Virus record (IMG/VR): IMGVR_UViG_3300024252_000004
Coordinates: 280,770 to 344,769 of that record
DNA length: 64,000 nucleotides
Source of the DNA: a virus
Strand: one strand, 5' to 3'
This document shows positions 1 through 64,000 of this stretch, piece by piece. The notes under the pieces are model-generated. The model worked only from the letters and a program-made list of their open reading frames with translations. It was not told the origin of the DNA and did no database searches. Position numbers and translations under genes: made by a program. Position 1 is the first letter of the stretch; every line of letters starts with the position of its first letter.

Positions 1-20
1 CAGATAAGTTTCGAGACTCT

Positions 21-668
21 TTGGCTAAGGTATTCGTTAAGACTCCGGAGTTTGTGAGGACACAGTCCGAACTAAGATTAGATGTTCCAGAGAACCCCTT
101 TTTAGAATATGTCAAAAATATTCACGAAAGCTGGATGATGAATGAAAGAAGAGCTGAATTTCTTGAGTTATATGGTGACAAAAGAGCGGCCGACGAATTA
201 AGAGAAGCTACATTAAACTTTGCAGTATTCACTCGTGGTTACAACTCAAACGTAATAGCAGCACGACAAGCGGTTAATATAGCATTAGATAAAGGTATGT
301 CGTTTTGTATGATCAATTACGGAAACCTTATTGATGTGCCAAAGATCTTATTAGAAGTATCGGACAAGATAGATAAAGTTGATACAAGTTTTTACAGTGA
401 CTTGATGATGCCTCCAAGGTGGCAGTATGATTTTTATCCAAGAGATACAGATCATTTGCTTCCGGCATCGAGGTGCTCTATTTTTATTATTGAGAAGATT
501 CCTGGCACAAAATTCAGCGGCCATGTCCCAAAGGACAGCCGGGCCGAAGCAAAGATACCAGAAGTACAAGATTTGGTTGACATTATGGACGAGCTTCCTG
601 CTGAAATTCAGGAGACCATGGCCCTTTACTTACCATTTTTTGCGGCAAGTGAGAGCAAAATTTGCTAA
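21..668 (+). CDS. hypothetical protein (may be 5'-partial; frame stays open to window edge)
   Basis: 215-codon ORF from TTG; no in-frame stop upstream to nt 3; no recognisable motif. Confidence 0.45.
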   Translation: MAKVFVKTPEFVRTQSELRLDVPENPFLEYVKNIHESWMMNERRAEFLELYGDKRAADELREATLNFAVFTRGYNSNVIAARQAVNIALDKGMSFCMINYGNLIDVPKILLEVSDKIDKVDTSFYSDLMMPPRWQYDFYPRDTDHLLPASRCSIFIIEKIPGTKFSGHVPKDSRAEAKIPEVQDLVDIMDELPAEIQETMALYLPFFAASESKIC

Positions 669-690
669 ATTTCTCACAAGATGGTATGAT
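662..690 (+). promoter_or_regulatory. sigma70-like promoter, copy 1 of conserved family
   Basis: TTGCTA(662-667)-N17(AATTTCTCACAAGATGG)-TATGAT(685-690); ~35 nt near-identical to copy at 8435; tRNA pair 874-1029 downstream. Confidence 0.6.
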
Positions 691-751
691 GAAGTGAGCA
701 GCGGCGTTGCCGTTCGGTCGATAAACAAGCAACATTTTAAAGGAGGTTGTT

Positions 752-835
752 ATGACGTACATTACGAATTATGTTATCCAGAGCATTACCCTTGATGTTG
801 CACAGATTCCAGGCAAGAGCCCCGTAAGGGTGTAA
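752..835 (+). CDS. small ORF (27 aa) with near-perfect SD, between promoter and tRNAs
   Basis: AAAGGAGG 738-745 then ATG 752; below 60-aa cutoff of ORF track. Confidence 0.3.
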   Translation: MTYITNYVIQSITLDVAQIPGKSPVRV

Positions 836-844
836 TAAGCTATA

Positions 845-856
845 GTGCTTAAGCAC
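845..856. repeat. 12-bp palindrome GTGCTTAAGCAC upstream of tRNA
   Basis: perfect palindrome; related copy TGCTTAAGCA at 2522-2531, also just upstream of a tRNA. Confidence 0.5.
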
Positions 857-873
857 AATTACAAAAATCTTGT

Positions 874-951
874 CTGGGTGTGGCGCAGTCTGGTCAGCGC
901 TCCTGTTTTGGAAACAGGAGGTCGCAGGTTCAAATCCTGTCACCCAGACCA
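874..951 (+). tRNA. tRNA, anticodon TGG (Pro), CCA encoded
   Basis: acceptor CTGGGTG/CACCCAG, D stem GCGC/GCGC, anticodon stem CCTGT/ACAGG loop TTTGGAA, T-loop TTCAAAT. Confidence 0.7.
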
Positions 952-956
952 TATCT

Positions 957-1029
957 CGGGATATGGTGTAATCTGGTAACACTCATGGTTTGGGACCATG
1001 AATTGCGGGTTCAAATCCTGCTATCCCGA
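957..1029 (+). tRNA. tRNA, anticodon TGG (Pro-like), paralog of 2429
   Basis: acceptor CGGGATA/TATCCCG, anticodon stem CATGG/CCATG loop TTTGGGA, T stem GCGGG/CCTGC. Confidence 0.6.
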
Positions 1030-1049
1030 CCGAAGAATTAAGGGACTTA

Positions 1050-1373
1050 ATGGAAGACTTACTAAAGAAGTACGAGGATGCGAGAAAGGCTCTTGGTGAG
1101 TATTTTGACGCCCCTATCTATCATAACCTAATCACTAATTTTCAAGATCAGTGGACAGATTATGGTGTTCAGCACGACTCAGTTGCTTGGGAATATCAAG
1201 AAGACGAGAGCAGTGAGTGGGATGACGGGGAGTTCATGTATAGCTTTGAGGTCCAAGGAGTTTCCAGATGGCAAAGCAAAGACGGCAAGTATACCTTGTT
1301 CATCGGTAGAGACTGTTGTGGAAACACTGACTGTTATATTTTTCTAAATGAATTAAAGATGGAAGGCGTCTAA
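1050..1373 (+). CDS. hypothetical protein
   Basis: 107-aa ORF, ATG start. Confidence 0.45.
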   Translation: MEDLLKKYEDARKALGEYFDAPIYHNLITNFQDQWTDYGVQHDSVAWEYQEDESSEWDDGEFMYSFEVQGVSRWQSKDGKYTLFIGRDCCGNTDCYIFLNELKMEGV

Positions 1374-1374
1374 C

Positions 1375-1686
1375 ATGGCGGGCTCGGTAATGCCTTTGTT
1401 CGAAGATATGAAGTTTCTTAAAGCGACGAAATATCCGGTGGCAAAAGTTGGTATTATTTATCTTACGGAAAACCGTAGGGGCGGAATAATCTATGCTGCT
1501 GAACGAGATCAATGTTATCTGTACGATATGGGAAAGGGAAAATGGAAAACGGTTATTCCGGGTTCATACCTTCAATGCCCAGGCAATTGGGCTCGTCATC
1601 TTAACGCATTAGAGAAAAGAAAATTTGTTTCATTGATGAACATTCTTAAATTCAAGAATTGGACATACAAGAAAGTTTACAAGTAG
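1375..1686 (+). CDS. hypothetical protein
   Basis: 103-aa ORF abutting previous gene. Confidence 0.4.
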   Translation: MAGSVMPLFEDMKFLKATKYPVAKVGIIYLTENRRGGIIYAAERDQCYLYDMGKGKWKTVIPGSYLQCPGNWARHLNALEKRKFVSLMNILKFKNWTYKKVYK

Positions 1687-1694
1687 AGGTGCTT

Positions 1695-2129
1695 ATGAGC
1701 ATTCAGGACACAGTTAAGGCCCACATGAAAGAGGCCATGTATAGCCGAGATAAACCTCGCCTTACTGCCCTTCGCGGTATCAAGGCTGAGCTTACCAAGG
1801 AGACGAAGATCAAGGGTGTTGAGACTCTTTCTGAGGAAAAGAGTATAAAGATCCTGCGAAGGCTTGCAAAGCAGCGAACAGAATCCGCTACTGTTTATTC
1901 AGATGCGGGAAGAGATGAGCTTGCAGAGCAGGAGCGTTTCGAGCTTGGGATCATCGAAAGTTTTCTCCCCGCCCTGGCAGGTGAGGCAGAAACTCGTGTA
2001 TGGATTCAGGAGGCCATCGATAGTGGGGCGTCTAACATGGGCGCAGTAATGGGGATGGTTATGAAGTCTCATAGAAGTGAGGCTGACGGCAAGCTTGTTC
2101 GCAAGCTTGTGCAGGAAATGCTTAAGTAA
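1695..2129 (+). CDS. YqeY/GatB-domain protein
   Basis: SD GAGGTG then ATG 1695; sequence MSIQDTVKAHMKEAMYSRDKPRLTALRGIKAEL...ADGKLVRKLVQEML matches YqeY (GatB C-terminal-like) family along full length. Confidence 0.75.
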   Translation: MSIQDTVKAHMKEAMYSRDKPRLTALRGIKAELTKETKIKGVETLSEEKSIKILRRLAKQRTESATVYSDAGRDELAEQERFELGIIESFLPALAGEAETRVWIQEAIDSGASNMGAVMGMVMKSHRSEADGKLVRKLVQEMLK

Positions 2130-2160
2130 TAGCTTGCCTCCTTGGATAAGGAGGTGTGTC

Positions 2161-2352
2161 ATGCTTGATGCAAAAACGCAGGAGTTCCTGCGCAAATTGA
2201 AAGAGTTGTGTGCAGAATTTGAGGTAGAGATAGGCGGCTGCGGCTGCTGTGGTTCACCATACTTCACAGTGGGTGAGAAGAGTTACGAGGATCTTTTTAT
2301 TAGCAAAGACGAAAATCGTTGCTATGATAAAGACGGAGAACACAACTTTTAA
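2161..2352 (+). CDS. small Cys-rich hypothetical protein
   Basis: strong SD TAAGGAGGTG 2145-2154 then ATG 2161; GGCGCCGSPYF motif. Confidence 0.5.
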   Translation: MLDAKTQEFLRKLKELCAEFEVEIGGCGCCGSPYFTVGEKSYEDLFISKDENRCYDKDGEHNF

Positions 2353-2428
2353 CGTTACTGAGCAGTTAGAAGCGCCGCGTAGAGCTGGATCAACGGGGAA
2401 CTTTCGAAATGGTGAGAGGCCATTACAT

Positions 2429-2506
2429 CGGGGTATAGCGCAGTCTGGTCAGCGCACCTGCTTTGGGAGCAGGGGGCCGTAGGTTCGAATCCTACTATCC
2501 CGACCA
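2429..2506 (+). tRNA. tRNA, anticodon TGG (Pro-like), CCA encoded
   Basis: acceptor CGGGGTA/TATCCCG (one G-U), anticodon stem CCTGC/GCAGG loop TTTGGGA, T-loop TTCGAAT. Confidence 0.65.
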
Positions 2507-2521
2507 TAAAACTACTTGGAG

Positions 2522-2531
2522 TGCTTAAGCA
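2522..2531. repeat. palindrome TGCTTAAGCA upstream of tRNA
   Basis: second copy of motif seen at 845-856. Confidence 0.4.
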
Positions 2532-2555
2532 TCATGACCGTCGAGAGGGTCTTAT

Positions 2556-2646
2556 AGGACTGTAGCTCAGTTTTTGGTTAGAGCGCTCGCCTGATAAGTG
2601 AGAGGCCACTTGGTATACGTTGGTTCAAATCCAACCAGTCCTACCA
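2556..2646 (+). tRNA. tRNA-Ile(GAT)-like with 16-nt variable region (11-nt insertion)
   Basis: acceptor AGGACTG/CAGTCCT, D arm GCTC..GAGC, anticodon stem CTCGC/GTGAG loop CTGATAA; body matches bacterial tRNA-Ile(GAT) except ACTTGGTATAC inserted before T stem GTTGG/CCAAC. Confidence 0.55.
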
Positions 2647-2658
2647 TAAGGAAATGAA

Positions 2659-2871
2659 ATGCTTACTATTGATCAAGTTAGAAAGCTAAAGCGTGGCGAT
2701 AAGGTTGTGGATACCTACGGAAAGGTTTATGACTTTGGATATATTTCCCAAACGAATGCTGCCGTAGTTTACGATGAAGGCGAATACAATATGCAGGATG
2801 CTTCAGCTTTCAGACTACTTTCTGACAAAGAGGTTTCTGAAAAACCATTCTATAAGCTGAGGATCAAATGA
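2659..2871 (+). CDS. hypothetical protein
   Basis: 70-aa ORF. Confidence 0.4.
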   Translation: MLTIDQVRKLKRGDKVVDTYGKVYDFGYISQTNAAVVYDEGEYNMQDASAFRLLSDKEVSEKPFYKLRIK

Positions 2872-3107
2872 TAAACAAAATCGATTTTAGCAAAATCCCT
2901 AAAGAAGACCTATCTGTTTACGAACTATGGGTTGTGGCAACGTGGTCAGGGAATCCTTATACCGATGATCCTGGGAGTTGGTATATTGAAGATGGTCTGT
3001 ATCTAAAAAAGGAATCCGCCATTCTTGCTGCCTCAGTAAGGGGCGTCCGTAAGGATCAAGTTATGAGTCTGAGCGATTTCATATCGAAATGCAATAGGGG
3101 TTACTAA
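2868..3107 (+). CDS. hypothetical protein
   Basis: 79-aa ORF, overlapping stop/start with neighbours. Confidence 0.4.
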   Translation: MINKIDFSKIPKEDLSVYELWVVATWSGNPYTDDPGSWYIEDGLYLKKESAILAASVRGVRKDQVMSLSDFISKCNRGY

Positions 3108-3304
3108 TGGATTTGTGGCTACATCTGATGGAATGCAGTTACCCGGAGGGTTGCACTTGCGGCACCTCCGCATACAATGCTTTGGCAGAAAAAGTTGCTG
3201 AGCAGCAGTCTCTTATGAGAGAAGCTGCCAAAGCCTTGTCTGACTGGAACAACGGACAAGGGGTGGATGAAGATTTGGAGCTAATAAAGAAGCTTCGAAG
3301 TTAA
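3107..3304 (+). CDS. hypothetical protein
   Basis: 65-aa ORF. Confidence 0.35.
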   Translation: MDLWLHLMECSYPEGCTCGTSAYNALAEKVAEQQSLMREAAKALSDWNNGQGVDEDLELIKKLRS

Positions 3305-3305
3305 A

Positions 3306-3656
3306 ATGGGCTGCCCAAATTGTGGTGGAGAATCATATCTGACGACTTATCGAGCGAGATACCCTCGTGCAGGTAAGAGTCTTTTGGTTAAGTCAAAATG
3401 TATGATGTGTTCATCCTGTAGGACCCGGATAGGTCCTTTCAAATTCTTGACACCAGCGTTGGCAAATGAAAATGATGCTAACGCCGAGATAGAATGGGAA
3501 AGAAAATATAATGAGAAGATGCCTCCAGAATATCCGATGGGTCGTATAAGAAAGATTATGCGAACAGAGGAAGGTAAAAGGCGTGTAGCTGAAGCTTTTG
3601 GAAAAGCTTTGTACAAAGAAGTAGAGAAAACCTCTAAGGAGAGTAAAGATGATTAA
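3306..3656 (+). CDS. zinc-ribbon protein (CPNCG..CMMCSSC)
   Basis: 116-aa ORF with two Cys pairs. Confidence 0.45.
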   Translation: MGCPNCGGESYLTTYRARYPRAGKSLLVKSKCMMCSSCRTRIGPFKFLTPALANENDANAEIEWERKYNEKMPPEYPMGRIRKIMRTEEGKRRVAEAFGKALYKEVEKTSKESKDD

Positions 3657-4020
3657 TCAGAGCGATGTTGTTGAATACCTAAAGAACGTTAGCGTTATTG
3701 AACTTAGAGGTCTTATCGGGACTCTGGAGGATGAGCTTGGAGTTAAGATTCCAGAATACACAGCACCTTCTCAGTACGATCTCGGTTTTGGTGGCGGAGA
3801 GGTAGAGCAGACCGAGTTTACCGTTGTCCTTCAGGGCTTTGAGGGTAAGAAGGTTGCACTGATTAAGGTCGTGCGAGCACTTACAGGTCTCGGTCTAAAG
3901 GATGCAAAGGTCGCGGTAGAGTCCGCTCCTTATGTGATTAAGGAAGGCGTTGATAAGGGCGTAGCAGAAGAGGTTGCCGCTTCTATGAGAGAGGTTGGTG
4001 GCTTGGTAGACATTGTATAA
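3649..4020 (+). CDS. rplL: ribosomal protein bL12 (L7/L12) homolog
   Basis: SD AAGGAGAG then ATG 3649; N-terminal dimerisation/L10-binding region and C-terminal TGLGLKDAKVAVESAP..KEGV align with bacterial RplL. Confidence 0.8.
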   Translation: MINQSDVVEYLKNVSVIELRGLIGTLEDELGVKIPEYTAPSQYDLGFGGGEVEQTEFTVVLQGFEGKKVALIKVVRALTGLGLKDAKVAVESAPYVIKEGVDKGVAEEVAASMREVGGLVDIV

Positions 4021-4208
4021 TGTTGAATGAAGCCATCGCAGAAGCTCTTGACGCGCCTTATAAACAGGCGCGTCAAGAGGGAGCAGAGGAAGAGAGAAAA
4101 AAGATCGCTGACTGGTTGAGAGAAACCAGCAAGCACAGTAAGATAGCAAGTACCTTGCTGCGATTAATGGCTGATGAAATTGAGTCTGGCGATTATGGCA
4201 AGGGTTAA
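4020..4208 (+). CDS. hypothetical protein
   Basis: 62-aa ORF. Confidence 0.35.
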   Translation: MLNEAIAEALDAPYKQARQEGAEEERKKIADWLRETSKHSKIASTLLRLMADEIESGDYGKG

Positions 4209-4214
4209 CAATTT

Positions 4215-4288
4215 TGGAGATTAGTTTAATCGTAAAATAGGTGGCTCTGACCCGCCCGTTACTGGTTCAAATCCAGTATCTCCAGCCA
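4215..4288 (+). tRNA. tRNA, anticodon CTG (Gln), atypical D arm, CCA encoded
   Basis: acceptor TGGAGAT/ATCTCCA perfect, anticodon stem GGTGG/CCGCC loop CTCTGAC, T arm ACTGG-TTCAAAT-CCAGT; D loop lacks GG. Confidence 0.5.
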
Positions 4289-4305
4289 TCATCATAGGTG
4301 ATACA

Positions 4306-4545
4306 ATGAAGATCGATATGGAGATTCTTAAGAGTCGAGTCAAAGGGACAGTAAACTTTTCTTTTTTCAGAGCAGGACAGCTCTGGTATGTATGTGAGGA
4401 CGGGTGGGAATTTCCTATTCCTGTCGAAGATACGGGCAATGCACAGGGAAGCTCTCCCACTTTCTCTGCTCAGATGAAGGGCATTTATATGATGCGCTGG
4501 GTAAAGAAGGCTATGGAAGCAGAACTACAAAGGGATAGTGAGTGA
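4306..4545 (+). CDS. hypothetical protein
   Basis: 79-aa ORF. Confidence 0.4.
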   Translation: MKIDMEILKSRVKGTVNFSFFRAGQLWYVCEDGWEFPIPVEDTGNAQGSSPTFSAQMKGIYMMRWVKKAMEAELQRDSE

Positions 4546-4808
4546 GCATTTTTTCTAAAGTTATTGGCGAGAATATCTTTTTTAAACCAGAATTGTATCC
4601 GAGCGGAAATTGCTATGCTCATTATCCTTTGTCAACAAGGGATGTGAGTATTATATTGGAATATGATACGGGAAGATTTATCTATTACAAAATGAGACCA
4701 AGTGGATATGTTACAGGTGATCATATTTGTGCTGGGAAATTTTCGTCATACCTTTCCGAAAAGGAAAAGAAGTCATTTATTGAAATGTTGGAAAAGATCG
4801 AATCGTAG
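4542..4808 (+). CDS. hypothetical protein
   Basis: 88-aa ORF; 3' end overlaps tRNA start. Confidence 0.4.
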   Translation: MSIFSKVIGENIFFKPELYPSGNCYAHYPLSTRDVSIILEYDTGRFIYYKMRPSGYVTGDHICAGKFSSYLSEKEKKSFIEMLEKIES

Positions 4809-4876
4809 CTCAGTCCGGTAAGAGCACTCGGCTGATACCCGAGGGGTCGGTAGTTCAAATCTACCCGGTTCGACCA
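4799..4876 (+). tRNA. tRNA-Ile(GAT), CCA encoded
   Basis: acceptor CGAATCG/CGGTTCG, D arm GCTC-AGTCCGGTAA-GAGC, anticodon stem CTCGG/CCGAG loop CTGATAC, T-loop TTCAAAT. Confidence 0.7.
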
Positions 4877-4888
4877 TTAAAATGGGAG

Positions 4889-5311
4889 TTGGTTATGTCT
4901 AAACTGTTGAAAAAAAGACCCACTAAGCCAAGGGCACCAACTGAACCAAAAGAAATTTTGTCTTCGTATTCGTCAAAAACAATATACAGTTCATCTATTG
5001 AAGGTAGCGAGATTTTGGAACTCATGAAAGAGTGTAATTGTAGTATTACAGATTTATCTTTTCTCTTTTATGGAGACGACAACTATTCTTGTGACGAGAT
5101 AGAAATAAGTATTAACGCTCCGCTAATGAATAACAAGTATTCTGAGCAGATGGTTGTCTACGAGAGTAAGCTTGAAATCTATCACAAAAAGATGGAAATT
5201 TTCACGGCAAAGCTTTCTCTGTGGAATGAACAGAAGAAGCAAAGAGATGACGAGGCAAAGGCAAAGAAAATTGAAGCTCTTGAGTATAAGCTATCTCAGC
5301 TAAGGAAGTAG
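4889..5311 (+). CDS. hypothetical protein (coiled-coil C-terminus)
   Basis: 140-aa ORF. Confidence 0.45.
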   Translation: MVMSKLLKKRPTKPRAPTEPKEILSSYSSKTIYSSSIEGSEILELMKECNCSITDLSFLFYGDDNYSCDEIEISINAPLMNNKYSEQMVVYESKLEIYHKKMEIFTAKLSLWNEQKKQRDDEAKAKKIEALEYKLSQLRK

Positions 5312-5312
5312 T

Positions 5313-5795
5313 TTGACTCGCCTTAGTGACATACTCGAACGAATATCTGCGAACCCTTACAAGACTATGTCTACTCCGAAGCCCTATGGGAAGTCGGATG
5401 GAGAAAGGCTTGCGGGAGAGTTCTACCTTCAACTTAAGAAGCTTGATTGCATTCGCGGAATTGGATCGGGCATTCTTGAGATCATCGGAACAGATTATGT
5501 TTTGATGGTAAGAGGCACTAAGAGCACAGCAGAGTTGTTTTTTGCCAACAGGGTTTACATCAAACAGGCAAGGAAGCAGTCCCATGAGGAATCAGTAAGT
5601 CTTGATGCAGCCTTTCGTCTCTCTAAAGTGAATGATGAATTCGATGAATTCTTAGCAATTCCACATTTCTTAGATGCTATGGAGGAAATGCCTGAAGAGT
5701 TGCAGGGTTACATCGTAACTAACATTCCGGACTTTGCAGATTATGATGTTTCTGATAGGGTTAGAAAGAATTCTGAGTGGTTGAAAAACGTATAA
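5313..5795 (+). CDS. hypothetical protein
   Basis: 160-aa ORF from TTG; alternative ATG at 5370. Confidence 0.45.
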   Translation: MTRLSDILERISANPYKTMSTPKPYGKSDGERLAGEFYLQLKKLDCIRGIGSGILEIIGTDYVLMVRGTKSTAELFFANRVYIKQARKQSHEESVSLDAAFRLSKVNDEFDEFLAIPHFLDAMEEMPEELQGYIVTNIPDFADYDVSDRVRKNSEWLKNV

Positions 5796-5813
5796 TGCTC
5801 CCATGAGGTGAGC

Positions 5814-6689
5814 ATGAAACCAGTAGTTCTTTTTGATATGGATGGCACATTAACTGAGCCAAGAAAAACAGTAGAAGCTCCGATGCTTCGGGCGTTAGAG
5901 ACGCTGATGCAATACGCTGTAGTAGGCATTGTATCCGGCAGTGATTACGATTACATCTATCAACAGATGGAACTTGATAAAAATGATTTAAAAGATGTTT
6001 TGATTTATCCTTGCAATGGGACAAAGAGATATGTCTATGATCAAGTTAAGAAACGTTGGGAAAATACGTTTTCTGTCGATATGAAAGAGGAGATCGGGGG
6101 CGAGAAGCTTTATAGTTTAATGGAGCTACTTTTAGATTGGCAGCTATTCTATCTTGAATCTGCAAAGAAAAATGGTTTCAAGACGCCCCTTACGGGTTTG
6201 CACTTACAGAACAGAGGCTCCATGATTAACTGGTGCCCAATTGGACGAGGCGCAGATCACGACGAAAGGAAATTGTTTCAGGACTATGATGCAAATACTT
6301 CTTGGCGAGAAGAGACCCTTCCCTTGTTGGAAGATGAAATCGGACTAAGAGTAGAAGGAGTAACAGTTGTCAAAGGCGGATCAACATCATTCGACATCTA
6401 CCCAGACGGATGGGATAAAAGATTTGTCAAAAGATTCCACGAAGGACAAGAACTCTATTTCGTTGGAGATCGATGCGAAAAAGGTGGGAACGATTACGAG
6501 CTTTACGCCGATCTTAAAAGATCCAAAGAAAGTCGCACCTTTGAGCGCAAACAGCTATTCTTTCCCTGGTCTAAAGTCAATCAAGATGAGTGCAAATATC
6601 AAGATTCTTTTAACACCGGATCTCCGGAAGAAACAAGCAGGATCATTGAAGAGGATCTCATCCCGCGTATCGTTAAGGCGCGAGTTTGA
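5814..6689 (+). CDS. phosphomannomutase, eukaryotic-type (HAD-IIB, PMM family)
   Basis: SD GAGGTG then ATG 5814; VLFDMDGTLT motif I, SFDIYPDGWDKRF and GGNDYEL match PMM family; C-terminal ~40 aa extension. Confidence 0.75.
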   Translation: MKPVVLFDMDGTLTEPRKTVEAPMLRALETLMQYAVVGIVSGSDYDYIYQQMELDKNDLKDVLIYPCNGTKRYVYDQVKKRWENTFSVDMKEEIGGEKLYSLMELLLDWQLFYLESAKKNGFKTPLTGLHLQNRGSMINWCPIGRGADHDERKLFQDYDANTSWREETLPLLEDEIGLRVEGVTVVKGGSTSFDIYPDGWDKRFVKRFHEGQELYFVGDRCEKGGNDYELYADLKRSKESRTFERKQLFFPWSKVNQDECKYQDSFNTGSPEETSRIIEEDLIPRIVKARV

Positions 6690-6732
6690 GGAATGTCAAG
6701 ATGAAGTGACAGAGCGCATAGGGTATTTTCAA

Positions 6733-7125
6733 ATGAGCGAGAAAACACTTAAGCCTATTGAACCTATTGATGATATGGTTATGACCATTATCGCTGACCT
6801 TAAGGAACTTGATTGTGTTACAGAGGTAATGGAATCTGGGTGGGAGGTTGGTTATAGGATTCAAGGAACGCCTTTGACTCTTATGGTGGCTCACGATGAC
6901 ATCAAGCCAACATTTCTATTTGTGAGAACAGAAATCTCAGAGGATCTTTTTAACTCATTTTGGGTTGATGACATGAATACAAAAGACCCAAACAAGTTGA
7001 GCCTTTATGTTCCAGTTCGCAAGCTATTCGATTTGGTAGATTTGCCAGAAGAAATGATTGAGTTTTTGGCGGTCAGGATTTCAATGTTTGTTGATGGAGA
7101 TATCTCCGAGCAGCAAGACTTTTAG
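6733..7125 (+). CDS. hypothetical acidic protein
   Basis: ATG 6733 just after PMM stop; same frame open from 6367, alternative start 6586. Confidence 0.4.
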   Translation: MSEKTLKPIEPIDDMVMTIIADLKELDCVTEVMESGWEVGYRIQGTPLTLMVAHDDIKPTFLFVRTEISEDLFNSFWVDDMNTKDPNKLSLYVPVRKLFDLVDLPEEMIEFLAVRISMFVDGDISEQQDF

Positions 7126-7406
7126 TCCTCGTCTTTATCTTCTTTCTTTTCTTTTGGAGCTTCGCCACCAAAGAGCTTTTCCATAAGCTCAGCAAAGTCG
7201 GAGGCATCCTCTGCTTCTTCTGGCATTTCTTCGCCATGACTATGTTCACATATATCAAGCGTAGGCTCATCGGGCATAGGAGATAGTCCCAAAGCAGATG
7301 CAATTTCTGCTGGATCTACTCCTTCTAAAATCAAAATCTCTTGAGCCTCTTTTTTGAAATTAAGGCTGTAGAGGTTTCTGCTTAAACTTACAAGTTTAGT
7401 GTACAT
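7122..7406 (-). CDS. hypothetical protein with acidic Lys/Glu/Asp tail
   Basis: start taken at MYTKLVSL (AGGAGTG 7 nt upstream on minus strand); longer ORF to 7538 overlaps the RF gene start and is likely spurious. Confidence 0.4.
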   Translation of the reverse strand: MYTKLVSLSRNLYSLNFKKEAQEILILEGVDPAEIASALGLSPMPDEPTLDICEHSHGEEMPEEAEDASDFAELMEKLFGGEAPKEKKEDKDED

Positions 7407-7457
7407 AGTACTGTCACTCCTACTAAGATTAAGTATAATAGTAGGACTGGAGGTTCT

Positions 7458-8146
7458 AATGAATTCGATCATATTGGAAATTAAAGCTGCCGAAGGCGGC
7501 ACAGATGCAAAGCTCCTTGTTGATGAACAGTTGGCCATTTATAGGAGATACTGTTCTCGGAGGTCTCTTTGAGTTAGCTCTCTTAGATTCCAGAAGCGGT
7601 TTTATCAGATGCAGAGTCAGCGGCAAAAACGTCAAAAAACATTTTAGGCATGAGCCTGGAGGCCACAGATGGCAAAGGGTTCCTCCGACAGAGAGACGAG
7701 GAAGGGTTCATACTTCTACGATCACTGTCGCTGTCCTACCGGAAGTAACTGAATCTGAAGTTAAGATTAGCGAAAAAGATTTAGAATGGAAAGCCTTTAG
7801 GGGTTCTGGTCCCGGCGGTCAGCATAGAAACAAAACTGATTCTGCTGTGTCGCTTCACCATAAGCCTACTGGAATCAAGATCCGTTCTGAATCTCAAAAG
7901 AGTCAGAAGCAGAATAAGGACACCGCTCTTGCAATATTGAGAGCGAGGTTGCATTCTGAGCAGAGAGAGTCTCAGTCTTTGCGACGCAGTAATATGAGGA
8001 AGAGCCAAGTGGGCTCAGGTATGCGCGCCGACAAAATCAGGACGATCAGGTTGCAGGACGGACAAGTTACGGATCACAACACTGGAAAAAGAATCTCTGC
8101 GAAAAAATATTTGCGCGGAGACTTGGAAGGTCTATTTGAAAAGTAA
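7458..8146 (+). CDS. class I peptide chain release factor, RF1-like (PxT = PPT), lacking domain 1; needs +1 frameshift at 7570 and has an additional +1 frame break at 7499/7501
   Basis: SD GGAGG + ATG 7458; MNSIILEIKAAEGG (frame 0) / TDAKLLVDEQLAIYRRYCSRRSL (frame +1, stops at UGA 7570) / ELALLDSRSGF..GGHRWQRVPPTERRGRVHTS..SGPGGQHRNKTDSA..DKIRTIRLQDGQVTDH (frame +2) align contiguously to RF1. Confidence 0.75.
7559..7573 (+). other. prfB-type programmed +1 ribosomal frameshift site
   Basis: GGAGG-UCU-CUU-UGA-G: SD-like element 3 nt upstream of CUU UGA, same architecture and spacing as E. coli prfB AGGGGG-UAU-CUU-UGA-C. Confidence 0.7.
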
Positions 8147-8336
8147 AGAAGCGATTGCAAAAGTGATGTTTTGGAGAATCGTAATTTCGATTCCGTTAAG
8201 CACGATAGTTACATATTTGTATTACGGTCAACTCTTCAAGGCTATTGGGTTTGTCATCTTGATGAACGTAATGATGACGGCGGCACACTTCGCTTTTGAA
8301 AAGGTTTGGCCTAAGATTTGGAGGAAGCTTGAGTAG
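8136..8336 (+). CDS. small membrane protein
   Basis: 66-aa ORF with two hydrophobic helices. Confidence 0.4.
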   Translation: MKSKEAIAKVMFWRIVISIPLSTIVTYLYYGQLFKAIGFVILMNVMMTAAHFAFEKVWPKIWRKLE

Positions 8337-8434
8337 AAAAGAACACTGCCGGGTTTATTGATCCTGAAATTGCCATCAGACTTGGGGCCAATCGTCAAGG
8401 TTTTGGCGGGAACTGATAAAGTTTAGAGCAAAAT

Positions 8435-8463
8435 TTGCTAAATTTCTCGCAAGATGGTATATA
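8435..8463 (+). promoter_or_regulatory. sigma70-like promoter, family copy 2
   Basis: TTGCTA-N17(AATTTCTCGCAAGATGG)-TATATA; tRNA 8525 follows 62 nt downstream. Confidence 0.6.
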
Positions 8464-8524
8464 TGATTCACGGGATCGAAACGTGCCGACGTAGTTTGGA
8501 TGCCATCTTCGAAAAACAAAATAA

Positions 8525-8617
8525 TGCGGGGTCGACTAGTCTGGCCCATGTCACCAGTCTCATAAGCTGGCTCTGAGTATACCTCAATCGTTGGTTCAAA
8601 TCCAACCCCCGCACCCA
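8525..8617 (+). tRNA. tRNA-like, anticodon CAT on class-II scaffold (19-nt variable arm), CCA encoded
   Basis: acceptor TGCGGGG/CCCCGCA perfect, D stem GAC/GTC, anticodon stem CCAGT/GCTGG loop CTCATAA, variable arm hairpin TGAG-TATAC-CTCA, T arm identical to tRNA 2556. Confidence 0.5.
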
Positions 8618-8629
8618 TAATAGGAAACA

Positions 8630-8866
8630 ATGAGCATCTATAGAGTTCATCACATAGATCTTTTGAATGTTCTGACTTATCTTTCTGCTTTTGATAATAA
8701 TGTACTTGAAAAAATACATTGTGATGGAGAGCAGGGAAGAGTAGTAATCTTTGTAGATCCTAAAGAAATACCCAAAAAAGATCTTGATCTTATTTTGGAT
8801 TGCAATTGCGAAGTGGACGAGGAAGGCTTTTTCATCCTTAAACCCACGATCATTATTGCAAAATAG
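8630..8866 (+). CDS. hypothetical protein
   Basis: 78-aa ORF. Confidence 0.4.
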   Translation: MSIYRVHHIDLLNVLTYLSAFDNNVLEKIHCDGEQGRVVIFVDPKEIPKKDLDLILDCNCEVDEEGFFILKPTIIIAK

Positions 8867-8883
8867 TTATGTTGTTGGTACGT

Positions 8884-8959
8884 GGGGACATGGTGAAACT
8901 GGATATCATGTTAGCCTTCTAAGCTTAAGTTCGGGGTTCGAGTCCCTGTGTCCCTGCCA
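8884..8959 (+). tRNA. tRNA-like, anticodon arm non-canonical (possible pseudo-tRNA)
   Basis: good acceptor GGGGACA/TGTCCCT, T arm CGGGG-TTCGAGT-CCCTG and CCA, but D and anticodon arms do not fold canonically (candidate loop CTTCTAA). Confidence 0.35.
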
Positions 8960-8980
8960 TCATCTTTTTGGAGTTTTCAA

Positions 8981-9253
8981 ATGAAGTTAGAAAAGACTCA
9001 ATTGAAAGCAGGATGGACTGTGGCTCTTAGGCCGGAAGATCCTACGAGATTCCGACTTATCAACCCTGATGGGTTTGGAGTAGCCTTAATTGGCCTCAAA
9101 GGCGAATGGTGGGGCACAAGCTATAATCTGTGGGATTCCCAAGGTGAAGAACATGGATATGAGGCGATAGACCCACCTGACATGCTGAGTGCGGTCAGAA
9201 ATTGTGCAGCACACTGTGGTGCTTTAAAATATGCGAAATGTGAGGAGTTGTAA
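8981..9253 (+). CDS. hypothetical protein
   Basis: ATG 8981 after tRNA end; ORF open from 8948. Confidence 0.4.
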   Translation: MKLEKTQLKAGWTVALRPEDPTRFRLINPDGFGVALIGLKGEWWGTSYNLWDSQGEEHGYEAIDPPDMLSAVRNCAAHCGALKYAKCEEL

Positions 9254-9546
9254 TGGAATGGATTGATATTGCCCACACGATGGGCCAACATAACTTTGAC
9301 GATGTATCGATTTCCACATCGTCAACCACAAGTGTCATGAACCTTTCTAACGGTTGCCTCATGCGAGAGACCACTGTTACTGCACAAGGTAGTGTAACCA
9401 CTTCTCCTATTCACCTTTCCGGCGTCCGCTATGAGAACGGAGTGCTAAGGGCTCTTACCATGAAGGAAATGCTTGGCGACGAAATGGGCGAAATGGCAGA
9501 AAAAATGTCTGGACTTACCGGAATGCTCGGAAAGTTCGGAAAGTAA
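9253..9546 (+). CDS. hypothetical protein
   Basis: 97-aa ORF, ATGA start/stop overlap. Confidence 0.4.
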   Translation: MEWIDIAHTMGQHNFDDVSISTSSTTSVMNLSNGCLMRETTVTAQGSVTTSPIHLSGVRYENGVLRALTMKEMLGDEMGEMAEKMSGLTGMLGKFGK

Positions 9547-9550
9547 TCAT

Positions 9551-9623
9551 AGCTGAGTAGCTCAATCGGTAGAGCAACAGGTTCATATCCTGTAGGTTGT
9601 AGGTTCAAGCCCTATCTCAGCTA
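9551..9623 (+). tRNA. tRNA-Met(CAT)
   Basis: acceptor AGCTGAG/CTCAGCT, D arm GCTC..GAGC, anticodon stem ACAGG/CCTGT loop TTCATAT, T-loop TTCAAGC. Confidence 0.65.
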
Positions 9624-9683
9624 CCGTAAAGTAGAAACATAGTTTGTGTTTCATTTAAACAATCATCAAAGGGGAGAATCATA

Positions 9684-9752
9684 ATGATCACCATCTTCAA
9701 CACTGACCGACGTAGTACGCTCATGTTTAGTTTAAGGACTATTCATGTCTAA
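9684..9752 (+). CDS. putative leader peptide (22 aa)
   Basis: SD AAAGGGGAG + ATG 9684; stop 3 nt before hairpin 9755-9801. Confidence 0.3.
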   Translation: MITIFNTDRRSTLMFSLRTIHV

Positions 9753-9754
9753 GT

Positions 9755-9801
9755 GTGCTCTCTCGGTTAAATAAAGAATTAGCTTTCGCCGGAGAGAGCA
9801 C
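9755..9801 (+). promoter_or_regulatory. 10-bp perfect-stem hairpin (GTGCTCTCTC/GAGAGAGCAC) upstream of gene 9823
   Basis: hairpin between leader ORF stop and SD GGAGG 9812-9816. Confidence 0.45.
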
Positions 9802-9822
9802 GTTCACCCACAGGAGGTTAGC

Positions 9823-10878
9823 GTGTATTACGGTGATGAAAAGAAGAAAGAAATTATGAGAAGCATTCTTCCGTCCAAATGGGCAAAGGGTGCAAGAGAA
9901 GACAAAAGAGATCTCAACAAAAAGGTGCGAAGAACAGCTAAGAATGCTCTTCGTCATATTCGGGATGCAGAAGATTGGGATGACTCAAGCTTTGATTTCT
10001 GGGATGACGGACAGGATGAGCGTAGCTCGATTGTGTGGAACAGACGAGGGGCTGACAAGCTCTCTCACTTCATGCGCTGGGCCGAGCACACTGCCAAGGA
10101 TATTCCCGATGGGGAAAAGATGGGGTACATCAAAGGACTACTTCCCGGTAAGGGAGTAATCTTTGATCACGCTTGTGGTCACCTTGAGCACCTCGATGGC
10201 TTTGATAGCGACACCTATATCTGGAGTTCTTACTGGAGAAGAAGAGATAAGGATGTTCTTAGCAGAGCAGATCTAATTCGTCTTCTTGAGAAGGTTTGTG
10301 AGGTTCGCAAGTTCCACGGTTACCTTAACGATGCAATTAAGAAGCGTCATAAGAAGACTTATTGGCGTCGCGTTCTTCGCATCGAAGAGTACAATCATTA
10401 TAAGACTGCGCGGATTGGTGGCGAAATAGTGAAGGTTAGTCCTCCCGAAGTAAGGGTAAGGTACCATACTGACTCTCAGGATAAGACCATTGCACCTCGT
10501 CAGCTTATGGGTATGTACGACGTTGAGAATTTCGTTGATGATATTATTTGCGTTTCCAAGTGCAAAGAGTGGATTGATAAGTCTGGGTACCGAAGTCGGG
10601 TCAGAAATCCAAACGTAAGATATTCTTGGGAGCAGGGTTCCTACCGGTTTATGGACGGGAAGGTTCCCAATCCTGATTACCATCCCGAATGGATTGAGAC
10701 TGTCAAATACTTCATCGAAGATTTTCTTAAAAATACTCATAAGCTTAAGGGGTTCAGCGTCTTTACTTCGTTCAGAAGAAGAACTTATGATTGGGAGAAC
10801 TCAGATCCGCGCAGGTCTAAATTTGTCTGGAGGACGGACAGAGTTAAGCGTAGCTACGTCTACGATTGGAAACTTTAA
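9823..10878 (+). CDS. hypothetical protein (351 aa)
   Basis: GTG start 6 nt after SD GGAGG; no recognisable domain. Confidence 0.5.
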   Translation: MYYGDEKKKEIMRSILPSKWAKGAREDKRDLNKKVRRTAKNALRHIRDAEDWDDSSFDFWDDGQDERSSIVWNRRGADKLSHFMRWAEHTAKDIPDGEKMGYIKGLLPGKGVIFDHACGHLEHLDGFDSDTYIWSSYWRRRDKDVLSRADLIRLLEKVCEVRKFHGYLNDAIKKRHKKTYWRRVLRIEEYNHYKTARIGGEIVKVSPPEVRVRYHTDSQDKTIAPRQLMGMYDVENFVDDIICVSKCKEWIDKSGYRSRVRNPNVRYSWEQGSYRFMDGKVPNPDYHPEWIETVKYFIEDFLKNTHKLKGFSVFTSFRRRTYDWENSDPRRSKFVWRTDRVKRSYVYDWKL

Positions 10879-10917
10879 TTTGCTTTATCCTTTACTACCC
10901 AGTAGTAAAGGATATAT

Positions 10918-10994
10918 GGCCCCATAGTCTAATTGGATAAGGCACTTGATTACGAATCAAGAAACTGCAAGTTCGAATCTTGCTGGGGCTACCA
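10918..10994 (+). tRNA. tRNA-Arg(ACG), CCA encoded
   Basis: acceptor GGCCCCA/TGGGGCT, anticodon stem CTTGA/TCAAG loop TTACGAA, T arm GCAAG-TTCGAAT-CTTGC. Confidence 0.65.
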
Positions 10995-11011
10995 TTGCAA
11001 ATGAGGGAATA

Positions 11012-11311
11012 ATGAGCATTGAAGATCACGAACTCTTATCACTACCATTCATCAAAAGGGTGTATAATCCTAATGAGAAAGTGGGATATAAGAGGTTCAA
11101 AATAGTTGAAACCAATTATGGTTTTGACTATAAGATCCGAGGAGACATTTGCTCCCCCATTATGCGGTTTCGAAAAAACGGATATAACTTCAAAGGTAGA
11201 AAGGGACCTGTTGATTTCCAAGTTGTATTAGATACTGTCCCTGAAGAATATATTGCGTTTCTCATCTTCTGCCAGGAAGTATTTGATTATGAAGAATCTG
11301 AAAATTGGTAA
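11012..11311 (+). CDS. hypothetical protein
   Basis: ATG 11012 after tRNA; ORF open from 10946. Confidence 0.4.
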   Translation: MSIEDHELLSLPFIKRVYNPNEKVGYKRFKIVETNYGFDYKIRGDICSPIMRFRKNGYNFKGRKGPVDFQVVLDTVPEEYIAFLIFCQEVFDYEESENW

Positions 11312-11324
11312 AGAAATGCTGTAC

Positions 11325-11400
11325 GCACCCATAGTTTAATCGGCCAAAACGCTTCCTTGGTAAGGAAGTAATATGAGTTCAAGTCTCGTTGGGTGCTCCA
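11325..11400 (+). tRNA. tRNA-Thr(GGT), CCA encoded
   Basis: acceptor GCACCCA/TGGGTGC, anticodon stem CTTCC/GGAAG loop TTGGTAA, T-loop TTCAAGT. Confidence 0.65.
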
Positions 11401-11463
11401 TACAGCAAAGTATGGAGAGAAGAATTGTTATTTGAATACGCTGATCTTGAAAATTATAATGAA

Positions 11464-11811
11464 ATGATTTCGGAAATGGGGCAAGAAGAAAGGATAGGCT
11501 TTGAAGACCTGTTCGGTTTTTTTGAAATAGACATAGTAGAACATAGGGATGCTTTGAAAAAAGAACTCACCTATACTGGAAGCGATGTTGTGTATCACAA
11601 CTATGAGGTAAAAGGGACAAACATTATATTTTGCCTGCTTAAGGCAGATTCCGAATCAATGAAGCACGTTTTCAAAAAAATTGAGTTTTTCGAAAAGGGT
11701 CTTCATATTAAGGTAGTTCCATTTGAAATGGTCATTGATCATCTTCCTGAAAATATGTGCGAACATCTCATCATACAGATAGGGAGGCTATTCCGTGAAG
11801 ACAGAATTTGA
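11464..11811 (+). CDS. hypothetical protein
   Basis: first ATG after tRNA; ORF open from 11389 (TTG). Confidence 0.4.
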   Translation: MISEMGQEERIGFEDLFGFFEIDIVEHRDALKKELTYTGSDVVYHNYEVKGTNIIFCLLKADSESMKHVFKKIEFFEKGLHIKVVPFEMVIDHLPENMCEHLIIQIGRLFREDRI

Positions 11812-12127
11812 ACATCTTATGGATGATATAGACAAATCACAGTTCTTCGTTAGAGATTCCATTTACTCTATTGAGCCAATTTGGTACTATGCAGATTTCG
11901 AGATTAAGGCGAAGAATAGGAAATTTAGTAGCTTTGCTTATCTTCTAATGAAGATCGAGCTAACTGGAAATATAACTTGGCTTGTGACTAATAGGCCAAA
12001 TGGTATTTCTTTCAAAAATAATCACGGGCTCAAATCTGTTTCTAAAGAATACGCTATCGATGTCTTGTCGGAAGATGAAAGTGTTCTTTCTAAATTTGCA
12101 GAACTAACTCCCGTTATATTTAAGTGA
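11795..12127 (+). CDS. hypothetical protein
   Basis: 110-aa ORF. Confidence 0.4.
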   Translation: MKTEFEHLMDDIDKSQFFVRDSIYSIEPIWYYADFEIKAKNRKFSSFAYLLMKIELTGNITWLVTNRPNGISFKNNHGLKSVSKEYAIDVLSEDESVLSKFAELTPVIFK

Positions 12128-12130
12128 TCC

Positions 12131-12472
12131 ATGTCTAAAAACTCAAAGCTATACGTAACAGGAAAGACCGAAGACGGCAGACCAATGATTGGTGGCTGGT
12201 TCGCTATGGTGGCGACATATGGTATCCCAATAGATACAGTTATCAGTTATCTGGACGACTCGGGGCACATGCCAGATTGGTTAGAGTTTTACTTTACCGC
12301 CGTTAGTGAGGGATGGAACGCAAAGCGTACCATAGGGAGACTGAGGCAAGCCGTTGCCGACGTTTACGGACCAGAGTTCAGAGAAGGCTGGTCTGAAAGG
12401 TTCGAACCAATTCTAAAAAGATTAGAGGTAGAAAATGAGCGAGAAAGAAAGTGTTCTGGAGACTCTGGCTGA
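12131..12472 (+). CDS. hypothetical protein
   Basis: 113-aa ORF. Confidence 0.45.
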   Translation: MSKNSKLYVTGKTEDGRPMIGGWFAMVATYGIPIDTVISYLDDSGHMPDWLEFYFTAVSEGWNAKRTIGRLRQAVADVYGPEFREGWSERFEPILKRLEVENERERKCSGDSG

Positions 12473-12779
12473 AGAGCTTAGAGCAAATCCCGAAGGAGCT
12501 ATTATGCTTCTTGAGGCAATGACAAATGTTGTGAGGCCATGGGAAAGTTTAAGAAGCGAAGGTCAGTCTGTCATGCACGCATATAGAAGGCTTACCGCGA
12601 TGGGTGTAGAGGTTGCTTTAATCGAAAGCAGCGCACCCACATGGATTCTAACTATTGGAGGCGAACGTTTTACAGGCGGCAAAGTCTTCAATAGAAAGGG
12701 TGCCGAAGTTGAAGCTAAGGCTTTGCTTGATGCAGAGTTAGCAGAGCGAGGTTTTGTTCTCATGGATTCGCAAGCATGA
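12435..12779 (+). CDS. hypothetical protein
   Basis: 114-aa ORF. Confidence 0.45.
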   Translation: MSEKESVLETLAEELRANPEGAIMLLEAMTNVVRPWESLRSEGQSVMHAYRRLTAMGVEVALIESSAPTWILTIGGERFTGGKVFNRKGAEVEAKALLDAELAERGFVLMDSQA

Positions 12780-12812
12780 TAAAAGCCGGGTAATCGGTTT
12801 TAGAAGCGAATT

Positions 12813-12841
12813 TTTCTAAATTTCTCGTAGGATGTTATAGA
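12813..12841 (+). promoter_or_regulatory. sigma70-like promoter, family copy 3
   Basis: TTTCTA-N17(AATTTCTCGTAGGATGT)-TATAGA; tRNA-Tyr 62 nt downstream. Confidence 0.55.
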
Positions 12842-12902
12842 AAAAATAGATACGGTTTTGCTTTTAACCTTCGTCATGCGTAGGATAAAAGCACCGTTTA
12901 AT

Positions 12903-12990
12903 GGGTCGTTATCCCGTAGGGGCAGCGGTGGAGACTGTAAATCTCCTGTCATTATTGACTCGGTTGGTTCGACTCCAGCACGGCCCACCA
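12903..12990 (+). tRNA. tRNA-Tyr(GTA), class II, CCA encoded
   Basis: acceptor GGGTCGT/ACGGCCC, anticodon stem GGAGA/TCTCC loop CTGTAAA, long variable arm, T-loop TTCGACT. Confidence 0.7.
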
Positions 12991-13130
12991 TATTTGTGAA
13001 GCGATACATCGATAAACACTGACCACGGCTACGGGCGGGATGATGAAGGGGCAGTAGCCTGTCCCAAATCGCTCACAAATATACTTTCGGGACAGTCTCT
13101 TGTAGGAAAGATTACGCGCGTGACATCGGT

Positions 13131-13664
13131 TCAATTCCGATCTGTTCCACCACTGAATCGTCCATCACCTGATAGGAAGTGATCAACTTCGTGACAGGTC
13201 GGACAAACAATCTCTAAGTTCTCAATCGAGTTATTCTCTCTATTGCGATCTTTATGATGAACTTGTAGAACTTCAGGATGCTTATCGTATCCGCAATGAG
13301 AGCATATCTGTTCAAGATGCTCTTTTGCAGTTTTGCGATAATCCTTTCGGTTATCAGTATAGTGCGGCGGATGAATTTCTTTTATCCCTCCTATCCTTTG
13401 TGCAATATCTTTGCAATTTCTTGAGCAAAAAACAAATCCGCTTTTAGATGCAGCAATCTTAGAGGCAGACCTGTAAAAGTCTTTATCACAAATAGCACAA
13501 ACACAATTTGGCTTTTGTATCTTCGGATTTTTCTTTCTCCATTCAAAAGAGCATTTGCGATTGCAAAATTTTGCGTTTCCTCTGTTTAATTCTTTAATTT
13601 CTGCATCAAATTGCGTATAACAATTTAAGCAACTTTTCTTAATGGTTCTACCTTTGTAAGACAT
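13131..13664 (-). CDS. HNH homing endonuclease
   Basis: HHKDRNRENNSIENLEIVCPTCH HNH motif plus multiple CxxC pairs; sits between tRNA-Tyr and tRNA-Cys. Confidence 0.75.
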   Translation of the reverse strand: MSYKGRTIKKSCLNCYTQFDAEIKELNRGNAKFCNRKCSFEWRKKNPKIQKPNCVCAICDKDFYRSASKIAASKSGFVFCSRNCKDIAQRIGGIKEIHPPHYTDNRKDYRKTAKEHLEQICSHCGYDKHPEVLQVHHKDRNRENNSIENLEIVCPTCHEVDHFLSGDGRFSGGTDRN

Positions 13665-13685
13665 AATAAATTCCTTTAATTATAT

Positions 13686-13761
13686 GGGGCCTTAGCTCAA
13701 TTGGGAGAGCGCGACATTTGCAATGTCGAGGTCGCGAGTTCGATCCTCGCAGGCTCCACCA
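13686..13761 (+). tRNA. tRNA-Cys(GCA), CCA encoded
   Basis: acceptor GGGGCCT/AGGCTCC, anticodon stem CGACA/TGTCG loop TTTGCAA, T arm GCGAG-TTCGATC-CTCGC. Confidence 0.7.
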
Positions 13762-13821
13762 TGCAAATCAATTATACTCCACCGCAGAGTATAACACATA
13801 ATTAAAGTAAGACTACACATT

Positions 13822-13843
13822 CTCCCTTAGCTCAGTTGGTTAA
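13822..13843 (+). pseudogene. tRNA 5' remnant (acceptor + D arm start CTCCCTTAGCTCAGTTGGTTAA) truncated by HNH gene
   Basis: canonical tRNA 5' end with no matching D-stem 3' strand, anticodon or T arm; overlaps the stop of minus-strand HNH 13840-14325. Confidence 0.45.
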
Positions 13844-14325
13844 TTCCATTTTGGTTTTAACTTATAGTGTTCTTCTCTGTGGCAGTTTGCACACAGCATG
13901 ACGCATTTGTCAAGTTCAGCTTTAATGGTATCCCAGGCATAAGTATTCCCAGAGCCAATGCCGAAATCTTTCTCGTTTGGTTCTAAATGGTGAAAATCAA
14001 ATGCATCAATACATTTGTCATATCCACAATACTCGCACTTTTCTCCTTTATATTCTACGGCTTTAATCTTACACTGCCATCTTCTTTTTTGCACATAGTA
14101 CTTGTTCTTACACTTTTTTGAGCAAAATTTTCCTGAAGATGGCAAGTCACACAAATGCCATGTGCATTCCAAAGCTTTTGACTTTTCTTTATTTTTTGGA
14201 GAAGTTGATAGTCCAAATTTCTTAAGCCAATGACGAACATTTGTTTGCGAGCAAGATAGCTCTTTTGCGATTTCTCTGGTAGAATAATTATTATCAACTA
14301 ATAACTTTAAAGTTTCTAATTCCAT
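13840..14325 (-). CDS. HNH endonuclease with N-terminal HTH
   Basis: FDFHHLEPNEKD...LCANCHREEH HNH motif; N-terminal STREIAKELSCSQTNVRHWLKKFG helix-turn-helix. Confidence 0.75.
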   Translation of the reverse strand: MELETLKLLVDNNYSTREIAKELSCSQTNVRHWLKKFGLSTSPKNKEKSKALECTWHLCDLPSSGKFCSKKCKNKYYVQKRRWQCKIKAVEYKGEKCEYCGYDKCIDAFDFHHLEPNEKDFGIGSGNTYAWDTIKAELDKCVMLCANCHREEHYKLKPKWN

Positions 14326-14331
14326 AGTTCA

Positions 14332-14351
14332 CCTCATGTAATTATATGAGG
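14332..14351 (-). promoter_or_regulatory. hairpin sequestering the RBS of HNH gene 13840-14325
   Basis: on mRNA CCTCAT-ATAATTAC-ATGAGG with SD GAGGTG inside the 3' arm, ATG 6 nt downstream. Confidence 0.45.
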
Positions 14352-14365
14352 TTAATAATAGATGA

Positions 14366-14452
14366 GCTACTGTGGCCGAGCGGTTGAAGGCAGCAGGCTG
14401 TTAACCTGCCTGGGAAACCACATCATAGGTTCAAATCCTATCGGTAGCGCCA
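14366..14452 (+). tRNA. tRNA with tRNA-Ser body (D arm TGGCCGAGCGGTTGAAGGC, long variable arm, G73) but anticodon GTT
   Basis: acceptor GCTACTG/CGGTAGC, anticodon stem GCAGG/CCTGC loop CTGTTAA (one change from Ser GCT loop CTGCTAA), CCA encoded. Confidence 0.5.
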
Positions 14453-14479
14453 AATTTAATAAGAGGCTGAACATGAGCC

Positions 14480-14728
14480 TTGCAGGGAGAGCCAATTATT
14501 AAAGAATCAGATAAGAATAATGGAGTATGCTATCCGGCAACGTCGATCAAAGTGATTCCCCTTGTTGAGGGAATTAGATTGCGGCCGAAGATGTACGGTT
14601 TGACAGAAGATCAGGTATCCAATATGAGTGATCAGATGATCAAAGATTGGTACGAAGATTGTGAAAACGTATGCGAGCATGATTTAGATATTGCGAGAGT
14701 GTCGGACACCTTTGATCCCAGCGGGTAG
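14480..14728 (+). CDS. hypothetical protein; residues 24-45 resemble GyrB/topoisomerase N-terminal motif
   Basis: SIKVIPLVEGIRLRPKMYGLTEDQ resembles [24 protein letters not shown]; the rest of the 82-aa product does not. Confidence 0.35.
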   Translation: MQGEPIIKESDKNNGVCYPATSIKVIPLVEGIRLRPKMYGLTEDQVSNMSDQMIKDWYEDCENVCEHDLDIARVSDTFDPSG

Positions 14729-14978
14729 GGGTCGAGATAACGCGGTCAAGTAGAGTTCCCAAAGGGCTGTTTATGATACGGTCACAATCGAACGACCTAG
14801 AGTTATACCTGATTTGAATTCGGGCAATGGGCTGGCCAATAGTCCTTAGACGTAATCCTGTTGAAGTCGTCGCAGGTCCCACTTGAGGGTTGTTTTGGAC
14901 ATGGGTGCTTAGTGTCAACGGCAAGCACGATTGGCTGTTAACCAATTAGTTTGGGTTCAAATCCCAAAGTACCCGCCA
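14721..14978 (+). ncRNA. ORF-free structured RNA with tRNA-like 3' end (unknown class)
   Basis: no ORF of 60 aa or more; 3' TTGGG-TTCAAAT-CCCAA + AGTACCC-G-CCA; 5' GCGGGTA can pair with TACCCGC. Confidence 0.3.
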
Positions 14979-15003
14979 CAAAGTATCAAAAGGTTTTGTC
15001 ATT

Positions 15004-15288
15004 ATGAAAGAGATTTTTGGACCTTGGGTTAAGGCTGCAAGGTGTTTGGATTGCGACGACGGCTTTAAAAGCAAATGGAGTGCCTGGATTGAAGAAAGTG
15101 ATTTTGATACAGAGGAAGAGATGTTGGGGCAAACTCTCATCTGCCGCTCATGTGGCTCGATATTCAAATGGCAAAAAGCTGTCGGAAGAAAAATCAAAAC
15201 GTATAAAACATCTTGGATTTTTCTTGACAAATTGGTTAAAAGCGAATGGGAATGGCGACACGAAGCTGTTCTGGAAGGAATAAATTGA
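15004..15288 (+). CDS. hypothetical Cys-containing protein
   Basis: 94-aa ORF, CLDCDD..CRSCG. Confidence 0.4.
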   Translation: MKEIFGPWVKAARCLDCDDGFKSKWSAWIEESDFDTEEEMLGQTLICRSCGSIFKWQKAVGRKIKTYKTSWIFLDKLVKSEWEWRHEAVLEGIN

Positions 15289-15704
15289 AAAGAGTTTATG
15301 TTGATATGGACGGAGTCCTTTGTGATTACGTTGCAAAATTTACAGAACTCCGTAACGAAGGAAACAAGTTTCCTCAGCAAAGCTTTGACTTCTTCAGAAG
15401 TATGAAGCCTATGCCATCGGCTCTTGCAGCTATGGGAATACTATCTAAACATTTCGATGTTTGGATTTTGACTAAGCCTTCCTACAAAAACCCTATGTCT
15501 TATACAGAAAAGAGACTTTGGGTTGAGGACCATCTTGGTCTGGATTGGTGTAAGAAGCTGATCCTTTGTCCTGATAAGGGATTGGTTATAGGAGATTATC
15601 TTATTGATGATTTCTTGTGGCCTGAATTTCAAGGTGAACAAGTTCATTTTGGTTCAAATAGATTTCCAAATTGGAGATCGGTAATAGATTATATGCGCCC
15701 GTGA
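15246..15704 (+). CDS. HAD-superfamily 5'(3')-deoxyribonucleotidase-like phosphatase
   Basis: VYVDMDGVLCD motif I (DxDxV); start may be TTG 15284 rather than ATG 15246. Confidence 0.55.
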   Translation: MGMATRSCSGRNKLKRVYVDMDGVLCDYVAKFTELRNEGNKFPQQSFDFFRSMKPMPSALAAMGILSKHFDVWILTKPSYKNPMSYTEKRLWVEDHLGLDWCKKLILCPDKGLVIGDYLIDDFLWPEFQGEQVHFGSNRFPNWRSVIDYMRP

Positions 15705-15785
15705 GCCGAGTGGTTGATGGCCCCAGACTCTTAATCTGGTACAGGTAGTGCTGCAACGTAGGTTCGAATCCTACCGGGCGTACCA
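15695..15785 (+). tRNA. class-II scaffold tRNA with anticodon CTT (Lys codon AAG), A73, CCA encoded
   Basis: acceptor GCGCCCG/CGGGCGT, D arm GCC-GAGTGGTTGAT-GGC, anticodon stem CCAGA/TCTGG loop CTCTTAA, 18-nt variable arm, T-loop TTCGAAT. Confidence 0.5.
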
Positions 15786-15840
15786 TATAAAACGATAACA
15801 TAAATATATGAGCAGTTCATTTTAAATAGCGGAGACTTAG

Positions 15841-16740
15841 ATGTCGATCACTGCCAAGCAGGCTTATCTTTGTGACAGTTGCAAAAAAGTATTTTGGACC
15901 ACAAGAGGTGCAAATAACTGTGCGGCAAGGCACGCAAAAGCTGCTGCCGAAGCGGCAGCTATCACCAAAGAGAGAAAAATTAAAGAAGACAAAAGGCATG
16001 AGCTTCGTAACTCTGTGTCTTCGTTTGAAGAAGTTGCAGATGCATTGGTGGCTTTAGCTGAAGAGCAAGGCTATACTCTGACTTGCAAAATCTTCGGAAA
16101 GATTAGCTCTTGTAGTGTGAGCCATTCGAGGCCGCTTGATTTCGATAGAGCAGATACCTACCTTGGTAAAGATAGGCGAGACTACAATAGACGACTAGCT
16201 TTCTGTGGTCGCATCGTAGGAACATTTGCATCGGAAACTAAAAATGGGCATTCATACTTCTCCGACTGGTTAAGGTCAGCGGCGGTAGGTATTCATACCG
16301 GCACAGGGAGCGGTGGTGGTAACTTCCAATATAGTTTGACCATGTGGGTTGCAGATTTCTCAAAGATTAAAGAAGCCTACTCCTTCGCCTTCCCTTACGA
16401 TGCTGGAATTGCGCAGCACAATGCACTGTACGAACAGGAGCGGCTCAGGCATAGAGAGAAGCACAGACTCAATATTGAATACGAGCAGAACTATCTTCCG
16501 CTAAAACTATCTGCGGATCCTGATTGGCTGTTTTATGATTGCGAAGCAAAGGATCTTAGGGCGCAGGCTGAGGCTTTGATTGAAAAATCAAATGAAATGA
16601 ACGAGAGAGCGAAGACCAGAATGCTTGAGCTTGATGATGAAAGGGCTGCTGAAACTACTCCTTCTTCTGATTTCGATTATGACGAAGAGCTTCTTCTCAA
16701 ATTTGATGCCTTATACGGCTCTAAAGTAAGGATGTGGTGA
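15841..16740 (+). CDS. hypothetical protein (299 aa)
   Basis: ATG start; N-terminal CDSC..C..H zinc-finger-like. Confidence 0.5.
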   Translation: MSITAKQAYLCDSCKKVFWTTRGANNCAARHAKAAAEAAAITKERKIKEDKRHELRNSVSSFEEVADALVALAEEQGYTLTCKIFGKISSCSVSHSRPLDFDRADTYLGKDRRDYNRRLAFCGRIVGTFASETKNGHSYFSDWLRSAAVGIHTGTGSGGGNFQYSLTMWVADFSKIKEAYSFAFPYDAGIAQHNALYEQERLRHREKHRLNIEYEQNYLPLKLSADPDWLFYDCEAKDLRAQAEALIEKSNEMNERAKTRMLELDDERAAETTPSSDFDYDEELLLKFDALYGSKVRMW

Positions 16741-17205
16741 ATGGCCCTATTAGTTTCTCATTATTATAGTTACAGTGATATGGTGCGCCAGATCGAAAAA
16801 AAGCATGGCGTAGATATCAGAGACTATGCCGGAAAGCATAGGCGAAGCCCGGATGAAGATTATCCGACCATTGCATGGGCAAAAAAGCATGGGTATGACC
16901 ACACTGTTCTCGAAGGCAATTTAGAGAGTGACTCTCCTGAAATGAAACTTAGGATTCAGATTAATGAAGAGTACGAGAAGGCTCCTGACGGTGAAGCTGC
17001 TGAGACTACTTATCAAGATTTCTGGCACTATGCCATAAGCGATATTTTCTACGATGTTTCCAACGGATGCGTAAGATATTTTAATCCTTGGGACGCAAAA
17101 AACGAAGCTTCGGAAGAGTGGCAGAAAGAAATTCTGCAAATGTTCATTACGCTTCTCGAAGAGAATGACATTGATGAAGCTATTGAGGTTTACATTGGCT
17201 GGTAG
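16741..17205 (+). CDS. hypothetical protein
   Basis: 154-aa ORF, ATGA overlap with previous. Confidence 0.45.
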   Translation: MALLVSHYYSYSDMVRQIEKKHGVDIRDYAGKHRRSPDEDYPTIAWAKKHGYDHTVLEGNLESDSPEMKLRIQINEEYEKAPDGEAAETTYQDFWHYAISDIFYDVSNGCVRYFNPWDAKNEASEEWQKEILQMFITLLEENDIDEAIEVYIGW

Positions 17206-17425
17206 TCTTATAGGTATGCCGCTTGGTCTAAATGACTGCGAGGGAAATCCAGTTCACTTTGGCGACACTTTATCTTTCGACGAGAAAGAGTGGGGCGGAC
17301 CATGTGAATTTGTGGTTGAATTTATAAACGGGCAGACAAGAGTTTGTGGTGCTGTAAGTGAGATTTCAGTTTTCTGCACTATCGTGAAGAAATGGAATGC
17401 TGATGTCGAAGAATGGAATGATTGA
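17165..17425 (+). CDS. hypothetical protein
   Basis: 86-aa ORF. Confidence 0.35.
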   Translation: MTLMKLLRFTLAGSLIGMPLGLNDCEGNPVHFGDTLSFDEKEWGGPCEFVVEFINGQTRVCGAVSEISVFCTIVKKWNADVEEWND

Positions 17426-17937
17426 TGAAATATACAAACTACGCTTTTGATTTTGGCTACGCTGAGTCAGGAAGCTTCTCCCTGCTAATGATGAAACATC
17501 CTGATGGATTCGTGGATCCGCTTGATGGTATAAGGGATCTCAATAATCTTTTCCAGAAGATTACTGCATCCAAATATGGAATCGGCGAAGACGGAAGAAG
17601 CCTGTTGACTTCTGATACAAAAGAGTGTTGCAGGAAATATCATCCGAATCTGGAAATGAATGTCTGTCCTATCTGTGGCAGCAGATTCACCGCGAAAACA
17701 TTTAAGGATCTCTGCACGGAAGAACTATGGTTCCAGCTATGTCGCGGAACAAATGATAGTTTCGGCGGAGAGGCATGGGAGTTCCTCGAAGAGTCAAAAT
17801 GGGAAGTCATTGGTCCAGAAGGTGGCAAATGGGTCACCGTCAGTAATGCTAGAAATATTCCTGACGGTCAAGGTTTCTACATTAATGTAAAGGGTCTATA
17901 CGACTTCAAATACATTAGGGAGAATATCTATGAGTAA
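17422..17937 (+). CDS. hypothetical protein
   Basis: 171-aa ORF; CPICGSRF. Confidence 0.45.
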   Translation: MMKYTNYAFDFGYAESGSFSLLMMKHPDGFVDPLDGIRDLNNLFQKITASKYGIGEDGRSLLTSDTKECCRKYHPNLEMNVCPICGSRFTAKTFKDLCTEELWFQLCRGTNDSFGGEAWEFLEESKWEVIGPEGGKWVTVSNARNIPDGQGFYINVKGLYDFKYIRENIYE

Positions 17938-18199
17938 CGAAGTAACAGTTGAGAAGTCTTGGACAAATAAACTAATTGGAGCTATGAACATGATTATGAG
18001 CATTTTTGAGAAGGGCATTGATAAGGTTGGAGAATTCTTCATGACTGCGGGTCCCGATCTTGCATCTGTAGATGAACGACTCTTTGGCATTCTTGACAAA
18101 GCAATCGCAGCCGACGAGCGTGTTACCAAGAGCATTGGCGATGCAGTTTTTGGCGAGAAAGATACGAAAGATTCTAAGTCTACTTTGGAGTCTGCGTAA
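17930..18199 (+). CDS. hypothetical protein
   Basis: 89-aa ORF. Confidence 0.4.
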   Translation: MSNEVTVEKSWTNKLIGAMNMIMSIFEKGIDKVGEFFMTAGPDLASVDERLFGILDKAIAADERVTKSIGDAVFGEKDTKDSKSTLESA

Positions 18200-18213
18200 T
18201 ATACAGTTCACAT

Positions 18214-18290
18214 GCCCTATTAGCATAGCGGTCCAATGCTGCGGCCTTTTAAGCCGATGATCCGGGGTTCGAATCCCTGATGGGGTACCA
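18214..18290 (+). tRNA. tRNA-Lys(TTT), CCA encoded
   Basis: acceptor GCCCTAT/ATGGGGT (two G-U), anticodon loop CTTTTAA, T arm CGGGG-TTCGAAT-CCCTG. Confidence 0.6.
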
Positions 18291-18309
18291 TAAGAACATA
18301 GAGGTGACT

Positions 18310-18789
18310 ATGGGACTTGATTATTCTGCATATGTTGTGTACGGAGTACCTGAAACAAAAGAGATGGTACAGCAACGTGTAGTTACCAAATTTATAACAA
18401 TTAATGCTTGTCCAAATCATCCGCCACGAGTAAGGACAACGTCTGTAAAGGGCCCTTACTGTGCAAAGTGCGGAGGTAAGAATACTGGTATTAAGGTTTC
18501 TCGAAAGATAAACCTATCTCTCACTGAGGCTTACGCTACAGAGGAAGACAAGAAGAAAAATGATTGGCTTCATGAAGAGGATAATTTTATCATAGAAACC
18601 AATGGGCCTTGCGGAGGAGATGTATACTTCGGTATAATACTTGCCAATATGGATATTGAACGTTCCGATGGCGCAGAAGTAATTAGGTCCGTTTCAGATG
18701 CAGAAGAGGCAGAACTTATAGCCTTCCTTGATAGGATTGGTTACGAAAACATCGACCTGAAAACATATCTTGTGCCAGCGGTGTGGTAA
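18310..18789 (+). CDS. hypothetical protein
   Basis: SD GAGGTG + ATG 18310 after tRNA. Confidence 0.45.
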   Translation: MGLDYSAYVVYGVPETKEMVQQRVVTKFITINACPNHPPRVRTTSVKGPYCAKCGGKNTGIKVSRKINLSLTEAYATEEDKKKNDWLHEEDNFIIETNGPCGGDVYFGIILANMDIERSDGAEVIRSVSDAEEAELIAFLDRIGYENIDLKTYLVPAVW

Positions 18790-18836
18790 AACGAAGTTCA
18801 TAGCTGAGATAAAAACATATTAAAGTGGAGTAAACA

Positions 18837-19205
18837 TTGGAAGCACTGTTCGCAATTCTATTTCTGATTTGGATTTTCTTTTGTCACACGATTGCAGATT
18901 TCATTTTGCAGACTCGTTGGATGGCAGAGAACAAATCTTCAAGCCTAAAAGCGCTAACAGTTCATATCATTGAGTACACCACTGTAATGTTTGTTGGATT
19001 AATTTTACCATTTGGGCTTGCGAATGCAGCACTTTATGCGGTAATAAATGGTGTGCTACACTTCTTCACTGACTTCATCACTTCACGCCTGAGTAGCTAT
19101 GCCTACAAGAATGAAAAGATGAAACTATTCTGGGGAATAATTGGGTTCGATCAGTTCATTCATATCTCGTGTATGCTTCTGACACTCCTATTCTTCTCCT
19201 TTTGA
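18837..19205 (+). CDS. polytopic membrane protein
   Basis: 122-aa ORF from TTG, 4 predicted TM helices. Confidence 0.4.
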   Translation: MEALFAILFLIWIFFCHTIADFILQTRWMAENKSSSLKALTVHIIEYTTVMFVGLILPFGLANAALYAVINGVLHFFTDFITSRLSSYAYKNEKMKLFWGIIGFDQFIHISCMLLTLLFFSF

Positions 19206-19275
19206 AATAACGGGGCGCTTGCAGCATTCTAGAAAGCTCGCAATACTGTCTGTGAAAACAGGACGCACCGCACCT

Positions 19276-19350
19276 GCTCTATTCGTCTAACGGTCAGGAC
19301 ATCAGGTTCTCAACCTGAAAATAGGAGTTCAATTCTCCTATAGAGTACCA
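19276..19350 (+). tRNA. tRNA-Glu(CTC), CCA encoded
   Basis: acceptor GCTCTAT/ATAGAGT, D arm GTC..GAC, anticodon stem TCAGG/CCTGA loop TTCTCAA, T arm AGGAG-TTCAATT-CTCCT. Confidence 0.6.
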
Positions 19351-19368
19351 AAATATAAAAGGATAAAG

Positions 19369-19767
19369 ATGCTTTACAGCGACAAAGTAATGGAACATAT
19401 TGAAAATCCGCAGAACGTTGGCTCAATGGACAAAGGCGATGTTCAGGTTGGAACAGGGATAGTCGGCGCACCATCTTGTGGTGATGTTATGAAGTTACAA
19501 TTAAAAATCAATGATGATGGTATCATTGAAGACGCTAAATTTAAGACGTTTGGTTGTGGTTCCGCGATTGCCTCAAGTTCGTTAGTGACGACCCTTGTAA
19601 AGGGAATGACTATTGAAGAGGCGGCGGAGATTAAAAACAGTCAAATTGTGGAAGAGCTAAGTCTTCCGCCAATAAAGATTCATTGCTCAGTGTTAGCAGA
19701 GGAAGCAGTGAGGGCTGCAATTGCTGATTACAGACAGAAGCAAAAAAGTAAATCTCTGGAGAAATAA
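19369..19767 (+). CDS. iscU: Fe-S cluster assembly scaffold IscU
   Basis: GAPSCGDVMKLQLK...FKTFGCGSAIASSS...LPPIKIHCSVLAEEA conserved IscU Cys/His ligands and LPPVK motif. Confidence 0.8.
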   Translation: MLYSDKVMEHIENPQNVGSMDKGDVQVGTGIVGAPSCGDVMKLQLKINDDGIIEDAKFKTFGCGSAIASSSLVTTLVKGMTIEEAAEIKNSQIVEELSLPPIKIHCSVLAEEAVRAAIADYRQKQKSKSLEK

Positions 19768-20210
19768 TGAAAAAACTACCTTTGCTGCATCCTGCTTTGG
19801 TTAATCATATGATGGACAGAACTATCAGATCTACAGATGTTGGACCGTCATATGCAGGAGGAAGGTTTTCTCTGTTTGAGATTTGCTTTGATGTCGATTG
19901 GGACTCAAAAGAGGGAGGTTGGATTTTAACTTGTCCCCATGCCTTGTCAAATGTGGAAATACAAGGGTTTCTATCTGAAGCCTACGAGTGCCATCCAGAA
20001 GGATTCTCGGATGAACTTGAAATTGTCTTTTCAGACATGGATAAAGAAGTCGGAAAAATTTTCTTCACAGATGATGGAGAGAAATGGATGCTCGCCGATG
20101 ATTTGATTCACGGGATCGGGATATTTTCCTCTTCTAAGCACAGCAGACCAAGTGGAAAGATCAAAGAATTCACTGACGAAACAGTTATTTATTATACTCC
20201 AGAAGAGTAG
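19767..20210 (+). CDS. hypothetical protein
   Basis: 147-aa ORF, ATGA overlap. Confidence 0.45.
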   Translation: MKKLPLLHPALVNHMMDRTIRSTDVGPSYAGGRFSLFEICFDVDWDSKEGGWILTCPHALSNVEIQGFLSEAYECHPEGFSDELEIVFSDMDKEVGKIFFTDDGEKWMLADDLIHGIGIFSSSKHSRPSGKIKEFTDETVIYYTPEE

Positions 20211-20282
20211 TTTTCGATTCAGTATCATAGTGTTTTTGACGCTTAGATCCGGTATAATATACCTATAGAAAGAGGTAATTTA

Positions 20283-21515
20283 ATGAGTAAGCCAGTAGAT
20301 TTTTTGATTTCATTTGACACCACGGGCAGCATGTATAGTTGTCTGTTGCAGGTGAGACGTAAGGCCGCAGGACTTGTCGAGCTTCTGTTTTCGCAGAACC
20401 CTGATATCCGTATCGGAGTAATTGCTCACGGTGACTATTGTGACACCTCAAGTTCTTACTTGAGCAAGGTTCTTGACCTTACAGAGAATAAGCGTTCTAT
20501 TCTTGAGTTTATCGAAACAGTTGGTAGCACAGGTGGTGGAAGCTTCGCAGAGGCTTATGAGCATGTTTTGTGGCAGGCTCGTGCTCTTACTTGGAGGGCA
20601 GGAAGTGAGCGTGCATTTGTCATGATTGGCGATGCTGTACCTCATAATAAAAGTATCTGGGGAACCAGAGAGGGTGGACACATCGTTAACCCTAAGTCTC
20701 TTGATTGGCAGAATGAAGCAAAGGTTCTGCATCAGGATCTTGGAGTTAAGATTTTCGGAGTCCATGCGTTGGCTTCCGCTCGTAGAGGCAGCGCATACTT
20801 CTGGAAGGATCTAGCAAGTATCACTGGCGGAAAGTACCTGAAGCTTGATCAGTTTGATGAGCTTTCTTACATGTTGAGAGCCATCATGTATAATCAGTCT
20901 GGTCAGGACGAGTTCATGACTCAGTTTGTCAACGAGGTAACGAACGACAGACAGATGACTCAGAACATGGCTGATATCTTTGAAGACATGACAGGTTCTC
21001 GACCTGAGGTCAACAAGGTTTCTATCGGTGGCGGTGGAAGAGGTAGAACGAGAACAAGGACTACGACCAGAACGGTAACAGTCGCGACAACTGTGTCTGC
21101 TTCAGACCTTGCAGCTTACCCTGATGTAAGCTTGGAGCCAGTAGCTCCGGGTAGATTCCAGATGCTTTCAGTCGAAACAAAGTCTCCGATTAGGGACTTC
21201 GTTAGGGACAATGTTGGTGCGACTCTTTTCAAAAAGGGTGCAGGTTACTACCAATTAGGTTCTAAGGCTGTGAAGATCCAGGGATACAAAAGAGTCGTTC
21301 TTGTCAATAGAGAGACGGGCGAGCTTTGGTCTGGAGATACAGCGAGAAAGATGCTTGGACTCCCGTTTGGGAAGGATTTTAAACTTTATCCTAAGAAGGT
21401 AGAGACTCAGAAGTTTCTCAGCGAGTACGATGTATTCGTGCAGAGCACCTCGGTTAACCGAGCACTGCAAGCTGGTGATGTCTTCTTGTACGAAGTTGCC
21501 GAGTTCGTGTCATGA
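20283..21515 (+). CDS. von Willebrand factor A (vWA) domain protein
   Basis: N-terminal ISFDTTGSM MIDAS-like motif and vWA fold; Arg/Thr-rich low-complexity linker; -10 TATAAT 20255 and SD upstream. Confidence 0.6.
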   Translation: MSKPVDFLISFDTTGSMYSCLLQVRRKAAGLVELLFSQNPDIRIGVIAHGDYCDTSSSYLSKVLDLTENKRSILEFIETVGSTGGGSFAEAYEHVLWQARALTWRAGSERAFVMIGDAVPHNKSIWGTREGGHIVNPKSLDWQNEAKVLHQDLGVKIFGVHALASARRGSAYFWKDLASITGGKYLKLDQFDELSYMLRAIMYNQSGQDEFMTQFVNEVTNDRQMTQNMADIFEDMTGSRPEVNKVSIGGGGRGRTRTRTTTRTVTVATTVSASDLAAYPDVSLEPVAPGRFQMLSVETKSPIRDFVRDNVGATLFKKGAGYYQLGSKAVKIQGYKRVVLVNRETGELWSGDTARKMLGLPFGKDFKLYPKKVETQKFLSEYDVFVQSTSVNRALQAGDVFLYEVAEFVS

Positions 21516-21664
21516 ATGGACACGAACATGGTTGCGGAACTCTCATAGGAGCGCCTTGCTCCTGTGGGGAAAATTTTACAAAAGATGAGGGAGAGATTAT
21601 AGCAAGAGGAGTTGTAGTTTTCCTCACAATTATGGTGGTAATACTTTCAGCTTTGGCTATGTCA
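21512..21664 (+). CDS. small Cys/His-rich membrane-anchored ORF (50 aa)
   Basis: ATGA overlap with vWA stop; C-terminal hydrophobic helix. Confidence 0.3.
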
Positions 21665-21690
21665 TAAGTAACTACTGTAATAATTGACTC

Positions 21691-21768
21691 GGGGAATTAG
21701 CTCAATTGGCCAGAGCGGCAGATTCTAGACCTGCGACAGTGTGGGTTCGAGCCCCACATTCCCTACCA
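21691..21768 (+). tRNA. candidate amber-suppressor tRNA, anticodon CTA, tRNA-Trp-like body
   Basis: acceptor GGGGAAT/ATTCCCT, D arm GCTC-AATTGGCCA-GAGC, anticodon loop TTCTAGA on stem GCAGA/CCTGC (A-C mismatch at 31-39), 6-nt variable, T arm GTGGG-TTCGAGC-CCCAC, CCA encoded. Confidence 0.5.
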
Positions 21769-21916
21769 GCATAACTCACTCTAGTCCCGAGGTGAGAACG
21801 CCTTTTGGATATCTCTCAAGTACAGTTTGGAATTAATGTAGACAAAAATGGTTTACCGACAGGAGAGGTGAATTATTTTTTTCGAATAACGTAGTATATA
21901 TCTACGGATAACCTAT

Positions 21917-21993
21917 GCTCTAGTGGTCTAATGGTTAGGATACCGGCCTTTCAAGCCGTGTGATTGCCAGTTCGAATCTGGTCTAGAGTACCA
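21917..21993 (+). tRNA. tRNA-Glu(TTC), CCA encoded
   Basis: acceptor GCTCTAG/CTAGAGT, anticodon loop CTTTCAA, T arm GCCAG-TTCGAAT-CTGGT. Confidence 0.6.
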
Positions 21994-22027
21994 TAATAAG
22001 ATTTCAAATTTACGCCGTTTCTTCAAT

Positions 22028-22126
22028 GGGATAGTTGCTGACAGGTAGGCAGCTACTTATTTGGAAGCGTTCTTAAGGGGCCTGCCTCCTATAGATCGGG
22101 GGGTTCGATTCCCCTACGGAGTACCA
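22028..22126 (+). other. tRNA-like 3' fragment (T arm + acceptor 3' strand + CCA) without a matching 5' acceptor strand
   Basis: GGGGG-TTCGATT-CCCCT then ACGGAGT-A-CCA at 22097-22126; no complementary 5' strand within 100 nt upstream. Confidence 0.3.
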
Positions 22127-22492
22127 CAGACAAGGCAATTAATTGAAAGGAAGTTGGCTTAAAGGCAGCCATCTTTTAAAGAGTGAGGTCCAGACTCCTG
22201 GGAATTATGGCAACAGAACGAATGCTATCAAGAGTAAGTTCTGCGAAAGAGAATGAGAAGCTGTCAGGCTCAAAGTTCTCGGGAGGTATAGCAACTGTGA
22301 GATTGTAAGAACCGTGGAGACTCACGGCGTTTCGGGCGAGCCTCTGTAGTAGCTGTAGAGAGTTGAGAAACTTGCAGTGAATGATGACGCTTAGTAGCCT
22401 CTTTGGCGTTATAGCACACTTTCAATTTTGCCTTAGTCTCCGGTTGATTTATTTTTTTGATATGCGTAAGATGATTACGCAAGGAGTTTGCG

Positions 22493-22585
22493 ATGTTCGC
22501 ACGTAGAGAAATTACAAATTTTCGATTTATTACTGTCTCCCGATTTATGTTTGTCGGTAGAGACGGTGACGTGTGGCATATCTGA
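22493..22585 (+). CDS. small ORF (30 aa) with strong SD in an otherwise ORF-free ~490-nt stretch
   Basis: AAGGAG 22481-22486 then ATG 22493. Confidence 0.3.
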   Translation: MFARREITNFRFITVSRFMFVGRDGDVWHI

Positions 22586-22618
22586 ACTAAAATATTCGGG
22601 TGCCTCACACAAAAATGA

Positions 22619-22694
22619 GGTACCTTAGCAAAGTTGGTCTATGCGCCCGTCTGAAGAACGGGATATTTCGGTTCGATCCCGAGAGGTACCACCA
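22619..22694 (+). tRNA. tRNA, anticodon GAA (Phe-like, G37), CCA encoded
   Basis: acceptor GGTACCT/AGGTACC perfect, anticodon stem CCCGT/ACGGG loop CTGAAGA, T arm TTCGG-TTCGATC-CCGAG. Confidence 0.55.
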
Positions 22695-22748
22695 CTTACA
22701 GTAAACTTTTATAGAAAACCCACAAGGTGTTATAAAAGATTGTTGCGA

Positions 22749-22824
22749 GGCTGGGTAGCTCAGCAGGTAGAGCAGTGGATTGAAAATCCATGTGTCGTCG
22801 GTTCGATCCCGATCCTAGCCACCA
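22749..22824 (+). tRNA. tRNA-Phe(GAA), CCA encoded
   Basis: near-identical architecture to E. coli tRNA-Phe: AGCTCAG..GGTAGAGCA, anticodon loop TTGAAAA, GTGTC variable, T-loop TTCGATC. Confidence 0.75.
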
Positions 22825-22842
22825 TATAAAGCAACGTGCAGG

Positions 22843-23238
22843 ATGAGCACAAAGGCAGAAATGGAATTCACTCTTGAGATATTTCCTCTTCCAGAAGAGA
22901 TAAAGCTATTTGTCGAAGATGGACTTGTTGAGGAAATCGAGAGGTACTACGAAGTTCTTATTGACAAAGATGTAATTAGAGTGTGGTCTCTTAAGAATAC
23001 GGACTACTTCTATTTTATGTCAGGGATTCGGCCGACAAGAACCAACGGGAAAGTCGTTGTTTCAGGTGTCGTCTGTAATTGGGCTGATAGAGAAGGGGCA
23101 CTTATCACCACTAAACACATCTTTGAGGTTGTCCAAGATTTTGACATAATCAAAGTTCTCGTTTCAAGGCCGGATATTTACTTTTCGAATGAAGATATCA
23201 ACAGAGTCTCATTTGTAACCGCATTGGAGTCTAAGTAG
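22843..23238 (+). CDS. hypothetical protein
   Basis: 131-aa ORF. Confidence 0.45.
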   Translation: MSTKAEMEFTLEIFPLPEEIKLFVEDGLVEEIERYYEVLIDKDVIRVWSLKNTDYFYFMSGIRPTRTNGKVVVSGVVCNWADREGALITTKHIFEVVQDFDIIKVLVSRPDIYFSNEDINRVSFVTALESK

Positions 23239-23756
23239 TGAAATACAAAGTAAAGAAAGGTGCGATGAACTCGGGCGGCATTAGTAAACTCATAGAGTTT
23301 GCAGAAACTCTGAACTATACGCCGTGTTCAACTTGGCTCGGATATTACAAAGAAAAGGTATTCTACCTTGGCGATATGAGCAAAGAAGATGTTCCGAAAA
23401 TTCTGCACAGTCTTGCTCCTGCGATCCTCGGAAAGCTATCGGCTCTTGGAGAGCTAAGCGAAGACAATCTTTTTAATCAAATCGTGATTAAGAAGTATGC
23501 CGAAGGAGACGAAGGCAAGCCGCATTTTGATCCAAGAGATATTAAGGGGAAGGTCGTTGCAATTCACTTTGGTGACTTTGAGCTTAGTACGGTAAGGTTT
23601 GATGGCGAAGAAGTAATGGTTGACTCTGGGGATGTCATCATCCGACAGGCAACATCGGGTTACACGATGGGGCCAAAGTACAACGTAAGTGCAGTTGAGG
23701 GCGGCACAAAATATGTCCTCGAATTCCAAACAATCACTAAGGAGAAACCCTCTTGA
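23238..23756 (+). CDS. hypothetical protein
   Basis: 172-aa ORF from GTG overlapping previous stop. Confidence 0.45.
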   Translation: MKYKVKKGAMNSGGISKLIEFAETLNYTPCSTWLGYYKEKVFYLGDMSKEDVPKILHSLAPAILGKLSALGELSEDNLFNQIVIKKYAEGDEGKPHFDPRDIKGKVVAIHFGDFELSTVRFDGEEVMVDSGDVIIRQATSGYTMGPKYNVSAVEGGTKYVLEFQTITKEKPS

Positions 23757-24238
23757 AAACAAGAGTAAATTCTGATATCATAGCAAGAAGAGTTCTTCTC
23801 ATTGGAGGAGACGGTTCCAAGGTTGGCATTTTTCAGACAAGAGATGCCATAAGTAAAGCACAGGAGGCAGGTCTTGACCTGTTGCAGGTCAGCGCAGATC
23901 AGGAAGTTCCCGTGTGTAAGATTGTCGATTATGGCAAGATGCTTTATCTTCTAAAGAAGGGCAAGAAGGCTAAGGGATCAAGGGTTGTTGTGAAGGAAGT
24001 GAAGTTCGGACCTAACACTGGTGATGCTGATATTCAGGTCAGAGTTAAGGCTGCGAACAAATTCCTCTCCAAGGGTAACCACGTCAAGTTTACCGTCAGG
24101 GTGAAGGGTCGTGCAAACGCTCACAGAGACCTTGTCATCGATAAGCTTGCAGAAGTTCTTGAGAAGGTAGAGGGGAAAGTAGAGAAGGCTCCATCCTTCT
24201 CAGGCAACATATGCTCGGCGCTTGTCGTGCCGGAGTAA
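23753..24238 (+). CDS. infC: translation initiation factor IF-3 homolog, UUG start
   Basis: SD AAGGAGA then TTG 23753, no in-frame ATG before conserved NTD; LIGGDGSKVGIF..EAGLDLLQVSADQEVPVCKIVDYGK and KEVKFGPNTGDADIQVRVKAANKFL..RVKGRANAH match IF3 N and C domains. Confidence 0.8.
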   Translation: MKTRVNSDIIARRVLLIGGDGSKVGIFQTRDAISKAQEAGLDLLQVSADQEVPVCKIVDYGKMLYLLKKGKKAKGSRVVVKEVKFGPNTGDADIQVRVKAANKFLSKGNHVKFTVRVKGRANAHRDLVIDKLAEVLEKVEGKVEKAPSFSGNICSALVVPE

Positions 24239-24249
24239 ACTCATAATGT

Positions 24250-24327
24250 ACGTGCCCATGTTCCAAGGCAAGGCGACAGAGATTCCAAATCTCCGTGGGT
24301 GGGGTTCGATACCCCAGGTGCGTGCCA
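24250..24327 (+). tRNA. tRNA-Trp(CCA), CCA encoded
   Basis: acceptor ACGTGCC/GGTGCGT (G-U pairs), anticodon loop TTCCAAA, T arm TGGGG-TTCGATA-CCCCA; D arm atypical. Confidence 0.55.
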
Positions 24328-24328
24328 T

Positions 24329-24646
24329 ATGAGTGGCCTTCATTTGGAAGGATTTGAAGACTTCGTAGATAAAGCATATGCCCTTTGGAACTCTGACAAT
24401 GAGCGCAATGAAAAAGGTGTTTCTGCTTACAGGATCTTCGGGACAACAATTAACATCCACGTAAGCAGGCGTACGGGCACATGGGAATGTACTTTCTCAA
24501 AAACGATATTAGGGGTGAAGGGTAGGGTTAGGGCAGTTTCTTCCGCTTCTATTGATGAGGTGTTTGAAGAGTTGCCAGAAGAGGCGGTAGAGATCCTCGT
24601 CATGAGCCCCTTTCTTTTTGAGAACAGGAGAGAATATGGAAGATAA
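24329..24646 (+). CDS. hypothetical protein
   Basis: ATG 24329 after tRNA; ORF open from 24299. Confidence 0.4.
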   Translation: MSGLHLEGFEDFVDKAYALWNSDNERNEKGVSAYRIFGTTINIHVSRRTGTWECTFSKTILGVKGRVRAVSSASIDEVFEELPEEAVEILVMSPFLFENRREYGR

Positions 24647-24845
24647 ATTTGACAAATTGAGAAGGCTTTGGGCCTCCCTTGTCTTTTCTTTCCTCATTCT
24701 CCTTTTTGTTGGATTCATTGTAACTATGTGTGTCCATCTTTGTAAGTTGATCATGATTACTGCGCCATGGTCGTATTTGTTGATTTCACTATTTCTGGCT
24801 ATTTCAGGAATACTTTATATTTATATGGGGAGGATGGAAGTATGA
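24618..24845 (+). CDS. small membrane protein
   Basis: 75-aa ORF, two TM helices. Confidence 0.35.
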   Translation: MRTGENMEDKFDKLRRLWASLVFSFLILLFVGFIVTMCVHLCKLIMITAPWSYLLISLFLAISGILYIYMGRMEV

Positions 24846-25186
24846 GATTTGGTTTAATGCTATTGGCATGTTTGGCGATTGGTTGCGGCAATAAGAGGGT
24901 CAGTGTCGAATCTGCCCCTGTTATCCCTGAGGTTTGCGGTCCTGAACTGATGATTGGTCACGTACTGTCTGAAGTTTCTGAGTGTGAAAATGTGGTCATT
25001 TATCAGGATATTGACATGGCTGATATTTTCTATGGCGTTTGCGAGTATGGTTCAGATGTCGTGCTTGTAAACGTTGCAATGCCAACAGCGCTTTACCTTT
25101 CGGTTCAGGAGTCTGTTGCGGAAGATGGAGGAGTAGTTCTCTGCTCTGATGACATGTTCACAATCATCGACGTGCCGAATAAATGA
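24842..25186 (+). CDS. putative lipoprotein
   Basis: SD GGGAGGATGGAAG + ATG 24842; MRFGLMLLACLAIGC signal peptide with lipobox. Confidence 0.5.
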   Translation: MRFGLMLLACLAIGCGNKRVSVESAPVIPEVCGPELMIGHVLSEVSECENVVIYQDIDMADIFYGVCEYGSDVVLVNVAMPTALYLSVQESVAEDGGVVLCSDDMFTIIDVPNK

Positions 25187-25224
25187 TTTGAGTTAGCTTA
25201 TGCTACAGAGTATAAGTTAAACAC

Positions 25225-25300
25225 CGGTCCTTAGCTCAGTTGGGAGAGCGCTTGCTTTACACGCAAGGGGTCACAGGTTCGAGCCCTGTAGGACCGACCA
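25225..25300 (+). tRNA. tRNA-Val(TAC), CCA encoded
   Basis: acceptor CGGTCCT/AGGACCG perfect, D arm GCTC-AGTTGGGAG-AGC, anticodon stem CTTGC/GCAAG loop TTTACAC. Confidence 0.75.
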
Positions 25301-25312
25301 TAAAATCCTTAT

Positions 25313-25399
25313 GGCTTTGTGGCGGAATTGGTATACGCAGGGGACTTAAAATCCCCCGGTCATTAGACCTTAAGGGTTCGAGTCCCTTCGGAGCTACCA
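25313..25399 (+). tRNA. tRNA-Leu(TAA), class II, CCA encoded
   Basis: Leu-type D arm TGGCGGAATTGGTATACGC, anticodon stem GGGGA/TCCCC loop CTTAAAA, 15-nt variable arm. Confidence 0.7.
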
Positions 25400-25400
25400 T

Positions 25401-25652
25401 ATGAAAAAATCTGAACTTGCAAAAATCATTAGAGACCTTAACACCGTATCAAACATGGCACAGGCAATTGAAAACAGAGACTCAGTTGTTATGTCTGGAA
25501 AACGAGTTACTCTTGTCAATCCGGAATGGCTGGAAGCTGTTGTCGAAATGTTGTCTATATGTGGAGACAATCTCCTTACTCTTCTTGATGATTCGGATGT
25601 AATATTGGAGAAGGAAGATGTCGCAAAAGTTTCGAGCCCATTGTCAGACTGA
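25401..25652 (+). CDS. hypothetical protein
   Basis: 83-aa ORF starting 2 nt after tRNA. Confidence 0.4.
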   Translation: MKKSELAKIIRDLNTVSNMAQAIENRDSVVMSGKRVTLVNPEWLEAVVEMLSICGDNLLTLLDDSDVILEKEDVAKVSSPLSD

Positions 25653-25869
25653 TAACAATTGGGAAATATGGACTGAAGACGAGGATGGCGTAGCGTCAAA
25701 CGTTGCGGAGTTTCTGGAAGAAGATATGGCTTTGAGAATGGTCGCCCTTCTGAATCTGTTTGAAGGTACTTCTACAAATAGGATTCCGAAAAAGAATCAT
25801 TACGACCTCGCGATAAAGCTTCTCTCCATTGAACTAAGGAAACAAGAAATATTGATGGAGCTTAAGTAA
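25618..25869 (+). CDS. hypothetical protein
   Basis: 83-aa ORF. Confidence 0.4.
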   Translation: MSQKFRAHCQTDNNWEIWTEDEDGVASNVAEFLEEDMALRMVALLNLFEGTSTNRIPKKNHYDLAIKLLSIELRKQEILMELK

Positions 25870-26070
25870 TGGCGGGGTATCACCTAAGAGACATTAAAAA
25901 AGGTGTTCTTGGCGAACCATCGAAAATTAGATTAAGGTCAGTCTAATGGATATATTTATTTTCATCATGTTTGCGGTGGCTCTGCTTATCATCTGCGACC
26001 TACTTTTTGATGTGTGGACTTCTATTGGGTTTTGGATACTGAATAAAATTTTAGGAAAAGACGAGTCTGA

Positions 26071-26517
26071 GTGAACAACATCACTAATGAGGTTGCAATG
26101 AGTTGGAAAACGAAACTGCTTCGAAAGTTCTTCCTTGTGAAGGAGATTAGATCAAGAAAAGGTATGCTGCATTTTGAAAGATGGCGCATCCTGAATGTTT
26201 GGTTGTTCGCTATATACATCCACAAGATTTATCGTAGCGACGAAGACATCCATCAGCATTCGCATCCTTGGATTTTCTTTTCTAAAATTCTCACAGGAGG
26301 TTATATAGAGCAGAGGGGCGGACGCGGCGATCTTATGACCCAAGGCTCATGGACAATCATGAAGCCGAAAGAGTACCACAAGATTACGGTCATCAAACCG
26401 ACGACCTCGTTCGTAATCACTGGCCCGAGGCTACATAAGTGGGGTTACATGACGAGCGAAGGACATGTTGATTCTGTCGCTTATAGAGAAAGAAAAAGAA
26501 AGAACGTGACGCATTAG
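26071..26517 (+). CDS. hypothetical protein
   Basis: 148-aa ORF from GTG; alternative ATG 26098. Confidence 0.4.
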   Translation: MNNITNEVAMSWKTKLLRKFFLVKEIRSRKGMLHFERWRILNVWLFAIYIHKIYRSDEDIHQHSHPWIFFSKILTGGYIEQRGGRGDLMTQGSWTIMKPKEYHKITVIKPTTSFVITGPRLHKWGYMTSEGHVDSVAYRERKRKNVTH

Positions 26518-26706
26518 GATTTGGTCCTAAAAGAGTTGCGAAAATTTTAGAAACAAAGTAGAATAGTTCTACAAGGGAGATAAAACATGCTGAACGCACT
26601 ACTCGATACGCTCGATAGCGACGACGACCTAAGTGACGATCTTAGGTGCGCGGCTACGTTTATCTCATAAATAGAGAATAACGGAGTCGCGTCAAACAAA
26701 ACACGC

Positions 26707-26792
26707 GGCTCCGTGATGGAACTGGTATACATGCTGGCCTTAGAAGTCAGTGCCTTTATGGATTGTGGGTTCGAATCCCACCGGAGCTACCA
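26707..26792 (+). tRNA. tRNA-Leu(TAG), class II, CCA encoded
   Basis: acceptor GGCTCCG/CGGAGCT, D stem ATG/CAT, anticodon stem CTGGC/GTCAG loop CTTAGAA, 14-nt variable arm. Confidence 0.65.
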
Positions 26793-26794
26793 TC

Positions 26795-27016
26795 ATGTCA
26801 TATACAGAACAGGTTCGCAATCTACCAGAAGGAACCCTTTCAAAAGTTCTCCAGTCCGCTCACAGAATTGCTCGTGAGAAATTGGAAGCTGATTGGGGCC
26901 GGAAGGCAGAGTACGCAGCTTATAGAGTTCTGTACTATGATGAGTCTACTTGGCGTCAAGCTTTGGAAGACAATGATATAAGTCTAAGTGGTGGAACGGT
27001 AGACACGCAGCGCTGA
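26795..27016 (+). CDS. hypothetical protein
   Basis: ATG 26795 right after tRNA; ORF open from 26750. Confidence 0.4.
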   Translation: MSYTEQVRNLPEGTLSKVLQSAHRIAREKLEADWGRKAEYAAYRVLYYDESTWRQALEDNDISLSGGTVDTQR

Positions 27017-27064
27017 GTACGTTGTCCGGCAATCCGGGTGAAGGTTCAAATCCTTTCTTAGGCA
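26982..27064 (+). tRNA. tRNA-Leu(GAG), class II, only CC of CCA encoded
   Basis: acceptor GTCTAAG/CTTAGGC, anticodon stem CAGCG/CGTTG loop CTGAGTA, variable-arm hairpin CCGG-CAAT-CCGG, T-loop TTCAAAT. Confidence 0.6.
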
Positions 27065-27120
27065 CCTTAAGAAGTGTTAAGATGAGTTCAATTAATGTTA
27101 ATGAATGAGGAAGTTGTAAA

Positions 27121-27432
27121 ATGAATGCTATGATTTTGTTCGCTTTGGTCTTTGGTTCTATCGCTAACGCTGAGCCAGAAATTGTATTTGAGCCTGTTTG
27201 CGATCGTTTGTTCGCGGAAGACTACCTTGATGACAGAGAGAACTGCGAGACTATCTCGTCAGAAGTCGTCAAGTTGGCGCCAGTCGTTACGATTACCTGC
27301 CACACAGAGGACTCCAAAATCTCCGTATCTGGTATACCGAGCGGCTACTTCAAGCAGAACGAAAAGAATATACTGAGGCAAAATAAGGTTCTCTGTCAGG
27401 ATTCTTGGTTTGCAGTTGTAGAGAGCAAATAG
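27121..27432 (+). CDS. secreted hypothetical protein
   Basis: MNAMILFALVFGSIANA signal peptide. Confidence 0.5.
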   Translation: MNAMILFALVFGSIANAEPEIVFEPVCDRLFAEDYLDDRENCETISSEVVKLAPVVTITCHTEDSKISVSGIPSGYFKQNEKNILRQNKVLCQDSWFAVVESK

Positions 27433-27444
27433 GCTAACGCCTAT

Positions 27445-27531
27445 GCCCAGGTGGCGGAATTGGTAGACGCGCCAGATTAAGGATCTGGTTCCTGAAACGG
27501 AGTGAAGGTTCGATCCCTTTCCTGGGCACCA
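27445..27531 (+). tRNA. tRNA-Leu, class II, anticodon read as AAG (unusual A34), CCA encoded
   Basis: Leu-type D arm TGGCGGAATTGGTAGACGC, anticodon stem CCAGA/TCTGG loop TTAAGGA, long variable arm, T-loop TTCGATC. Confidence 0.5.
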
Positions 27532-27560
27532 TTAAGAAAGATTATAAGAAGGATTAGAAA

Positions 27561-28058
27561 ATGAGTTCCATTAAAGACCTGTTTCCGATTGATGTAGATA
27601 ATGATGGTGCAGTAATTCGTAATAAGATAAACGAACTTCTCATTTCGTTATGTTATACTGAAGATCAGGATATCAAAATCAGATTCTATTCGATGGCGAT
27701 CATGGCTACCTTCAGAGAGTATGAGATTAATGGTCTTGAAGCAGCTTTGAGGCAGCTTGACCAAATGATTGAGAAGCCTGCTCTGAATGACAATTCTGAC
27801 ATAGGATTCCCGGTTAAACTTGAGACAGATGAGAAGTGGCCGGGCATTTGCAAAAACGATTGCCCATTCGACAGAGAGTGCGCAAATGCAGGAAGCGCTG
27901 GAGATTATCGTTCTGAAAGCGGACTGACACCCGACTTTGTTAAAAACGAAGATTCTTCGATTACCTGTCACGGTTGTGGAGATATGGAGGAAGGTATGAG
28001 GCTTTTCGATGACAATGGAAGGCCGACAACTTTTTATAAGCATTATAATCATTGGTAA
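27561..28058 (+). CDS. hypothetical protein
   Basis: 165-aa ORF. Confidence 0.45.
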   Translation: MSSIKDLFPIDVDNDGAVIRNKINELLISLCYTEDQDIKIRFYSMAIMATFREYEINGLEAALRQLDQMIEKPALNDNSDIGFPVKLETDEKWPGICKNDCPFDRECANAGSAGDYRSESGLTPDFVKNEDSSITCHGCGDMEEGMRLFDDNGRPTTFYKHYNHW

Positions 28059-28069
28059 AGACATAAGGA

Positions 28070-28378
28070 GTGAGAGTGAGTGATTCTGTAACGGATTTTA
28101 TATATGGGTGTGAGTTGCCCTGGAGACATAGAGATATGGTTTCCGATTTCGTTATGAACGGGGAGGTTGGTTTCGTATCAACCTATACGTCGCACGAAGA
28201 TATCTTTTGGTTTGGAATAGGATACGCATCAAATTCTAATGGATTTAATGATGCGCCAGAACCTCCAAGTGCAGAGCTTATGAGTGAAGTAGACTCTGCT
28301 TATGAAGAATTGTCAGATGAACTTAAGGAAGCTTTGAATGGTCGGCCAAGAAATTTGGTACACTCATACGCAGCATGA
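28070..28378 (+). CDS. hypothetical protein
   Basis: 102-aa ORF (GTG start). Confidence 0.4.
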   Translation: MRVSDSVTDFIYGCELPWRHRDMVSDFVMNGEVGFVSTYTSHEDIFWFGIGYASNSNGFNDAPEPPSAELMSEVDSAYEELSDELKEALNGRPRNLVHSYAA

Positions 28379-28384
28379 AAATTT

Positions 28385-28461
28385 AGGGTATTAGTTTAGT
28401 TGGTTAAAACACTGGCTTGTCACGCCAGAGATCGCGAGTTCGAGTCTCGTATATCCTGCCA
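28385..28461 (+). tRNA. tRNA-Asp(GTC), CCA encoded
   Basis: acceptor AGGGTAT/ATATCCT, D arm GTTT-AGTTGGTTA-AAAC, anticodon stem CTGGC/GCCAG loop TTGTCAC, T arm GCGAG-TTCGAGT-CTCGT. Confidence 0.7.
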
Positions 28462-28490
28462 TAATATGACTGTAATTTTACGGAGACCTA

Positions 28491-28922
28491 ATGGTTAAAA
28501 CATTCGAAACTGGAGGATACATTTGGATTTATCCAAATGTGGAAATATTGGATAAAGCTTTGAAAAAGCATAATCGGTTGGGCGGTCTTGATACAGGATT
28601 TCTCGCCAATTGCAGACCAGATGTAAGCTTAGCTTATGGCCTTTGGAATGAGAACCTTTACCGATTTGATTGCGAAACGGATCCAGAAGAAAGAATTTAT
28701 AAGTTTCCAGATACAGAAGTTTCTTTTGTAATTCGTATAGGAAGTGATGGCCGACACTATATCACGTCACATAACGGATTAACTTTGGAACAATATGGTG
28801 CAATGCTATTGGGCTATTCAACGAAACGGTATCTGGAAATGACAGAATCTGAATTTGAAAAAGAGATTGAAAGGCGCAACGAGCCTCCCTCTTCTTCTTT
28901 TGAAAACGATTTTCTATTTTAA
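28491..28922 (+). CDS. hypothetical protein
   Basis: 143-aa ORF. Confidence 0.45.
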   Translation: MVKTFETGGYIWIYPNVEILDKALKKHNRLGGLDTGFLANCRPDVSLAYGLWNENLYRFDCETDPEERIYKFPDTEVSFVIRIGSDGRHYITSHNGLTLEQYGAMLLGYSTKRYLEMTESEFEKEIERRNEPPSSSFENDFLF

Positions 28923-28928
28923 AATTAT

Positions 28929-29225
28929 GGGGGTATCAGGTCTGTTTCAGACCGATTCCGGGCGGCCCACACGATCAGTGGGACGGGTGAGAGGATTGCT
29001 CACTGCCCCCGCCAGTTTTGGGAATATATAGGCCAAGGTACAACGGCCGCTTTCAAAGCAGTATTCATGATATCTGCGCAGGAGAATTACCTGCTATTCC
29101 CGCCAGTTAGATTAGTTTTGGGGAGTGGGTGGACTGGTTCGAGTCCAGATAGAAAGGTTATACCCTACCCGCATGGCAAAGGATCGCGCGTCCGACTTTA
29201 GGTTCGAATCCTAAACTCTCCACCA
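28929..29225 (+). ncRNA. ~300-nt ORF-free structured RNA with tRNA-like 3' end and alanine-identity-like G3-U70/A73 (tmRNA-like? class unknown)
   Basis: 5' GGGGG..; 3' TTAGG-TTCGAAT-CCTAA + ACTCTCC-A-CCA; internal second T-arm-like GGACTGG-TTCGAGT-CCAG; no canonical tag reading frame. Confidence 0.3.
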
Positions 29226-29241
29226 TTTAAAAAGGAATTTA

Positions 29242-29508
29242 ATGTTTGTTGTTCACTTCAAATCAGAATCTGGTGACAATTACTACTCAGCTTTCGAAAG
29301 AAAGCCTGACGATTACGAATTGAAAGTTTGGATCATTTATCATTGGCCTGAATCAATTGAAGATGGCGTCTGCTATATTCATGTTAATAGCGTTACAGAG
29401 TGTGAGTTTTATGACGTAGACGAAGGTGATTTGGATCTCAGAGAGTTGCCGTATCCCGACAAAGTGGAGTGGATGTTGCCGTATCCCGACAAAGTGGAGT
29501 GGATGTAA
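29242..29508 (+). CDS. hypothetical protein with duplicated LPYPDKVEWM C-terminus
   Basis: 88-aa ORF; C-terminal 20 aa encoded by tandem repeat 29445-29504. Confidence 0.4.
   Translation: MFVVHFKSESGDNYYSAFERKPDDYELKVWIIYHWPESIEDGVCYIHVNSVTECEFYDVDEGDLDLRELPYPDKVEWMLPYPDKVEWM
29445..29504 (+). repeat. perfect tandem duplication, 2 x 30 bp (GTTGCCGTATCCCGACAAAGTGGAGTGGAT)
   Basis: identical adjacent 30-mers, in frame. Confidence 0.9.
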
Positions 29509-29930
29509 TGTACAAAGTTAACCATGATCATTTTCGATTGAACGCAGAAGAATCTGCTTGTCTTGACAAACAGTTTGAATCACTCATAATTAAGCACGCT
29601 CATTTTATTATGAAGAACGGTTTAAGTCATTTTTTTGTGGTTGCTATTGAGGATAAAGAATTTCGGATAAAGTTTAAGTGGCCAAAGGGTTCCTGGGTTG
29701 ATGCCGACGATGGACGCGGGAAGAGAATAGCTGATGATGCAGTTCCTATTGGGGCGACAATGCAATACAGGGATTATAGAAAAAACGCTTATGATCATGG
29801 TGCTGTTGAAAAATATACCTGCTCTGAGTTTTACAATAAAACAATGATTGATCTGAATGATATCTTTGGTAGGACGTTGAGAGCACAAATGAGGTATCAC
29901 GATCATAAATGCAATTTTTGTGAGTCTTGA
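29508..29930 (+). CDS. hypothetical protein
   Basis: ATG 29508 overlapping previous stop by 1 nt; longer ORF from 29469 crosses previous gene. Confidence 0.4.
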   Translation: MYKVNHDHFRLNAEESACLDKQFESLIIKHAHFIMKNGLSHFFVVAIEDKEFRIKFKWPKGSWVDADDGRGKRIADDAVPIGATMQYRDYRKNAYDHGAVEKYTCSEFYNKTMIDLNDIFGRTLRAQMRYHDHKCNFCES

Positions 29931-29949
29931 ATAGTTAGGTTTGAAATAA

Positions 29950-30026
29950 GGGTGGCGTGGTGTAATTGGCTAACACGCTGGACTGTCTATCCGGAATTTG
30001 GGGTTCAAATCCCCCGTTGCCCGCCA
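29950..30026 (+). tRNA. tRNA, anticodon read as GTC (Asp-like) with U37; uncertain
   Basis: acceptor GGGTGGC/GTTGCCC (three G-U), anticodon stem CTGGA/TCCGG loop CTGTCTA, T arm GGGG-TTCAAAT-CCCC, CCA encoded. Confidence 0.45.
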
Positions 30027-30036
30027 AGGAAATGTT

Positions 30037-30402
30037 ATGAATGTAACGGAAGTTATATCAAAGATATCAGAGTCTAAGTTTTTCGACATCGAAACAACTC
30101 AATATCTGATGATTGTAAACATAAAACGCACACACTTTTATTTTGTTATTGATTATGAATCGTCTCTGTTTTCTCTTTATAACTATGAGCATAATCTTCA
30201 AATTAAAAAACCTGATGGTTCATGGGTTAATTTAAAAGGGGAGCCTATCATCACTCATTGGAGTGTTTTCGACATAACCGAGAAGATGGTAGGAAAATTC
30301 TCTCAAAAATACATCGAGGAATTTGAAGAGTTTGTGATGATAGATCTGCTCTTCATGAGTTCTGAATATAAATTAGAGGAAGCTGAATGGCCAAAGAATT
30401 AA
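30037..30402 (+). CDS. hypothetical protein
   Basis: ATG 30037 after tRNA; ORF open from 29998. Confidence 0.4.
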   Translation: MNVTEVISKISESKFFDIETTQYLMIVNIKRTHFYFVIDYESSLFSLYNYEHNLQIKKPDGSWVNLKGEPIITHWSVFDITEKMVGKFSQKYIEEFEEFVMIDLLFMSSEYKLEEAEWPKN

Positions 30403-30782
30403 ATTCCGAATACAAATACCTAATCCCTTACTTATCTCCCCTTCTTCAGGGTTTTGCAGCCCATTTCCCCCTTGATGAACTTGGCGGTGCAAGACAACTT
30501 GAATCCTTTAAAAAGGTTGAAGATTCGGACGGAGAGTTCGCAATCGCAGTTTCATATTGGATTGAAGGCGGAGATAGCCCGAATATAGAAACGGATTTGT
30601 TTTTGGTCTGTGACGAATCTTATGAGAAGCTTGCCAACTCAATGCTTCAAGATTTTGCCGCCAATAATGAAGAATACTACAAAGTTAAAATAATACACAG
30701 CTACGGGAAAGTTGTTCAATTTGTCCCAAAAGCGGAAAAGATTATACTTGAGAAGGTTAGTTATAACTTTCTTGAAGTGTAA
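30387..30782 (+). CDS. hypothetical protein
   Basis: 131-aa ORF. Confidence 0.45.
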   Translation: MAKELNSEYKYLIPYLSPLLQGFAAHFPLDELGGARQLESFKKVEDSDGEFAIAVSYWIEGGDSPNIETDLFLVCDESYEKLANSMLQDFAANNEEYYKVKIIHSYGKVVQFVPKAEKIILEKVSYNFLEV

Positions 30783-30885
30783 CGTATATCATAGCGCGAG
30801 CCGTAAGCTCATTGATCTTTATAAAAATGCGACCAAGTTAGTATGAGCTATGACGGAAACCTTGGTTTGAGGAACGGTGAATTAG

Positions 30886-31581
30886 TTGAGTGATTTCAAA
30901 ATTTTGATTGGGGATGACTTTTCGGGCATGTCTGCGGAAGAGATCCGTGCATACTATGACGGCATGACCATTGAGCAAAAAGCAGAGCACAAGGCAGAAC
31001 AGGATCGTCGCTGGAAAGAGGAAGCGCGTATTCGAAAGAAAAAGTATGCTGCAAAGCGAGTTGTAATCAACGAATACTACGATTCTTTCAACAAAGTTCT
31101 TACCTTGACTGAGGAAGATAAGCGTCACCTTTTTGAAGGTACCCATCCAAGGTTCAGGTTCAAGTCTGGATATAACAGATATGGTGCAGGTCATAAGTTA
31201 TCCGCAAAACACTTGGATTGGAAATTTCATCCTGACGAAACGTACACAGCGAACGTTACGTTCACGGATGGTCACTCAACGTTCACCGTTACTCTTAGAG
31301 CAGAGGACAATCCTCACAAAGATGCGATTAAGCCGTGGCTAAACATGCCAGACGAAATCAAACCGAAATGGGGTGATGATATCATCCCGAAAGAATATAA
31401 GAGATTCTCGGTCAGCGAACCGGAACACACGACGTATGCACTTTATACGGTGTATGCGAGAGACGAGGATCACCTTCAGGTGCTTCTTGACAATGGAATT
31501 CTTGACGATATGGATTCAGAAGATAGAGAGAGTGGCTATTCTAACGACAAGGTCACATTTAATGAAGATACTAGTTGGTAA
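30886..31581 (+). CDS. hypothetical protein (231 aa)
   Basis: TTG start; no domain recognised. Confidence 0.45.
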   Translation: MSDFKILIGDDFSGMSAEEIRAYYDGMTIEQKAEHKAEQDRRWKEEARIRKKKYAAKRVVINEYYDSFNKVLTLTEEDKRHLFEGTHPRFRFKSGYNRYGAGHKLSAKHLDWKFHPDETYTANVTFTDGHSTFTVTLRAEDNPHKDAIKPWLNMPDEIKPKWGDDIIPKEYKRFSVSEPEHTTYALYTVYARDEDHLQVLLDNGILDDMDSEDRESGYSNDKVTFNEDTSW

Positions 31582-31604
31582 CACACAACAAGGAGTTGTT
31601 TTAG

Positions 31605-32399
31605 ATGAATTTTAGAAATTTTGTTTTGTTCGCGGCGCTTACCAGCGTCATTGGTTGCGCCACTGTAGAGCCAGGTAATGCCGGCGTTGTAGTTGATTGG
31701 GATGGTGTGCAGGAAATTCCACTTCCAGAAGGCTTTCATCAGATCAATGTATTCACTGATACGGTAGTCAATTATCCTGTGAAGATTCAGGTTTATAATG
31801 CGCCAGCAAGTGCTATGTCGAAGGATATGCAGCTTGCAAACACACAAGTTACTGTTAATTATAAAGTAGCAATCGCAGATGCTCCCGGACTCTATCAGTC
31901 CGTTGGTATGATTGATGACGTTGAGGCTGTCCTTATCCGACCCAAGGTTCAGGATACTGTCAAGAAGTACACTGCACAGTACGCTGCGGAACAGCTTATT
32001 GGTGACAGAGAAGCAGTGACTGTTGCTATCAAAGAGGAACTTGTTGCGGAGCTTGCGGAACTCGATATCACAGTAACGGAAGTGTCTCTGACTAACTTCA
32101 ATTTCGCGGAAGAATTCCAGAAAGCGGTTGAGGATAAACAGATTGCTGAGCAGCAGGCAAAGACTGCGATGAATCAGGTAGCAATCGAAGAGGCAGAGGC
32201 AGCGAAGACTGTGGTTAGAGCAGTTGCTGAAGCTGAGTCAACCCTTGCATTGGCACGGGCACAGGCAGAGGCTAACAAGCTGCTTGATCGTTCGCTTACC
32301 GAGAAGGTGATTCGGTACGAGATGGTTAAGAAGTGGGACGGTGTCAACTCCAAGGTTGTATCCGGTAACGGTAGCGGCCTCCTTATCTCAGTAGAGTAA
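31605..32399 (+). CDS. SPFH/Band-7 (prohibitin/HflK-like) lipoprotein
   Basis: signal peptide with lipobox LTSVIGC; SPFH core followed by Ala/Glu-rich coiled coil AEQQAKTA..EEAEAAK..ARAQAEANKLL typical of Band-7 proteins. Confidence 0.65.
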   Translation: MNFRNFVLFAALTSVIGCATVEPGNAGVVVDWDGVQEIPLPEGFHQINVFTDTVVNYPVKIQVYNAPASAMSKDMQLANTQVTVNYKVAIADAPGLYQSVGMIDDVEAVLIRPKVQDTVKKYTAQYAAEQLIGDREAVTVAIKEELVAELAELDITVTEVSLTNFNFAEEFQKAVEDKQIAEQQAKTAMNQVAIEEAEAAKTVVRAVAEAESTLALARAQAEANKLLDRSLTEKVIRYEMVKKWDGVNSKVVSGNGSGLLISVE

Positions 32400-32561
32400 A
32401 ATGGAAGCATTTATAATCTTGGCAACTATAGCTATTTGCCTACTGCTTTTCTTTGACGATTAAAAAATGGAGGCCGTTTATGGCTTGGTATATATGGTTA
32501 ATCATAGCGATATGTTGCCTCATACTAATCTGCAAACGGCCTCCGCACATTTGAGGACCCT

Positions 32562-32798
32562 ATGTCTATTTACGCTGTAATTTTAATTTTGGTTATGATT
32601 GGGCTTATCGCCGCAGGGATTAAATTCCTTCCAGGCTATATTCATAAGATCCAGATGAATGCAAGAAAAGTTGAGCTATTGGATCTTGAGATTGAAAAGA
32701 AAAGAAGCCAGCAGGCGGACGAGGAATTGAATAGTTATCTCAGTGATGACGAGAGAGCCGAAATGCGCCGAAAAGCGGAGCAGGCACAAAGGAGTTAA
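32562..32798 (+). CDS. small single-pass membrane protein (possible NfeD-like SPFH partner)
   Basis: N-terminal TM helix then charged coiled coil; adjacent to SPFH gene. Confidence 0.4.
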   Translation: MSIYAVILILVMIGLIAAGIKFLPGYIHKIQMNARKVELLDLEIEKKRSQQADEELNSYLSDDERAEMRRKAEQAQRS

Positions 32799-32800
32799 AG

Positions 32801-33451
32801 ATGAAAGTAGTATGCATATCAGATACGCACAACAAACATGAACAAATTGAGATACCAGAGTGCGATCTGCTTTTGCATACCGGAGACTTTTCGTCCAGAG
32901 GCTATAAGCACGAGTTTCAAAACTTTGTCAAGTGGCTGGACAAACAGCCTGCAAAGCACAAAGTATTTATATCTGGCAATCACGATTACATTTGCCAAAA
33001 AGAACGAGAGTTTGTTGCGGAATTCGTAGCAGACTACGATGTTCATTACTTGCTTGATAGCTCCGTTGAAATAGAAGGTCTCAAAATCTATGGCAGCCCT
33101 TGGCAGCCTTGGTTTCACAATTGGGCCTTCAACTTCAATAAGAATGATCATGCTCAGGCTATATCAACTTGGGCTAAAATCCCTGATGATACTGATGTAT
33201 TACTTACACATGGGCCACCATACAAGGTCCTTGATAGAGTGGCGAGAGTCATGCATGCTGGAGAAGATCCGAATGTTGGGTGCAAGTTCCTTTTAGGAAG
33301 AGTCATGGAAGTTAAGCCAAAGCTTCATGTTTTCGGACATATCCACGAGGCTTATGGGCAGCTTGAGCACAACGGAACACTTTTCATTAATGCTGCGAGT
33401 TGCACCTTACAATATCAGCCAACTAACTTAGCGACAGTAACGGAGCTATGA
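32801..33451 (+). CDS. calcineurin-like metallophosphoesterase
   Basis: ISDTH..GD..GNHD..THGPP..GHIHE motifs. Confidence 0.7.
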   Translation: MKVVCISDTHNKHEQIEIPECDLLLHTGDFSSRGYKHEFQNFVKWLDKQPAKHKVFISGNHDYICQKEREFVAEFVADYDVHYLLDSSVEIEGLKIYGSPWQPWFHNWAFNFNKNDHAQAISTWAKIPDDTDVLLTHGPPYKVLDRVARVMHAGEDPNVGCKFLLGRVMEVKPKLHVFGHIHEAYGQLEHNGTLFINAASCTLQYQPTNLATVTEL

Positions 33452-33488
33452 TGTTCTTGATCACAATGGTGAAGACGGTTGATGCCTT

Positions 33489-34004
33489 ATGCAGGGGGAG
33501 ATAATGAAGACAAGAACATTTCAAGAGTACCATAAAGAGATTATGTCTCAGAAAAGGTACGGTGAAGATACATTTAAGGATTTCATTGAAACATGTTTTA
33601 AGCATTGTCCTGACCTTTTGGCCATCAGGCTGAGAGGTTGGACTCCAAGCTTCAATGATGGTGATCCTTGCTATCACTCAGAAGATCTAAAAGTTCTTTT
33701 TCGTGACGATGTTTACGGTTTCGATTGGGCAGTTCATTTTCATGAAAAGTACGAAAGTATTTGCGAAGAAATCTTTTTAATAAAAGCGACCCCGTCTCGT
33801 TGGAACGAAAAAGAAATGCACTACGGCGGCATGAGTCGTGAGGATATCGCTGCTCTTGGAGATTGTCCGAAAAAAAGAGTCCTTTACGCTATTCGAAATC
33901 AATTCTATGCGGAACATGCTTATGGCACAGATTATGAGTTGATCATCGATAGGACAGAGGAAGGTACGGATATCGAGTACAGACAGTACGAATGTGGTTA
34001 CTGA
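33489..34004 (+). CDS. hypothetical protein
   Basis: 171-aa ORF; alternative ATG 33504. Confidence 0.45.
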   Translation: MQGEIMKTRTFQEYHKEIMSQKRYGEDTFKDFIETCFKHCPDLLAIRLRGWTPSFNDGDPCYHSEDLKVLFRDDVYGFDWAVHFHEKYESICEEIFLIKATPSRWNEKEMHYGGMSREDIAALGDCPKKRVLYAIRNQFYAEHAYGTDYELIIDRTEEGTDIEYRQYECGY

Positions 34005-34006
34005 TT

Positions 34007-34339
34007 TTACGAGAGAAGGTCTTCTTCGACAATTGATTCTACCATGCATCTAACGTCCCAAAAGAGTGGGGACTTAAACCATTCCCCTCTTTTGACGTAC
34101 GATGAAACAAGTCTCTGATGGCACTCTTTCTCTAATTTGTAAACCTTCTCAGAAGGTAATGAATAGATTTCTATCAGTTCCAATGATTCAGAAGAACCAG
34201 TTTGTAACTGTTTCAGTCGCTTGGCAGGGTTTTTGCTAACACCGATTTTAAGGTCAGTGCCATTACTTATGATGTAAAGGTATGAAGTTTCCATGAGAAC
34301 ACCTAATATTTCGGGTAGGATTGTGAGTGAGGGTATCAT
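34007..34339 (-). CDS. T5orf172/GIY-YIG-like domain protein
   Basis: YLYIISNGTDLKIGVSKNPAKRLKQLQTG matches T5orf172 (MUG113) motif; only other minus-strand gene in this region. Confidence 0.5.
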   Translation of the reverse strand: MIPSLTILPEILGVLMETSYLYIISNGTDLKIGVSKNPAKRLKQLQTGSSESLELIEIYSLPSEKVYKLEKECHQRLVSSYVKRGEWFKSPLFWDVRCMVESIVEEDLLS

Positions 34340-34755
34340 TTATGCAAGAATACGATTCGTTATATGATGAAGCACACGATCTCCTTTGGGGAAATCATTT
34401 TACAAGAGTTCTCCGGAACGGAGCCATGATTGAAGCTGAGCTTCGATGGGGACTACCCGGACCAGAAATAGGAGAAGTCTGCATTGACAAATACGGATGC
34501 GACTCTGAAGATATCTTCTATTGGGCGTCGCAAACTCTTAATGAATCTTACGCTTTGCCTACGCATGTTGAGAAAGCAATTATGGAATCGGATGAATATG
34601 TTTCATTTGCATTGCGTATAGATAAGGTTAATAAAGAAGTCAAAAGCATTCAGAAAGAGAAGGGTGACAAGAAGTTCTATCAGCAATTTCTTAACGATTT
34701 AGAAGACGACCCTGACAATAACAAAGTTATGTTTCATAAAAGCTTAACTAAATAA
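34327..34755 (+). CDS. hypothetical protein
   Basis: 142-aa ORF. Confidence 0.45.
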   Translation: MRVSFMQEYDSLYDEAHDLLWGNHFTRVLRNGAMIEAELRWGLPGPEIGEVCIDKYGCDSEDIFYWASQTLNESYALPTHVEKAIMESDEYVSFALRIDKVNKEVKSIQKEKGDKKFYQQFLNDLEDDPDNNKVMFHKSLTK

Positions 34756-34759
34756 TCTC

Positions 34760-34845
34760 GGCCCCTTGGTGGAATTGGTTTACACAGCAGGTTCAAATTC
34801 TGTGCGCTTATGCGTTTCTCGGTTCGAGTCCGAGAGGGGCTACCA
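34760..34845 (+). tRNA. tRNA-Leu(CAA), class II, CCA encoded
   Basis: Leu-like D arm TGGTGGAATTGGTTTACAC, anticodon stem GCAGG/TCTGT (two G-U) loop TTCAAAT, 16-nt variable arm, T arm CTCGG-TTCGAGT-CCGAG. Confidence 0.55.
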
Positions 34846-34858
34846 AAAGGAAATTAAA

Positions 34859-35221
34859 ATGGGATATTACACTGACTTCTCTCTTGAAATGATTGGTTCT
34901 GAAAATGATATTCGCAAAGTTCATATCGGATTGGAAATGCAAAACTGCAATTGTCCAGATAGTCATGCCGATATCTTTAGCACAATAGCTTCCCTTGAAT
35001 CAGGTGACGCTGTCGGGTGGAAATGGTACAATAGTAAAGATGATATGGTAACATTTTCAAAGCATTTCCCCAATGTTCTATTCGTTTTAGAAGGCGAGGG
35101 AGCAGATAGCGAAGATATGTGGAGACTCTATGTGAGGGGTGGAAGGTTCTTTGTGGTTGAGCCAGAAATTATCTGGCCAGAATTTGACGAATTAGATATA
35201 TCGAAACACCTCGGAGAATAA
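34859..35221 (+). CDS. hypothetical protein
   Basis: ATG 34859 after tRNA; ORF open from 34766. Confidence 0.4.
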   Translation: MGYYTDFSLEMIGSENDIRKVHIGLEMQNCNCPDSHADIFSTIASLESGDAVGWKWYNSKDDMVTFSKHFPNVLFVLEGEGADSEDMWRLYVRGGRFFVVEPEIIWPEFDELDISKHLGE

Positions 35222-35223
35222 AG

Positions 35224-36138
35224 ATGCACCTAACGTCAATAGAACAAATTGACCGAGAGACATTAGAGAAGTTATTCCAAAGAGCGGATTACTGGAAAAG
35301 AATAAGAACACAAAAGCTTACAACAATTAAGCCGCTTCAGGGCCGCTTATTGACAAACCTATTTTATGAGCCATCGACAAGGACTGCATCATCGTTCTTT
35401 GCGGCGGCTTCTTTTCTTGGTGCCTCTGTTAATCAAATTACCAATGTAGCTTTCTCTTCTGTATCAAAAGGCGAAACGTTTGAAGACACCATTCTGACTC
35501 TCGCACAATACTCTGACGGAATTATCTTAAGGCACCCTGAGAAAGGGTACGCAGACTTAGCCGCCAGTGTGTCTCCTGTCCCCATCATTAATGCTGGGGA
35601 TGGCACAGGTGAACACCCTACTCAGACGCTACTTGATTTATATACAATATACTCAGAGCTTGGCAGGATAGATGACTTAGCTGTGGCAATGGTTGGTGAT
35701 CTTAAAAATGGGCGAACAGTTCATAGTTTAACTAAAGCGTTTGCAAAGTACGAAACAGAAACCGATCTTATTTTCATCTCTCCAGAAGAGCTTAAGATGC
35801 CCGAAGAGTATTGCGAAGTCTCTAAGGTTCTTGGGATACAAGAAACAGAAGATATGACTTCCGCAATGGAAAATAATCATATCGATGTACTGTATATGAC
35901 TCGCATACAAAAAGAGCGCTTCAATAATCAAGAAGATTATAAAAGGTATCATGGCTGCTATGAGCTTACGCCAAAAGAAATGAAGCTCATGCCGGACGAA
36001 TCATGTGTCCTTCATCCCTTGCCAAGGGTTGGGGAGATATCGTCAGAGGTTGATCACGACCCAAGGGCTGCATACTTTCGTCAAGTAAAGAATGGTATGT
36101 TCATGAGAATGGCGATATTAGAGGCATTAATTTCTTAA
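35224..36138 (+). CDS. pyrB: aspartate carbamoyltransferase catalytic subunit
   Basis: EPSTRT carbamoyl-phosphate motif, HPTQ, and VLHPLPRVGEI..FRQVKNGMFMRMAILEAL characteristic of ATCase rather than OTCase. Confidence 0.8.
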   Translation: MHLTSIEQIDRETLEKLFQRADYWKRIRTQKLTTIKPLQGRLLTNLFYEPSTRTASSFFAAASFLGASVNQITNVAFSSVSKGETFEDTILTLAQYSDGIILRHPEKGYADLAASVSPVPIINAGDGTGEHPTQTLLDLYTIYSELGRIDDLAVAMVGDLKNGRTVHSLTKAFAKYETETDLIFISPEELKMPEEYCEVSKVLGIQETEDMTSAMENNHIDVLYMTRIQKERFNNQEDYKRYHGCYELTPKEMKLMPDESCVLHPLPRVGEISSEVDHDPRAAYFRQVKNGMFMRMAILEALIS

Positions 36139-36159
36139 TTTCCCACAAGATGGTATGTG
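36131..36159 (+). promoter_or_regulatory. sigma70-like promoter, family copy 4 (overlaps pyrB 3' end)
   Basis: TTTCTT-N17(AATTTCCCACAAGATGG)-TATGTG; gene 36224 downstream. Confidence 0.55.
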
Positions 36160-36223
36160 GAGAAGAACGGTCCCCAAATGGATACCGGATTAAAATCTGG
36201 TGTTTCACAGAATAGGAAGCTAA

Positions 36224-36841
36224 ATGAGTTGTTACGAATGGGAAGAGGGCTCTATCAAAATACCTGTAAGCCATTGGCCTATGATTAAAAAGGCAGTTAG
36301 GGATGCCTATAACAAGCATCAAGAGGCGGAATACATGGCGGCTCTTTCGGTGTATAATCGGGTATGCGCCGCCGGTAAGGGGCGACGCAATTTTGATTTT
36401 CGAGCAGCAGAGCGCAAGCTGAGCTATGAGAATACGGATCGTTACCTTCTTCCCTGGCTAAAATTCAACGCATCTGAGAAACCGTTAAAACCGAAAAAGA
36501 AAGATTTTTCAAAAGCCACAAGCACCTCCACTCTGTACTCATATGACGAAATCGTTATCGGCTTCGATAACAAGACCCGCTGTATTGAGTGGCGCGTCAG
36601 CGAAAACAACCGAGCAGTAGAGCGTGCTCATGGGCACCCTGTCAGCAAAGCGTTCTTTTCGGAATTGAACAGGGTAAACTGGACCTCCAAAACTGGAGGC
36701 GTTTTCGTTGGCAATGATGAGTATAACAGAGAAGACTATAGTGCCGGTGGTGGTGGAAACTATATAACCAAATACTATGGTGGAATCGGAAAACGAGAAG
36801 CTGGTTTTAGTTCAAAACGTTCTTTGTTTAGCGGTTACTAA
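36224..36841 (+). CDS. hypothetical protein (205 aa)
   Basis: ATG start downstream of promoter copy 4. Confidence 0.5.
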   Translation: MSCYEWEEGSIKIPVSHWPMIKKAVRDAYNKHQEAEYMAALSVYNRVCAAGKGRRNFDFRAAERKLSYENTDRYLLPWLKFNASEKPLKPKKKDFSKATSTSTLYSYDEIVIGFDNKTRCIEWRVSENNRAVERAHGHPVSKAFFSELNRVNWTSKTGGVFVGNDEYNREDYSAGGGGNYITKYYGGIGKREAGFSSKRSLFSGY

Positions 36842-36851
36842 AAGGATATTT

Positions 36852-37493
36852 ATGCCAGTTTATTACGGAATTCAAACAATCTTTATACACATTCCTAAAT
36901 GTGCAGGAAGCGGAATGGCTCAAAAGCTATTCGCCCTTAACGAAAGTGGCGATGGGCTGAGTCAAGAGGTCGATAAGCATGAGAGTGCTTATGCTGTTGC
37001 AAATTATCTCAAGTACGATCTGTTCCTTCAGTTTTTCAAATTTGGATTTGTCAGGAACCCTTACGACAGAATGGTGTCGTGGTTCCATTACTACCAGAAA
37101 CTATGGAAAAATCCAGACGAAGAACCATGCAGTCAAGATTGCATTGATCGGTTTCTTGAAATGGATTTTGATACATGGATCAAATCCCTTAAGAGGCATG
37201 AGGAAGGCGGGTGTCGTTCAGAAACTGCATGTCCGTTTCACTTTATCGCCAACCAGTATCAATATTTGATCTGGAGGGATGGAAGAATCTTTGTGGATTT
37301 TGTTGGTAAGGTTGAGAATATCGATGAAGACTGGAGTTATGTTTGCGAAAAGGTTGGCCTTCCTCAAGAGAAGCTGGATGTATCCAATAGATCTGATAGG
37401 GAAGACTATCGAACTTATTACACGGAAGAAACTAAGGCTATTGTCACAGCGCAATATGAAAAAGACTTAGAATATTTTGATTACTCATTCTGA
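36852..37493 (+). CDS. sulfotransferase-family protein (putative)
   Basis: ATG 36852; IFIHIPKCAGSG resembles the 5'-PSB PAPS-binding loop (IPKTGGT) of sulfotransferases. Confidence 0.45.
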   Translation: MPVYYGIQTIFIHIPKCAGSGMAQKLFALNESGDGLSQEVDKHESAYAVANYLKYDLFLQFFKFGFVRNPYDRMVSWFHYYQKLWKNPDEEPCSQDCIDRFLEMDFDTWIKSLKRHEEGGCRSETACPFHFIANQYQYLIWRDGRIFVDFVGKVENIDEDWSYVCEKVGLPQEKLDVSNRSDREDYRTYYTEETKAIVTAQYEKDLEYFDYSF

Positions 37494-37504
37494 GAGGTAA
37501 CATC

Positions 37505-37816
37505 ATGGAAGATACTGTAGGGCATATTCGCCACATCAACTACATGGTCCGCAATTTAGAGCGTGAGTTTGTGTTCTCGGATGGGTCTGGGCCAAAAATT
37601 ATGATCGAAGACTATTGTTCTAAAAATTGGTCTTATGATCCTGATTCGAAAAAAGTGACCATTTCATTTGTGGGGGGATACTGGAATTCTTTTGAAGTGT
37701 TAGATGTGGCAAAAGGATCAGAGGTCACTCTTTTTTCTGTCAAATATGACACTGACACGCACAATTCTTATTTGGCCGTATCTAACCATAAGGAAAGCCA
37801 TGAACAGGTTGACTAA
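37505..37816 (+). CDS. hypothetical protein
   Basis: 103-aa ORF. Confidence 0.4.
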   Translation: MEDTVGHIRHINYMVRNLEREFVFSDGSGPKIMIEDYCSKNWSYDPDSKKVTISFVGGYWNSFEVLDVAKGSEVTLFSVKYDTDTHNSYLAVSNHKESHEQVD

Positions 37817-38501
37817 AACTGTAAAGATTGGCAGAATAGACTTAGAGAAATTGGGTTTAATTCTGTCTCATTTTAGAAATGTAAATTGTAACTCACGAAA
37901 CTCTGCCCTTCCAATGCTTGAAGAGATATTTGATAAGGAATCTGCTGAGGCATTAGCGTACTACATTGAGCCGCCAACTCAGATTAAGAAAGAAGATGTG
38001 CAAAAAACCATTGAGCGAGCATATAATGATGGTGTGTTTTCGCCATACCTTGCCGCCTGTAACATTATTCATATAGATCATATTGGAAATCCGGAACTGT
38101 TTATCGGGATTGCTAAGATAATTATGTGTGCTGTAACTGAAGGTAAAATTACTGAGTTGTTGATATCATTATATGAACTTAGCTTTATTTCGGCCCTATC
38201 ATTAGACACAAGATCATCGATGATTGCTTGGATATTTTCCAACAGAGAACACTTGACTGACGAAGTGTTGAAGATATGCAGATCGCCTTTCTTTTTTCCA
38301 TCCGATGCAAGTGCGATGGTGATCCAGTTAATTAAAATGGAAATGTACGACGAAGCGGTTGAGTTTTCAATCGAGAACGAAGGGGAGCATCTTCGGTACC
38401 TGCTTGCGTCGGAGCTTCCTATTGAATATATGGCTCACTTGATGGACTCACCCGCCAGTGTTATGGAAGTTATTGATGAAAGATTGCAGAACGAAAGCTG
38501 A
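37800..38501 (+). CDS. hypothetical protein
   Basis: ATG 37800 preceded by AGGAAAG; longer ORF from 37704 overlaps previous gene. Confidence 0.4.
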   Translation: MNRLTKTVKIGRIDLEKLGLILSHFRNVNCNSRNSALPMLEEIFDKESAEALAYYIEPPTQIKKEDVQKTIERAYNDGVFSPYLAACNIIHIDHIGNPELFIGIAKIIMCAVTEGKITELLISLYELSFISALSLDTRSSMIAWIFSNREHLTDEVLKICRSPFFFPSDASAMVIQLIKMEMYDEAVEFSIENEGEHLRYLLASELPIEYMAHLMDSPASVMEVIDERLQNES

Positions 38502-38513
38502 ATGCTTCGAAAT

Positions 38514-38542
38514 TTTCTAAAATTCCTGTAGGACGTTATAGG
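38514..38542 (+). promoter_or_regulatory. sigma70-like promoter, family copy 5, flanked by inverted repeat CTTCGAAA/TTTCGAAG
   Basis: TTTCTA-N17(AAATTCCTGTAGGACGT)-TATAGG; gene 38585 downstream. Confidence 0.55.
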
Positions 38543-38584
38543 TTTTCGAAGCGATACTTCAACCCTTAACCAAGGAAATTTAAC

Positions 38585-38827
38585 ATGGGTTTCAATAGAG
38601 TTTCGACCAACAAGCCGTGCGACAAGCACTTCTGTTTTTTCATTCAGGACTTTCGGGAAGGTGATTCCGTTTACGTCATGGTTAATAGGCAGCGCGTCCG
38701 AGGGCGAGTTGTGGCAGTTAACAAGCGTGAGAACGTAGTTCTGTGGGAGGATGGCGATGGTGTTATCAGCCGCTCAGTTCTTGACGAGTTCTCATTCCTC
38801 GGACCTTTCGACAGTGAGTGGGTCTGA
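38585..38827 (+). CDS. hypothetical protein
   Basis: 80-aa ORF 43 nt downstream of promoter copy 5. Confidence 0.45.
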   Translation: MGFNRVSTNKPCDKHFCFFIQDFREGDSVYVMVNRQRVRGRVVAVNKRENVVLWEDGDGVISRSVLDEFSFLGPFDSEWV

Positions 38828-38844
38828 GAACACCAAGGAGATAG

Positions 38845-39090
38845 ATGATAGTTGTCTATGAGAATAGGAAATACTTTTTTCGCGATAAATGGCTTAGCGA
38901 AAGTGGTGCGGAGGTTAGCGATATCCTCTCTAATTTCCTTAGCGAAAAGGCCATGCAGGATGGAGTCGATCCTGGCCTATTTGCGAGCATTGTGACCCCG
39001 GTGCAAACTAGGGTTATCAAGGCAAAACCTAAGCCAAAGAAGGAAAAAAAGAAATCAACTCTTGAAGTCTTGTTTGACCTTAATTGCTGA
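38845..39090 (+). CDS. hypothetical protein (Lys-rich C-terminus)
   Basis: 81-aa ORF. Confidence 0.4.
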   Translation: MIVVYENRKYFFRDKWLSESGAEVSDILSNFLSEKAMQDGVDPGLFASIVTPVQTRVIKAKPKPKKEKKKSTLEVLFDLNC

Positions 39091-39183
39091 TTTCTTATCC
39101 TTATTTTGGATTAGTAAAACAAGTTGAGTATCATTAATTAACGATACTAATATAAAATTGATAAAACTGAAAAAGGAGTTTAA

Positions 39184-39396
39184 ATGAATTCTAACGAGAA
39201 TCGGAGCGAGGTTATCGAGTCTACTCGTAATCTCAAGAACCTTAGTGTGACTGTACGCTCTGGCAGTCTTAGGAAGCAGAGGCTTTCTAACAATGTCTCC
39301 CTTACACGTACCCTCGATGGCGGAGAGTTTAGTACAAGACTTACCATTAGAGAGGCCCGAGCCCTTCGTGATTTCCTGAACGAAACCCTGGACTGA
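39184..39396 (+). CDS. hypothetical protein
   Basis: SD AAAAGGAG + ATG 39184. Confidence 0.45.
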   Translation: MNSNENRSEVIESTRNLKNLSVTVRSGSLRKQRLSNNVSLTRTLDGGEFSTRLTIREARALRDFLNETLD

Positions 39397-39525
39397 ACGA
39401 AAAAACGAAAATCGTGTTACAGGGGCGTAACACACCGAACCTAACAACGCAAAAAATTAAAGTCAAATAGACTTGGCGCAGCATCGGGGGATCCTTCTAC
39501 AAGGTGAACCCGATCTCGCCATACG

Positions 39526-39840
39526 TTGGAGCGTATATTGCCAAGCATTACTATTAGCAAAGAGGCCATTGAAGACATCATGTGGTCATCTGTTGGTCCA
39601 TCCGATAGCGGAGCATTCATCATTGTGCATGAAGGCGAGTGGACGCAGGACGGAAAATGTCAGTATCAGGAGATTATCTTCAAAAACACTGGCGATACTA
39701 AATGCTATTCATTTAACATTTCACGTTCTGGCTCTCCATTTACGTATTGGCATTACGACACAGAGTACATGGAAGAGATGACGTGTACCGAAGTTGAAGA
39801 AGTAGAGATCATTACCAAAATGTGGAGAGCCGTAAAGTAG
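39526..39840 (+). CDS. hypothetical protein
   Basis: 104-aa ORF. Confidence 0.4.
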   Translation: MERILPSITISKEAIEDIMWSSVGPSDSGAFIIVHEGEWTQDGKCQYQEIIFKNTGDTKCYSFNISRSGSPFTYWHYDTEYMEEMTCTEVEEVEIITKMWRAVK

Positions 39841-39858
39841 CCTCCCAAAGAGGATACC

Positions 39859-40554
39859 ATGGATTCCGCGAAATATCCCAGGTCGCTGCATTGGCCGAGT
39901 TCCCCAGGAACTACCTCAGATGACCGTTTCATTACACAGGCACAAGCGCTCGCATTTCTAAATGTCGAGACTGTGCTTACCGAAAAGCTTGACGGTGGAA
40001 ATACTACCATAACGAGAGATGCCTTTTTTGCAAGGTCTCATGGTGGAGAACCAGCTCACCCGTCATTCAATCTTCTACGCACCCTTCATAAGAATTATCT
40101 ATGTAGGGCCATTGATAAAAATATATCAGTATTTGCTGAGTGGTGCTTCGCAGTACACTCAATTAGGTACTCGATGCTTCAAGATTATCTCAACATTATC
40201 GCCGTCAGGAATGATGAAACCGGCGAATGGTGGGATTGGGACGAAGTATGTTTGATGGCTGATCACCTCGGCTTCCCCACTGTACCAGTTCTACTCCGTG
40301 GAACGTTTACAGACATAGGCGCCTTGGAAAAAACTATGACCACGTTCTCTGGCTTGTCGTCTTTGTACGGCCCAACAAGAGAAGGTGTAGTTCTAAGAAA
40401 AGTCAAGGGTGTTGCTGAGATCAAAGACGAGCGTGGTCTTTGCTTAGATGGTCTTGCTAAGTGGGTAAGAGAAGATCATGTTCAAACGGACGAACATTGG
40501 AGCAAGAAGAAAGTTGAAATTCAGCCAACCATATCGGCACTGAGTTTTATGTAA
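39859..40554 (+). CDS. ATP-dependent RNA ligase (RNA_ligase/DRB0094-like family)
   Basis: KYPRSLHWPSSPG..DD N-terminal signature and nucleotidyltransferase motif I TEKLDGGN (KxDG). Confidence 0.6.
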   Translation: MDSAKYPRSLHWPSSPGTTSDDRFITQAQALAFLNVETVLTEKLDGGNTTITRDAFFARSHGGEPAHPSFNLLRTLHKNYLCRAIDKNISVFAEWCFAVHSIRYSMLQDYLNIIAVRNDETGEWWDWDEVCLMADHLGFPTVPVLLRGTFTDIGALEKTMTTFSGLSSLYGPTREGVVLRKVKGVAEIKDERGLCLDGLAKWVREDHVQTDEHWSKKKVEIQPTISALSFM

Positions 40555-40640
40555 TCAGCCTTTTGCTTCGTTCTAAAAATTGCGTATATATCCTAGACAA
40601 GAAAGCTAAATCCTGTAAACCTCCATCAAGGAAGAAATTA

Positions 40641-41561
40641 ATGCTCCGTAGACTATTCAGTATGTTCAGTGGATCCGCTCCTACCATCAAGGCAAGGAAC
40701 GTGACACATAAGTACCTGTCCAACGCTCAGGTGTTGGCCAAGGCAATGGGGGATAAGCTTAGGATTAATCCTTCTGCCACCGCCCCCAAGGGAAAGAATC
40801 TTTTCATCATCGACTTCTATGGCGATAAGATGGCTTCCCGCGCAGAATTTCTTGGAGAGGAGATTTCTTCCTTGATGACCGTTGCAAATCCGGAGACTGA
40901 TGCGGTCCTTATCCGCCTCAATTCTCCTGGTGGAGCCGCACACGCATACGGATATGCGGCTTCTCAGATTGAAAGACTCAGAAAGCGTGGCCTTCATGTC
41001 ACTGTGTCTGTAGATCGCGTAGCCGCTTCCGGTGGTTACTGGATGGCTTGTGTTGCGGATAAGGTTATCGCAGCGCCTTACTCTATCATCGGTTCCATTG
41101 GAGTCGTTGCAGAGTTTCCGAACTTCGCAAAGGTCCTTGAGAATCTCGGAGTTGAGTACAAGCAGTACACTGCTGGTAAGTTTAAGAGAACCGTATCTCC
41201 TTTCACCGAGGCAGATGAAGAGGGTGAGGCAGAGTTTGTTCGATCTCTCAATGAGATTTACGATGACTTCAGAGAGCACGTTATCTCCTTCCGTCCCGAC
41301 GTTGATGCTGACGAGGTAGCTAACGGTAGAACTTGGAATGGAACCAGGGCTCTTGAGATTGGCCTTGTTGATGAGGTTCTTACTTCGGAAGAGTTCATCG
41401 GGCGTGCTTGCACAGAGTTCTCGGCAATTAAGATTGAGTTCATCGGCGAAAGAGATAGTTTGGGCCGCATGATCGGAACTGGCATCGCAACGACTCTGTC
41501 TGACATCATCAGCCTTTCGATTGAGAAGCTGTTTGTCAACATGGGAATGTCGTGGAAGTAG
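40641..41561 (+). CDS. S49-family serine peptidase (SppA-like; candidate prohead protease)
   Basis: ATG 40641 after AAGGAAG; LIRLNSPGGAAHAYGYAASQIERLRKRG..SVDRVAASGGYWMA..KQYTAGKFK ClpP/crotonase-fold S49 signature. Confidence 0.7.
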   Translation: MLRRLFSMFSGSAPTIKARNVTHKYLSNAQVLAKAMGDKLRINPSATAPKGKNLFIIDFYGDKMASRAEFLGEEISSLMTVANPETDAVLIRLNSPGGAAHAYGYAASQIERLRKRGLHVTVSVDRVAASGGYWMACVADKVIAAPYSIIGSIGVVAEFPNFAKVLENLGVEYKQYTAGKFKRTVSPFTEADEEGEAEFVRSLNEIYDDFREHVISFRPDVDADEVANGRTWNGTRALEIGLVDEVLTSEEFIGRACTEFSAIKIEFIGERDSLGRMIGTGIATTLSDIISLSIEKLFVNMGMSWK

Positions 41562-41989
41562 ATAGAATATACAAATACGCCGAACTTCCTCCAGAAAAAG
41601 GAGTAGTTAAGTTCGGCTGGGGAGCTACAGAGGAAATGCCAGAGACAGATTACGTCTTAGGCTATCATTCCCGTTCTAAGTTCGCCACAGAGGAAGAGGT
41701 CAGTCTTTCTCGCAAAGAAGGGACTAATGCAGCCTCCGTGGCTGATTACACAAAGTTTCTGCAAAGCCTTACAGGAAGTACTCCAGAAGCATTCTATGAG
41801 AAATGGGATGGAAAAGAGGATGAGCTTAAGGCTTTTTGGTCAGCAAATTTCAGCAATGCCGATCCCAAACAATATCTATTTGTTTGGAAGCTATCAAGAC
41901 TGTTAGTCACTGGCAAGAAATTCGTAATGTATAGTAGGGGATTTAGGCTGGTGAAAAATGAGACAGGAGACACGCCGACAGAGGTATAA
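41552..41989 (+). CDS. hypothetical protein
   Basis: 145-aa ORF (GTG start). Confidence 0.4.
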   Translation: MEVDRIYKYAELPPEKGVVKFGWGATEEMPETDYVLGYHSRSKFATEEEVSLSRKEGTNAASVADYTKFLQSLTGSTPEAFYEKWDGKEDELKAFWSANFSNADPKQYLFVWKLSRLLVTGKKFVMYSRGFRLVKNETGDTPTEV

Positions 41990-42476
41990 TGGGAAAAAGA
42001 ATGATGCAATTTCTTTACCGCTTAGCATTGTCACGGTCAACTTTGATTTTGATGACAATCTTGCTTTCACAATCAGAACCGCTGCTTGCTATGGTGTGGG
42101 CACTATTTATGTAATAGGCTCCGTACCGGACAGAAGTTTTTTGAACTCTCGCTCCGGCAGTCTGTATGACTACGTTGACATCTACTCTTTCTCTCAGCCG
42201 AGAGACTTTACAGAGTTTGCAAAGAAGAACGGGTATAATATAGTGTCGGCCGAGCTTTCGGATGATTCTGTAAGCCTGTTCGATTACAAATTCGACATGG
42301 ACACGCATACGTGTCTGGTGTTAGGCCATGAAACAACTGGCGTACCCATCGAATGTACCTTGAATGGAGATAATGTTTTCATACCAATGCTCGGAGTAGG
42401 GTTTTGTTTGAATACGTCCCAGACAGGAACAGCAATCATGACAGAGTATGTTCGTCAGTATTTGGAGAGAAAATGA
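41958..42476 (+). CDS. SpoU/TrmH-family RNA 2'-O-methyltransferase (SPOUT)
   Basis: CLVLGHETTGVP..FIPMLG..LNTSQTGTAIM matches SpoU motifs 2 and 3. Confidence 0.6.
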   Translation: MRQETRRQRYNGKKNDAISLPLSIVTVNFDFDDNLAFTIRTAACYGVGTIYVIGSVPDRSFLNSRSGSLYDYVDIYSFSQPRDFTEFAKKNGYNIVSAELSDDSVSLFDYKFDMDTHTCLVLGHETTGVPIECTLNGDNVFIPMLGVGFCLNTSQTGTAIMTEYVRQYLERK

Positions 42477-42666
42477 GGAAGCTTGTTAAGAAGGCGGTGA
42501 AGGTTGTTGTTACACCAGTTGCAACAGCCGCTGTTATGTCACAGTGGGCAATTGTAATTCTTGCCCTTTATGCACAGACAATTCGTCGCAACTATGGATC
42601 TAATAAGGAAGACTAATCTAATAATGAAGTGAGTTATAGTGAACGCTCACTTCACAGGGATTAGTC

Positions 42667-43854
42667 ATGGGAACAGTAGATAGATATACAGATGATTTAA
42701 AAGTAAAGCTCTCGTCAGGAAAGACGTTAACGCTTGATGCGGATACGGTTGCCTTCACAGGTGATGTGTCAATATCAGGTGCGTTAGGCAACACGACAAT
42801 CACTGGTAGTTTGTCAGTATCAAGTACGGCAACATTCAGTGGCTCCATAGTGGCCAATGGCGATATCACAAGAGCCGCTACTTTATCGATCACAGCAACC
42901 GGTGTTTCTTCGGATCTAACGTTAACATCAGGAAGGGACATTAACTTAGTCGGAAACGACGATATTAATGTGACTCCAACAAATGATTACGATTTGACTG
43001 CTGGAGACGAGGTTAATATAACCTCTGGCACCACCTGTGCGGTGATTGCATATTCATCGCTGTCATTGACTGGAGCCTTTGGCCTAACTCAATGTGCGGT
43101 AAATATAAGTTCTTCTGGGCTCTTCCTTTCTGGAACACAAGACTCCACTTATGTGGTGGACCTTTTGAACAGGTCAACGACTGTTGGCTCTGATGTCTTA
43201 ATGGTTAGAACCTTGACAGAGTCTCCATCTTCCTCGACAAGATACGCGACATTTGCTTCCGGTGCTGCTCAGACCACAAGAGGTTTGATCAGGGGAGCAG
43301 CTACCGCAACATCGAGTGCCTTCTATTCGGAAGGAACATCTGGAGACTCCGCAGCGTATGGTATTTCACCAGACAATGTAGAAGTCAATAGTACGGGAGA
43401 CTGCGTATTCGTTTCCGGTTCTGCTGATTATGGTGAGTTCATTGAGTGTGGCGATTTAAGTGAGTGGCCCGTAGAGGTTCCAGAGGGTGACAAATACCTC
43501 GGACTACCAGAGGGCTACATAGTGTATGTAAGGGATAAGGCATTCTACAAAGAAGGCCCAGGGACACCGATGGTGGTATCTCATAGATCAATCATTGTTG
43601 GTAACGAAAGAGTTGACGAAGAATCAGTTGGACAGGTAATGTCCTTCATTGGTCAGGTTCCTGTATTGGTTACAGGAGTTGTCAACTCTGGAGACTTGCT
43701 CATCCCTACAGGAGATTTCTATGCAGAAGCATTCTCTCCTGATAACATTACCTTAGCTCAGTATATGAGAGCAATAGGTACAGCGTGGGAGTCTTCTGAT
43801 AAAGAAGACATGAAGAGGGTCATGTGTTCTGTGGGTGTAAAAAACACTTATTGA
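42667..43854 (+). CDS. tail fiber/tailspike-like structural protein
   Basis: 395 aa, Ser/Thr/Gly-rich beta-repeat region (SISGALGNTTITGSLSVSSTATFSGS..). Confidence 0.5.
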   Translation: MGTVDRYTDDLKVKLSSGKTLTLDADTVAFTGDVSISGALGNTTITGSLSVSSTATFSGSIVANGDITRAATLSITATGVSSDLTLTSGRDINLVGNDDINVTPTNDYDLTAGDEVNITSGTTCAVIAYSSLSLTGAFGLTQCAVNISSSGLFLSGTQDSTYVVDLLNRSTTVGSDVLMVRTLTESPSSSTRYATFASGAAQTTRGLIRGAATATSSAFYSEGTSGDSAAYGISPDNVEVNSTGDCVFVSGSADYGEFIECGDLSEWPVEVPEGDKYLGLPEGYIVYVRDKAFYKEGPGTPMVVSHRSIIVGNERVDEESVGQVMSFIGQVPVLVTGVVNSGDLLIPTGDFYAEAFSPDNITLAQYMRAIGTAWESSDKEDMKRVMCSVGVKNTY

Positions 43855-43868
43855 TAACAAACATATAA

Positions 43869-44135
43869 TTGAAACTTGTTGAGGTAAATATGACCACAGA
43901 AGATAATGTATATACGTGGATTTGTCTGCGTTACGATTCCGTTGGCTTGGTGACTGCTGAGCTTAGATGGGACAATGAAACAGTTGAAACTCTTGGAGGC
44001 TCACACTCAAAGTGGACTCCGGTGAAATTTCATGCACAGAGCAAATGGGGCAATAGCCTGCCGATTCATTGGCATGGTTACGAGATCCCTGAGGCTGTCA
44101 AAATCGATGGAGTCATCGAAGTATCGGAAGACTGA
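43869..44135 (+). CDS. hypothetical protein
   Basis: 88-aa ORF. Confidence 0.4.
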   Translation: MKLVEVNMTTEDNVYTWICLRYDSVGLVTAELRWDNETVETLGGSHSKWTPVKFHAQSKWGNSLPIHWHGYEIPEAVKIDGVIEVSED

Positions 44136-44434
44136 TGACTGACGTAGTAATGTATGATTTACTTGATCAGCCACTGCGTATCGGTGACGAAGTCATTTAT
44201 GCAAATAGTGGCCGCTTATGGAAAGGCAAGCTCCTTTATGTAAGCGGCCTCACTTGCGGATCTTGTCAGATAACAGTTCCAGAACTTGGTGGCAGGGTTG
44301 TAACGTTGCAACTTAGGAAGAGTAGAACTCCTTCTTATATCAGGACCTCTCAGCGTAAGCAGATTGAAACTGGTGAGTTTAAGATTAAGAGTTCAAGGTT
44401 AATTAAGATAGAGAAAGGTTCTGTGAAAGAGTAA
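44135..44434 (+). CDS. hypothetical protein
   Basis: 99-aa ORF. Confidence 0.4.
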   Translation: MTDVVMYDLLDQPLRIGDEVIYANSGRLWKGKLLYVSGLTCGSCQITVPELGGRVVTLQLRKSRTPSYIRTSQRKQIETGEFKIKSSRLIKIEKGSVKE

Positions 44435-44443
44435 TAAAAACTC

Positions 44444-44846
44444 GGGGGCGTTTTGGATTCGACCGGGTAACAGATAGGAATAGTGCAAGCCGATCAAGGT
44501 AACTCAGATCGTTATAAGCGTTACAAAAAACAAACTAGTTGACGACTATTCATTCGTGTACGCAAACGCAGGCAGAGGCTTCGGCGCTCCTGTAGTAGCA
44601 TACGCCTAATTCCGATTTAGGCATGTGGACTCTGTGTTCCATATATCCAAACACAGATAAGTGGTTGAACGCACTGACATAAACATTGTTCAAAAATGGA
44701 GTAGCCCGAAAGGGAGGAGGCGTCTATCATTTGGCGTCAGGGGATAAAATGAATACTTTGCCTATTTAGAGAAATGGGATAAGCTTGTGAACGACTTGAA
44801 ATTGACGTTATGCGACACGAGGGTTCGACTCCCTCCGCCTCCACCA
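44444..44846 (+). ncRNA. ssrA: tmRNA (SsrA), standard one-piece
   Basis: 5' GGGGGCGTTTTGGATTCGACCGGG and 3' GAGGGTTCGACTCCCTCCGCCTCCACCA match tmRNA termini; acceptor GGGGGCG/CGCCTCC with G3-U70 and A73; tag frame GCA AAC GCA GGC AGA GGC TTC GGC GCT CCT GTA GTA GCA TAC GCC TAA (ANAGRGFGAPVVAYA). Confidence 0.85.
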
Positions 44847-44860
44847 TCAAAACTTGCCTG

Positions 44861-44892
44861 CTCCACCTTAATTGCGTATAATTAAGGTGGAG
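44861..44892 (+). promoter_or_regulatory. perfect 13-bp hairpin sequestering the RBS of HNH gene 44900
   Basis: CTCCACCTTAATT-GCGTAT-AATTAAGGTGGAG; SD GGTGGAGG lies in the 3' arm, ATG 8 nt downstream. Confidence 0.55.
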
Positions 44893-44899
44893 GGCAAAT

Positions 44900-45493
44900 A
44901 TGTCACAAATAGAGTTAACTTGCGAAATATGCGGAACTACCTTTAGTAGGGCTAAGAAAGAGTACAATAGATCTCTTAAGCTTGACAGGAGAATGTTCTG
45001 TTCAAGAAGCTGCACAGGAAAAGGTGTTAAGAATAATCTTGGAGACCAATTAGGTATAGGCAGACCTTCTAATTTGAATTCTGGAAATAGACAAGATGAA
45101 TATTCCCCATTTAGATACTTTGTAAAAAAAGCGCGTGAAAGAAAGCACAAGTATGATATAGATGTAGAATATCTTAAAGTCTTATGGGAAATACAAGATG
45201 GTAGGTGTGCATTGAGCGGGCTAAAGATGGTATTGCCAAAGAATGCATCTGTTTGGGAAAAAGATAAAGGCAATCCTTGGAAGCCAAGTCTCGACAGAAC
45301 GGATCCCTCTGTTGGCTATATGAAGGGCAATGTTAGATTTGTTTGCAATATTGGAAACCTTTGCAAAAACATTTGGCCAGACGATACCGTGTACCATTTC
45401 TGCAAAGAGGTAGCGAAGAATATGGCAAAGCCTGTGCGTTGCGGCGGATTAGATTATAAGGAGGCAGAGGATGGGCAAGAAAGAAGCTCTTGA
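44900..45493 (+). CDS. HNH-family homing endonuclease (putative)
   Basis: N-terminal Cys pairs; RCALSGLKM..SLDRTDPSVGYMKGNVRFVCNIGN resembles HNH_3/AP2-type motif; directly follows tmRNA. Confidence 0.5.
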   Translation: MSQIELTCEICGTTFSRAKKEYNRSLKLDRRMFCSRSCTGKGVKNNLGDQLGIGRPSNLNSGNRQDEYSPFRYFVKKARERKHKYDIDVEYLKVLWEIQDGRCALSGLKMVLPKNASVWEKDKGNPWKPSLDRTDPSVGYMKGNVRFVCNIGNLCKNIWPDDTVYHFCKEVAKNMAKPVRCGGLDYKEAEDGQERSS

Positions 45494-45767
45494 AGAGGAA
45501 ATCAAAAGGTTAGAATTAAAACTTGAGAAACTTAAATCTGTTGAAAAGTGGATTAGGCCGCTCTCAGATTATTCTGACGAATAGAAGATAATGGAATTTG
45601 ATTTGCTTTATGGGCAAGCTTTAGAGCATTTAAACGAAATAGAGTCTTCAGGATATGCCGATGATGATGCTGCGCATTATATGTTTAAATCCATGATGGA
45701 TCTGTTATCTCCATTTGATTCTTCAATTTGGGACTATTACAATTCATTAACGTAATAAGGAGAGAAA

Positions 45768-46031
45768 GTGCTAAGTAGAGCTGAGAAACTTGCTAAGCTA
45801 TCTGAATGGATAGAGGCTCGTAAGCAATACTCTAAGGTATGTAACGATGCAATCTCTCTGTTGAAAAAGGACCTTTCGGTAAATTGCGATCATCCAGAGG
45901 ATTTTGTTTCACCATACAGGTGGGAATGGGATGATGGATATGGGAAACAGAAGATGATGGACGGTAAGCGCTGTACCATATGTCTCAAAGTCAAGCGATG
46001 GGATAGTAGCAGTATTTGGAGTGATGAGTGA
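45768..46031 (+). CDS. hypothetical protein
   Basis: 87-aa ORF. Confidence 0.4.
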   Translation: MLSRAEKLAKLSEWIEARKQYSKVCNDAISLLKKDLSVNCDHPEDFVSPYRWEWDDGYGKQKMMDGKRCTICLKVKRWDSSSIWSDE

Positions 46032-46246
46032 TACACGTTTTAACTTTTGATATGACATCTGTGTCTGGAGACGAGCATTCGGCTCATATTGTTCTTAACT
46101 CAAAAGAGGATGCCGAAAAGGTCCAGAGATATCTTATTGAGAACAACGTAGTTAATGGCTCATGTCCTTTTCACAATTTTGATATTTCACCTTATGTTCC
46201 GGAAAAGTCAATGTCATTTGAAGAATGGAAGGAAAGGTGGGGATGA
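46028..46246 (+). CDS. hypothetical protein
   Basis: 72-aa ORF. Confidence 0.35.
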   Translation: MIHVLTFDMTSVSGDEHSAHIVLNSKEDAEKVQRYLIENNVVNGSCPFHNFDISPYVPEKSMSFEEWKERWG

Positions 46247-46419
46247 TCAAACGGTTCATTCTGAAAAAGCTTCTTCCTTTCAGGGAGAGATATTGGGTTA
46301 TTGTGACTTTTGAGGATCACACAACTGATGAGTGGCCTGAGGATGTACGGAAATATCATTACGACAGATGTGCTAAGCTGAGAGAGCAGGAAAGACGAAA
46401 CGAAGGAAGAAAAAAATAA
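46225..46419 (+). CDS. hypothetical protein
   Basis: 64-aa ORF. Confidence 0.35.
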   Translation: MEGKVGMIKRFILKKLLPFRERYWVIVTFEDHTTDEWPEDVRKYHYDRCAKLREQERRNEGRKK

Positions 46420-46421
46420 AA

Positions 46422-46649
46422 ATGCTGGATAGGAGCTTCATTGCAGACGTGGAAAAAGCTGCTTACGAATCTCTTACGAATAATGAGTCGTTCGAGATTA
46501 TGGATGTGAGGATTTTCGAAAAATTCGATAGGATTTATCTATCAAATGACGGAAAGCTTGAATTTGTAATGAATAGTAATGCTCGTTCAAAAAGGCTTGC
46601 GGCGCAAAGGCTATCGATAATTGTGCAGGTTAAATTATATTTAGAATGA
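46422..46649 (+). CDS. hypothetical protein
   Basis: 75-aa ORF. Confidence 0.35.
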   Translation: MLDRSFIADVEKAAYESLTNNESFEIMDVRIFEKFDRIYLSNDGKLEFVMNSNARSKRLAAQRLSIIVQVKLYLE

Positions 46650-46840
46650 TAACATGGAGAAAGGATGATTTGGATATTAGAAGTAGATCTTCCATACGAA
46701 TTCTATTTTGAGAATTACGAAGAGTTGCCATATATTCAGCGAATTCTGCATTTGATTTCTGATGAACTATGTGTGCAGTACATTGGTAAAGACGGAGAAG
46801 AACACGTCGCCGTAATTTATATCGAAGAGGAACTTAAAAG

Positions 46841-47200
46841 ATGAAATATGATTTTGTACCAGTAAAGACCAGAGCCCCTAAGTTGATGTGGGAGATTGTA
46901 GCAGAGTTTATGCACGGAGATGCAGATCACTATTCAAAAGAGAAAGTGAAGTTCGCAGAAGAGGACGACTTTCTTGAGAAGGTAAAGATCTTAAAAGACA
47001 GGTTGGCTTATCGTCAGAAGTTCTGGAACGCAGCGATTGATTCAAACAATGCCTGGGCGGACGAACAAGAGGGTTGGCTGGAAGTGCCATTTGAGTATGG
47101 ATCAGATAGTAGCTGGAGAGCTGACATTGATGGCTTTGAATGTTTCTACTATGATGAAAACGGTGTTAAGTTCAAGGTGGTTTTCAATGAAGAAGGTTGA
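46841..47200 (+). CDS. hypothetical protein
   Basis: 119-aa ORF. Confidence 0.45.
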   Translation: MKYDFVPVKTRAPKLMWEIVAEFMHGDADHYSKEKVKFAEEDDFLEKVKILKDRLAYRQKFWNAAIDSNNAWADEQEGWLEVPFEYGSDSSWRADIDGFECFYYDENGVKFKVVFNEEG

Positions 47201-47408
47201 GCTAAATATTCCTTATGCCCTTAAGGTAAAGGACTATCACGATCTATATGATTACGCTAAGATGTTTAAGAACCTTAGTGTGCTTATAGAAATGGAAGAG
47301 ATCGGATTTGATGGCACTGATTATATCGGCATCGTCTACATAGATAAAGGTTCAGAGTATGAGGCTTTGAGGCGAGAACTCATTGAGGATACGTGGCAAG
47401 TCGTATAG
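47187..47408 (+). CDS. hypothetical protein
   Basis: ATG 47187 overlapping previous stop; longer ORF from 47037 lies inside previous gene. Confidence 0.35.
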   Translation: MKKVELNIPYALKVKDYHDLYDYAKMFKNLSVLIEMEEIGFDGTDYIGIVYIDKGSEYEALRRELIEDTWQVV

Positions 47409-47418
47409 AGAGGTAACA

Positions 47419-47988
47419 ATGAATGAGATAACCATAGCTGGAGCAAGATTCCTCGTCGGAAAATTGCCGGAGCATCTAACCCTTGACAAGGATGAGTTCG
47501 AAAAGCTATGGGAGATTCGTCCGTCACATTTCAATGCGATCAGGATGTTTGACAAAGAAGTCTTTATCCCAAGATGGCAACAAGCCTATGGGAAAAATTA
47601 TTTCTTTTCAAACCAGACAAGCGAAGCGCTGCCGATCACAAAAGAACTTGAGCCGTTTCTGCTATGGGCACAGACATTCAATCCTGCATATAACGGGTTG
47701 CTTCTTAACTGGTACGACTCCGATCTAAAGCACTACATAGGTAGGCATACGGATAGCACCACAGGACTCGTAAAGGGCTCGCATATAATTACCGCATCAC
47801 TTGGTGCAGACAGAGCCTTCCGAATTAGGGAGCGCGGTAAGGGTAAAGGTTTTGAGGACTATATTGTCTCTAACGGTTCTGTAGTTGTCATACCTTGGGA
47901 GACCAACCGCACGCACACGCACGAGGTTCCTTATCATGGGAAGTACTCAGGCAAAAGAATTTCTGTAACAGCAAGGGCATTTGTATGA
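47419..47988 (+). CDS. AlkB-like 2OG-Fe(II) dioxygenase
   Basis: ATG 47419; GRHTD (HxD), LGADRAFRIR, VIPWETNRTHTHEVP second His region, fits AlkB family. Confidence 0.6.
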   Translation: MNEITIAGARFLVGKLPEHLTLDKDEFEKLWEIRPSHFNAIRMFDKEVFIPRWQQAYGKNYFFSNQTSEALPITKELEPFLLWAQTFNPAYNGLLLNWYDSDLKHYIGRHTDSTTGLVKGSHIITASLGADRAFRIRERGKGKGFEDYIVSNGSVVVIPWETNRTHTHEVPYHGKYSGKRISVTARAFV

Positions 47989-48362
47989 GAGATGAACTTC
48001 AGCAAAAAATATATGACAAGTATCCTGAAATGTTTAATAATCGTTATCATACAGAAATTCTATGTGGTGATTGCTGGCTTCCAATTGTAGATGCAGCTTG
48101 CCAAAAAATAAAGAGACGACTTAAGGGTACAGGACACTTTGTAAGGTTTATTTCAATTAGTAGCTTATCGTATCCCCCTTCTCTTGGATTTTTGGGACCA
48201 GCGAGACTAAGATTTACTTGGACTTTGGTAAGAAGAGAATTTTATACACATAATGAACCGAGCAATCAGGGCAAGATTTTGATCGGGGAAGTTAAAGAGA
48301 TTTTATGCATGGCTACACGTTTGTCTTTGCTGATACCAGAGGAGATCATAAATGATCGGTAA
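47985..48362 (+). CDS. hypothetical protein
   Basis: ATGA overlap at 47985; ORF open from 47895. Confidence 0.4.
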   Translation: MRDELQQKIYDKYPEMFNNRYHTEILCGDCWLPIVDAACQKIKRRLKGTGHFVRFISISSLSYPPSLGFLGPARLRFTWTLVRREFYTHNEPSNQGKILIGEVKEILCMATRLSLLIPEEIINDR

Positions 48363-48600
48363 ATTATTCGAGTCTATTAACAAGGTGAGAGAGATTAACT
48401 CGGAGCATTGTTATCACAAGGTTCTCGTGTTTGATGAGGATGGGCATTACGAAACTCTCATGATGACGGAACACGAGTTATCTGTAATTAGACAGCGCTC
48501 AGAGAGGAACCGTGACGAGGAGCTTGTTCCTAAGTGGCATGACAAGGCTTATGTTTCTGCTGTTTTTTCGGTAAAGAGTCTATTCGCCAAAGTTTTCTAA
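48352..48600 (+). CDS. hypothetical protein
   Basis: 82-aa ORF. Confidence 0.4.
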   Translation: MIGKLFESINKVREINSEHCYHKVLVFDEDGHYETLMMTEHELSVIRQRSERNRDEELVPKWHDKAYVSAVFSVKSLFAKVF

Positions 48601-48622
48601 ATTTCCCATAAGATGTTATAGG
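48594..48622 (+). promoter_or_regulatory. sigma70-like promoter, family copy 6, pointing into the 3' end of the minus-strand gene 48640-49566 (antisense)
   Basis: TTTCTA-N17(AATTTCCCATAAGATGT)-TATAGG; no plus-strand ORF or tRNA downstream. Confidence 0.5.
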
Positions 48623-48639
48623 ATGACGTAGCCTTTGTT

Positions 48640-49566
48640 TTACGCGATTGAAGCCCACCAAGCTTCGGCGTCAAAGTTCTCATCTTCATCGGCTAATGGC
48701 AATTCTTCCGAATCATCAGGCGTAGGCGCCTGCTGCTCAATAAGGGAAGCAATTGCCATTTGTGCTGTACCGGTAATGAATTCAAGGTTTGGCAGATAAA
48801 GAGTCTTCATGAACTTCTCGGCAGGAGCTTCAACAGCGAGCCATAGAAGCATAGAGATACCAAAGTCTATTGCGGAGACTGTCAAGCCTCCAATTCCAAG
48901 ACCTGCGAAATATCCCAATACTGTCGGCATCAATAGGAGGATATCTTTAAACCCGTCAAGAAGATTGACGACAAAAGAAATTCCTTCGTCCCACAGTAAG
49001 CTGCCAGATTTTGTAAGTTCTACAACGGTTTTGAGTTCGACTGGAGACTCGGAATACTCTTTAGCTTTGCTCATCATTTTTGCAGGCTGTAGTGTGTCCA
49101 TCCAGTTAAGGCCAACGTCACCAGATTTACCCTGTACTTTTTTGAATTCCTGAAAGCCATAATACACATTCTTAATGGCTATTAAGAAACTGAATAGTGG
49201 AGCAGCTTTGCCGAGCAGAGCCATAGCTCCTGCTTCTTTAACAAAGAAATCCTCTGATGTCATATTCATATTTGACATTACAACCCTAAGCTTCTCAGCA
49301 GAATCTTTAATATCTTCAGGGTCAGCTTCTTTTAGCGCCGCTGCATCTTTAAGGTTTTTTGCAGCTTCAACGAGGTATACTATAGCTTTAGTTTGCACCT
49401 GAGTTTCGTGAGGACGTTCGATCTCATTGAGAACTGCTTTCCACGCCTCAAGGTCTCCGCCAACGATATTTGCAGACTTGATTAGCAAGTGCGTAAGCTC
49501 GTCGGCTTCGCGGTTAAGGTTGGCTTCTTTTAGGATATCAATAAGGTATTTAAGTTCTTTGTCCAC
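48640..49566 (-). CDS. hypothetical protein with C-terminal transmembrane helices
   Basis: 308-aa ORF, the only long minus-strand gene here; C-terminal LLMPTVLGYFAGLGIGGLTVSAIDFGISMLLWLAV hydrophobic segments. Confidence 0.55.
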   Translation of the reverse strand: MDKELKYLIDILKEANLNREADELTHLLIKSANIVGGDLEAWKAVLNEIERPHETQVQTKAIVYLVEAAKNLKDAAALKEADPEDIKDSAEKLRVVMSNMNMTSEDFFVKEAGAMALLGKAAPLFSFLIAIKNVYYGFQEFKKVQGKSGDVGLNWMDTLQPAKMMSKAKEYSESPVELKTVVELTKSGSLLWDEGISFVVNLLDGFKDILLLMPTVLGYFAGLGIGGLTVSAIDFGISMLLWLAVEAPAEKFMKTLYLPNLEFITGTAQMAIASLIEQQAPTPDDSEELPLADEDENFDAEAWWASIA

Positions 49567-49600
49567 TGACTGCTCCTAAGCATAAAGGTTTTATTAGTAA

Positions 49601-50725
49601 ATGAATATAATTCAAGCCAGTAATGCTAACGTAGTAAGGGTTGCGGAGTATTTCCTACCAAAGGAAATTACAAATCAAAACTTAATAATAGCAGGTGGGT
49701 TTGCTACGTGGCTGCTATATTTGCATAAGACCGTAGAAGATTGGGATAAGTTTTTTGCAGACTTAGATGTGAGTCTCATAAATCTTGAGGATAAACGGTT
49801 AAAGGATGAAGCGACAAAAGGTATTGCGAAATTTGGAGATATAGATATCTGGATTCCGGAGAACCATTCTTTAAGAAAGATGAAAATAATCACAAGTCAG
49901 GAGCTTTATCCCTTTGGCCTTAAAGAAAACGCAGGACTTGTGGAGAAAAGTCTTGCTTCCGAGAAATCATTTGAGAAAAGCTTCGGCATTTCCTCTGACC
50001 TTCTGAAGGTTAGCAGATTCGCACACACATATAGGCTTGAGCATACAGTTAAACTTTTAGGAAAAATAGCGGTTCCGTCAGTGTTCGGCTTGTTTGAGCC
50101 AATTGTAATTCCGTATAGAAAGCGAATTAAAATGAGGAATGCTTTTCAGATTATAAGAAGAACCTGTGATTCGTTAGAGGAAGTTTTTTCTACATTTGAT
50201 TTTCACCATACAAGAGCAGCCTACTACAATGGCTTACTACACTTTACAAAAAAAGCTGAGAGGACTTTCGAAGAGAAGACAATCTTTCCGACAAAGAGTT
50301 TCCTTGAGCGACACGATAGCATATCTATTAACTCTGCCTGTAGAGCATTTAAGTATATGGAGAGGTACGGATTTGGCTTCTCAGAAGACTTGGCAGATAA
50401 GATTGCGGACCTGTATCTTCAAGTTGGAATAGCAGAGGATACTGCGGATTATGTTGGCCCTCCAAAATATGCCATCATCAATTTATTCAATGCAACGAAT
50501 CTCACCCCAGAGTATGATCCAGATTATTTAATCTTTTTTTCAGAGATCACTCCAGAAACCTTGAGTAAGGTTAAAGGTATTTATCTTAAAAGATTTCTAA
50601 CATCATTTAAGACATTTTCGAGAATGTCATGCTTTAAAGATGAGTATATAGGTTTGTTGCTATGTTGCGACATGGAAGAAATAAGTAAAGTAATCGAGAG
50701 GCGACTATATGAACAATCCGACTGA
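49601..50725 (+). CDS. hypothetical protein; weak nucleotidyltransferase-like N-terminus
   Basis: 374-aa ORF; IIAGGFATWLLY..DLDVSL..FGDIDIWIPE loosely resembles GS..DxD of pol-beta-type NTases. Confidence 0.45.
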   Translation: MNIIQASNANVVRVAEYFLPKEITNQNLIIAGGFATWLLYLHKTVEDWDKFFADLDVSLINLEDKRLKDEATKGIAKFGDIDIWIPENHSLRKMKIITSQELYPFGLKENAGLVEKSLASEKSFEKSFGISSDLLKVSRFAHTYRLEHTVKLLGKIAVPSVFGLFEPIVIPYRKRIKMRNAFQIIRRTCDSLEEVFSTFDFHHTRAAYYNGLLHFTKKAERTFEEKTIFPTKSFLERHDSISINSACRAFKYMERYGFGFSEDLADKIADLYLQVGIAEDTADYVGPPKYAIINLFNATNLTPEYDPDYLIFFSEITPETLSKVKGIYLKRFLTSFKTFSRMSCFKDEYIGLLLCCDMEEISKVIERRLYEQSD

Positions 50726-51044
50726 ACTAAGAAATTACATTTACTCTGTTGATGACGAAGAAACATTGGTCACTCTCAATGGAATGTTTCGTGACGCTTT
50801 GACTATCATTGATGTAGAGAGGAAGCTTCAGGAGCTAAAAGACAGCCTGTTCGACGGAGCCAGGATGGAGCACATGATGACATTAGCTCCATTTGAAGAC
50901 GAAGAAGAGGTCATTCATATGGCGGTTACAGTCTTGAAGGGTAAGCTCAATGTGATTGAGGAAAGAAAGAAGGAAGAAGTAGCCGCCGAGCCTGAGGAAC
51001 AAAAGCCCGAAGCTGTTCAGGAGGACTCAAAAACCGAGGATTGA
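50709..51044 (+). CDS. acidic hypothetical protein
   Basis: 111-aa ORF, Glu-rich. Confidence 0.4.
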   Translation: MNNPTELRNYIYSVDDEETLVTLNGMFRDALTIIDVERKLQELKDSLFDGARMEHMMTLAPFEDEEEVIHMAVTVLKGKLNVIEERKKEEVAAEPEEQKPEAVQEDSKTED

Positions 51045-51093
51045 TACTAATATCATGAAGCTCATGTGAATACCCAAATCTGGAGACTATCAC

Positions 51094-52044
51094 ATGGATA
51101 GAAAGATTAGAAAATCCCTTTTAGAGGACTTGATCAAAGCTGCTCAAGAGACTGATGATGATGAAGATGTAAGCTCTTTCATGGGCGATTTCCTCCCTTA
51201 TGATGAGGGTCAGTTCGGAAACCATGAAGTCTTTATGGAAGACTTCACCACAAGGTTTAGGCCGAAAGATATCAATCAGGCAATCGCTATGTCTAATAAT
51301 TCCAATTGGATCACGATTCCAGAGGTAGCAAGAAGAAAAGGTTTTCCTCACCTATATGTCCTTGACCCAGGAAAGGCAACTCCTTATGAAAGATACTTTG
51401 GAGTTAAGACTGAGTACGGGTATTTGGACACACCAGCTACAGCGGCGCTCAGAGCAGCAGTGTTCAACCCTGGTAAGGTGCATCGTTTTGAGGCTAACCA
51501 ACCAATGCTTGAGATTCCACCAGATTACTCATCTTTACCATCTGGAACAAAGTTTATGATATTGGATCCGCAGGCTGAGCAGTCTGTGATTGCGAATGCT
51601 TCAAGAATTATGGAAGGTGCGCAAGGGCGACCAGAACATATCAGAAGGGTTAAGATTGACGAAACTGGCGCAGGAGAGTTTACCTCTACTCATGGCGGAG
51701 ACAGACCTAAGTTAACGCCAGGAATGGCAGAGAATGATCCCGAACTTGATTCTAAGCTAAAGCATCTTGACACCGCAATCGATCGTTTCTATAAGGAAGA
51801 TAAGGACGGTGGGATGCAACTTCGAAGGCTGCACTCTACAGTTGCAAGATTGAGACAAATCCTCGATTCGAAAATTGATGGTTTGGTGTCAGAACAAAGG
51901 GATAAGAATAGGGCTTTGAGATTCGAATTCAAGAAAGAAGAGTATGATGATCTAATTAAGCAAGCGCTTCTAAGAATCATTATCGCAGAGCTTACAGGCG
52001 AAGGTTCGCCATTCGAGGGGACAGACCTCGGATTGCTTCAATGA
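51094..52044 (+). CDS. hypothetical protein (316 aa)
   Basis: ATG start; no domain recognised. Confidence 0.5.
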   Translation: MDRKIRKSLLEDLIKAAQETDDDEDVSSFMGDFLPYDEGQFGNHEVFMEDFTTRFRPKDINQAIAMSNNSNWITIPEVARRKGFPHLYVLDPGKATPYERYFGVKTEYGYLDTPATAALRAAVFNPGKVHRFEANQPMLEIPPDYSSLPSGTKFMILDPQAEQSVIANASRIMEGAQGRPEHIRRVKIDETGAGEFTSTHGGDRPKLTPGMAENDPELDSKLKHLDTAIDRFYKEDKDGGMQLRRLHSTVARLRQILDSKIDGLVSEQRDKNRALRFEFKKEEYDDLIKQALLRIIIAELTGEGSPFEGTDLGLLQ

Positions 52045-52385
52045 ACATAGAGTTTGAAAAAGATGAAATGATGATAGTGGATGGTCACAGTAAAACCGTT
52101 GATGGTTATGTTGTAAAGGACTTTCCAGTATTCGGAATAGCTAAATACAAGTTAAAAGACTCGGGAGCCCAGCCTAATTGGCAATGGAGCATTATCCATA
52201 TCCCGTCAGAAGATATCTTTTCGGATATCTTCAGAACCAAGAAGAGTGCGGAGGAATGGCTGGACATTTTCTTGGAGGAAACTCAAGGACCAAAACAAAT
52301 TCTGCTTACGGTCCCTGGTGTAAGATTGATTAGAATTGATTTTGCAGAAGAGATTAGGACAACATTCGCAGAATGGAATAGATAG
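52041..52385 (+). CDS. hypothetical protein
   Basis: 114-aa ORF. Confidence 0.45.
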   Translation: MNIEFEKDEMMIVDGHSKTVDGYVVKDFPVFGIAKYKLKDSGAQPNWQWSIIHIPSEDIFSDIFRTKKSAEEWLDIFLEETQGPKQILLTVPGVRLIRIDFAEEIRTTFAEWNR

Positions 52386-52395
52386 GGACAAATAA

Positions 52396-53100
52396 ATGAA
52401 GAGAGTCGTCATATCCGACATTCACATTGGCAGCCAATATTTTAAGGCGGTTGAGCTTTTGCGTTTTTTAAGTGAAGTCGAATATGATGAGTTAATTTTA
52501 GCAGGGGACATTATTGATTTCATCAAGGTCCCTGAGTTTACTGACCGTGCTTTAGCAATCGCACGCACAGTTGATTACTCAAAGACTATCATTTATGTTG
52601 TTGGAAATCACGATACCCCGCTCAGAGGGTTTATTGGCAAAGAATTCTTCGGCATCAAATTTGTTGACAAATATGAATTTGAAGAAGGCGGAAGAAAGTT
52701 TAGGGTTGAGCATGGGGATGCCTACGATCATCCTATTCTTCAGAACAAAATATTTATGACGCTACTGTCTATCGTTCACGATGCGATTGAAAAGATCACA
52801 GAGTTCGATATAACTACTTGGTGGTCAGATTACAAGATTAAAAAGAGAAAGCTACGACGTATCTGGGATATTTTGAAAAAGAATAAAGACGTTGACGTAT
52901 TTATAATGGGGCATTCGCACCATCCAGAGTTTGTAATTTGGGGACTTCCTGATAAGGATGATATTTCTATCAAGACTTATGTAAACACTGGAGATTGGGT
53001 CTCGCATCAGACCTATGTTGAAATCATTGACGGAATTGTGAGGTTGAAAGATTATGGAGCAGGAAACACTGATATTGGATCGGACGAATTTACCGATTAA
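52396..53100 (+). CDS. metallophosphoesterase (LpxH/calcineurin-like)
   Basis: ISDIHIG..AGDIID..GNHD..EHGD..MGHSHHP..NTGDW motif series. Confidence 0.65.
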   Translation: MKRVVISDIHIGSQYFKAVELLRFLSEVEYDELILAGDIIDFIKVPEFTDRALAIARTVDYSKTIIYVVGNHDTPLRGFIGKEFFGIKFVDKYEFEEGGRKFRVEHGDAYDHPILQNKIFMTLLSIVHDAIEKITEFDITTWWSDYKIKKRKLRRIWDILKKNKDVDVFIMGHSHHPEFVIWGLPDKDDISIKTYVNTGDWVSHQTYVEIIDGIVRLKDYGAGNTDIGSDEFTD

Positions 53101-53743
53101 CGAGTGGCTTAATTACATAGACAGTGAGGGCTGCGGATTAGATTTAGTCATTACCGACCCTCCATATCCATTCGATAACAAAAATGGCTCAGGGAGACAC
53201 TCCTATCATGAAGGTGCCGACCTCATGTATCATAGGATGGACTGGAAGGAACTTCAGAGTGTTTTTGTCAAGATTAAAGATTTAATGAATGATGGTGGAA
53301 GAATCTATGTTTTCTCCAATCGTGATGGATATGAAAAGACGAAACAGCTCATGCTCGATGCAGGCTATCGTTACCTTAATACTATCGTTTGGGATAAAGA
53401 AAGGTTTGGTGGCGGGTATCACTGGAGGAATTCAGTCGAGTACATCCATTATTTCTGCAAGCCAAAGAAGCCAGCAGTCCTTGTCAAAGGTGCTCGCAAT
53501 GTGTTTGAGTATAAGAAGCCTACAAAGAAGTGTGCTATTCCTGAGATTGGTTATGACCCAGCGTCCAATGACTCTCCGAAGCCTCACGAAATATGGAGAG
53601 ACATCATATTGCATGGCGGAGCAGAGGGTGATGTAGTAGCAGACCCATTTGCCGGCTCTGACCCATTGTCAGCAGCACTACTTTTGAACGACGAACTTGC
53701 AGAGAAGGTAAGTAGAGCATATACAAATTCTTTTGATGTTTAA
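53054..53743 (+). CDS. DNA N6-adenine/N4-cytosine methyltransferase (beta class)
   Basis: ITDPPY motif IV upstream of AdoMet motif DPFAGSD; no restriction partner nearby. Confidence 0.75.
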   Translation: MEQETLILDRTNLPINEWLNYIDSEGCGLDLVITDPPYPFDNKNGSGRHSYHEGADLMYHRMDWKELQSVFVKIKDLMNDGGRIYVFSNRDGYEKTKQLMLDAGYRYLNTIVWDKERFGGGYHWRNSVEYIHYFCKPKKPAVLVKGARNVFEYKKPTKKCAIPEIGYDPASNDSPKPHEIWRDIILHGGAEGDVVADPFAGSDPLSAALLLNDELAEKVSRAYTNSFDV

Positions 53744-53809
53744 ATAGTTTTTAATCTACCCGAAACGTAAAAATGGTTGGAACCTTTTATGTTCTATGGA
53801 GATTAAAAC

Positions 53810-55411
53810 ATGGGAAAAGTTGTAAAGATTGGACCTGAAGCAAGAAAAGAAATGCTTCAAGGTGTAGATATTTTAGCAAACGCCGTTAAGGCCACTCTTG
53901 GTCCGCGAGGAAGAAACGTTGCTATCGAAAGGGAATGGGGTCACCCGCTTATTACAAAAGATGGTGTGACTGTAGCTCGACAGATCAGATTGGATGATAG
54001 AATTCAGAACATGGGAGCACAGTTGGTGCGTTCGGTTGCAGCCGCAGCAAATAGCGCGGCAGGAGACGGGACAACAACTGCAACTGTTCTCGCTCAGGCA
54101 ATCTACTCCAAAGGCTTAGTTCTTGTAGACGAAGAGGGACTCAACCCTGTTCTTCTTAGACGCGGCATTGACCTTGCTGTGACAAAACTTTCAAGTAGAC
54201 TGAAGGGCTTATCTGCATCTGTAAGCGATGAAGCAAGCATGAGAAGTGTTGCTGTAATCTCTGCAAATAATGATAAGGTTCTCGGTGCCAAAATCGCAGA
54301 AGCTATCGCGGCAGTTGGTCAGCACGGAGTCATTTCCGTTGAGGAAGCGACTGGAAGATCAACTGAGGTGTTCTACTCGGAAGGTATCAAGCTCGATAAG
54401 GGATGGACCTCTGAGCATTTCGTGACAAATTCTGCAAGATTTACGGCAGAATTTGATGATTGTCTTATATTTCCTTATGATGGGGCGATTTCCAGCATCA
54501 CTGATGTAAGGGAAATTTTTGAGGAATTAGCCGAGCAATCCAAACCCGTTCTTTTGGTTGTAAAGCAGATCACAGATGAAGCTATTGCTCATCTTGTCTA
54601 CAACAAGATTCAGGGAAATATTAGAATCGCGGTAGTTCGTTCTCCTGGGTTTGGTGATTCGAGACGTGCATTCCTCGAAGACCTTGCCATTGTTTCTGGC
54701 GGAAAGATGTTCTGTGATAATGACGGAATCGGTCTTGACGGAGCAACAGTTGCTGATCTTGGGACCGCACGCAGGGTCATCGTAAGCCAGAACAGCACAA
54801 CTATAATTGAAGGTGGGGCAGATCCCAAAGATGTTGAGGCGAGAGCCATTCAGATTAAAGAGCAGCTTACTGCTGGTGGTCAACATGATTATCAGCTTGA
54901 GATTCTAAAAAGCAGACTTGCAAGAATCACTGGCTCGGCAGCGATTTTTAAGGTCGGCGGAAAATCTGAAGCTGAAATGAGAGAGAGAAAGGACAGAGTG
55001 GAAGATGCTATCAACGCTGTACGTTCAGCGCTTGAAGAAGGTGTAGTTCCCGGTGGTGGCTCCGCACTAATTCATGCCCTTCCAGTCCTTGACGAGATTG
55101 AGACAGATGGCCTTCTTCCTGAAGAGGTGGCCGGCATTGGAATTATCAGAGAGGCAGTTAAGGCCCCATTTTATCAGATTCTTGATAACGCCGGAGTCAC
55201 TGGTGCTGATGATTTTGTTGAGCAGATTTTGAATTCTGATGAGCCAAGCGGTTATGATGCTCTTAATCTTGAGTTTGTAACTAACATGTTAGACAATGGG
55301 ATTATGGATCCTTGTAAAGTTGTAAGAAGCTCTTTGGAGCATGCTGCATCAGCCAGTGGAACACTGCTGACGACAGAGGTTGCAATTTACGAAACTGAAA
55401 CGGAGAGATAA
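53810..55411 (+). CDS. groL: chaperonin GroEL (Cpn60)
   Basis: 533 aa; MGKVVKIGPEARKEMLQGVDILANAVKATLGPRGRNV..AGDGTTTATVLAQAI..full-length GroEL similarity. Confidence 0.9.
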   Translation: MGKVVKIGPEARKEMLQGVDILANAVKATLGPRGRNVAIEREWGHPLITKDGVTVARQIRLDDRIQNMGAQLVRSVAAAANSAAGDGTTTATVLAQAIYSKGLVLVDEEGLNPVLLRRGIDLAVTKLSSRLKGLSASVSDEASMRSVAVISANNDKVLGAKIAEAIAAVGQHGVISVEEATGRSTEVFYSEGIKLDKGWTSEHFVTNSARFTAEFDDCLIFPYDGAISSITDVREIFEELAEQSKPVLLVVKQITDEAIAHLVYNKIQGNIRIAVVRSPGFGDSRRAFLEDLAIVSGGKMFCDNDGIGLDGATVADLGTARRVIVSQNSTTIIEGGADPKDVEARAIQIKEQLTAGGQHDYQLEILKSRLARITGSAAIFKVGGKSEAEMRERKDRVEDAINAVRSALEEGVVPGGGSALIHALPVLDEIETDGLLPEEVAGIGIIREAVKAPFYQILDNAGVTGADDFVEQILNSDEPSGYDALNLEFVTNMLDNGIMDPCKVVRSSLEHAASASGTLLTTEVAIYETETER

Positions 55412-55695
55412 TGGATGATTTTTTGCTGGTCAATGCAGGACTCAATCTTCAGAAGTTCGAGAACAATAAGCATTTCTCATTGGAAGAGCACCCTGAGATT
55501 ATGGAAGCACTTAATGTATTTCCAAATGGGGAGATTTGCGGAATTCGACTTGAAGCAATCGAAGAGGTCTTAAACGACACAGAAGTTGACAACATTCGCA
55601 ATGAACTCAAGGCAGCCCCAAAGCATGTAGAGATTAGATCAGCAAGAGATTTCTTAAAGGTCATAGCATACTACATTGATATTGAAGAATATTGA
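55411..55695 (+). CDS. hypothetical protein (not GroES-like)
   Basis: 94-aa ORF overlapping GroEL stop; no mobile-loop/GroES signature. Confidence 0.4.
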   Translation: MDDFLLVNAGLNLQKFENNKHFSLEEHPEIMEALNVFPNGEICGIRLEAIEEVLNDTEVDNIRNELKAAPKHVEIRSARDFLKVIAYYIDIEEY

Positions 55696-55711
55696 CCTTA
55701 GCAAATAGTTC

Positions 55712-55745
55712 AAAAGCCTGATAGCAATTTAGCTGTCGGGCTTTT
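55712..55745 (+). terminator. candidate intrinsic terminator
   Basis: AAAAGCC..(inner stem GATAGC/GCTGTC)..GGCTTTT followed by T-rich tract. Confidence 0.35.
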
Positions 55746-55769
55746 GTCATTTCTAATAATATAGTTTGT

Positions 55770-57344
55770 TTGATTGAGGTGAACGTGCGTAAGCTTGCAG
55801 ACTTAGAAGTTACAGAGAAGACAGATCCTGCTACCGGAAATAAAATCCGTATTAGCACGACTGCTCGTCTTGCGTTGAGAATTATGTTTCCAAAGTTTAC
55901 TGAAGAAAGGAATGCGAGACTAAATGATCGAATGGCATTCATGTTCAGTAATTCAGCAGGCAACGTTGTTCACCGTTTCAAATTAGGGAACAAAGATACC
56001 GGAGCATGGCGCCCAGCGGAACCAGATTCTGGTGAACAGAATAATAGAGAAGTTGCTGAAATTAGGTCAGGCCCAGGCGGAGACTTTTTCTTCATTTCTG
56101 CTATTAGGCAGGGATACATTGATATCTTAACATTACAAGATAATTGGAAGCAGGGAAAGCCTAATCAAGGTGGATCAAAAGGTGCTGGCGCAGGAGCCGG
56201 TGATGGAGATGTATCTTTGGCGAGTCTGAATATCGACATGAGTATATTCGGAGCTACTAATAAAACGAATTTGGACAGAAACAGGAGACATAACATGTCA
56301 GCATTGCGCATTCTTGCAGATTTAGCAAACAAGTTGGACAGTTTTGGTGAGACCAAGGCTGCTGATGAAGTAACCAAGATGATAGAGAAGAGAGCTAGGT
56401 GGCCTTTTGGAAAGGCGGACGAAGAGGAAGAATTTCCTGCTGCCCCTCCAGTCCCTAAGCCTCCTGTGTCTCCACAGTCTTCTCCATTTTTAAGAGGAAC
56501 AATTCCTCCTGCGCCGCCTATGAACCCTGTTGTTACGACCAGTCCGGAAGGTTTCAGCGATGCTCCAGTTGCTGAACCAGCAGAGTCAAGAGTAGTTGGA
56601 AAGCTTGGTCCGATTAGGCCAGACAAAGATCCTTACTCTTACGAATTCCTTCCTTCCGAAGGTGTCTTCAGAGTTTCCAGCTACACTTATGGGCCAGGAG
56701 CGGCCCCTAACCCAAGGGCAGAGAGAGCCGTTGGCGCACATATTACAAGAGAAAATGCAAGAGCTTGGGCTGTATTGTCCGAGTATGTTCCAGAAGGGGA
56801 CAAGTCCCCTTCCGAAGGGAGACATCTTCTCACAGAGTCTACAGGTGATCCTGCAAGAGACTGGAAAGAAGCACAGCTTCAGTTTGCTGGCTGGGTTAAC
56901 TCAGGACACTTTGGTACTGAACTTCAGAAGAAGTTTAGACTTGCAGACCCGGGTATGCCAATGCGTCAGCTTATGGATGCAGAGCTTTCTCCAGAGAGTG
57001 CGGGATTCCTTGTTGAAAGGTTTGAGGCAATGATTGCTGGAAATGTTCTTTCGGATCTAAAAGATCCTGAGACTCTCCTCAGATATGCTCTTGAGCTTCA
57101 GAACTATGCTCATCTTGCTAACAGGGCAAGGGCAGTAGGTCAGCAGTCAATGAGAGAATCTGAGACGGTCATGTCTCCGGGTGGATACCCATCATCATAC
57201 CCATCATCATCAGAGGCTGAAGATTTCACACTGGCATCTATGGACTCAATAGAGGATATAAGAAAGAAGGCATCTGCTAACGTAGATAGGCTTGCAGCAC
57301 TTTTCACAGTCCCAGGTGGAAGCGGTCCTTTCGGAAGGGACTGA
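55770..57344 (+). CDS. hypothetical protein (524 aa; Pro-rich centre, possible virion protein)
   Basis: GTG start; long ORF. Confidence 0.5.
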   Translation: MIEVNVRKLADLEVTEKTDPATGNKIRISTTARLALRIMFPKFTEERNARLNDRMAFMFSNSAGNVVHRFKLGNKDTGAWRPAEPDSGEQNNREVAEIRSGPGGDFFFISAIRQGYIDILTLQDNWKQGKPNQGGSKGAGAGAGDGDVSLASLNIDMSIFGATNKTNLDRNRRHNMSALRILADLANKLDSFGETKAADEVTKMIEKRARWPFGKADEEEEFPAAPPVPKPPVSPQSSPFLRGTIPPAPPMNPVVTTSPEGFSDAPVAEPAESRVVGKLGPIRPDKDPYSYEFLPSEGVFRVSSYTYGPGAAPNPRAERAVGAHITRENARAWAVLSEYVPEGDKSPSEGRHLLTESTGDPARDWKEAQLQFAGWVNSGHFGTELQKKFRLADPGMPMRQLMDAELSPESAGFLVERFEAMIAGNVLSDLKDPETLLRYALELQNYAHLANRARAVGQQSMRESETVMSPGGYPSSYPSSSEAEDFTLASMDSIEDIRKKASANVDRLAALFTVPGGSGPFGRD

Positions 57345-58921
57345 TGGAGAAAAAGACGCCGGGGTTTTCATTAGATGATTTAGTTCCATCTGAAGAAGCT
57401 GCGTCAGGCATGCACGTTCCTGTAGGGGAGATGATGTTTGCAATCCCGAATAAAGCAGATGATGAAGAGATTGAGGAGGAAGGTATGGAAAAGGAAGCCT
57501 TAGGCTTGACCAGTATGCCTCAATCTTTATATGGCGGCGAAGTTCTTGACCTGCCAGGAAGTCCTCAGCCTTCTGGACTCAGCAGAGAACAGGGCGAGGA
57601 TGAAGAGACTGAATTTTTTGGAGCTAAAGAGGAGGGCGTAGATCTTCCTCCAGAACATTACAAAACTCAGAAGAAACAGGGAATCTCAGAAGATGATGAA
57701 ACAGATGAAGAATTCTTTGACTTCTTATTTACTAACAAAAGTCACAACTTCCTGAGAGAGGAATCAAACATGAGACACTTAATTGAGAAATTAGCCGAAG
57801 GGTTAGATAAGGTTGGAGAAAAGGACGCAGCACTTGTTGCATTGGCACTTACCGACGATAGAATAAACTATTCGGAGTCTGTAAAACCTCCTGCACCTGA
57901 TAATTCTGCCCCTGATTCGAGAAAAGATGAAATCTATAAAAAATTAGTATATGATTTTGGGATGATTACAGATTGGCTTTATCGCCCAGACGGTGAATTT
58001 ACACCCAACAAATTAGAGAAAATGTGGGAAATGCTCAAGCAGCGCAAGCCTGCGCTGAGTGATGACAGAAAAGCGGAATTTATGAGTCTTGCAAAAGAGT
58101 GGGGGATGCAAGATCGTTATGGGGAAAGTTCTGCGGAAGAAGTTTCGACCGGCGAAGGAGTGCTTGCAAAGCCAGCAGAGCAGCCGTCTGGCGGAGTAAC
58201 TCCGGTAGCTAAGCCAAGATCCGGCTGGGAAGGTTACTTCGCAAATGGTGGACCAAAAGGCATGAAAGCCGCCTGGGAAGCATGGGTGGCAGCCAACCCT
58301 AATCAGGGATATGATGCGTCTTTCTTGTCATGGGTTAAGTGGTACAGGAAGCAGGTTACAGATAGAACCATTCCGTCTGGAGGTAATGTAGATGCTGTTC
58401 TTAGACTATTAGGAGGGGCTGCTCCCGCAGCGCCAGCCGCAAAAACAGATGAGGCAGCTAAGCCTGCTGAGGATACTGAGCCACCTATTGCAGAAGAGGG
58501 TAAGCCTCCAAGAGAGGCAATGGAAGAATACTTCAGAGCTATTTCTTCTAAGACAAGAGAAGCGAGAATCGCAGGTCCGTTAAGACTAAGAAACGCAAGA
58601 GTCAGAAGAAGAATCAGAAGACTCGGAGATCCAGCAGCGGCAGTAGAAGCTGTTCTCTCTTTCAGAGGCGGAGGCGATGTTGAGAAGGGTCTTGCGCTTT
58701 ATGATAGTTATGATCAGACACAGACACCTGAAGGAACAGAAGAGCGCGGTGGCAAAACCGTATCAACCTACAAGATGTCTGAGTTCCAAAACAAGGCAGT
58801 CAGTGATATCCTTACTCTGAAAGTAAGGGATTATAGAGCTGGCAGAGGACGTACCAGAAGAAGCGTGGCTTTTGAGGACAGACAAGATCAGCTTCTAAAG
58901 ATGGCAGCAGAAAATTCCTAA
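57344..58921 (+). CDS. hypothetical protein (525 aa; acidic N-terminus, Ala/Pro-rich linker)
   Basis: ATGA overlap with previous gene. Confidence 0.5.
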   Translation: MEKKTPGFSLDDLVPSEEAASGMHVPVGEMMFAIPNKADDEEIEEEGMEKEALGLTSMPQSLYGGEVLDLPGSPQPSGLSREQGEDEETEFFGAKEEGVDLPPEHYKTQKKQGISEDDETDEEFFDFLFTNKSHNFLREESNMRHLIEKLAEGLDKVGEKDAALVALALTDDRINYSESVKPPAPDNSAPDSRKDEIYKKLVYDFGMITDWLYRPDGEFTPNKLEKMWEMLKQRKPALSDDRKAEFMSLAKEWGMQDRYGESSAEEVSTGEGVLAKPAEQPSGGVTPVAKPRSGWEGYFANGGPKGMKAAWEAWVAANPNQGYDASFLSWVKWYRKQVTDRTIPSGGNVDAVLRLLGGAAPAAPAAKTDEAAKPAEDTEPPIAEEGKPPREAMEEYFRAISSKTREARIAGPLRLRNARVRRRIRRLGDPAAAVEAVLSFRGGGDVEKGLALYDSYDQTQTPEGTEERGGKTVSTYKMSEFQNKAVSDILTLKVRDYRAGRGRTRRSVAFEDRQDQLLKMAAENS

Positions 58922-58942
58922 GCCAATTTAGAATGGAGCAGA

Positions 58943-58972
58943 AACAAGGAGGGCTTAGCCTTCCTTGTTTGC
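58943..58972 (+). terminator. candidate intrinsic terminator
   Basis: AACAAGGAGG-GCTTAG-CCTTCCTTGTT then TTGCG. Confidence 0.45.
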
Positions 58973-58985
58973 GTTAGAGCATATT

Positions 58986-59014
58986 TTTCCAAATTTCCCA
59001 CAGGGTGGTATAAG
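58986..59014 (+). promoter_or_regulatory. sigma70-like promoter, family copy 7, upstream of purA
   Basis: TTTCCA-N17(AATTTCCCACAGGGTGG)-TATAAG. Confidence 0.55.
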
Positions 59015-59087
59015 GGAGCATGTCCGTAGCTCTTAGTAGTTGCCTTGTATTCGCTTCGGTACTATTATCGCTCATGGAGGAATTTAC

Positions 59088-60098
59088 ATGTTGTTATCCG
59101 CAGATGTTGTAGTGGGGCTCGCTTGGGGCGATGAAGCAAAAGGAAAGATCACCTCAGCCTTGGCAGCTACAGGGCAGTACGACGCCGTGGCTCGCTGGGC
59201 CGGAGGCAATAACGCAGGCCATACGGTCTACGTCAATGGCGAAAAATACAAAACACACCTTGTTCCAAGCGGCGTATTCCACGGAATGCTTTCCATCGTT
59301 GGTCCCGGCTGTGTATTGCATCCAGAAGAATTTGAAAAAGAATTGGCTTACCTCGCAGGACACGGATTCGATACCTCTCTTGTGAAGGTATCTCCGAATT
59401 GCCACATTGTTCAAGACGAGCATATTGAGTTTGACAAGCAGAACCTTGCAAAGAAGCTTGGCACAACCTCAAAAGGTATTGCACCGAGTTACGCAGCTAA
59501 GGCGGCAAGAACAGGTCTTCTTGCCAAAGACTATTACGAAGGCAGTGACATCCTATGGGACGGTCAGCTTAGCGGTGTATTATTGTGTGAAGGAGCGCAG
59601 GGGGCTTGGTTAGATATTGATCACGGGAATTATCCCTATGTGACCTCAAGCATTACACTTGCCTATGGAGCTTGCAGTATAGGCTTCGCACCACAGCTCA
59701 TTAAGAGCATCTGGGGCGCTGCCAAAATTTATGACACAAGAAGCGGAGAAGATCCTATTTTTCCTGCGTCACTACTTGATGACCCTATGCTGTCAAAGGT
59801 TGGGGAAATTGGGGCCGAATATGGTGTGACCACAGGGCGCAGAAGAAAGGTAAATTGGCTTGATGTTGATATGCTGATTAAGTCTATCAATTTGACTGGA
59901 TGCACACACGTTGTTGTTAGCAAATGTGATGTATTGGAAGAGGCCGGAGTTTACAGGATGTATTGTAGAGGGATTCAGAACGAGCTTTCTGAGTTCGAAA
60001 GCATTACCGATATGACCGGAGTGCTGGAGACTCTTCTTAGAAAGAATTGTTCCCTTCTCAAGAGAGTGATCTTTTCCTCTTCACCGGAGAATATATGA
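59088..60098 (+). CDS. purA: adenylosuccinate synthetase
   Basis: SD GGAGG + ATG 59088; VVVGLAWGDEAKGK P-loop and GGNNAGHTV motif. Confidence 0.85.
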   Translation: MLLSADVVVGLAWGDEAKGKITSALAATGQYDAVARWAGGNNAGHTVYVNGEKYKTHLVPSGVFHGMLSIVGPGCVLHPEEFEKELAYLAGHGFDTSLVKVSPNCHIVQDEHIEFDKQNLAKKLGTTSKGIAPSYAAKAARTGLLAKDYYEGSDILWDGQLSGVLLCEGAQGAWLDIDHGNYPYVTSSITLAYGACSIGFAPQLIKSIWGAAKIYDTRSGEDPIFPASLLDDPMLSKVGEIGAEYGVTTGRRRKVNWLDVDMLIKSINLTGCTHVVVSKCDVLEEAGVYRMYCRGIQNELSEFESITDMTGVLETLLRKNCSLLKRVIFSSSPENI

Positions 60099-60931
60099 GT
60101 AAAAGAAGTATGTTGATATATCATGCCAATTGCCCTGACGGCTTTGGCGCGGCATATGCATTTTGGAAAAAATACGGATATGGTATTGATTACTGTGCAG
60201 TAAAGCATGGTGATCCGATACCGGATGATATTGACGACAGAGATATCTGGATAGTAGATTTCTGTTTTAAGTTTCCAGAAATGGATGAAGTGATTGAAAG
60301 AGCTAAGAGCGTGGTCGTTATCGATCACCACATTACGGCTATGGAATCGATGGAGGGCGTTACTCGTCCGAATCTTGAAACCATATTTAAAATGGATAAC
60401 TCAGGCGCGGTGTTGGCATGGAAATACCTTTTCCCTGACGAAGACGTTCCAAAGATTCTTCAGTACATTGAAGATAGAGATATTCATAAGTGGGAGCTAG
60501 AGGGTGCCGAAGCACTTTTGGCTAATCTTGATTCTAATGAAAAGAATCTTGAAATCTGGGATGATTTTGCTCAAGACATTGAGACCTCAAGAGGTTTGAT
60601 GAATCAGATTAAGGGCGGAAGAATTCTTCTTGATTACAAAAAGGAGATCAGTGATTCCATTAAGAGAGGCATGTATTACATGACTATCCGAGGAATTGAG
60701 TTCCCTGTCATTAACACCGCAGTGATATTCCGTGGAGACATCCTTTCGGAGATTGCTGATAGTACAGATTTTGGCGTAGCGGCTGCTTATAATTTTGACG
60801 GAAAGCATTATGTCTTCTCGTTAAGGTCGAGAGGCGAAGTCGATGTTGCTAAGATTGCGGAATCGTTCCCCGGTGGTGGCGGGCACAAAGGAGCCGCAGG
60901 GTTTTCGGTCCTTACTATGGAGGACCTTTAG
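60095..60931 (+). CDS. DHH/DHHA1 phosphoesterase (NrnA-like oligoribonuclease/pAp phosphatase family)
   Basis: ATG 60095 overlaps purA stop (ATGA); VVIDHH DHH motif and GGGGHKGAAG DHHA1 motif. Confidence 0.7.
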   Translation: MSKRSMLIYHANCPDGFGAAYAFWKKYGYGIDYCAVKHGDPIPDDIDDRDIWIVDFCFKFPEMDEVIERAKSVVVIDHHITAMESMEGVTRPNLETIFKMDNSGAVLAWKYLFPDEDVPKILQYIEDRDIHKWELEGAEALLANLDSNEKNLEIWDDFAQDIETSRGLMNQIKGGRILLDYKKEISDSIKRGMYYMTIRGIEFPVINTAVIFRGDILSEIADSTDFGVAAAYNFDGKHYVFSLRSRGEVDVAKIAESFPGGGGHKGAAGFSVLTMEDL

Positions 60932-60965
60932 CTCTTCACAATACCCGGAGTGAAAAATTTAATAT

Positions 60966-61712
60966 ATGGAGATAAACAAGAGAACACCTCAAAGTATTCT
61001 TGAAGAGTTAGCGAATTACAAAGATGCGACAATGTGGAATTTTATCAAATGCTTTTCTAAATTATCCCTTGGCAAAGAGGAGATAAGAAGTTGCTATACA
61101 ACTTATTACCACATTGGCGGAGAAGAGAATAATTCGTTAAGTTTTCGAAAAATCATTGAGAAGATGGGGCCAGGGTCAGGAGGAAGTTTTATTAAACTTT
61201 GTTTCACAGTTTACCCTGAGTTATTAGACGAGGTTTTTAGCGACGATCTTGATGACGGAATTATTGGGGCATACGGAATTAATTGGATCCGACTGCTGCT
61301 CGCGCAAAGTGGTTATGTCAGAACGATAAATATATACGATAAGTTGACTGACAGTTCTGACCCATACCTTTATCTGTTCGCGTTGGAGGTATGTTCGATT
61401 GATAAATTAAAAGAACATAAAAGTCACGAGTCAAAGAAGGCACGAAAAATTGTGTTCAGTAGACTTGGTCCTGTGGAATGTTTGAACGATATGCTTCAGG
61501 ACGGTACGAAAGATATACGGGCGCTCGGGGTCAGATTCGCCCCGATGCATTGCGAAATGTTTAACGAAATGAGTGAGGAGGCGGCTTTACAAATTTGCAA
61601 CAATTTGCTAAAAAAAGGTGATGACGAACTAATCGTCATGTTAATGGGAAACAAAAACAACAAGAGCAATGCCTTTTCTGGTTTGCTTAATTTTAGAATA
61701 GAAGAGATGTAA
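60966..61712 (+). CDS. hypothetical protein
   Basis: 248-aa ORF. Confidence 0.5.
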   Translation: MEINKRTPQSILEELANYKDATMWNFIKCFSKLSLGKEEIRSCYTTYYHIGGEENNSLSFRKIIEKMGPGSGGSFIKLCFTVYPELLDEVFSDDLDDGIIGAYGINWIRLLLAQSGYVRTINIYDKLTDSSDPYLYLFALEVCSIDKLKEHKSHESKKARKIVFSRLGPVECLNDMLQDGTKDIRALGVRFAPMHCEMFNEMSEEAALQICNNLLKKGDDELIVMLMGNKNNKSNAFSGLLNFRIEEM

Positions 61713-61714
61713 TT

Positions 61715-61900
61715 ATGGCATACGACAAATCACATTACGGTCCGAAACTCAAAGTCAAAGTCACCAATAGTATTGGTGGCAGAGTAGATTATCACGAAGG
61801 TCTTACTAAATTTGATATTGATTGGATTAAATCTAATCCCAACCTCCAAGTAGAGGTTCTCGAAGTAAGAAATGGAAGACGTAGGCAGCTTAAGAGATGA
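61715..61900 (+). CDS. hypothetical protein
   Basis: 61-aa ORF. Confidence 0.35.
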   Translation: MAYDKSHYGPKLKVKVTNSIGGRVDYHEGLTKFDIDWIKSNPNLQVEVLEVRNGRRRQLKR

Positions 61901-62484
61901 ACAAAGGGAGAGTTATATTTGTGCTCTCCCTTCTTGTTACGTTTCTGGTGGGGTTCAAAACAATGACTCCAGCTTATAACAAACTATCAGATGTGTCGTT
62001 TACTGTTCACGATGTGTGGGCCAATACAAGTGTTCCATTGGGAACGAGGTACATATATCATGGGCAGGATTCGGCGCTTTCTGATAAAGAAGTTGAGAGG
62101 GTGATTAAGAAGACGGAAATAGCTATCCAACATTACTCCAAAGAAAAGGGCTATCCAATGGAGCAATGCAGAACAATCGACACCTTAGAGATTTATTATG
62201 TGAGGCAGGATGAGTTGAACAAAAGAGGAAGATTTCCTATTTTTATGAATGAAAACCTTAGCCCCAATGATGTTGTGTGGGGAGTTTACGATCCTGTAAG
62301 CCAAAGCCCTCATTACGCTGTTTTGATGATATCGAATCCAGGCGGAACCAAGACTGAAGAGACTCAAGCGCATGAGTTGTATCACTATTGGTATGACAGA
62401 TTTTGTTGGGAGCGGCATCACCCTGGAGATCCAGAGTCTGCTGCCCTTGAATTTGAAACCTTTTATGAATTAAACTATATGTGA
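61897..62484 (+). CDS. secreted/membrane-anchored hypothetical protein
   Basis: N-terminal hydrophobic signal-anchor VIFVLSLLVTFLVGF. Confidence 0.45.
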   Translation: MNKGRVIFVLSLLVTFLVGFKTMTPAYNKLSDVSFTVHDVWANTSVPLGTRYIYHGQDSALSDKEVERVIKKTEIAIQHYSKEKGYPMEQCRTIDTLEIYYVRQDELNKRGRFPIFMNENLSPNDVVWGVYDPVSQSPHYAVLMISNPGGTKTEETQAHELYHYWYDRFCWERHHPGDPESAALEFETFYELNYM

Positions 62485-62490
62485 GTTAAG

Positions 62491-63534
62491 ATGAAATTAA
62501 GAAGAGCTTTAGCATTTGATGACGTGCTTCTTGTTCCAAGAAAATCAGAGATACCTTCCAGGCTTGCCGTTGATCCTTCAGTAGACGTTGGTGGAATCAA
62601 ATTAGGCATTCCCCTTATTTCCTCTCCAATGGATACTGTAACAGAAGGACTTATGGCAAAACAACTTGGGCTGCTTGGCGGTCTGGGGATAATTCATAGG
62701 TACTGTTCTGTTAGTGAACAAATTGCTCACTTAAGAATACCAATTGCTGCCGGAGTATATGGAGGCTTTGCAATCGGAGTTGGAGCAGAAGCGGAAGAAA
62801 GATTCTCCATGATTCTGGAAGAATATGGCAGCAGCCTTGATGTTGTATGCATTGACATTGCGAATGGCCATAGCACGCTTATGGAGAGGACCATTAAGAA
62901 AGTTAGAGATATGGCTCCAGATATTTCAATCATGGCAGGAAATGTTGCTACCAGAGACGGATACAGGTTTCTCGCAGATCTCGGAGTAAATTCTGTCAGG
63001 GTAGGTATCGGCGGAGGAAGCATCTGCAAAACGCGAATTCAGACAGGGTTCGGCGTTCCTACATTTTCTTCTCTTCTTTGGGCCGCAGACGCTAAAGAGT
63101 CTGGTAAATACGAGGCGTCCATCATTGCAGATGGAGGCATTAGGCACCCCGGAGATTTAGCTAAAAGCATTGCGGCCGGCGCAGATGCTGTTATCTGTGG
63201 TAGCATCTTTGCTGGGAGCAAAGAAGCCCCTGGTGATGTAATCACATGGACAGATGGCATTGCCTATAAGAAATACAGGGGAATGGCATCGGAAGAGATT
63301 CAGGTAGAGAAGAGGGGCGGAATGAAGCCGGGAACCTGCGCAGAAGGAACGTCTACTCTTGTTAGATATGAAGGCTCCATGAAGAGAGTCACTGAGGAGT
63401 TTGAGGGCGGAATTAGGTCCGCCTTAACTTACAACGGTTCTTGGGATATTCCACATTTCCAGGTGACCGCAGAATTTATTGAGATTACAGATTCTGGATT
63501 AAGAGAGTCTCACTCTCACGGAACAAGGAAATAA
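62491..63534 (+). CDS. GMP reductase-like IMPDH/GMPR-family enzyme (no CBS domains)
   Basis: 347 aa, same length as GuaC; FDDVLLVP, IDIANGHS, catalytic loop GIGGGSICKTR, ADGGIRHPGDLAKSIAAGADAV. Confidence 0.7.
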   Translation: MKLRRALAFDDVLLVPRKSEIPSRLAVDPSVDVGGIKLGIPLISSPMDTVTEGLMAKQLGLLGGLGIIHRYCSVSEQIAHLRIPIAAGVYGGFAIGVGAEAEERFSMILEEYGSSLDVVCIDIANGHSTLMERTIKKVRDMAPDISIMAGNVATRDGYRFLADLGVNSVRVGIGGGSICKTRIQTGFGVPTFSSLLWAADAKESGKYEASIIADGGIRHPGDLAKSIAAGADAVICGSIFAGSKEAPGDVITWTDGIAYKKYRGMASEEIQVEKRGGMKPGTCAEGTSTLVRYEGSMKRVTEEFEGGIRSALTYNGSWDIPHFQVTAEFIEITDSGLRESHSHGTRK

Positions 63535-63535
63535 T

Positions 63536-63865
63536 ATGAGCGAAGATAAAAAGTTACCATCAGTAGAAGAGGTGCTGGAAGAGTTTAGAGTTCTTAAGGG
63601 AAGGATTGGAGGTATTCAGAAATATCTGGCAGGGCTCCATGCTGAGGAAGAAGGCAGGGCTGGCAGTGTCGAGTCAGAGGAGCCTGAGGAGACTTATATT
63701 ACATATAGTAGAGCCGAAGAGGTGCTCCACATAACCCAAATGATTACAGAACAGTTAAAAATTATGCACAACTTCTCTGATCACGAAATACAAATGGATG
63801 TTTCAAAAACTTCCGCCCGAGTGATCAAGGTACACAGCCGAATCTTAGACCACCTAGAGAAATAA
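63536..63865 (+). CDS. hypothetical protein
   Basis: 109-aa ORF. Confidence 0.45.
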   Translation: MSEDKKLPSVEEVLEEFRVLKGRIGGIQKYLAGLHAEEEGRAGSVESEEPEETYITYSRAEEVLHITQMITEQLKIMHNFSDHEIQMDVSKTSARVIKVHSRILDHLEK

Positions 63866-64000
63866 TTTTTCTAAGCTACTCGTAGGAGGTTATAGGAGGT
63901 CGTGCAGGAAATGCGTCTTCATCCCCCTACTCACAAAGGAGTTATATAGCTTATGGCAACAATTAAAAGTACACTTGATTCATTACTATCTATGCCGAAT

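Follow-up and report, generated by a model that had tools for sequence, protein, structure and literature searches.

A promoter-like repeat facing a conserved reversed membrane-protein gene may head a noncontiguous operon in a jumbo phage

In phage T4, early and late transcription run on opposite strands, and the late promoter is TATAAATA. Some temperate phages produce short cis-antisense RNAs of about 70 nt that possess their own terminators, namely oop of lambda, which opposes cII, and sar of P22, which opposes ant. In the noncontiguous operon, or excludon, a gene of opposite orientation lies between co-oriented genes, with no terminator at the boundaries; PMC7154746 reviews such cases from Staphylococcus aureus and Listeria monocytogenes. 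That phages and bacteria produce antisense transcripts is already well known, and the locus described here does not overturn current ideas.

A gene that is reversed between co-oriented genes, with no predicted terminator at its boundaries, is found in the 64,000-nt stretch of jumbo-phage DNA that was analysed here (the window, to which all positions refer). As in the excludons, the long transcript of the flanking genes would act as mRNA and as antisense RNA at once, and the two partners possess promoter-like elements of different classes, as is the case in SigB-dependent excludons. The present layout differs from these in that it is predicted from sequence only and belongs to a lytic-type jumbo phage and not to a bacterial chromosome, in that the arrangement is conserved across a whole phage clade, and in that its antisense portion, a 5′ leader of roughly 1 kb, appears to have arisen by a deletion in the lineage of this phage. 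The locus comprises the following features:

48352 to 48600, plus strand: 82-aa gene, with its stop codon within the class A −35 hexamer; its ortholog precedes the promoter in lineage L014
48594 to 48622, plus strand: class A promoter-like element, TTTCTA - AATTTCCCATAAGATGT - TATAGG, facing the 3′ end of the 308-aa gene ("copy 6" of an earlier sequence-only reading)
48623 to 49600, plus strand: predicted untranslated leader and antisense RNA, the presumed path of a class A transcript to the first co-oriented gene
48640 to 49566, minus strand: reversed gene of 308 aa, with a GTG start and the ribosome-binding site AGGAG; predicted to encode an all-helical membrane protein, whose jumbo-phage family is unannotated
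49567 to 49600, no strand: divergent intergenic region of 34 bp, with both ribosome-binding sites and the TACTAATA box
49592 to 49599, minus strand: TACTAATA box, class B promoter-like, ending 25 nt 5′ of the GTG of the reversed gene; 1 nt separates it from the ATG of the 374-aa gene, which is encoded on the opposite strand
49601 to 50725, plus strand: gene for a 374-aa nucleotidyltransferase-like protein, probably of the Gad2 family, occupying a variable slot beside the reversed gene
51045 to 51052, plus strand: TACTAATA box 5′ of a 316-aa gene (51094 to 52044), of the same class as that of the reversed gene
55711 to 55746, plus strand: strong intrinsic terminator with a 15-bp stem and a T-rich tail, after the GroEL gene and a 94-aa gene; likely the end of the unit

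We give a probability of about one half to the reading that the element at 48594 heads a transcription unit extending from about 48623 to the terminator at 55711-55746, the leader of which is antisense to the reversed gene, in the layout of a noncontiguous operon or excludon. Class A would be a repeated majority-strand promoter, and its copy at 48594 would drive the GroEL block, that is, the genes for the Gad2-like protein, the 111-, 316- and 114-aa proteins, a metallophosphoesterase, a methyltransferase, GroEL and the 94-aa protein. The reversed gene would lie inside the first kilobase of this unit and be driven by its own TACTAATA promoter, and one class A transcript would serve both as mRNA of the downstream block and as an antisense RNA that covers the reversed gene in full length. 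Mutual exclusion would be expected to follow, through transcriptional interference and degradation of double-stranded RNA, and the membrane protein would be made mainly while the TACTAATA promoters work and class A has become less active. We infer that the two motifs are promoters, that transcription from class A extends to 49601 and that the reversed gene is regulated through the overlap. If confirmed, this would be a clade-wide conserved noncontiguous operon or excludon in a virus, and it would mean that jumbo phages time a core membrane protein by gene orientation and two promoter classes.

Judged from its conservation in related phages, the reading frame at 48640-49566 is a real gene, as the sequence-only reading had assumed. 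Homologues are found at 76, 56-60 and 40 % identity, and the comparison with the homologue of the closest relative, L001, gives a dN/dS of 0.10, with differences of 53, 27 and 142 at the three codon positions. That reading had called it the only long minus-strand gene; it is the longest one, but two further genes of the window lie on that strand, both of which encode HNH endonucleases:

13131 to 13664, minus strand: HNH endonuclease gene, 177 aa
13840 to 14325, minus strand: HNH endonuclease gene, 161 aa

The same reading had assigned C-terminal transmembrane helices to the 308-aa protein and had proposed topology and structure predictions. Two hydrophobic segments are indeed predicted, but they are located at residues ~113-131 and 209-246 and are followed by a soluble acidic tail of 60 residues. 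An AlphaFold2 model built from 55 sequences (pLDDT 83) is all-helical: about 110 N-terminal residues form a helical domain, and the protein further has a conserved hydrophobic hairpin and the acidic C-terminal tail; a first model from 6 sequences had reached a pLDDT of 60 and was discarded as too poor. Searches with the protein gave nothing significant in Pfam, PHROG, NCBIfam, PADLOC and PDB sequence profiles and no match in tblastn against phage records; likewise, no member of the family was found in IMG/VR and GTDB genome scans, and megablast of the region 47000-52000 against INPHARED gave no match. For the annotation of this uncultivated group of phages of about 400 kb, the gene adds a family of core membrane proteins that is new and unannotated and comprises 75 clusters (50 % identity clustering).

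Like the holins, the protein is predicted to sit in the membrane; it has a hydrophobic hairpin of helices, its C-terminal tail is charged, and its expression might require tight timing. Holins are, however, usually smaller than 220 aa and located beside an endolysin, whereas this protein has 308 aa, its tail is acidic, no lysin is adjacent in the window, and neither sequence nor fold similarity to holin families was found. A GH46 gene is located two genes from the reversed gene in L015 only. It seems to us rather improbable that the protein represents a novel type of membrane effector in phages, in which a long bundle of helices inserts the conserved hairpin, and that the antisense class A transcript is a selected timing switch opposing the TACTAATA promoter; the gene would in that case be kept backwards under converging transcription throughout the clade because premature expression would harm. 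An effector of this type could possibly form a pore, set the time of lysis or remodel membranes. The hairpin would carry an invariant intramembrane Asp (K207-D208 ... G227 ... D234 ... S238).

The reversed orientation of this gene is found in 14 of 14 related jumbo-phage lineages, at protein identities down to about 21 %, and in all of them it is the lone reversed gene and precedes a conserved block that ends with the methyltransferase and GroEL genes. Majority-strand genes converge on it and adjoin or overlap its 3′ end in most of the 14 lineages; as the overlap amounts to 4-71 nt in relatives, no space is left for a terminator at the junction. The converging gene itself differs by lineage and can be a small ORF, a patatin gene or an ORF of 125-150 aa. 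In L006 and L014, a W-rich small ORF of about 50 aa is found directly 3′ of the orthologous class A promoter, and L014 has kept the order of 82-aa gene, promoter, small ORF and reversed gene. This comparison indicates that the small ORF after the promoter was deleted in the common ancestor of the present phage and L001, and no moved copy of it was found elsewhere in the window. The promoter-like element at 48594 is thus without a proximal ORF because a conserved small ORF was deleted in its lineage. The W-rich ORF is itself conserved and can be added to the annotation of the group.

The reversed gene would be transcribed from the TACTAATA box in the divergent region, which is nearly identical in L006 and L001. 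At the same place 5′ of the reversed gene, TACTAAT is found in 11 of the 14 lineages of which the upstream DNA was read; L010 has TGCTAATT and L015 has TATTAATA, and L016 was not read; the box is conserved 25-35 nt 5′ of the reversed gene despite differing upstream neighbours. TACTAATA also precedes the 316-aa gene in seven lineages (with orthologs in L001, L006, L008, L009, L012 and L013), and 13 of its 15 occurrences are located 15-45 nt 5′ of a ribosome-binding site and start codon, compared with 4.8 % in composition-matched permutations. TACTAAT is not over-represented in the window (10 occurrences, 7.4 expected), and TTTACTAATA was rejected as a word enriched window-wide, its evidence being positional. 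Because the 8-mer is not over-represented overall, the case for TACTAATA is built on position and cross-lineage conservation, which point to a second promoter class without a −35 element and make it a candidate motif for annotation. It is, like the T4 late promoter, a single −10-like 8-mer without a −35 element, agrees with TATAAATA at 6 of 8 positions and precedes a gene that faces against its neighbours, so that different timing of the opposite strands would be expected. Unlike in T4, it also precedes majority-strand genes, such as the 316-aa gene. A gp55-like factor was not identified within the window. A conserved palindrome, ATTTCCT-N5-AGGAAAT (49655-49675), was rejected as an operator; it is coding sequence and not palindromic in L006.

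The sequence-only reading had described the element at 48594-48622 as an intact TTTCTA-N17-TATAGG, which we confirm for the plus strand. It belongs to a repeat of about 30 bp, of which a profile search (nhmmer) finds nine copies in the window, nine of nine on the plus strand. The other eight are:

662 to 690, plus strand: class A variant, TTGCTA-N17-TATGAT, with hexamers nearer to the sigma-70 consensus
8435 to 8463, plus strand: class A variant, TTGCTA-N17-TATATA, 62 nt 5′ of tRNA-Met
12813 to 12841, plus strand: class A copy, 62 nt 5′ of tRNA-Tyr; its transcript would enter the reversed HNH genes
26279 to 26307, plus strand: class A copy, TTTCTA-N17-TATATA
36131 to 36159, plus strand: class A variant, TTTCTT-N17-TATGTG, 5′ of an ATG at 36224
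38514 to 38542, plus strand: class A copy, 43 nt 5′ of an ATG at 38585
58986 to 59014, plus strand: class A variant, TTTCCA-N17-TATAAG, after a terminator hairpin and 5′ of the adenylosuccinate synthetase gene
63868 to 63896, plus strand: class A copy, 5′ of an ATG near 63955

The exact TTTCTA-N17-TATAGG occurs three times in the 64,000-nt window (0.00 expected), and the 29-nt consensus with at most three mismatches five times (0.01 expected). As the copies are found on the coding strand only and before gene or tRNA starts (40-90 nt 5′ of them in eight of nine cases), with the upstream 30 bp conserved, we take class A to be promoter-like, and TTkCTA-N17-TATrnn with its conserved spacer may serve as another candidate motif for annotation. 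To read the element at 48594 as a plain sigma-70 promoter is not secure, because its −35 hexamer TTTCTA matches TTGACA at 3 of 6 positions (the TTGCTA variants at 662 and 8435 at 4 of 6) and its −10 hexamer TATAGG lacks the T at position 6, which among the copies only that at 662 (TATGAT) possesses. No sigma-factor gene like that of L012 was found within the window. The idea that a terminator lies ahead of every class A copy was rejected, as such terminators were found at 12810 and 58983 only. It is very unlikely, in our view, that the 30-bp repeat is some other strand-specific site, involved in regulator binding, RNA processing, replication or packaging, and that nothing fires into the reversed gene. 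The poor consensus match and the failure of a sigma-70 scan to report the 48594 copy would suit such a site, and so would the conservation of the spacer over its whole 17 bp and not of the hexamers alone, which ordinary promoters do not need; against it stand the bipartite geometry with a spacer of 17 bp in all nine copies, the near-consensus hexamers of some variants, the intergenic position of the copies, and the end of conservation right after the −10-like hexamer.

The orthologous copy in L001 is identical at 23 of 29 positions (79 %), and copies at the orthologous site are also present in L006/L007 and L014. The loci of L001 and L006 (~13 kb each) contain a single class A copy, which lies on the 3′ side of the reversed gene and ahead of the GroEL block. 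In the comparison of the window with L001, dS is 1.4, synonymous sites are near saturation, and the flanks of the element have diverged with indels; that the element is still 79 % identical after the loss of the small ORF therefore suggests a role beyond expression of that ORF. As had been noticed before, it points into the 3′ end of the reversed gene; no terminator is predicted in the stretch that separates them. The earlier statement that no plus-strand ORF or tRNA follows is correct in so far as no tRNA was found near the element, but for ORFs it holds only locally, as the 374-aa gene follows at 49601 and the small ORF is present in L006 and L014. The sole plus-strand ORF in the 980 nt past the element is a 54-aa ORF with a TTG start, antisense to the reversed gene; no plus-strand ORF is conserved in the leader, and the frames antisense to the gene are interrupted in different ways in L001 and in the window. 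An Rfam scan of 44000-56000 found only the tmRNA and a sub-threshold FourU, with nothing above threshold in the leader. No terminator is predicted within 100 nt past the element (fold z-score +0.46), and neither a terminator-like hairpin nor another stable structure at 48600-48720 or 49480-49610 on either strand (z −0.6 to +1.4). Between 48622 and 51045 no other majority-strand promoter motif was seen, and the 48594 element is the only recognisable majority-strand promoter ahead of the conserved block at 49601-55695.

The sequence-only reading had proposed a dedicated antisense RNA instead. The orphaned class A promoter would give rise to a non-coding transcript that is terminated within the reversed gene, for instance through Rho, and serves to silence or time a possibly toxic membrane protein, while the block uses another, unrecognised promoter. 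A leader of about 980 nt that is not translated offers Rho a natural target; class A transcription may therefore end within the reversed gene and fail to reach 49601, and several 78-nt windows of the leader have C/G ratios of 1.7-2.0, a C-rich and G-poor composition compatible with Rho loading. The promoter has moreover been kept under selection without a proximal ORF since the small ORF was lost, and the gene that it faces encodes a membrane protein whose hydrophobic hairpin is conserved. We nevertheless consider this proposal unlikely, as no predicted terminator delimits a discrete RNA, the same promoter position serves a small protein-coding ORF in most relatives, the missing ORF is accounted for by a deletion, and the block shows no second majority-strand promoter motif. 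With oop and sar the locus shares a phage promoter that faces the 3′ end of a dosage- or timing-sensitive gene; unlike them, it has no predicted intrinsic terminator that would give a short RNA. It is likewise doubtful that the overlap has no regulatory meaning at all and that antisense transcription is a by-product of one backwards gene in a near-unidirectional genome, to which the promoter became adjacent through the deletion, with the orientation kept for another reason, such as the gene's own promoter class or the avoidance of read-through expression. The reversed HNH genes between tRNA genes past the 12813 copy are in a like situation, the deletion explains the missing ORF, and the converging genes vary by lineage; but that 14 of 14 deeply diverged lineages have preserved the reversed orientation and the convergent overlap is hard to understand without selective value, and the promoter remained conserved after its ORF was lost.

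The noncontiguous-operon reading has its own counterarguments. The Rho-prone leader and the poor sigma-70 match of the element both count against it. The 5′ part of the reversed gene, conserved as coding sequence, could moreover contain a promoter of the 374-aa gene that escapes notice because coding constraint masks it. The copy at 48594 had been taken for the single one firing antisense, but that at 12813 also reads, past tRNA-Tyr, into the reversed HNH genes, which would be antisense read-through without evident regulatory purpose.

The first gene of the proposed unit, the 374-aa gene, begins exactly 34 bp from the start of the reversed gene, as the sequence-only reading stated, and the nucleotidyltransferase that this reading guessed also holds. 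The family PF26128 is precomputed for P0007 (a 100 % identical fragment of 294 aa), P0088 and the proteins of L008 (381 aa) and L013 (398 aa), while a local hmmscan of Pfam-A with the same Gad2-like proteins gave nothing, even at E <= 10. An hhalign comparison of a 5-sequence profile with the verified Gad2 of Brevibacillus laterosporus gives a weak but specific match (E = 9.7e-5, probability 58 %, 88 columns) that spans the FDF...C and R..KY..G..S motifs, and phrog_1614 ("nucleotidyltransferase") matches three of five Gad2-like members, with a best E of 8e-4. Of the N-terminal motif GG..DLD..GDIDIWI noted earlier, all parts are present in the 374-aa protein, and GG and GDIDxW are invariant across homologues, but DLD is not. 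The invariant residues A31-G32-G33-F34, G79-D80-I81-D82 and F199-D200 supply the hGG, DxD and third acidic position of nucleotidyltransferases. A tblastn search with the 374-aa protein and the 398-aa protein of L013 found no match in records of isolated phages.

These comparisons probably place the 374-aa protein in the Gad2 family, as a candidate anti-defence gene product. Its length is similar to that of Gabija anti-defence protein 2 of SPbeta-like phages (bioRxiv 10.1101/2023.05.01.538930, PF26128), with 374 compared with 394-400 aa, and the predicted core motifs of the nucleotidyltransferase are common to both, but the relationship is very distant. The idea that the divergent gene pair is an effector module is not supported, as 6 of 14 lineages have a Gad2-like gene beside the reversed gene, and this gene is deleted in L001, where a remnant of about 100 nt is left; it is not an obligate partner of the reversed gene. 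The variable, accessory-like slot that can hold this gene, which is also new to the annotation of the group, resembles that of many anti-defence genes.

The copy of the promoter-like class A element at 48594-48622 (TTTCTA-N17-TATAGG) points into the oncoming reversed gene, the minus-strand ORF 48640-49566 for a 308-aa predicted membrane protein. The sequence-only reading had drawn attention to this. What it observed holds up and is non-random, though partly mis-described, and what it made of this finds support in part. The exact pattern occurs three times in the window versus 0.00 expected. The 29-nt class A consensus with at most three mismatches yields five matches in the window versus 0.01 expected, and an nhmmer profile finds nine copies, all on the plus strand.

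Class A copies in the window (nhmmer profile)
662, plus strand
8435, plus strand, 5' of tRNA-Met at 8525
12813, plus strand, 5' of tRNA-Tyr at 12903
26279, plus strand
36131, plus strand, 5' of an ATG at 36224
38514, plus strand, 5' of an ATG at 38585
48594, plus strand, facing the reversed gene
58986, plus strand, with a terminator (58948-58963) directly 5'
63868, plus strand

Their common sequence is TTkCTA + AATTTCyCryAGGAtGk + TATrnn, in which the spacer is fixed at 17 bp and conservation ends directly after the second hexamer. TATAGG lacks the final T of the sigma-70 -10 element and the -35 hexamer matches at 3/6 positions; it is these imperfect hexamers, together with the conserved spacer, that led us to the label "class A promoter-like element", and conservation of the spacer itself suggests recognition by a dedicated factor. 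Eight of the nine copies lie 40-90 nt 5' of a tRNA or gene start, which gives the element its promoter-like appearance, and it is quite improbable that the 30-bp repeat is not a promoter. Only the 48594 copy departs from this pattern, with no co-oriented gene in the 980 nt after it. The 82-aa gene (48352-48600) has its stop codon inside this copy's -35 hexamer, and the reversed ORF ends 17 nt past the copy's -10 hexamer.

The reversed ORF represents a genuine gene, not the non-coding stretch that would have counted against the sequence-only reading: homologues share 76, 56-60 and 40 % identity, a profile search with the family gives 75 clusters at 50 % identity, and the comparison with the homologue in L001, a related jumbo-phage locus, gives a dN/dS of 0.10 with 53/27/142 differences by codon position. 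The window and L001 differ in where its antisense frames are interrupted. No other minus-strand gene in the window is as long, but the gene is not alone on that strand, since two HNH endonuclease genes are also reversed.

13131-13664, minus strand, HNH endonuclease gene between plus-strand tRNA genes
13840-14325, minus strand, HNH endonuclease gene between plus-strand tRNA genes

Both are interleaved with plus-strand tRNAs (Tyr, Ala, Asn) 3' of class A copy 12813, and both carry CATATAATTA 13-19 nt 5' of their ATG, a third, canonical -10-like box.

The genomic context was read in 13 further lineages (L001, L002-4, L005, L006/7, L008-L016), and in 13/13 the homologue is a lone gene against its neighbours' direction, always just 5' of a conserved block with the order variable gene, 110-aa, 316-aa and 114-aa genes, metallophosphoesterase, N6/N4 methyltransferase and GroEL. 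Its 3'-side neighbours differ between lineages (among them 2OG oxygenase, FtsH-like protease, Fapy glycosylase and patatin), and most lineages have a majority-strand ORF that converges on the reversed gene and overlaps its 3' end by 4-71 nt, so that a terminator would not fit in. In the window, prediction of terminators and stable structures on both strands found none at the convergent junction. Because the lone reversed orientation recurs in every lineage and the 3' overlaps in most, convergent transcription into this gene is predicted to be ancient and conserved rather than peculiar to the window. Some lineages have membrane- or envelope-related enzymes on the variable 3' side.

L015 5182-5868, GH46 (lysozyme-superfamily) gene, 3' side of the reversed gene
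L016 5053-5934, patatin-like phospholipase gene, overlapping the reversed gene's 3' end
L002 7068-9068, FtsH-like AAA/M41 protease gene, 3' side of the reversed gene

The reversed gene appears to have a promoter class of its own. TACTAAT(A/T) lies 25-35 nt 5' of its start codon in 11/14 lineages (L010 has TGCTAATT and L015 TATTAATA; the upstream DNA of L016 was not read), and this class B box is kept although the neighbouring gene differs. No conserved -35 element accompanies it there in the lineages read. In the window and nine non-redundant loci, 13/15 occurrences of TACTAATA lie 15-45 nt 5' of an RBS and start codon versus 4.8 % for composition-matched permutations, pointing to a second promoter-like class. 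In style it resembles the T4 late promoter, TATAAATA. Seven lineages also have the 8-mer in front of the 316-aa gene; its position in the window is 51045.

49592-49599, minus strand, class B box of the reversed gene, with the 374-aa gene's ATG 1 nt away
39145, class B box preceding a 70-aa ORF
56255-56262, class B box TACTAATA, then RBS and ATG (~56297) inside the 524-aa ORF 55770-57344

The last may act as an internal promoter for a nested start and so yield a C-terminal isoform; the same internal arrangement is found in L001 and within a 710-aa gene of L002.

The divergent 374-aa gene had been proposed to form an effector module with the reversed gene. The suggested nucleotidyltransferase resemblance of its N-terminus holds: AGGF, GDIDxW and FD are invariant among homologues, phrog_1614 "nucleotidyltransferase" matches 3/5 family members, PF26128 (Gad2) is a precomputed match on a 100 % identical fragment and three homologues, and a 5-sequence profile aligns at E = 9.7e-5 to an experimentally verified Gad2 from Brevibacillus. 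As a local Pfam scan of the family found nothing, the protein is likely a Gad2-family member, if a distant one; Gad2 is an anti-Gabija protein and predicted nucleotidyltransferase (bioRxiv 10.1101/2023.05.01.538930). The module is not borne out, as a Gad2-like gene adjoins the reversed gene in 6/14 lineages only, L001 keeping just the first ~100 nt of its 5' end; elsewhere, unrelated ORFs (130-212 aa, four lineages) or nothing fill the space up to the 110-aa gene. The 374-aa gene is thus best seen as the occupant of a variable slot, apparently a hotspot where accessory or anti-defence genes settle.

Variable slot
window 49601-50725, Gad2-like gene
L001 5862-6000
L009 4331-4936
L010 4554-4946
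L015 3499-3951
L016 3315-3953

A W-rich small ORF is a more constant partner. It encodes 38-61 aa with the motif Y.lYrNG..kvVs.E.WE..WL.WW and converges on the reversed gene, usually overlapping its 3' end, even in the distant L015.

L014 1216-1365, minus strand, small ORF with motif
L002 6867-7052, small ORF with motif
L005 1604-1738, small ORF with motif
L006 6898-7053, small ORF with motif
L012 5933-6106, small ORF with motif
L013 6062-6178, small ORF with motif
L015 5006-5131, small ORF with motif

The class A motif is recognisable in closer relatives only, and in each of these (L001, L006/L007, L014) it occupies the orthologous site: in L006/L007 and L014 it lies 5' of the small ORF running into the reversed gene's 3' end (full order in L014: 82-aa ortholog, class A promoter, 49-aa ORF, oncoming reversed gene), and in L001 21 nt beyond the reversed gene's stop codon. 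The small ORF is absent at the locus in the window and L001, with no copy elsewhere in the window. Since it is conserved in relatives, its absence indicates that ~150 nt were lost in the common ancestor of the window phage and L001, by which the promoter came to abut the reversed gene. After this loss the class A core is still 23/29 identical between both, whereas synonymous sites have reached a dS of 1.4 and the flanks have diverged with indels, which argues for a selected role of the promoter beyond small-ORF expression.

We give about even odds (roughly 0.5) to the simplest reading, in which class A at 48594 heads a unit spanning 48623-55746, whose first kilobase would be antisense to the reversed gene, itself driven by the class B promoter. 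From 48622 up to 51045, where a TACTAATA box lies, no other majority-strand promoter motif was found, and terminators delimit the units.

55711-55746, plus strand, strong intrinsic terminator (15-bp stem) closing the GroEL block
58948-58963, plus strand, intrinsic terminator immediately 5' of class A copy 58986

This would be the layout of the bacterial noncontiguous operon or excludon, in which a long transcript is both mRNA and antisense RNA and the partners are mutually exclusive (PMC7154746). The arrangement would thus be a sequence-predicted case of an already known kind of organisation, and it draws its significance mainly from a reversed orientation conserved throughout the clade, from the presence of two promoter classes and from a membrane-protein family that is unannotated. 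A caveat to the operon-leader model is that an untranslated 1-kb leader would invite Rho termination, and a few windows in it have C/G ratios of 1.7-2.0. A dedicated antisense RNA from 48594, to which the 980 nt free of co-oriented genes would fit, seems unlikely, the junction being devoid of a predicted terminator. Antisense read-through without obvious purpose is also expected at the reversed HNH genes 3' of the 12813 copy, so that antisense transcription could be a non-regulatory by-product; with the class A core retained, we consider this doubtful as well.

The AlphaFold2 model of the 308-aa protein (55-sequence alignment; pLDDT 83, pTM 0.71) is all-helical and combines a helical domain at the N-terminus with three helices of great length (104-151, 175-220, 224-279). 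In this three-helix bundle both hydropathy peaks (113-131 and 209-246) come to lie at one end, where the chain turns tightly at 221-223, and the most conserved residues cluster there (S197, D204, K207, D208, which is invariant, G227, D234, S238). A 60-residue acidic tail follows the hydrophobic segments.

The window belongs to an uncultivated jumbo phage; a 395,127-bp JGI contig encodes an identical 308-aa protein, and no DNA-level resemblance to the window was found in the isolated-phage collection. Nearly all genes are on the plus strand. Products encoded in the window include GroEL, adenylosuccinate synthetase, an IMPDH/GMP-reductase-family enzyme and an S49 peptidase, and there are also 31 tRNA genes and one tmRNA.

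44444-44846, phage tmRNA, tag peptide DDYSFVYANAGRGFGAPVVAYA

ORF 47895-48362, 5' of the 82-aa gene, has its TTG start codon within the 2OG-oxygenase gene that precedes it and is alignable only in part with its L001 counterpart (6990-7400); it may be frameshifted or mis-delimited. One tRNA (21691-21768) has the amber-reading anticodon CTA and is labelled "Pyl" by ARAGORN; as genes translate intact with table 11, it probably serves as a suppressor rather than pointing to recoding.

Follow-up and report, generated by a model that had tools for sequence, protein, structure and literature searches.

Analysis of a 64-kb window, the whole stretch of DNA studied here, revealed in a marine huge phage a set of genes that may rebalance purines by converting surplus guanylates into adenylates. 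We put this reading forward tentatively, with both the enzyme activities and the direction of flux predicted from sequence. The set lies on the plus strand and comprises a purA-like gene (59088..60098), a stand-alone DHH/DHHA1 phosphoesterase gene (60095..60931), and a gene for an IMPDH/GMPR-family enzyme (62491..63534), called reductase-like below. Identical genes are found on a 414,644-bp contig with 31 tRNAs, a tmRNA, and GroEL, and the phage genome amounts to about 414 kb with 57% A+T. In combining host-like purine enzymes with many tRNAs and chaperones, it resembles other huge-phage and giant-virus genomes that carry auxiliary genes, among which purA has been named repeatedly in metagenome surveys. 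An earlier note on this DNA had described the three genes as a purine interconversion cassette. The genes are real, with open reading frames at exactly the coordinates it gave, and the identities it proposed are borne out by Pfam and PHROG profile matches. The adenylosuccinate synthetase and IMPDH profiles match the first and third proteins far beyond chance (PF00709, 3.8e-80, and PF00478, 3.7e-92, respectively); for the second, DHHA1 is matched above the Pfam cutoff (2.7e-6) but DHH below it (4.9e-4). None of the three proteins reaches the curated NCBIfam equivalog cutoffs, which weighs against the guanylate-to-adenylate route.

Judged by its residues, the 336-aa purA-like protein is a minimal yet catalytically complete PurA. 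It keeps the catalytic, IMP-, aspartate-, and GTP-binding residues of the E. coli and archaeal enzymes, with all PurA catalytic and GTP-specificity residues present. Asp13, Lys16, His41, Thr129, Arg143, Gln224, Arg303/305, and Lys331/Asp333 are the same in all of 15 purA-like sequences of the clade, and these PurA-type residues support the guanylate-to-adenylate route. Compared to bacterial PurA, about 55 internal residues and about 40 residues of the C-terminal region are absent; the length and the single-stretch alignment agree with the short archaeal PurA of Pyrococcus horikoshii (339 aa; PDB 2D7U/5K7X). Scores against the PurA equivalog models are 266 for the bacterial one (cutoff 402) and 177 for the archaeal one (cutoff 368). 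Unlike known PurA, the protein falls in a virus-wide clade spanning huge phages, T4-like phages, and giant-virus bins. A PurZ-type enzyme making the precursor for 2-aminoadenine (Z) DNA, a candidate missing from the earlier note, was considered and rejected. The superfamily, the short length (also seen in archaeal PurA), and encoding by a phage are common to the PurZ and PurZ0 proteins of Z-genome phages, and the PHROG label of the purA-like family reads '2-aminooxy adenylosuccinate synthetase'. However, the protein keeps the catalytic Asp13, which 99% of PurA proteins share and for which every phage PurZ has Ser (PMC12884076), so that it is not PurZ. The GTP-type S-K-x-D motif is also present, the PurZ exception model gives only 92 bits (cutoff 300), and the best matches among solved structures are to bacterial PurA, at 1e-57, compared to just 1e-11 to 1e-5 for PurZ and PurZ0. 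PurZ acts on dGMP, and no feature of the phage protein points to that substrate. A PurZ identity is thus already contradicted, and we regard it as scarcely tenable.

The 347-aa reductase-like protein (phrog_9582, 1.7e-93) has no CBS domain and contains the Cys-x-Thr motif and the Glu of 'AEG', the triad found in GMP reductases. Its flap matches E. coli GuaC in length, falling 14 residues short of the E. coli GuaB flap, and the Arg-Tyr dyad required by IMP dehydrogenase is absent, as in E. coli GuaC and human GMPR2. GMP reductases differ from IMP dehydrogenase in exactly these respects, with a truncated flap and no dyad, since their covalent intermediate must be kept from hydrolysis (PMC2525682). 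On the short flap and the missing dyad, a GMP reductase is therefore the better call for this predicted enzyme. The 49 relatives viewed, out of 123 aligned CBS-less representatives, all share this short flap, which also favors the guanylate-to-adenylate route. The protein may instead be an IMP dehydrogenase, in which case the phage would boost both exits from IMP, to AMP via PurA and to GMP via IMPDH, with no conversion of G to A. Overall similarity points that way and counts against the proposed route: the protein is 43% identical to E. coli GuaB and only about 32-33% identical to canonical GMP reductases, and scores against solved structures are 233 bits for IMP dehydrogenase and 167 for GMP reductase. 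It also shares the C-terminal E-S-H motif with E. coli GuaB and not with GuaC, the Arg of its 'KRGG' falls opposite the catalytic Arg of T. maritima IMPDH in one pairwise alignment, and a slower Thr/Glu route of water activation exists in IMPDH lacking Arg418 (PMC2525682). Against this stand the missing dyad Tyr, the flap truncation throughout the relatives viewed, and a 'D-I-A-N-G-H-S' segment that resembles 'D-V-A-N-G-Y-S' of GuaC and not 'D-S-S-H-G-H-S' of GuaB. Greater closeness to IMPDH than to GuaC is also a property of mycobacterial GuaB1 and the Trypanosoma brucei GMP reductase, from which the phage protein differs by its missing CBS domain. Taken together, we consider the dehydrogenase assignment quite improbable. 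Compared to known GMP reductases, the predicted phage enzyme is peculiar in the Lys that follows the catalytic Cys (S-I-C-K-T-R) and in belonging to the large CBS-less phrog_9582, some members of which have intein-sized insertions.

The co-expression of purA and DHH that the earlier note had suggested is supported by their junction. The overlap is an exact ATGA, with the purA stop TGA at 60096-60098 and the DHH start ATG at 60095-60097, and the spacing between these two codons is 0-10 nt in 25 of 26 syntenic loci, supporting translational coupling of DHH to purA. Of these 26 relatives, 22 also carry the reductase-like gene. Both linkages, together with a ThyX gene about 4 kb downstream, speak for the guanylate-to-adenylate route. 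Synteny within one clade may reflect common descent alone, and it is conceivable, if rather unlikely, that the genes are neighbors only by descent, each being an independent general booster of nucleotide metabolism with no G-to-A channel. This would fit the loss of the reductase-like gene from four relatives and the three unrelated ORFs that part it from DHH. Each gene also occurs separately in other viral lineages, a further point against the route: the DHH family is found without purA in many phages, about 53 of 79 IMG/VR purA loci have neither DHH nor the reductase, and the reductase-like gene stands alone in Microcystis phage Mel-JY01. Since the DHH family thus also stands alone and the purA family goes without DHH or the reductase in most other viral contexts, the 'cassette' of the earlier note holds as a linkage within one phage clade and not as an obligatory module. 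Descent alone is harder to reconcile with a purA-DHH junction that stays at 0-10 nt despite divergence of DHH to 32-44% identity. It also sits poorly with an independent cluster on an unrelated giant-virus-bin contig (L067), where purB (545 bits, cutoff 446), a canonical GMP reductase (500 bits, cutoff 397), and a short purA of the present type lie side by side; this cluster supports the G-to-A route. In one more distant syntenic relative (L087 and L117), the contig also carries purB, at a distance of about 20 kb. A search of the window turned up no purB, and the 80 best viral purB loci include none from the large contigs of the clade, which counts against the route. Our literature searches returned no paper on translational coupling of purA and DHH or on its association with a short-flap enzyme of the IMPDH family.

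The 278-aa DHH protein belongs to the phage family phrog_4771 'DHH phosphoesterase' (4e-73), in which the motifs DHH, GGGH, and H-x-N-C-x-D-G do not vary. Its AlphaFold2 model (pLDDT 95.3) has DhhP, Pde2/NrnA, GdpP, and TM1595 as top Foldseek matches and so resembles phosphodiesterases of dinucleotides, nanoRNA, and c-di-AMP; the best structural neighbors all release free mononucleotides from such substrates. The two-domain DHH/DHHA1 fold and the DHH and GGGH motifs are shared with the stand-alone phosphodiesterases NrnA, NrnB, Pde2, DhhP, the GdpP catalytic domain, and TM1595. Compared to these, the phage protein is shorter and just 12-18% identical to any solved member, and its family has an invariant Cys in place of the first Asp of motif I, the first metal-binding motif. 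JGI labels its relatives 'NrnB/cAMP/cGMP phosphodiesterase' (COG). The phage enzymes known to degrade immune signals adopt folds other than DHH (Acb1 is a 2H phosphoesterase and Apyc1 a metallo-beta-lactamase), which argues against an anti-defence or anti-signalling role of the protein outside purine salvage, directed at cyclic di- or oligonucleotides (CBASS, type III CRISPR, c-di-AMP) or alarmones. Such a role is suggested by the c-di-AMP/pApA phosphodiesterases GdpP, DhhP, and Pde2 among the structural neighbors, by the Cys-motif family standing alone in phages of Vibrio and Caulobacter that have no purA, and by a Gad2-like anti-defence domain about 9 kb upstream. It would also agree with the prediction of Iyer et al. 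that DHH enzymes of jumbo phages oppose cyclic-nucleotide signalling (PMC7824862). No sequence feature of the DHH protein points to cyclic substrates, and the strict coupling to purA would be left unaccounted for, becoming an arrangement for expression only. PADLOC gave no match for the protein, a result that is uninformative here because its library holds defence rather than counter-defence genes. Overall, we judge the anti-defence role unlikely. Both uses that the earlier note had envisaged, buffering of nucleotide pools against depleting host defences and erasure of second messengers, are speculative.

Between the DHH and reductase-like genes lie three conserved plus-strand ORFs absent from the earlier note. 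The first (60966..61712) follows DHH in most syntenic loci and encodes a 248-aa, all-helical, HEAT/ARM-like protein with no Pfam, PHROG, or PADLOC match; its AlphaFold2 model (pLDDT 72) finds weak fold matches, to alpha-repeats only. For the second (61715..61900; 61 aa), tblastn finds counterparts of about 51% identity in the relatives L007, L016, L020, L022, L063, and L064. The third (61897..62484) encodes a 195-aa protein in which an N-terminal hydrophobic stretch and the motif HExxH (HELYH) can be recognized; it has no Pfam or PHROG family match and recurs at 23-33% identity in syntenic loci, directly upstream of the reductase-like gene.

Upstream of purA, on the same strand, a terminator-like hairpin (AAACAAGGAGGGC...GCCTTCCTTGTTT) whose core was also reported by a scan lies at 58942..58970, 3' of a 525-aa gene, and a hairpin occupies the equivalent position in the relative L007. 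A GGAGG at 59076-59080 precedes the purA ATG at 59088. The sigma-70-like match TTGCCT-17-TATTAT (59040..59068, plus strand) is weak promoter evidence, its -10 element ending just 7 nt ahead of the Shine-Dalgarno sequence. Placement under a phage promoter family, as previously suggested, is not upheld: the 16 sigma-70-like matches do not exceed the number expected from shuffled sequence (14.2 +/- 3.9), nothing related to the 31-mer turns up at other places in the window, a search for intergenic k-mer families was negative, and the site is not kept in relatives.

In the proposed route, the DHH/DHHA1 enzyme would act as a supplier of mononucleotides, taking short oligonucleotides or dinucleotides left by the degradation of host RNA down to 5'-mononucleotides. 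The short-flap enzyme would then convert GMP to IMP by reduction and deamination, and the minimal PurA would join IMP and aspartate into adenylosuccinate, using GTP. Adenylosuccinate lyase, the host's or a phage copy, would complete AMP, so that excess guanylates would become adenylates for the A+T-rich phage genome. This logic, already put forward in the earlier note, stands as the best-supported reading, given the PurA residues, the GMPR-type flap, and the giant-virus cluster, and its direction of flux is a prediction. The genes plausibly form a rather ordinary viral nucleotide-metabolism set, whose purpose would most likely be to make adenine nucleotides out of guanine nucleotides salvaged from the host.

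Analysis of the three genes that an earlier note had grouped as a purine interconversion cassette confirmed their open reading frames on the + strand: a purA-like gene (59088-60098, 336 aa, with GGAGG ahead of its ATG), a DHH phosphoesterase gene (60095-60931, 278 aa), and a reductase-like gene of the IMPDH/GMPR family (62491-63534, 347 aa). The ATGA overlap described for the purA and DHH genes is exact. Of the Pfam domains expected in the three products, Adenylsucc_synt (3.8e-80), IMPDH/GMPR (3.7e-92), and DHHA1 (2.7e-6) were matched above cutoff, while the DHH domain itself (4.9e-4) fell below. Between the DHH and reductase-like genes lie three further + strand ORFs that the note had not mentioned, at 60966-61712, 61715-61900, and 61897-62484. 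The first encodes a 248-aa protein with only three close homologs in a word-based search, and its moderate AlphaFold2 model gives only weak matches to helical-repeat folds. The product of the third is 195 aa long and has a hydrophobic N-terminal segment and a zinc-protease-like HELYH (HExxH) motif; its position directly 5' of the reductase-like gene is conserved throughout the clade of relatives sharing the purA-DHH gene order. A PADLOC scan of the region gave no match.

The window originates from a marine huge phage, and an identical purA-like protein is found on marine metagenome contigs of up to 414,644 bp. Every gene in the window lies on the + strand, and the G+C content is about 43%. The region 874-34845 carries 31 tRNA genes, one of which (21691-21768) has a CUA anticodon and corresponds to an amber suppressor. 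Wholesale recoding is not evident, because TAG still terminates 12 of the 85 window ORFs of at least 80 aa. A phage-encoded tmRNA is present at 44444-44846, with the tag peptide DDYSFVYANAGRGFGAPVVAYA, and comparison with PHROGs identified GroEL and a head maturation protease. Just 5' of the studied genes, 52396-53743 and 53810-55411 encode a calcineurin-like metallophosphoesterase, an N6/N4 DNA methyltransferase, and the GroEL chaperonin, in an order kept in relatives. They are followed at 55770-58921 by two Pro/Glu/Ala-rich low-complexity proteins of about 520 aa, which match no family and are poorly conserved even among syntenic relatives. A 374-aa protein (49601-50725) has an identical copy in locus L001 with a precomputed Pfam match to Gad2 (PF26128), the anti-Gabija family. 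The Gad2 match is suggestive of counter-defence genes some 9 kb 5' of purA; against PHROGs, the window protein has only a weak match, to a family of unknown function. On the 3' side of the window, a MoxR-type ATPase, a DUF2201 protein, an M16 peptidase, and ThyX are encoded. A DNA-level similarity search against 50,697 phage records returned no match to the window, and all protein-level matches among phage records were below 40% identity. Several of the top-matching "phage" records, among them Listeria phage LM 4-11-1, Staphylococcus phage SA 1306 Kay, and Enterococcus phage Efs 1-1-1, contain purA or guaB genes that are full-length and of bacterial type, and they have the look of host contigs filed under phage names.

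The purA-like protein scores 270 bits against Pfam PF00709 (cutoff 27) and matches phrog_1211. Asp13, His41, Gln224, the GDExKGK P-loop, the aspartate-binding Arg303/305, and the guanine-binding (N/S/T)KxD motif are all aligned and invariant in the clade, as are Thr129, Arg143, and the guanine-specifying Lys331/Asp333. The protein misses every NCBIfam equivalog cutoff, with 266 bits against 402 for NF002223, 252 against 396 for TIGR00184, and 177 against 368 for the archaeal NF003295. These shortfalls are explained by two deletions: compared to bacterial PurA, some 55 residues are missing internally and the C-terminal region is incomplete, which leaves a length similar to that of the Pyrococcus enzyme (339 aa). 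Judged by its conserved residues, it is predicted to be a minimal yet complete adenylosuccinate synthetase. That it could instead be PurZ, the enzyme of the 2-aminoadenine (Z) DNA pathway, is extremely improbable, and we rejected this assignment. Asp13 is kept, the sequence reading G-D-E-A-K-G-K, and this position is occupied by Ser in every phage PurZ but by Asp in 99% of PurA proteins (PMC12884076); the PurZ model NF038379 gives 92 bits against a cutoff of 300; and the closest solved relatives are bacterial PurA structures (1e-57), compared to 1e-11 to 1e-5 for PurZ and PurZ0. The DatZ, MazZ, DutZ, and DpoZ families had no match among the 19 window proteins compared with PHROGs or the 9 compared with Pfam. 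purA-like genes that retain Asp13 should not be counted as PurZ when Z-genome phages are being identified.

Scanning IMG/VR for the window's purA yielded 79 loci at 52-68% identity, which were sorted by local tblastn. About 26 of them, a count that takes in L005 and L007, share synteny with the window, and about 53 lie in other contexts; the minimal purA is therefore a gene common to diverse viruses, and the "cassette" is restricted to one phage clade. Two of the non-syntenic copies, at 55-60% identity to the window's, illustrate these contexts. In locus L037, purA is part of a T4-like replication module that also encodes gp32, a RecA/UvsX-like protein, a 5'-3' exonuclease, a DnaB-like helicase, and ribonucleotide reductase; in L053, the contig that carries it is giant-virus-like, and RING and C2H2 fingers and BspA repeats are encoded there as well. 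From these gene contexts, transfer between phages and viruses of eukaryotes would be implied.

The DHH protein, in addition to its partial Pfam assignment, matches phrog_4771 ("DHH phosphoesterase") at 4e-73. Alignment of 35 homologs revealed that D55, D77-H78-H79, D127/D129, and the GGGH motif (G261-G263-H264) are invariant. Motif I departs from the DxD pattern and reads C13-P-D15, with an invariant Cys replacing the first Asp (H-x-N-C-P-D-G). This Cys is also found in homologs from the cultured Vibrio phage P2 and Caulobacter phage CcrBL10, where purA is not nearby. AlphaFold2 predicts a two-domain DHH and DHHA1 fold with a pLDDT of 95.3. At 12-18% identity, its Foldseek neighbours are DhhP, Pde2/NrnA, the catalytic domain of GdpP, NrnA, and TM1595, with a probability of 1.00 for DhhP, Pde2, GdpP, and NrnA; all of these enzymes liberate mononucleotides from dinucleotides, nanoRNA, or c-di-AMP. 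At such identities, the resemblance in fold points to a putative nanoRNase or c-di-AMP phosphodiesterase. Counteraction of cyclic-nucleotide signalling has been predicted for jumbo-phage DHH enzymes (PMC7824862), and an anti-signalling role of this kind for the window's enzyme is in our view unlikely. The Cys-variant DHH family is common in phages, and its metal site is of interest.

The reductase-like protein matches phrog_9582 ("dehydrogenase") at 1.7e-93 and has no CBS domain. It falls below the equivalog cutoffs of both activities in its family, with 204 bits against 397 (NF003470), 197 against 344, and 184 against 492 for GMPR, and 242 against 481.5 (TIGR01302) for IMPDH. Overall similarity is IMPDH-like: E. 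coli GuaB shares 43% identity with the protein, and among solved structures it scores 233 bits to IMPDH compared to 167 to GMPR. The same holds for characterised GuaB1 and trypanosomatid GMP reductases, which are also IMPDH-like in sequence. The Cys/Thr/Glu triad used as a GMPR catalytic criterion (PMC2525682; E. coli Cys186, Thr188, and Glu289) is aligned as S-I-C-K-T-R and C-A-E-G. The discriminating feature is the flap, which in GMPR is truncated and without the Arg-Tyr dyad, since the covalent intermediate has to be kept from being hydrolysed (Hedstrom and colleagues, PMC2525682); the rule is taken from that paper, the GuaB1 paper containing no discussion of the flap. In the window's protein, 18 residues separate G-M from A-E-G, as in GuaC; the 14-residue GuaB flap segment with R-Y is absent, and a GuaC-like segment D-I-A-N-G-H-S is present. 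We consider it probable, on these features, that the protein is a GMP reductase. A true IMPDH would agree with the overall similarity to GuaB, but the dyad on a long mobile flap is absent from this protein, and we regard this assignment as decidedly improbable. A HMMER search retrieved a very large family of relatives of 320-375 aa, and the flap is short in all 49 relatives printed out of the 123 aligned. This CBS-less, short-flap, IMPDH-like family is mostly viral. Homologs of 470-1078 aa (P0247, P0248, P0251, P0254, P0256, and others) match the protein in two or three pieces, with the break at query residues ~175-179, just ahead of the catalytic Cys loop. The large insertions are probably inteins, as judged from this pattern, and may likewise account for the partial matches in loci L016 and L022.

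Linkage of the genes was evaluated within the one clade in which the gene order is conserved. The purA and DHH genes adjoin in all 26 syntenic loci, and in 25 the purA stop and the DHH start are 0-10 nt apart, the exception being L087 with a gap of ~400 nt. This spacing is kept despite divergence of the DHH protein to 32-44% identity, and in 25 loci the codons for a conserved C-terminal Ser-Pro-Glu of purA (CCGGAG and similar; 60080-60098 in the window) double as the DHH Shine-Dalgarno sequence. Of the 26 loci, 22 also carry the reductase-like gene. That these genes are neighbours by mere synteny is a rather unlikely explanation. A further cluster is found at 4921-8685 of L067, a contig of the giant-virus bin GVMAG-M-3300021961-22 (IMG/VR), where purB (545 bits), a canonical GMP reductase (500 bits), and the short viral purA adjoin, the first two scoring above cutoff. 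This is an independent association, with predicted enzymes for the whole GMP-to-AMP route. In the window and the fetched flanks, no purB was found, and none of the best 80 of 166 viral purB loci lay on the large contigs of the clade; one more distant syntenic relative has purB on the same contig.

Placement of the genes under a phage promoter family, as the earlier note had proposed, is not borne out. Two features lie 5' of purA, a hairpin at 58942-58970 and, at 59040-59068, a TTGCCT-17-TATTAT match. Matches to the promoter-like consensus are as frequent as expected in shuffled sequence (16 observed versus 14.2 +/- 3.9), the TTG-N16-18-TA...T sites are heterogeneous, a fuzzy search of the window with the 31-nt promoter region retrieved only itself, and intergenic 8-mer enrichment revealed nothing specific and no motif family. 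The end of the -10 element is awkwardly placed, 7 nt ahead of the Shine-Dalgarno sequence, and in relatives the site is missing or purA is overlapped by the upstream gene.

Taken together, the predicted activities would form a salvage route. Host RNA breakdown would provide short oligonucleotides, which the DHH enzyme would convert to 5'-mononucleotides; the short-flap enzyme would reduce GMP to IMP, PurA would convert IMP to adenylosuccinate, and a lyase, probably the host's, would release AMP. The stoichiometric rationale, which we infer, is that ribosomal RNA contains more G than is needed for a genome with 57% A+T. A different role for the translationally coupled purA-DHH pair, as a counter-measure against inosine-nucleotide immunity, is speculative and, in our view, very unlikely. 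RADAR and Cad1 are bacterial defences that deaminate ATP/dATP to ITP/dITP, and Kongming is a bacterial defence with dITP as its alarm signal. Here (d)ITP, or phosphorylated species related to it, would be trimmed to (d)IMP by the DHH enzyme, and the minimal PurA would re-aminate IMP towards AMP, removing the signal and restoring the adenylate pool.

Phage annotations already include purA and GMP-reductase-like genes, and these have been catalogued as auxiliary genes. We found no description in the literature of the coupling of purA with DHH, of the pairing of these two with a short-flap IMPDH-family enzyme, or of the Cys variant of DHH motif I. The gene set is built from divergent subfamilies and extends the catalogue of viral nucleotide-metabolism genes, leaving current concepts unchanged. 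If the predicted GMP-to-AMP route is true, a widespread clade of marine huge phages would shift the host purine pool from G to A with three compact, divergent enzymes.
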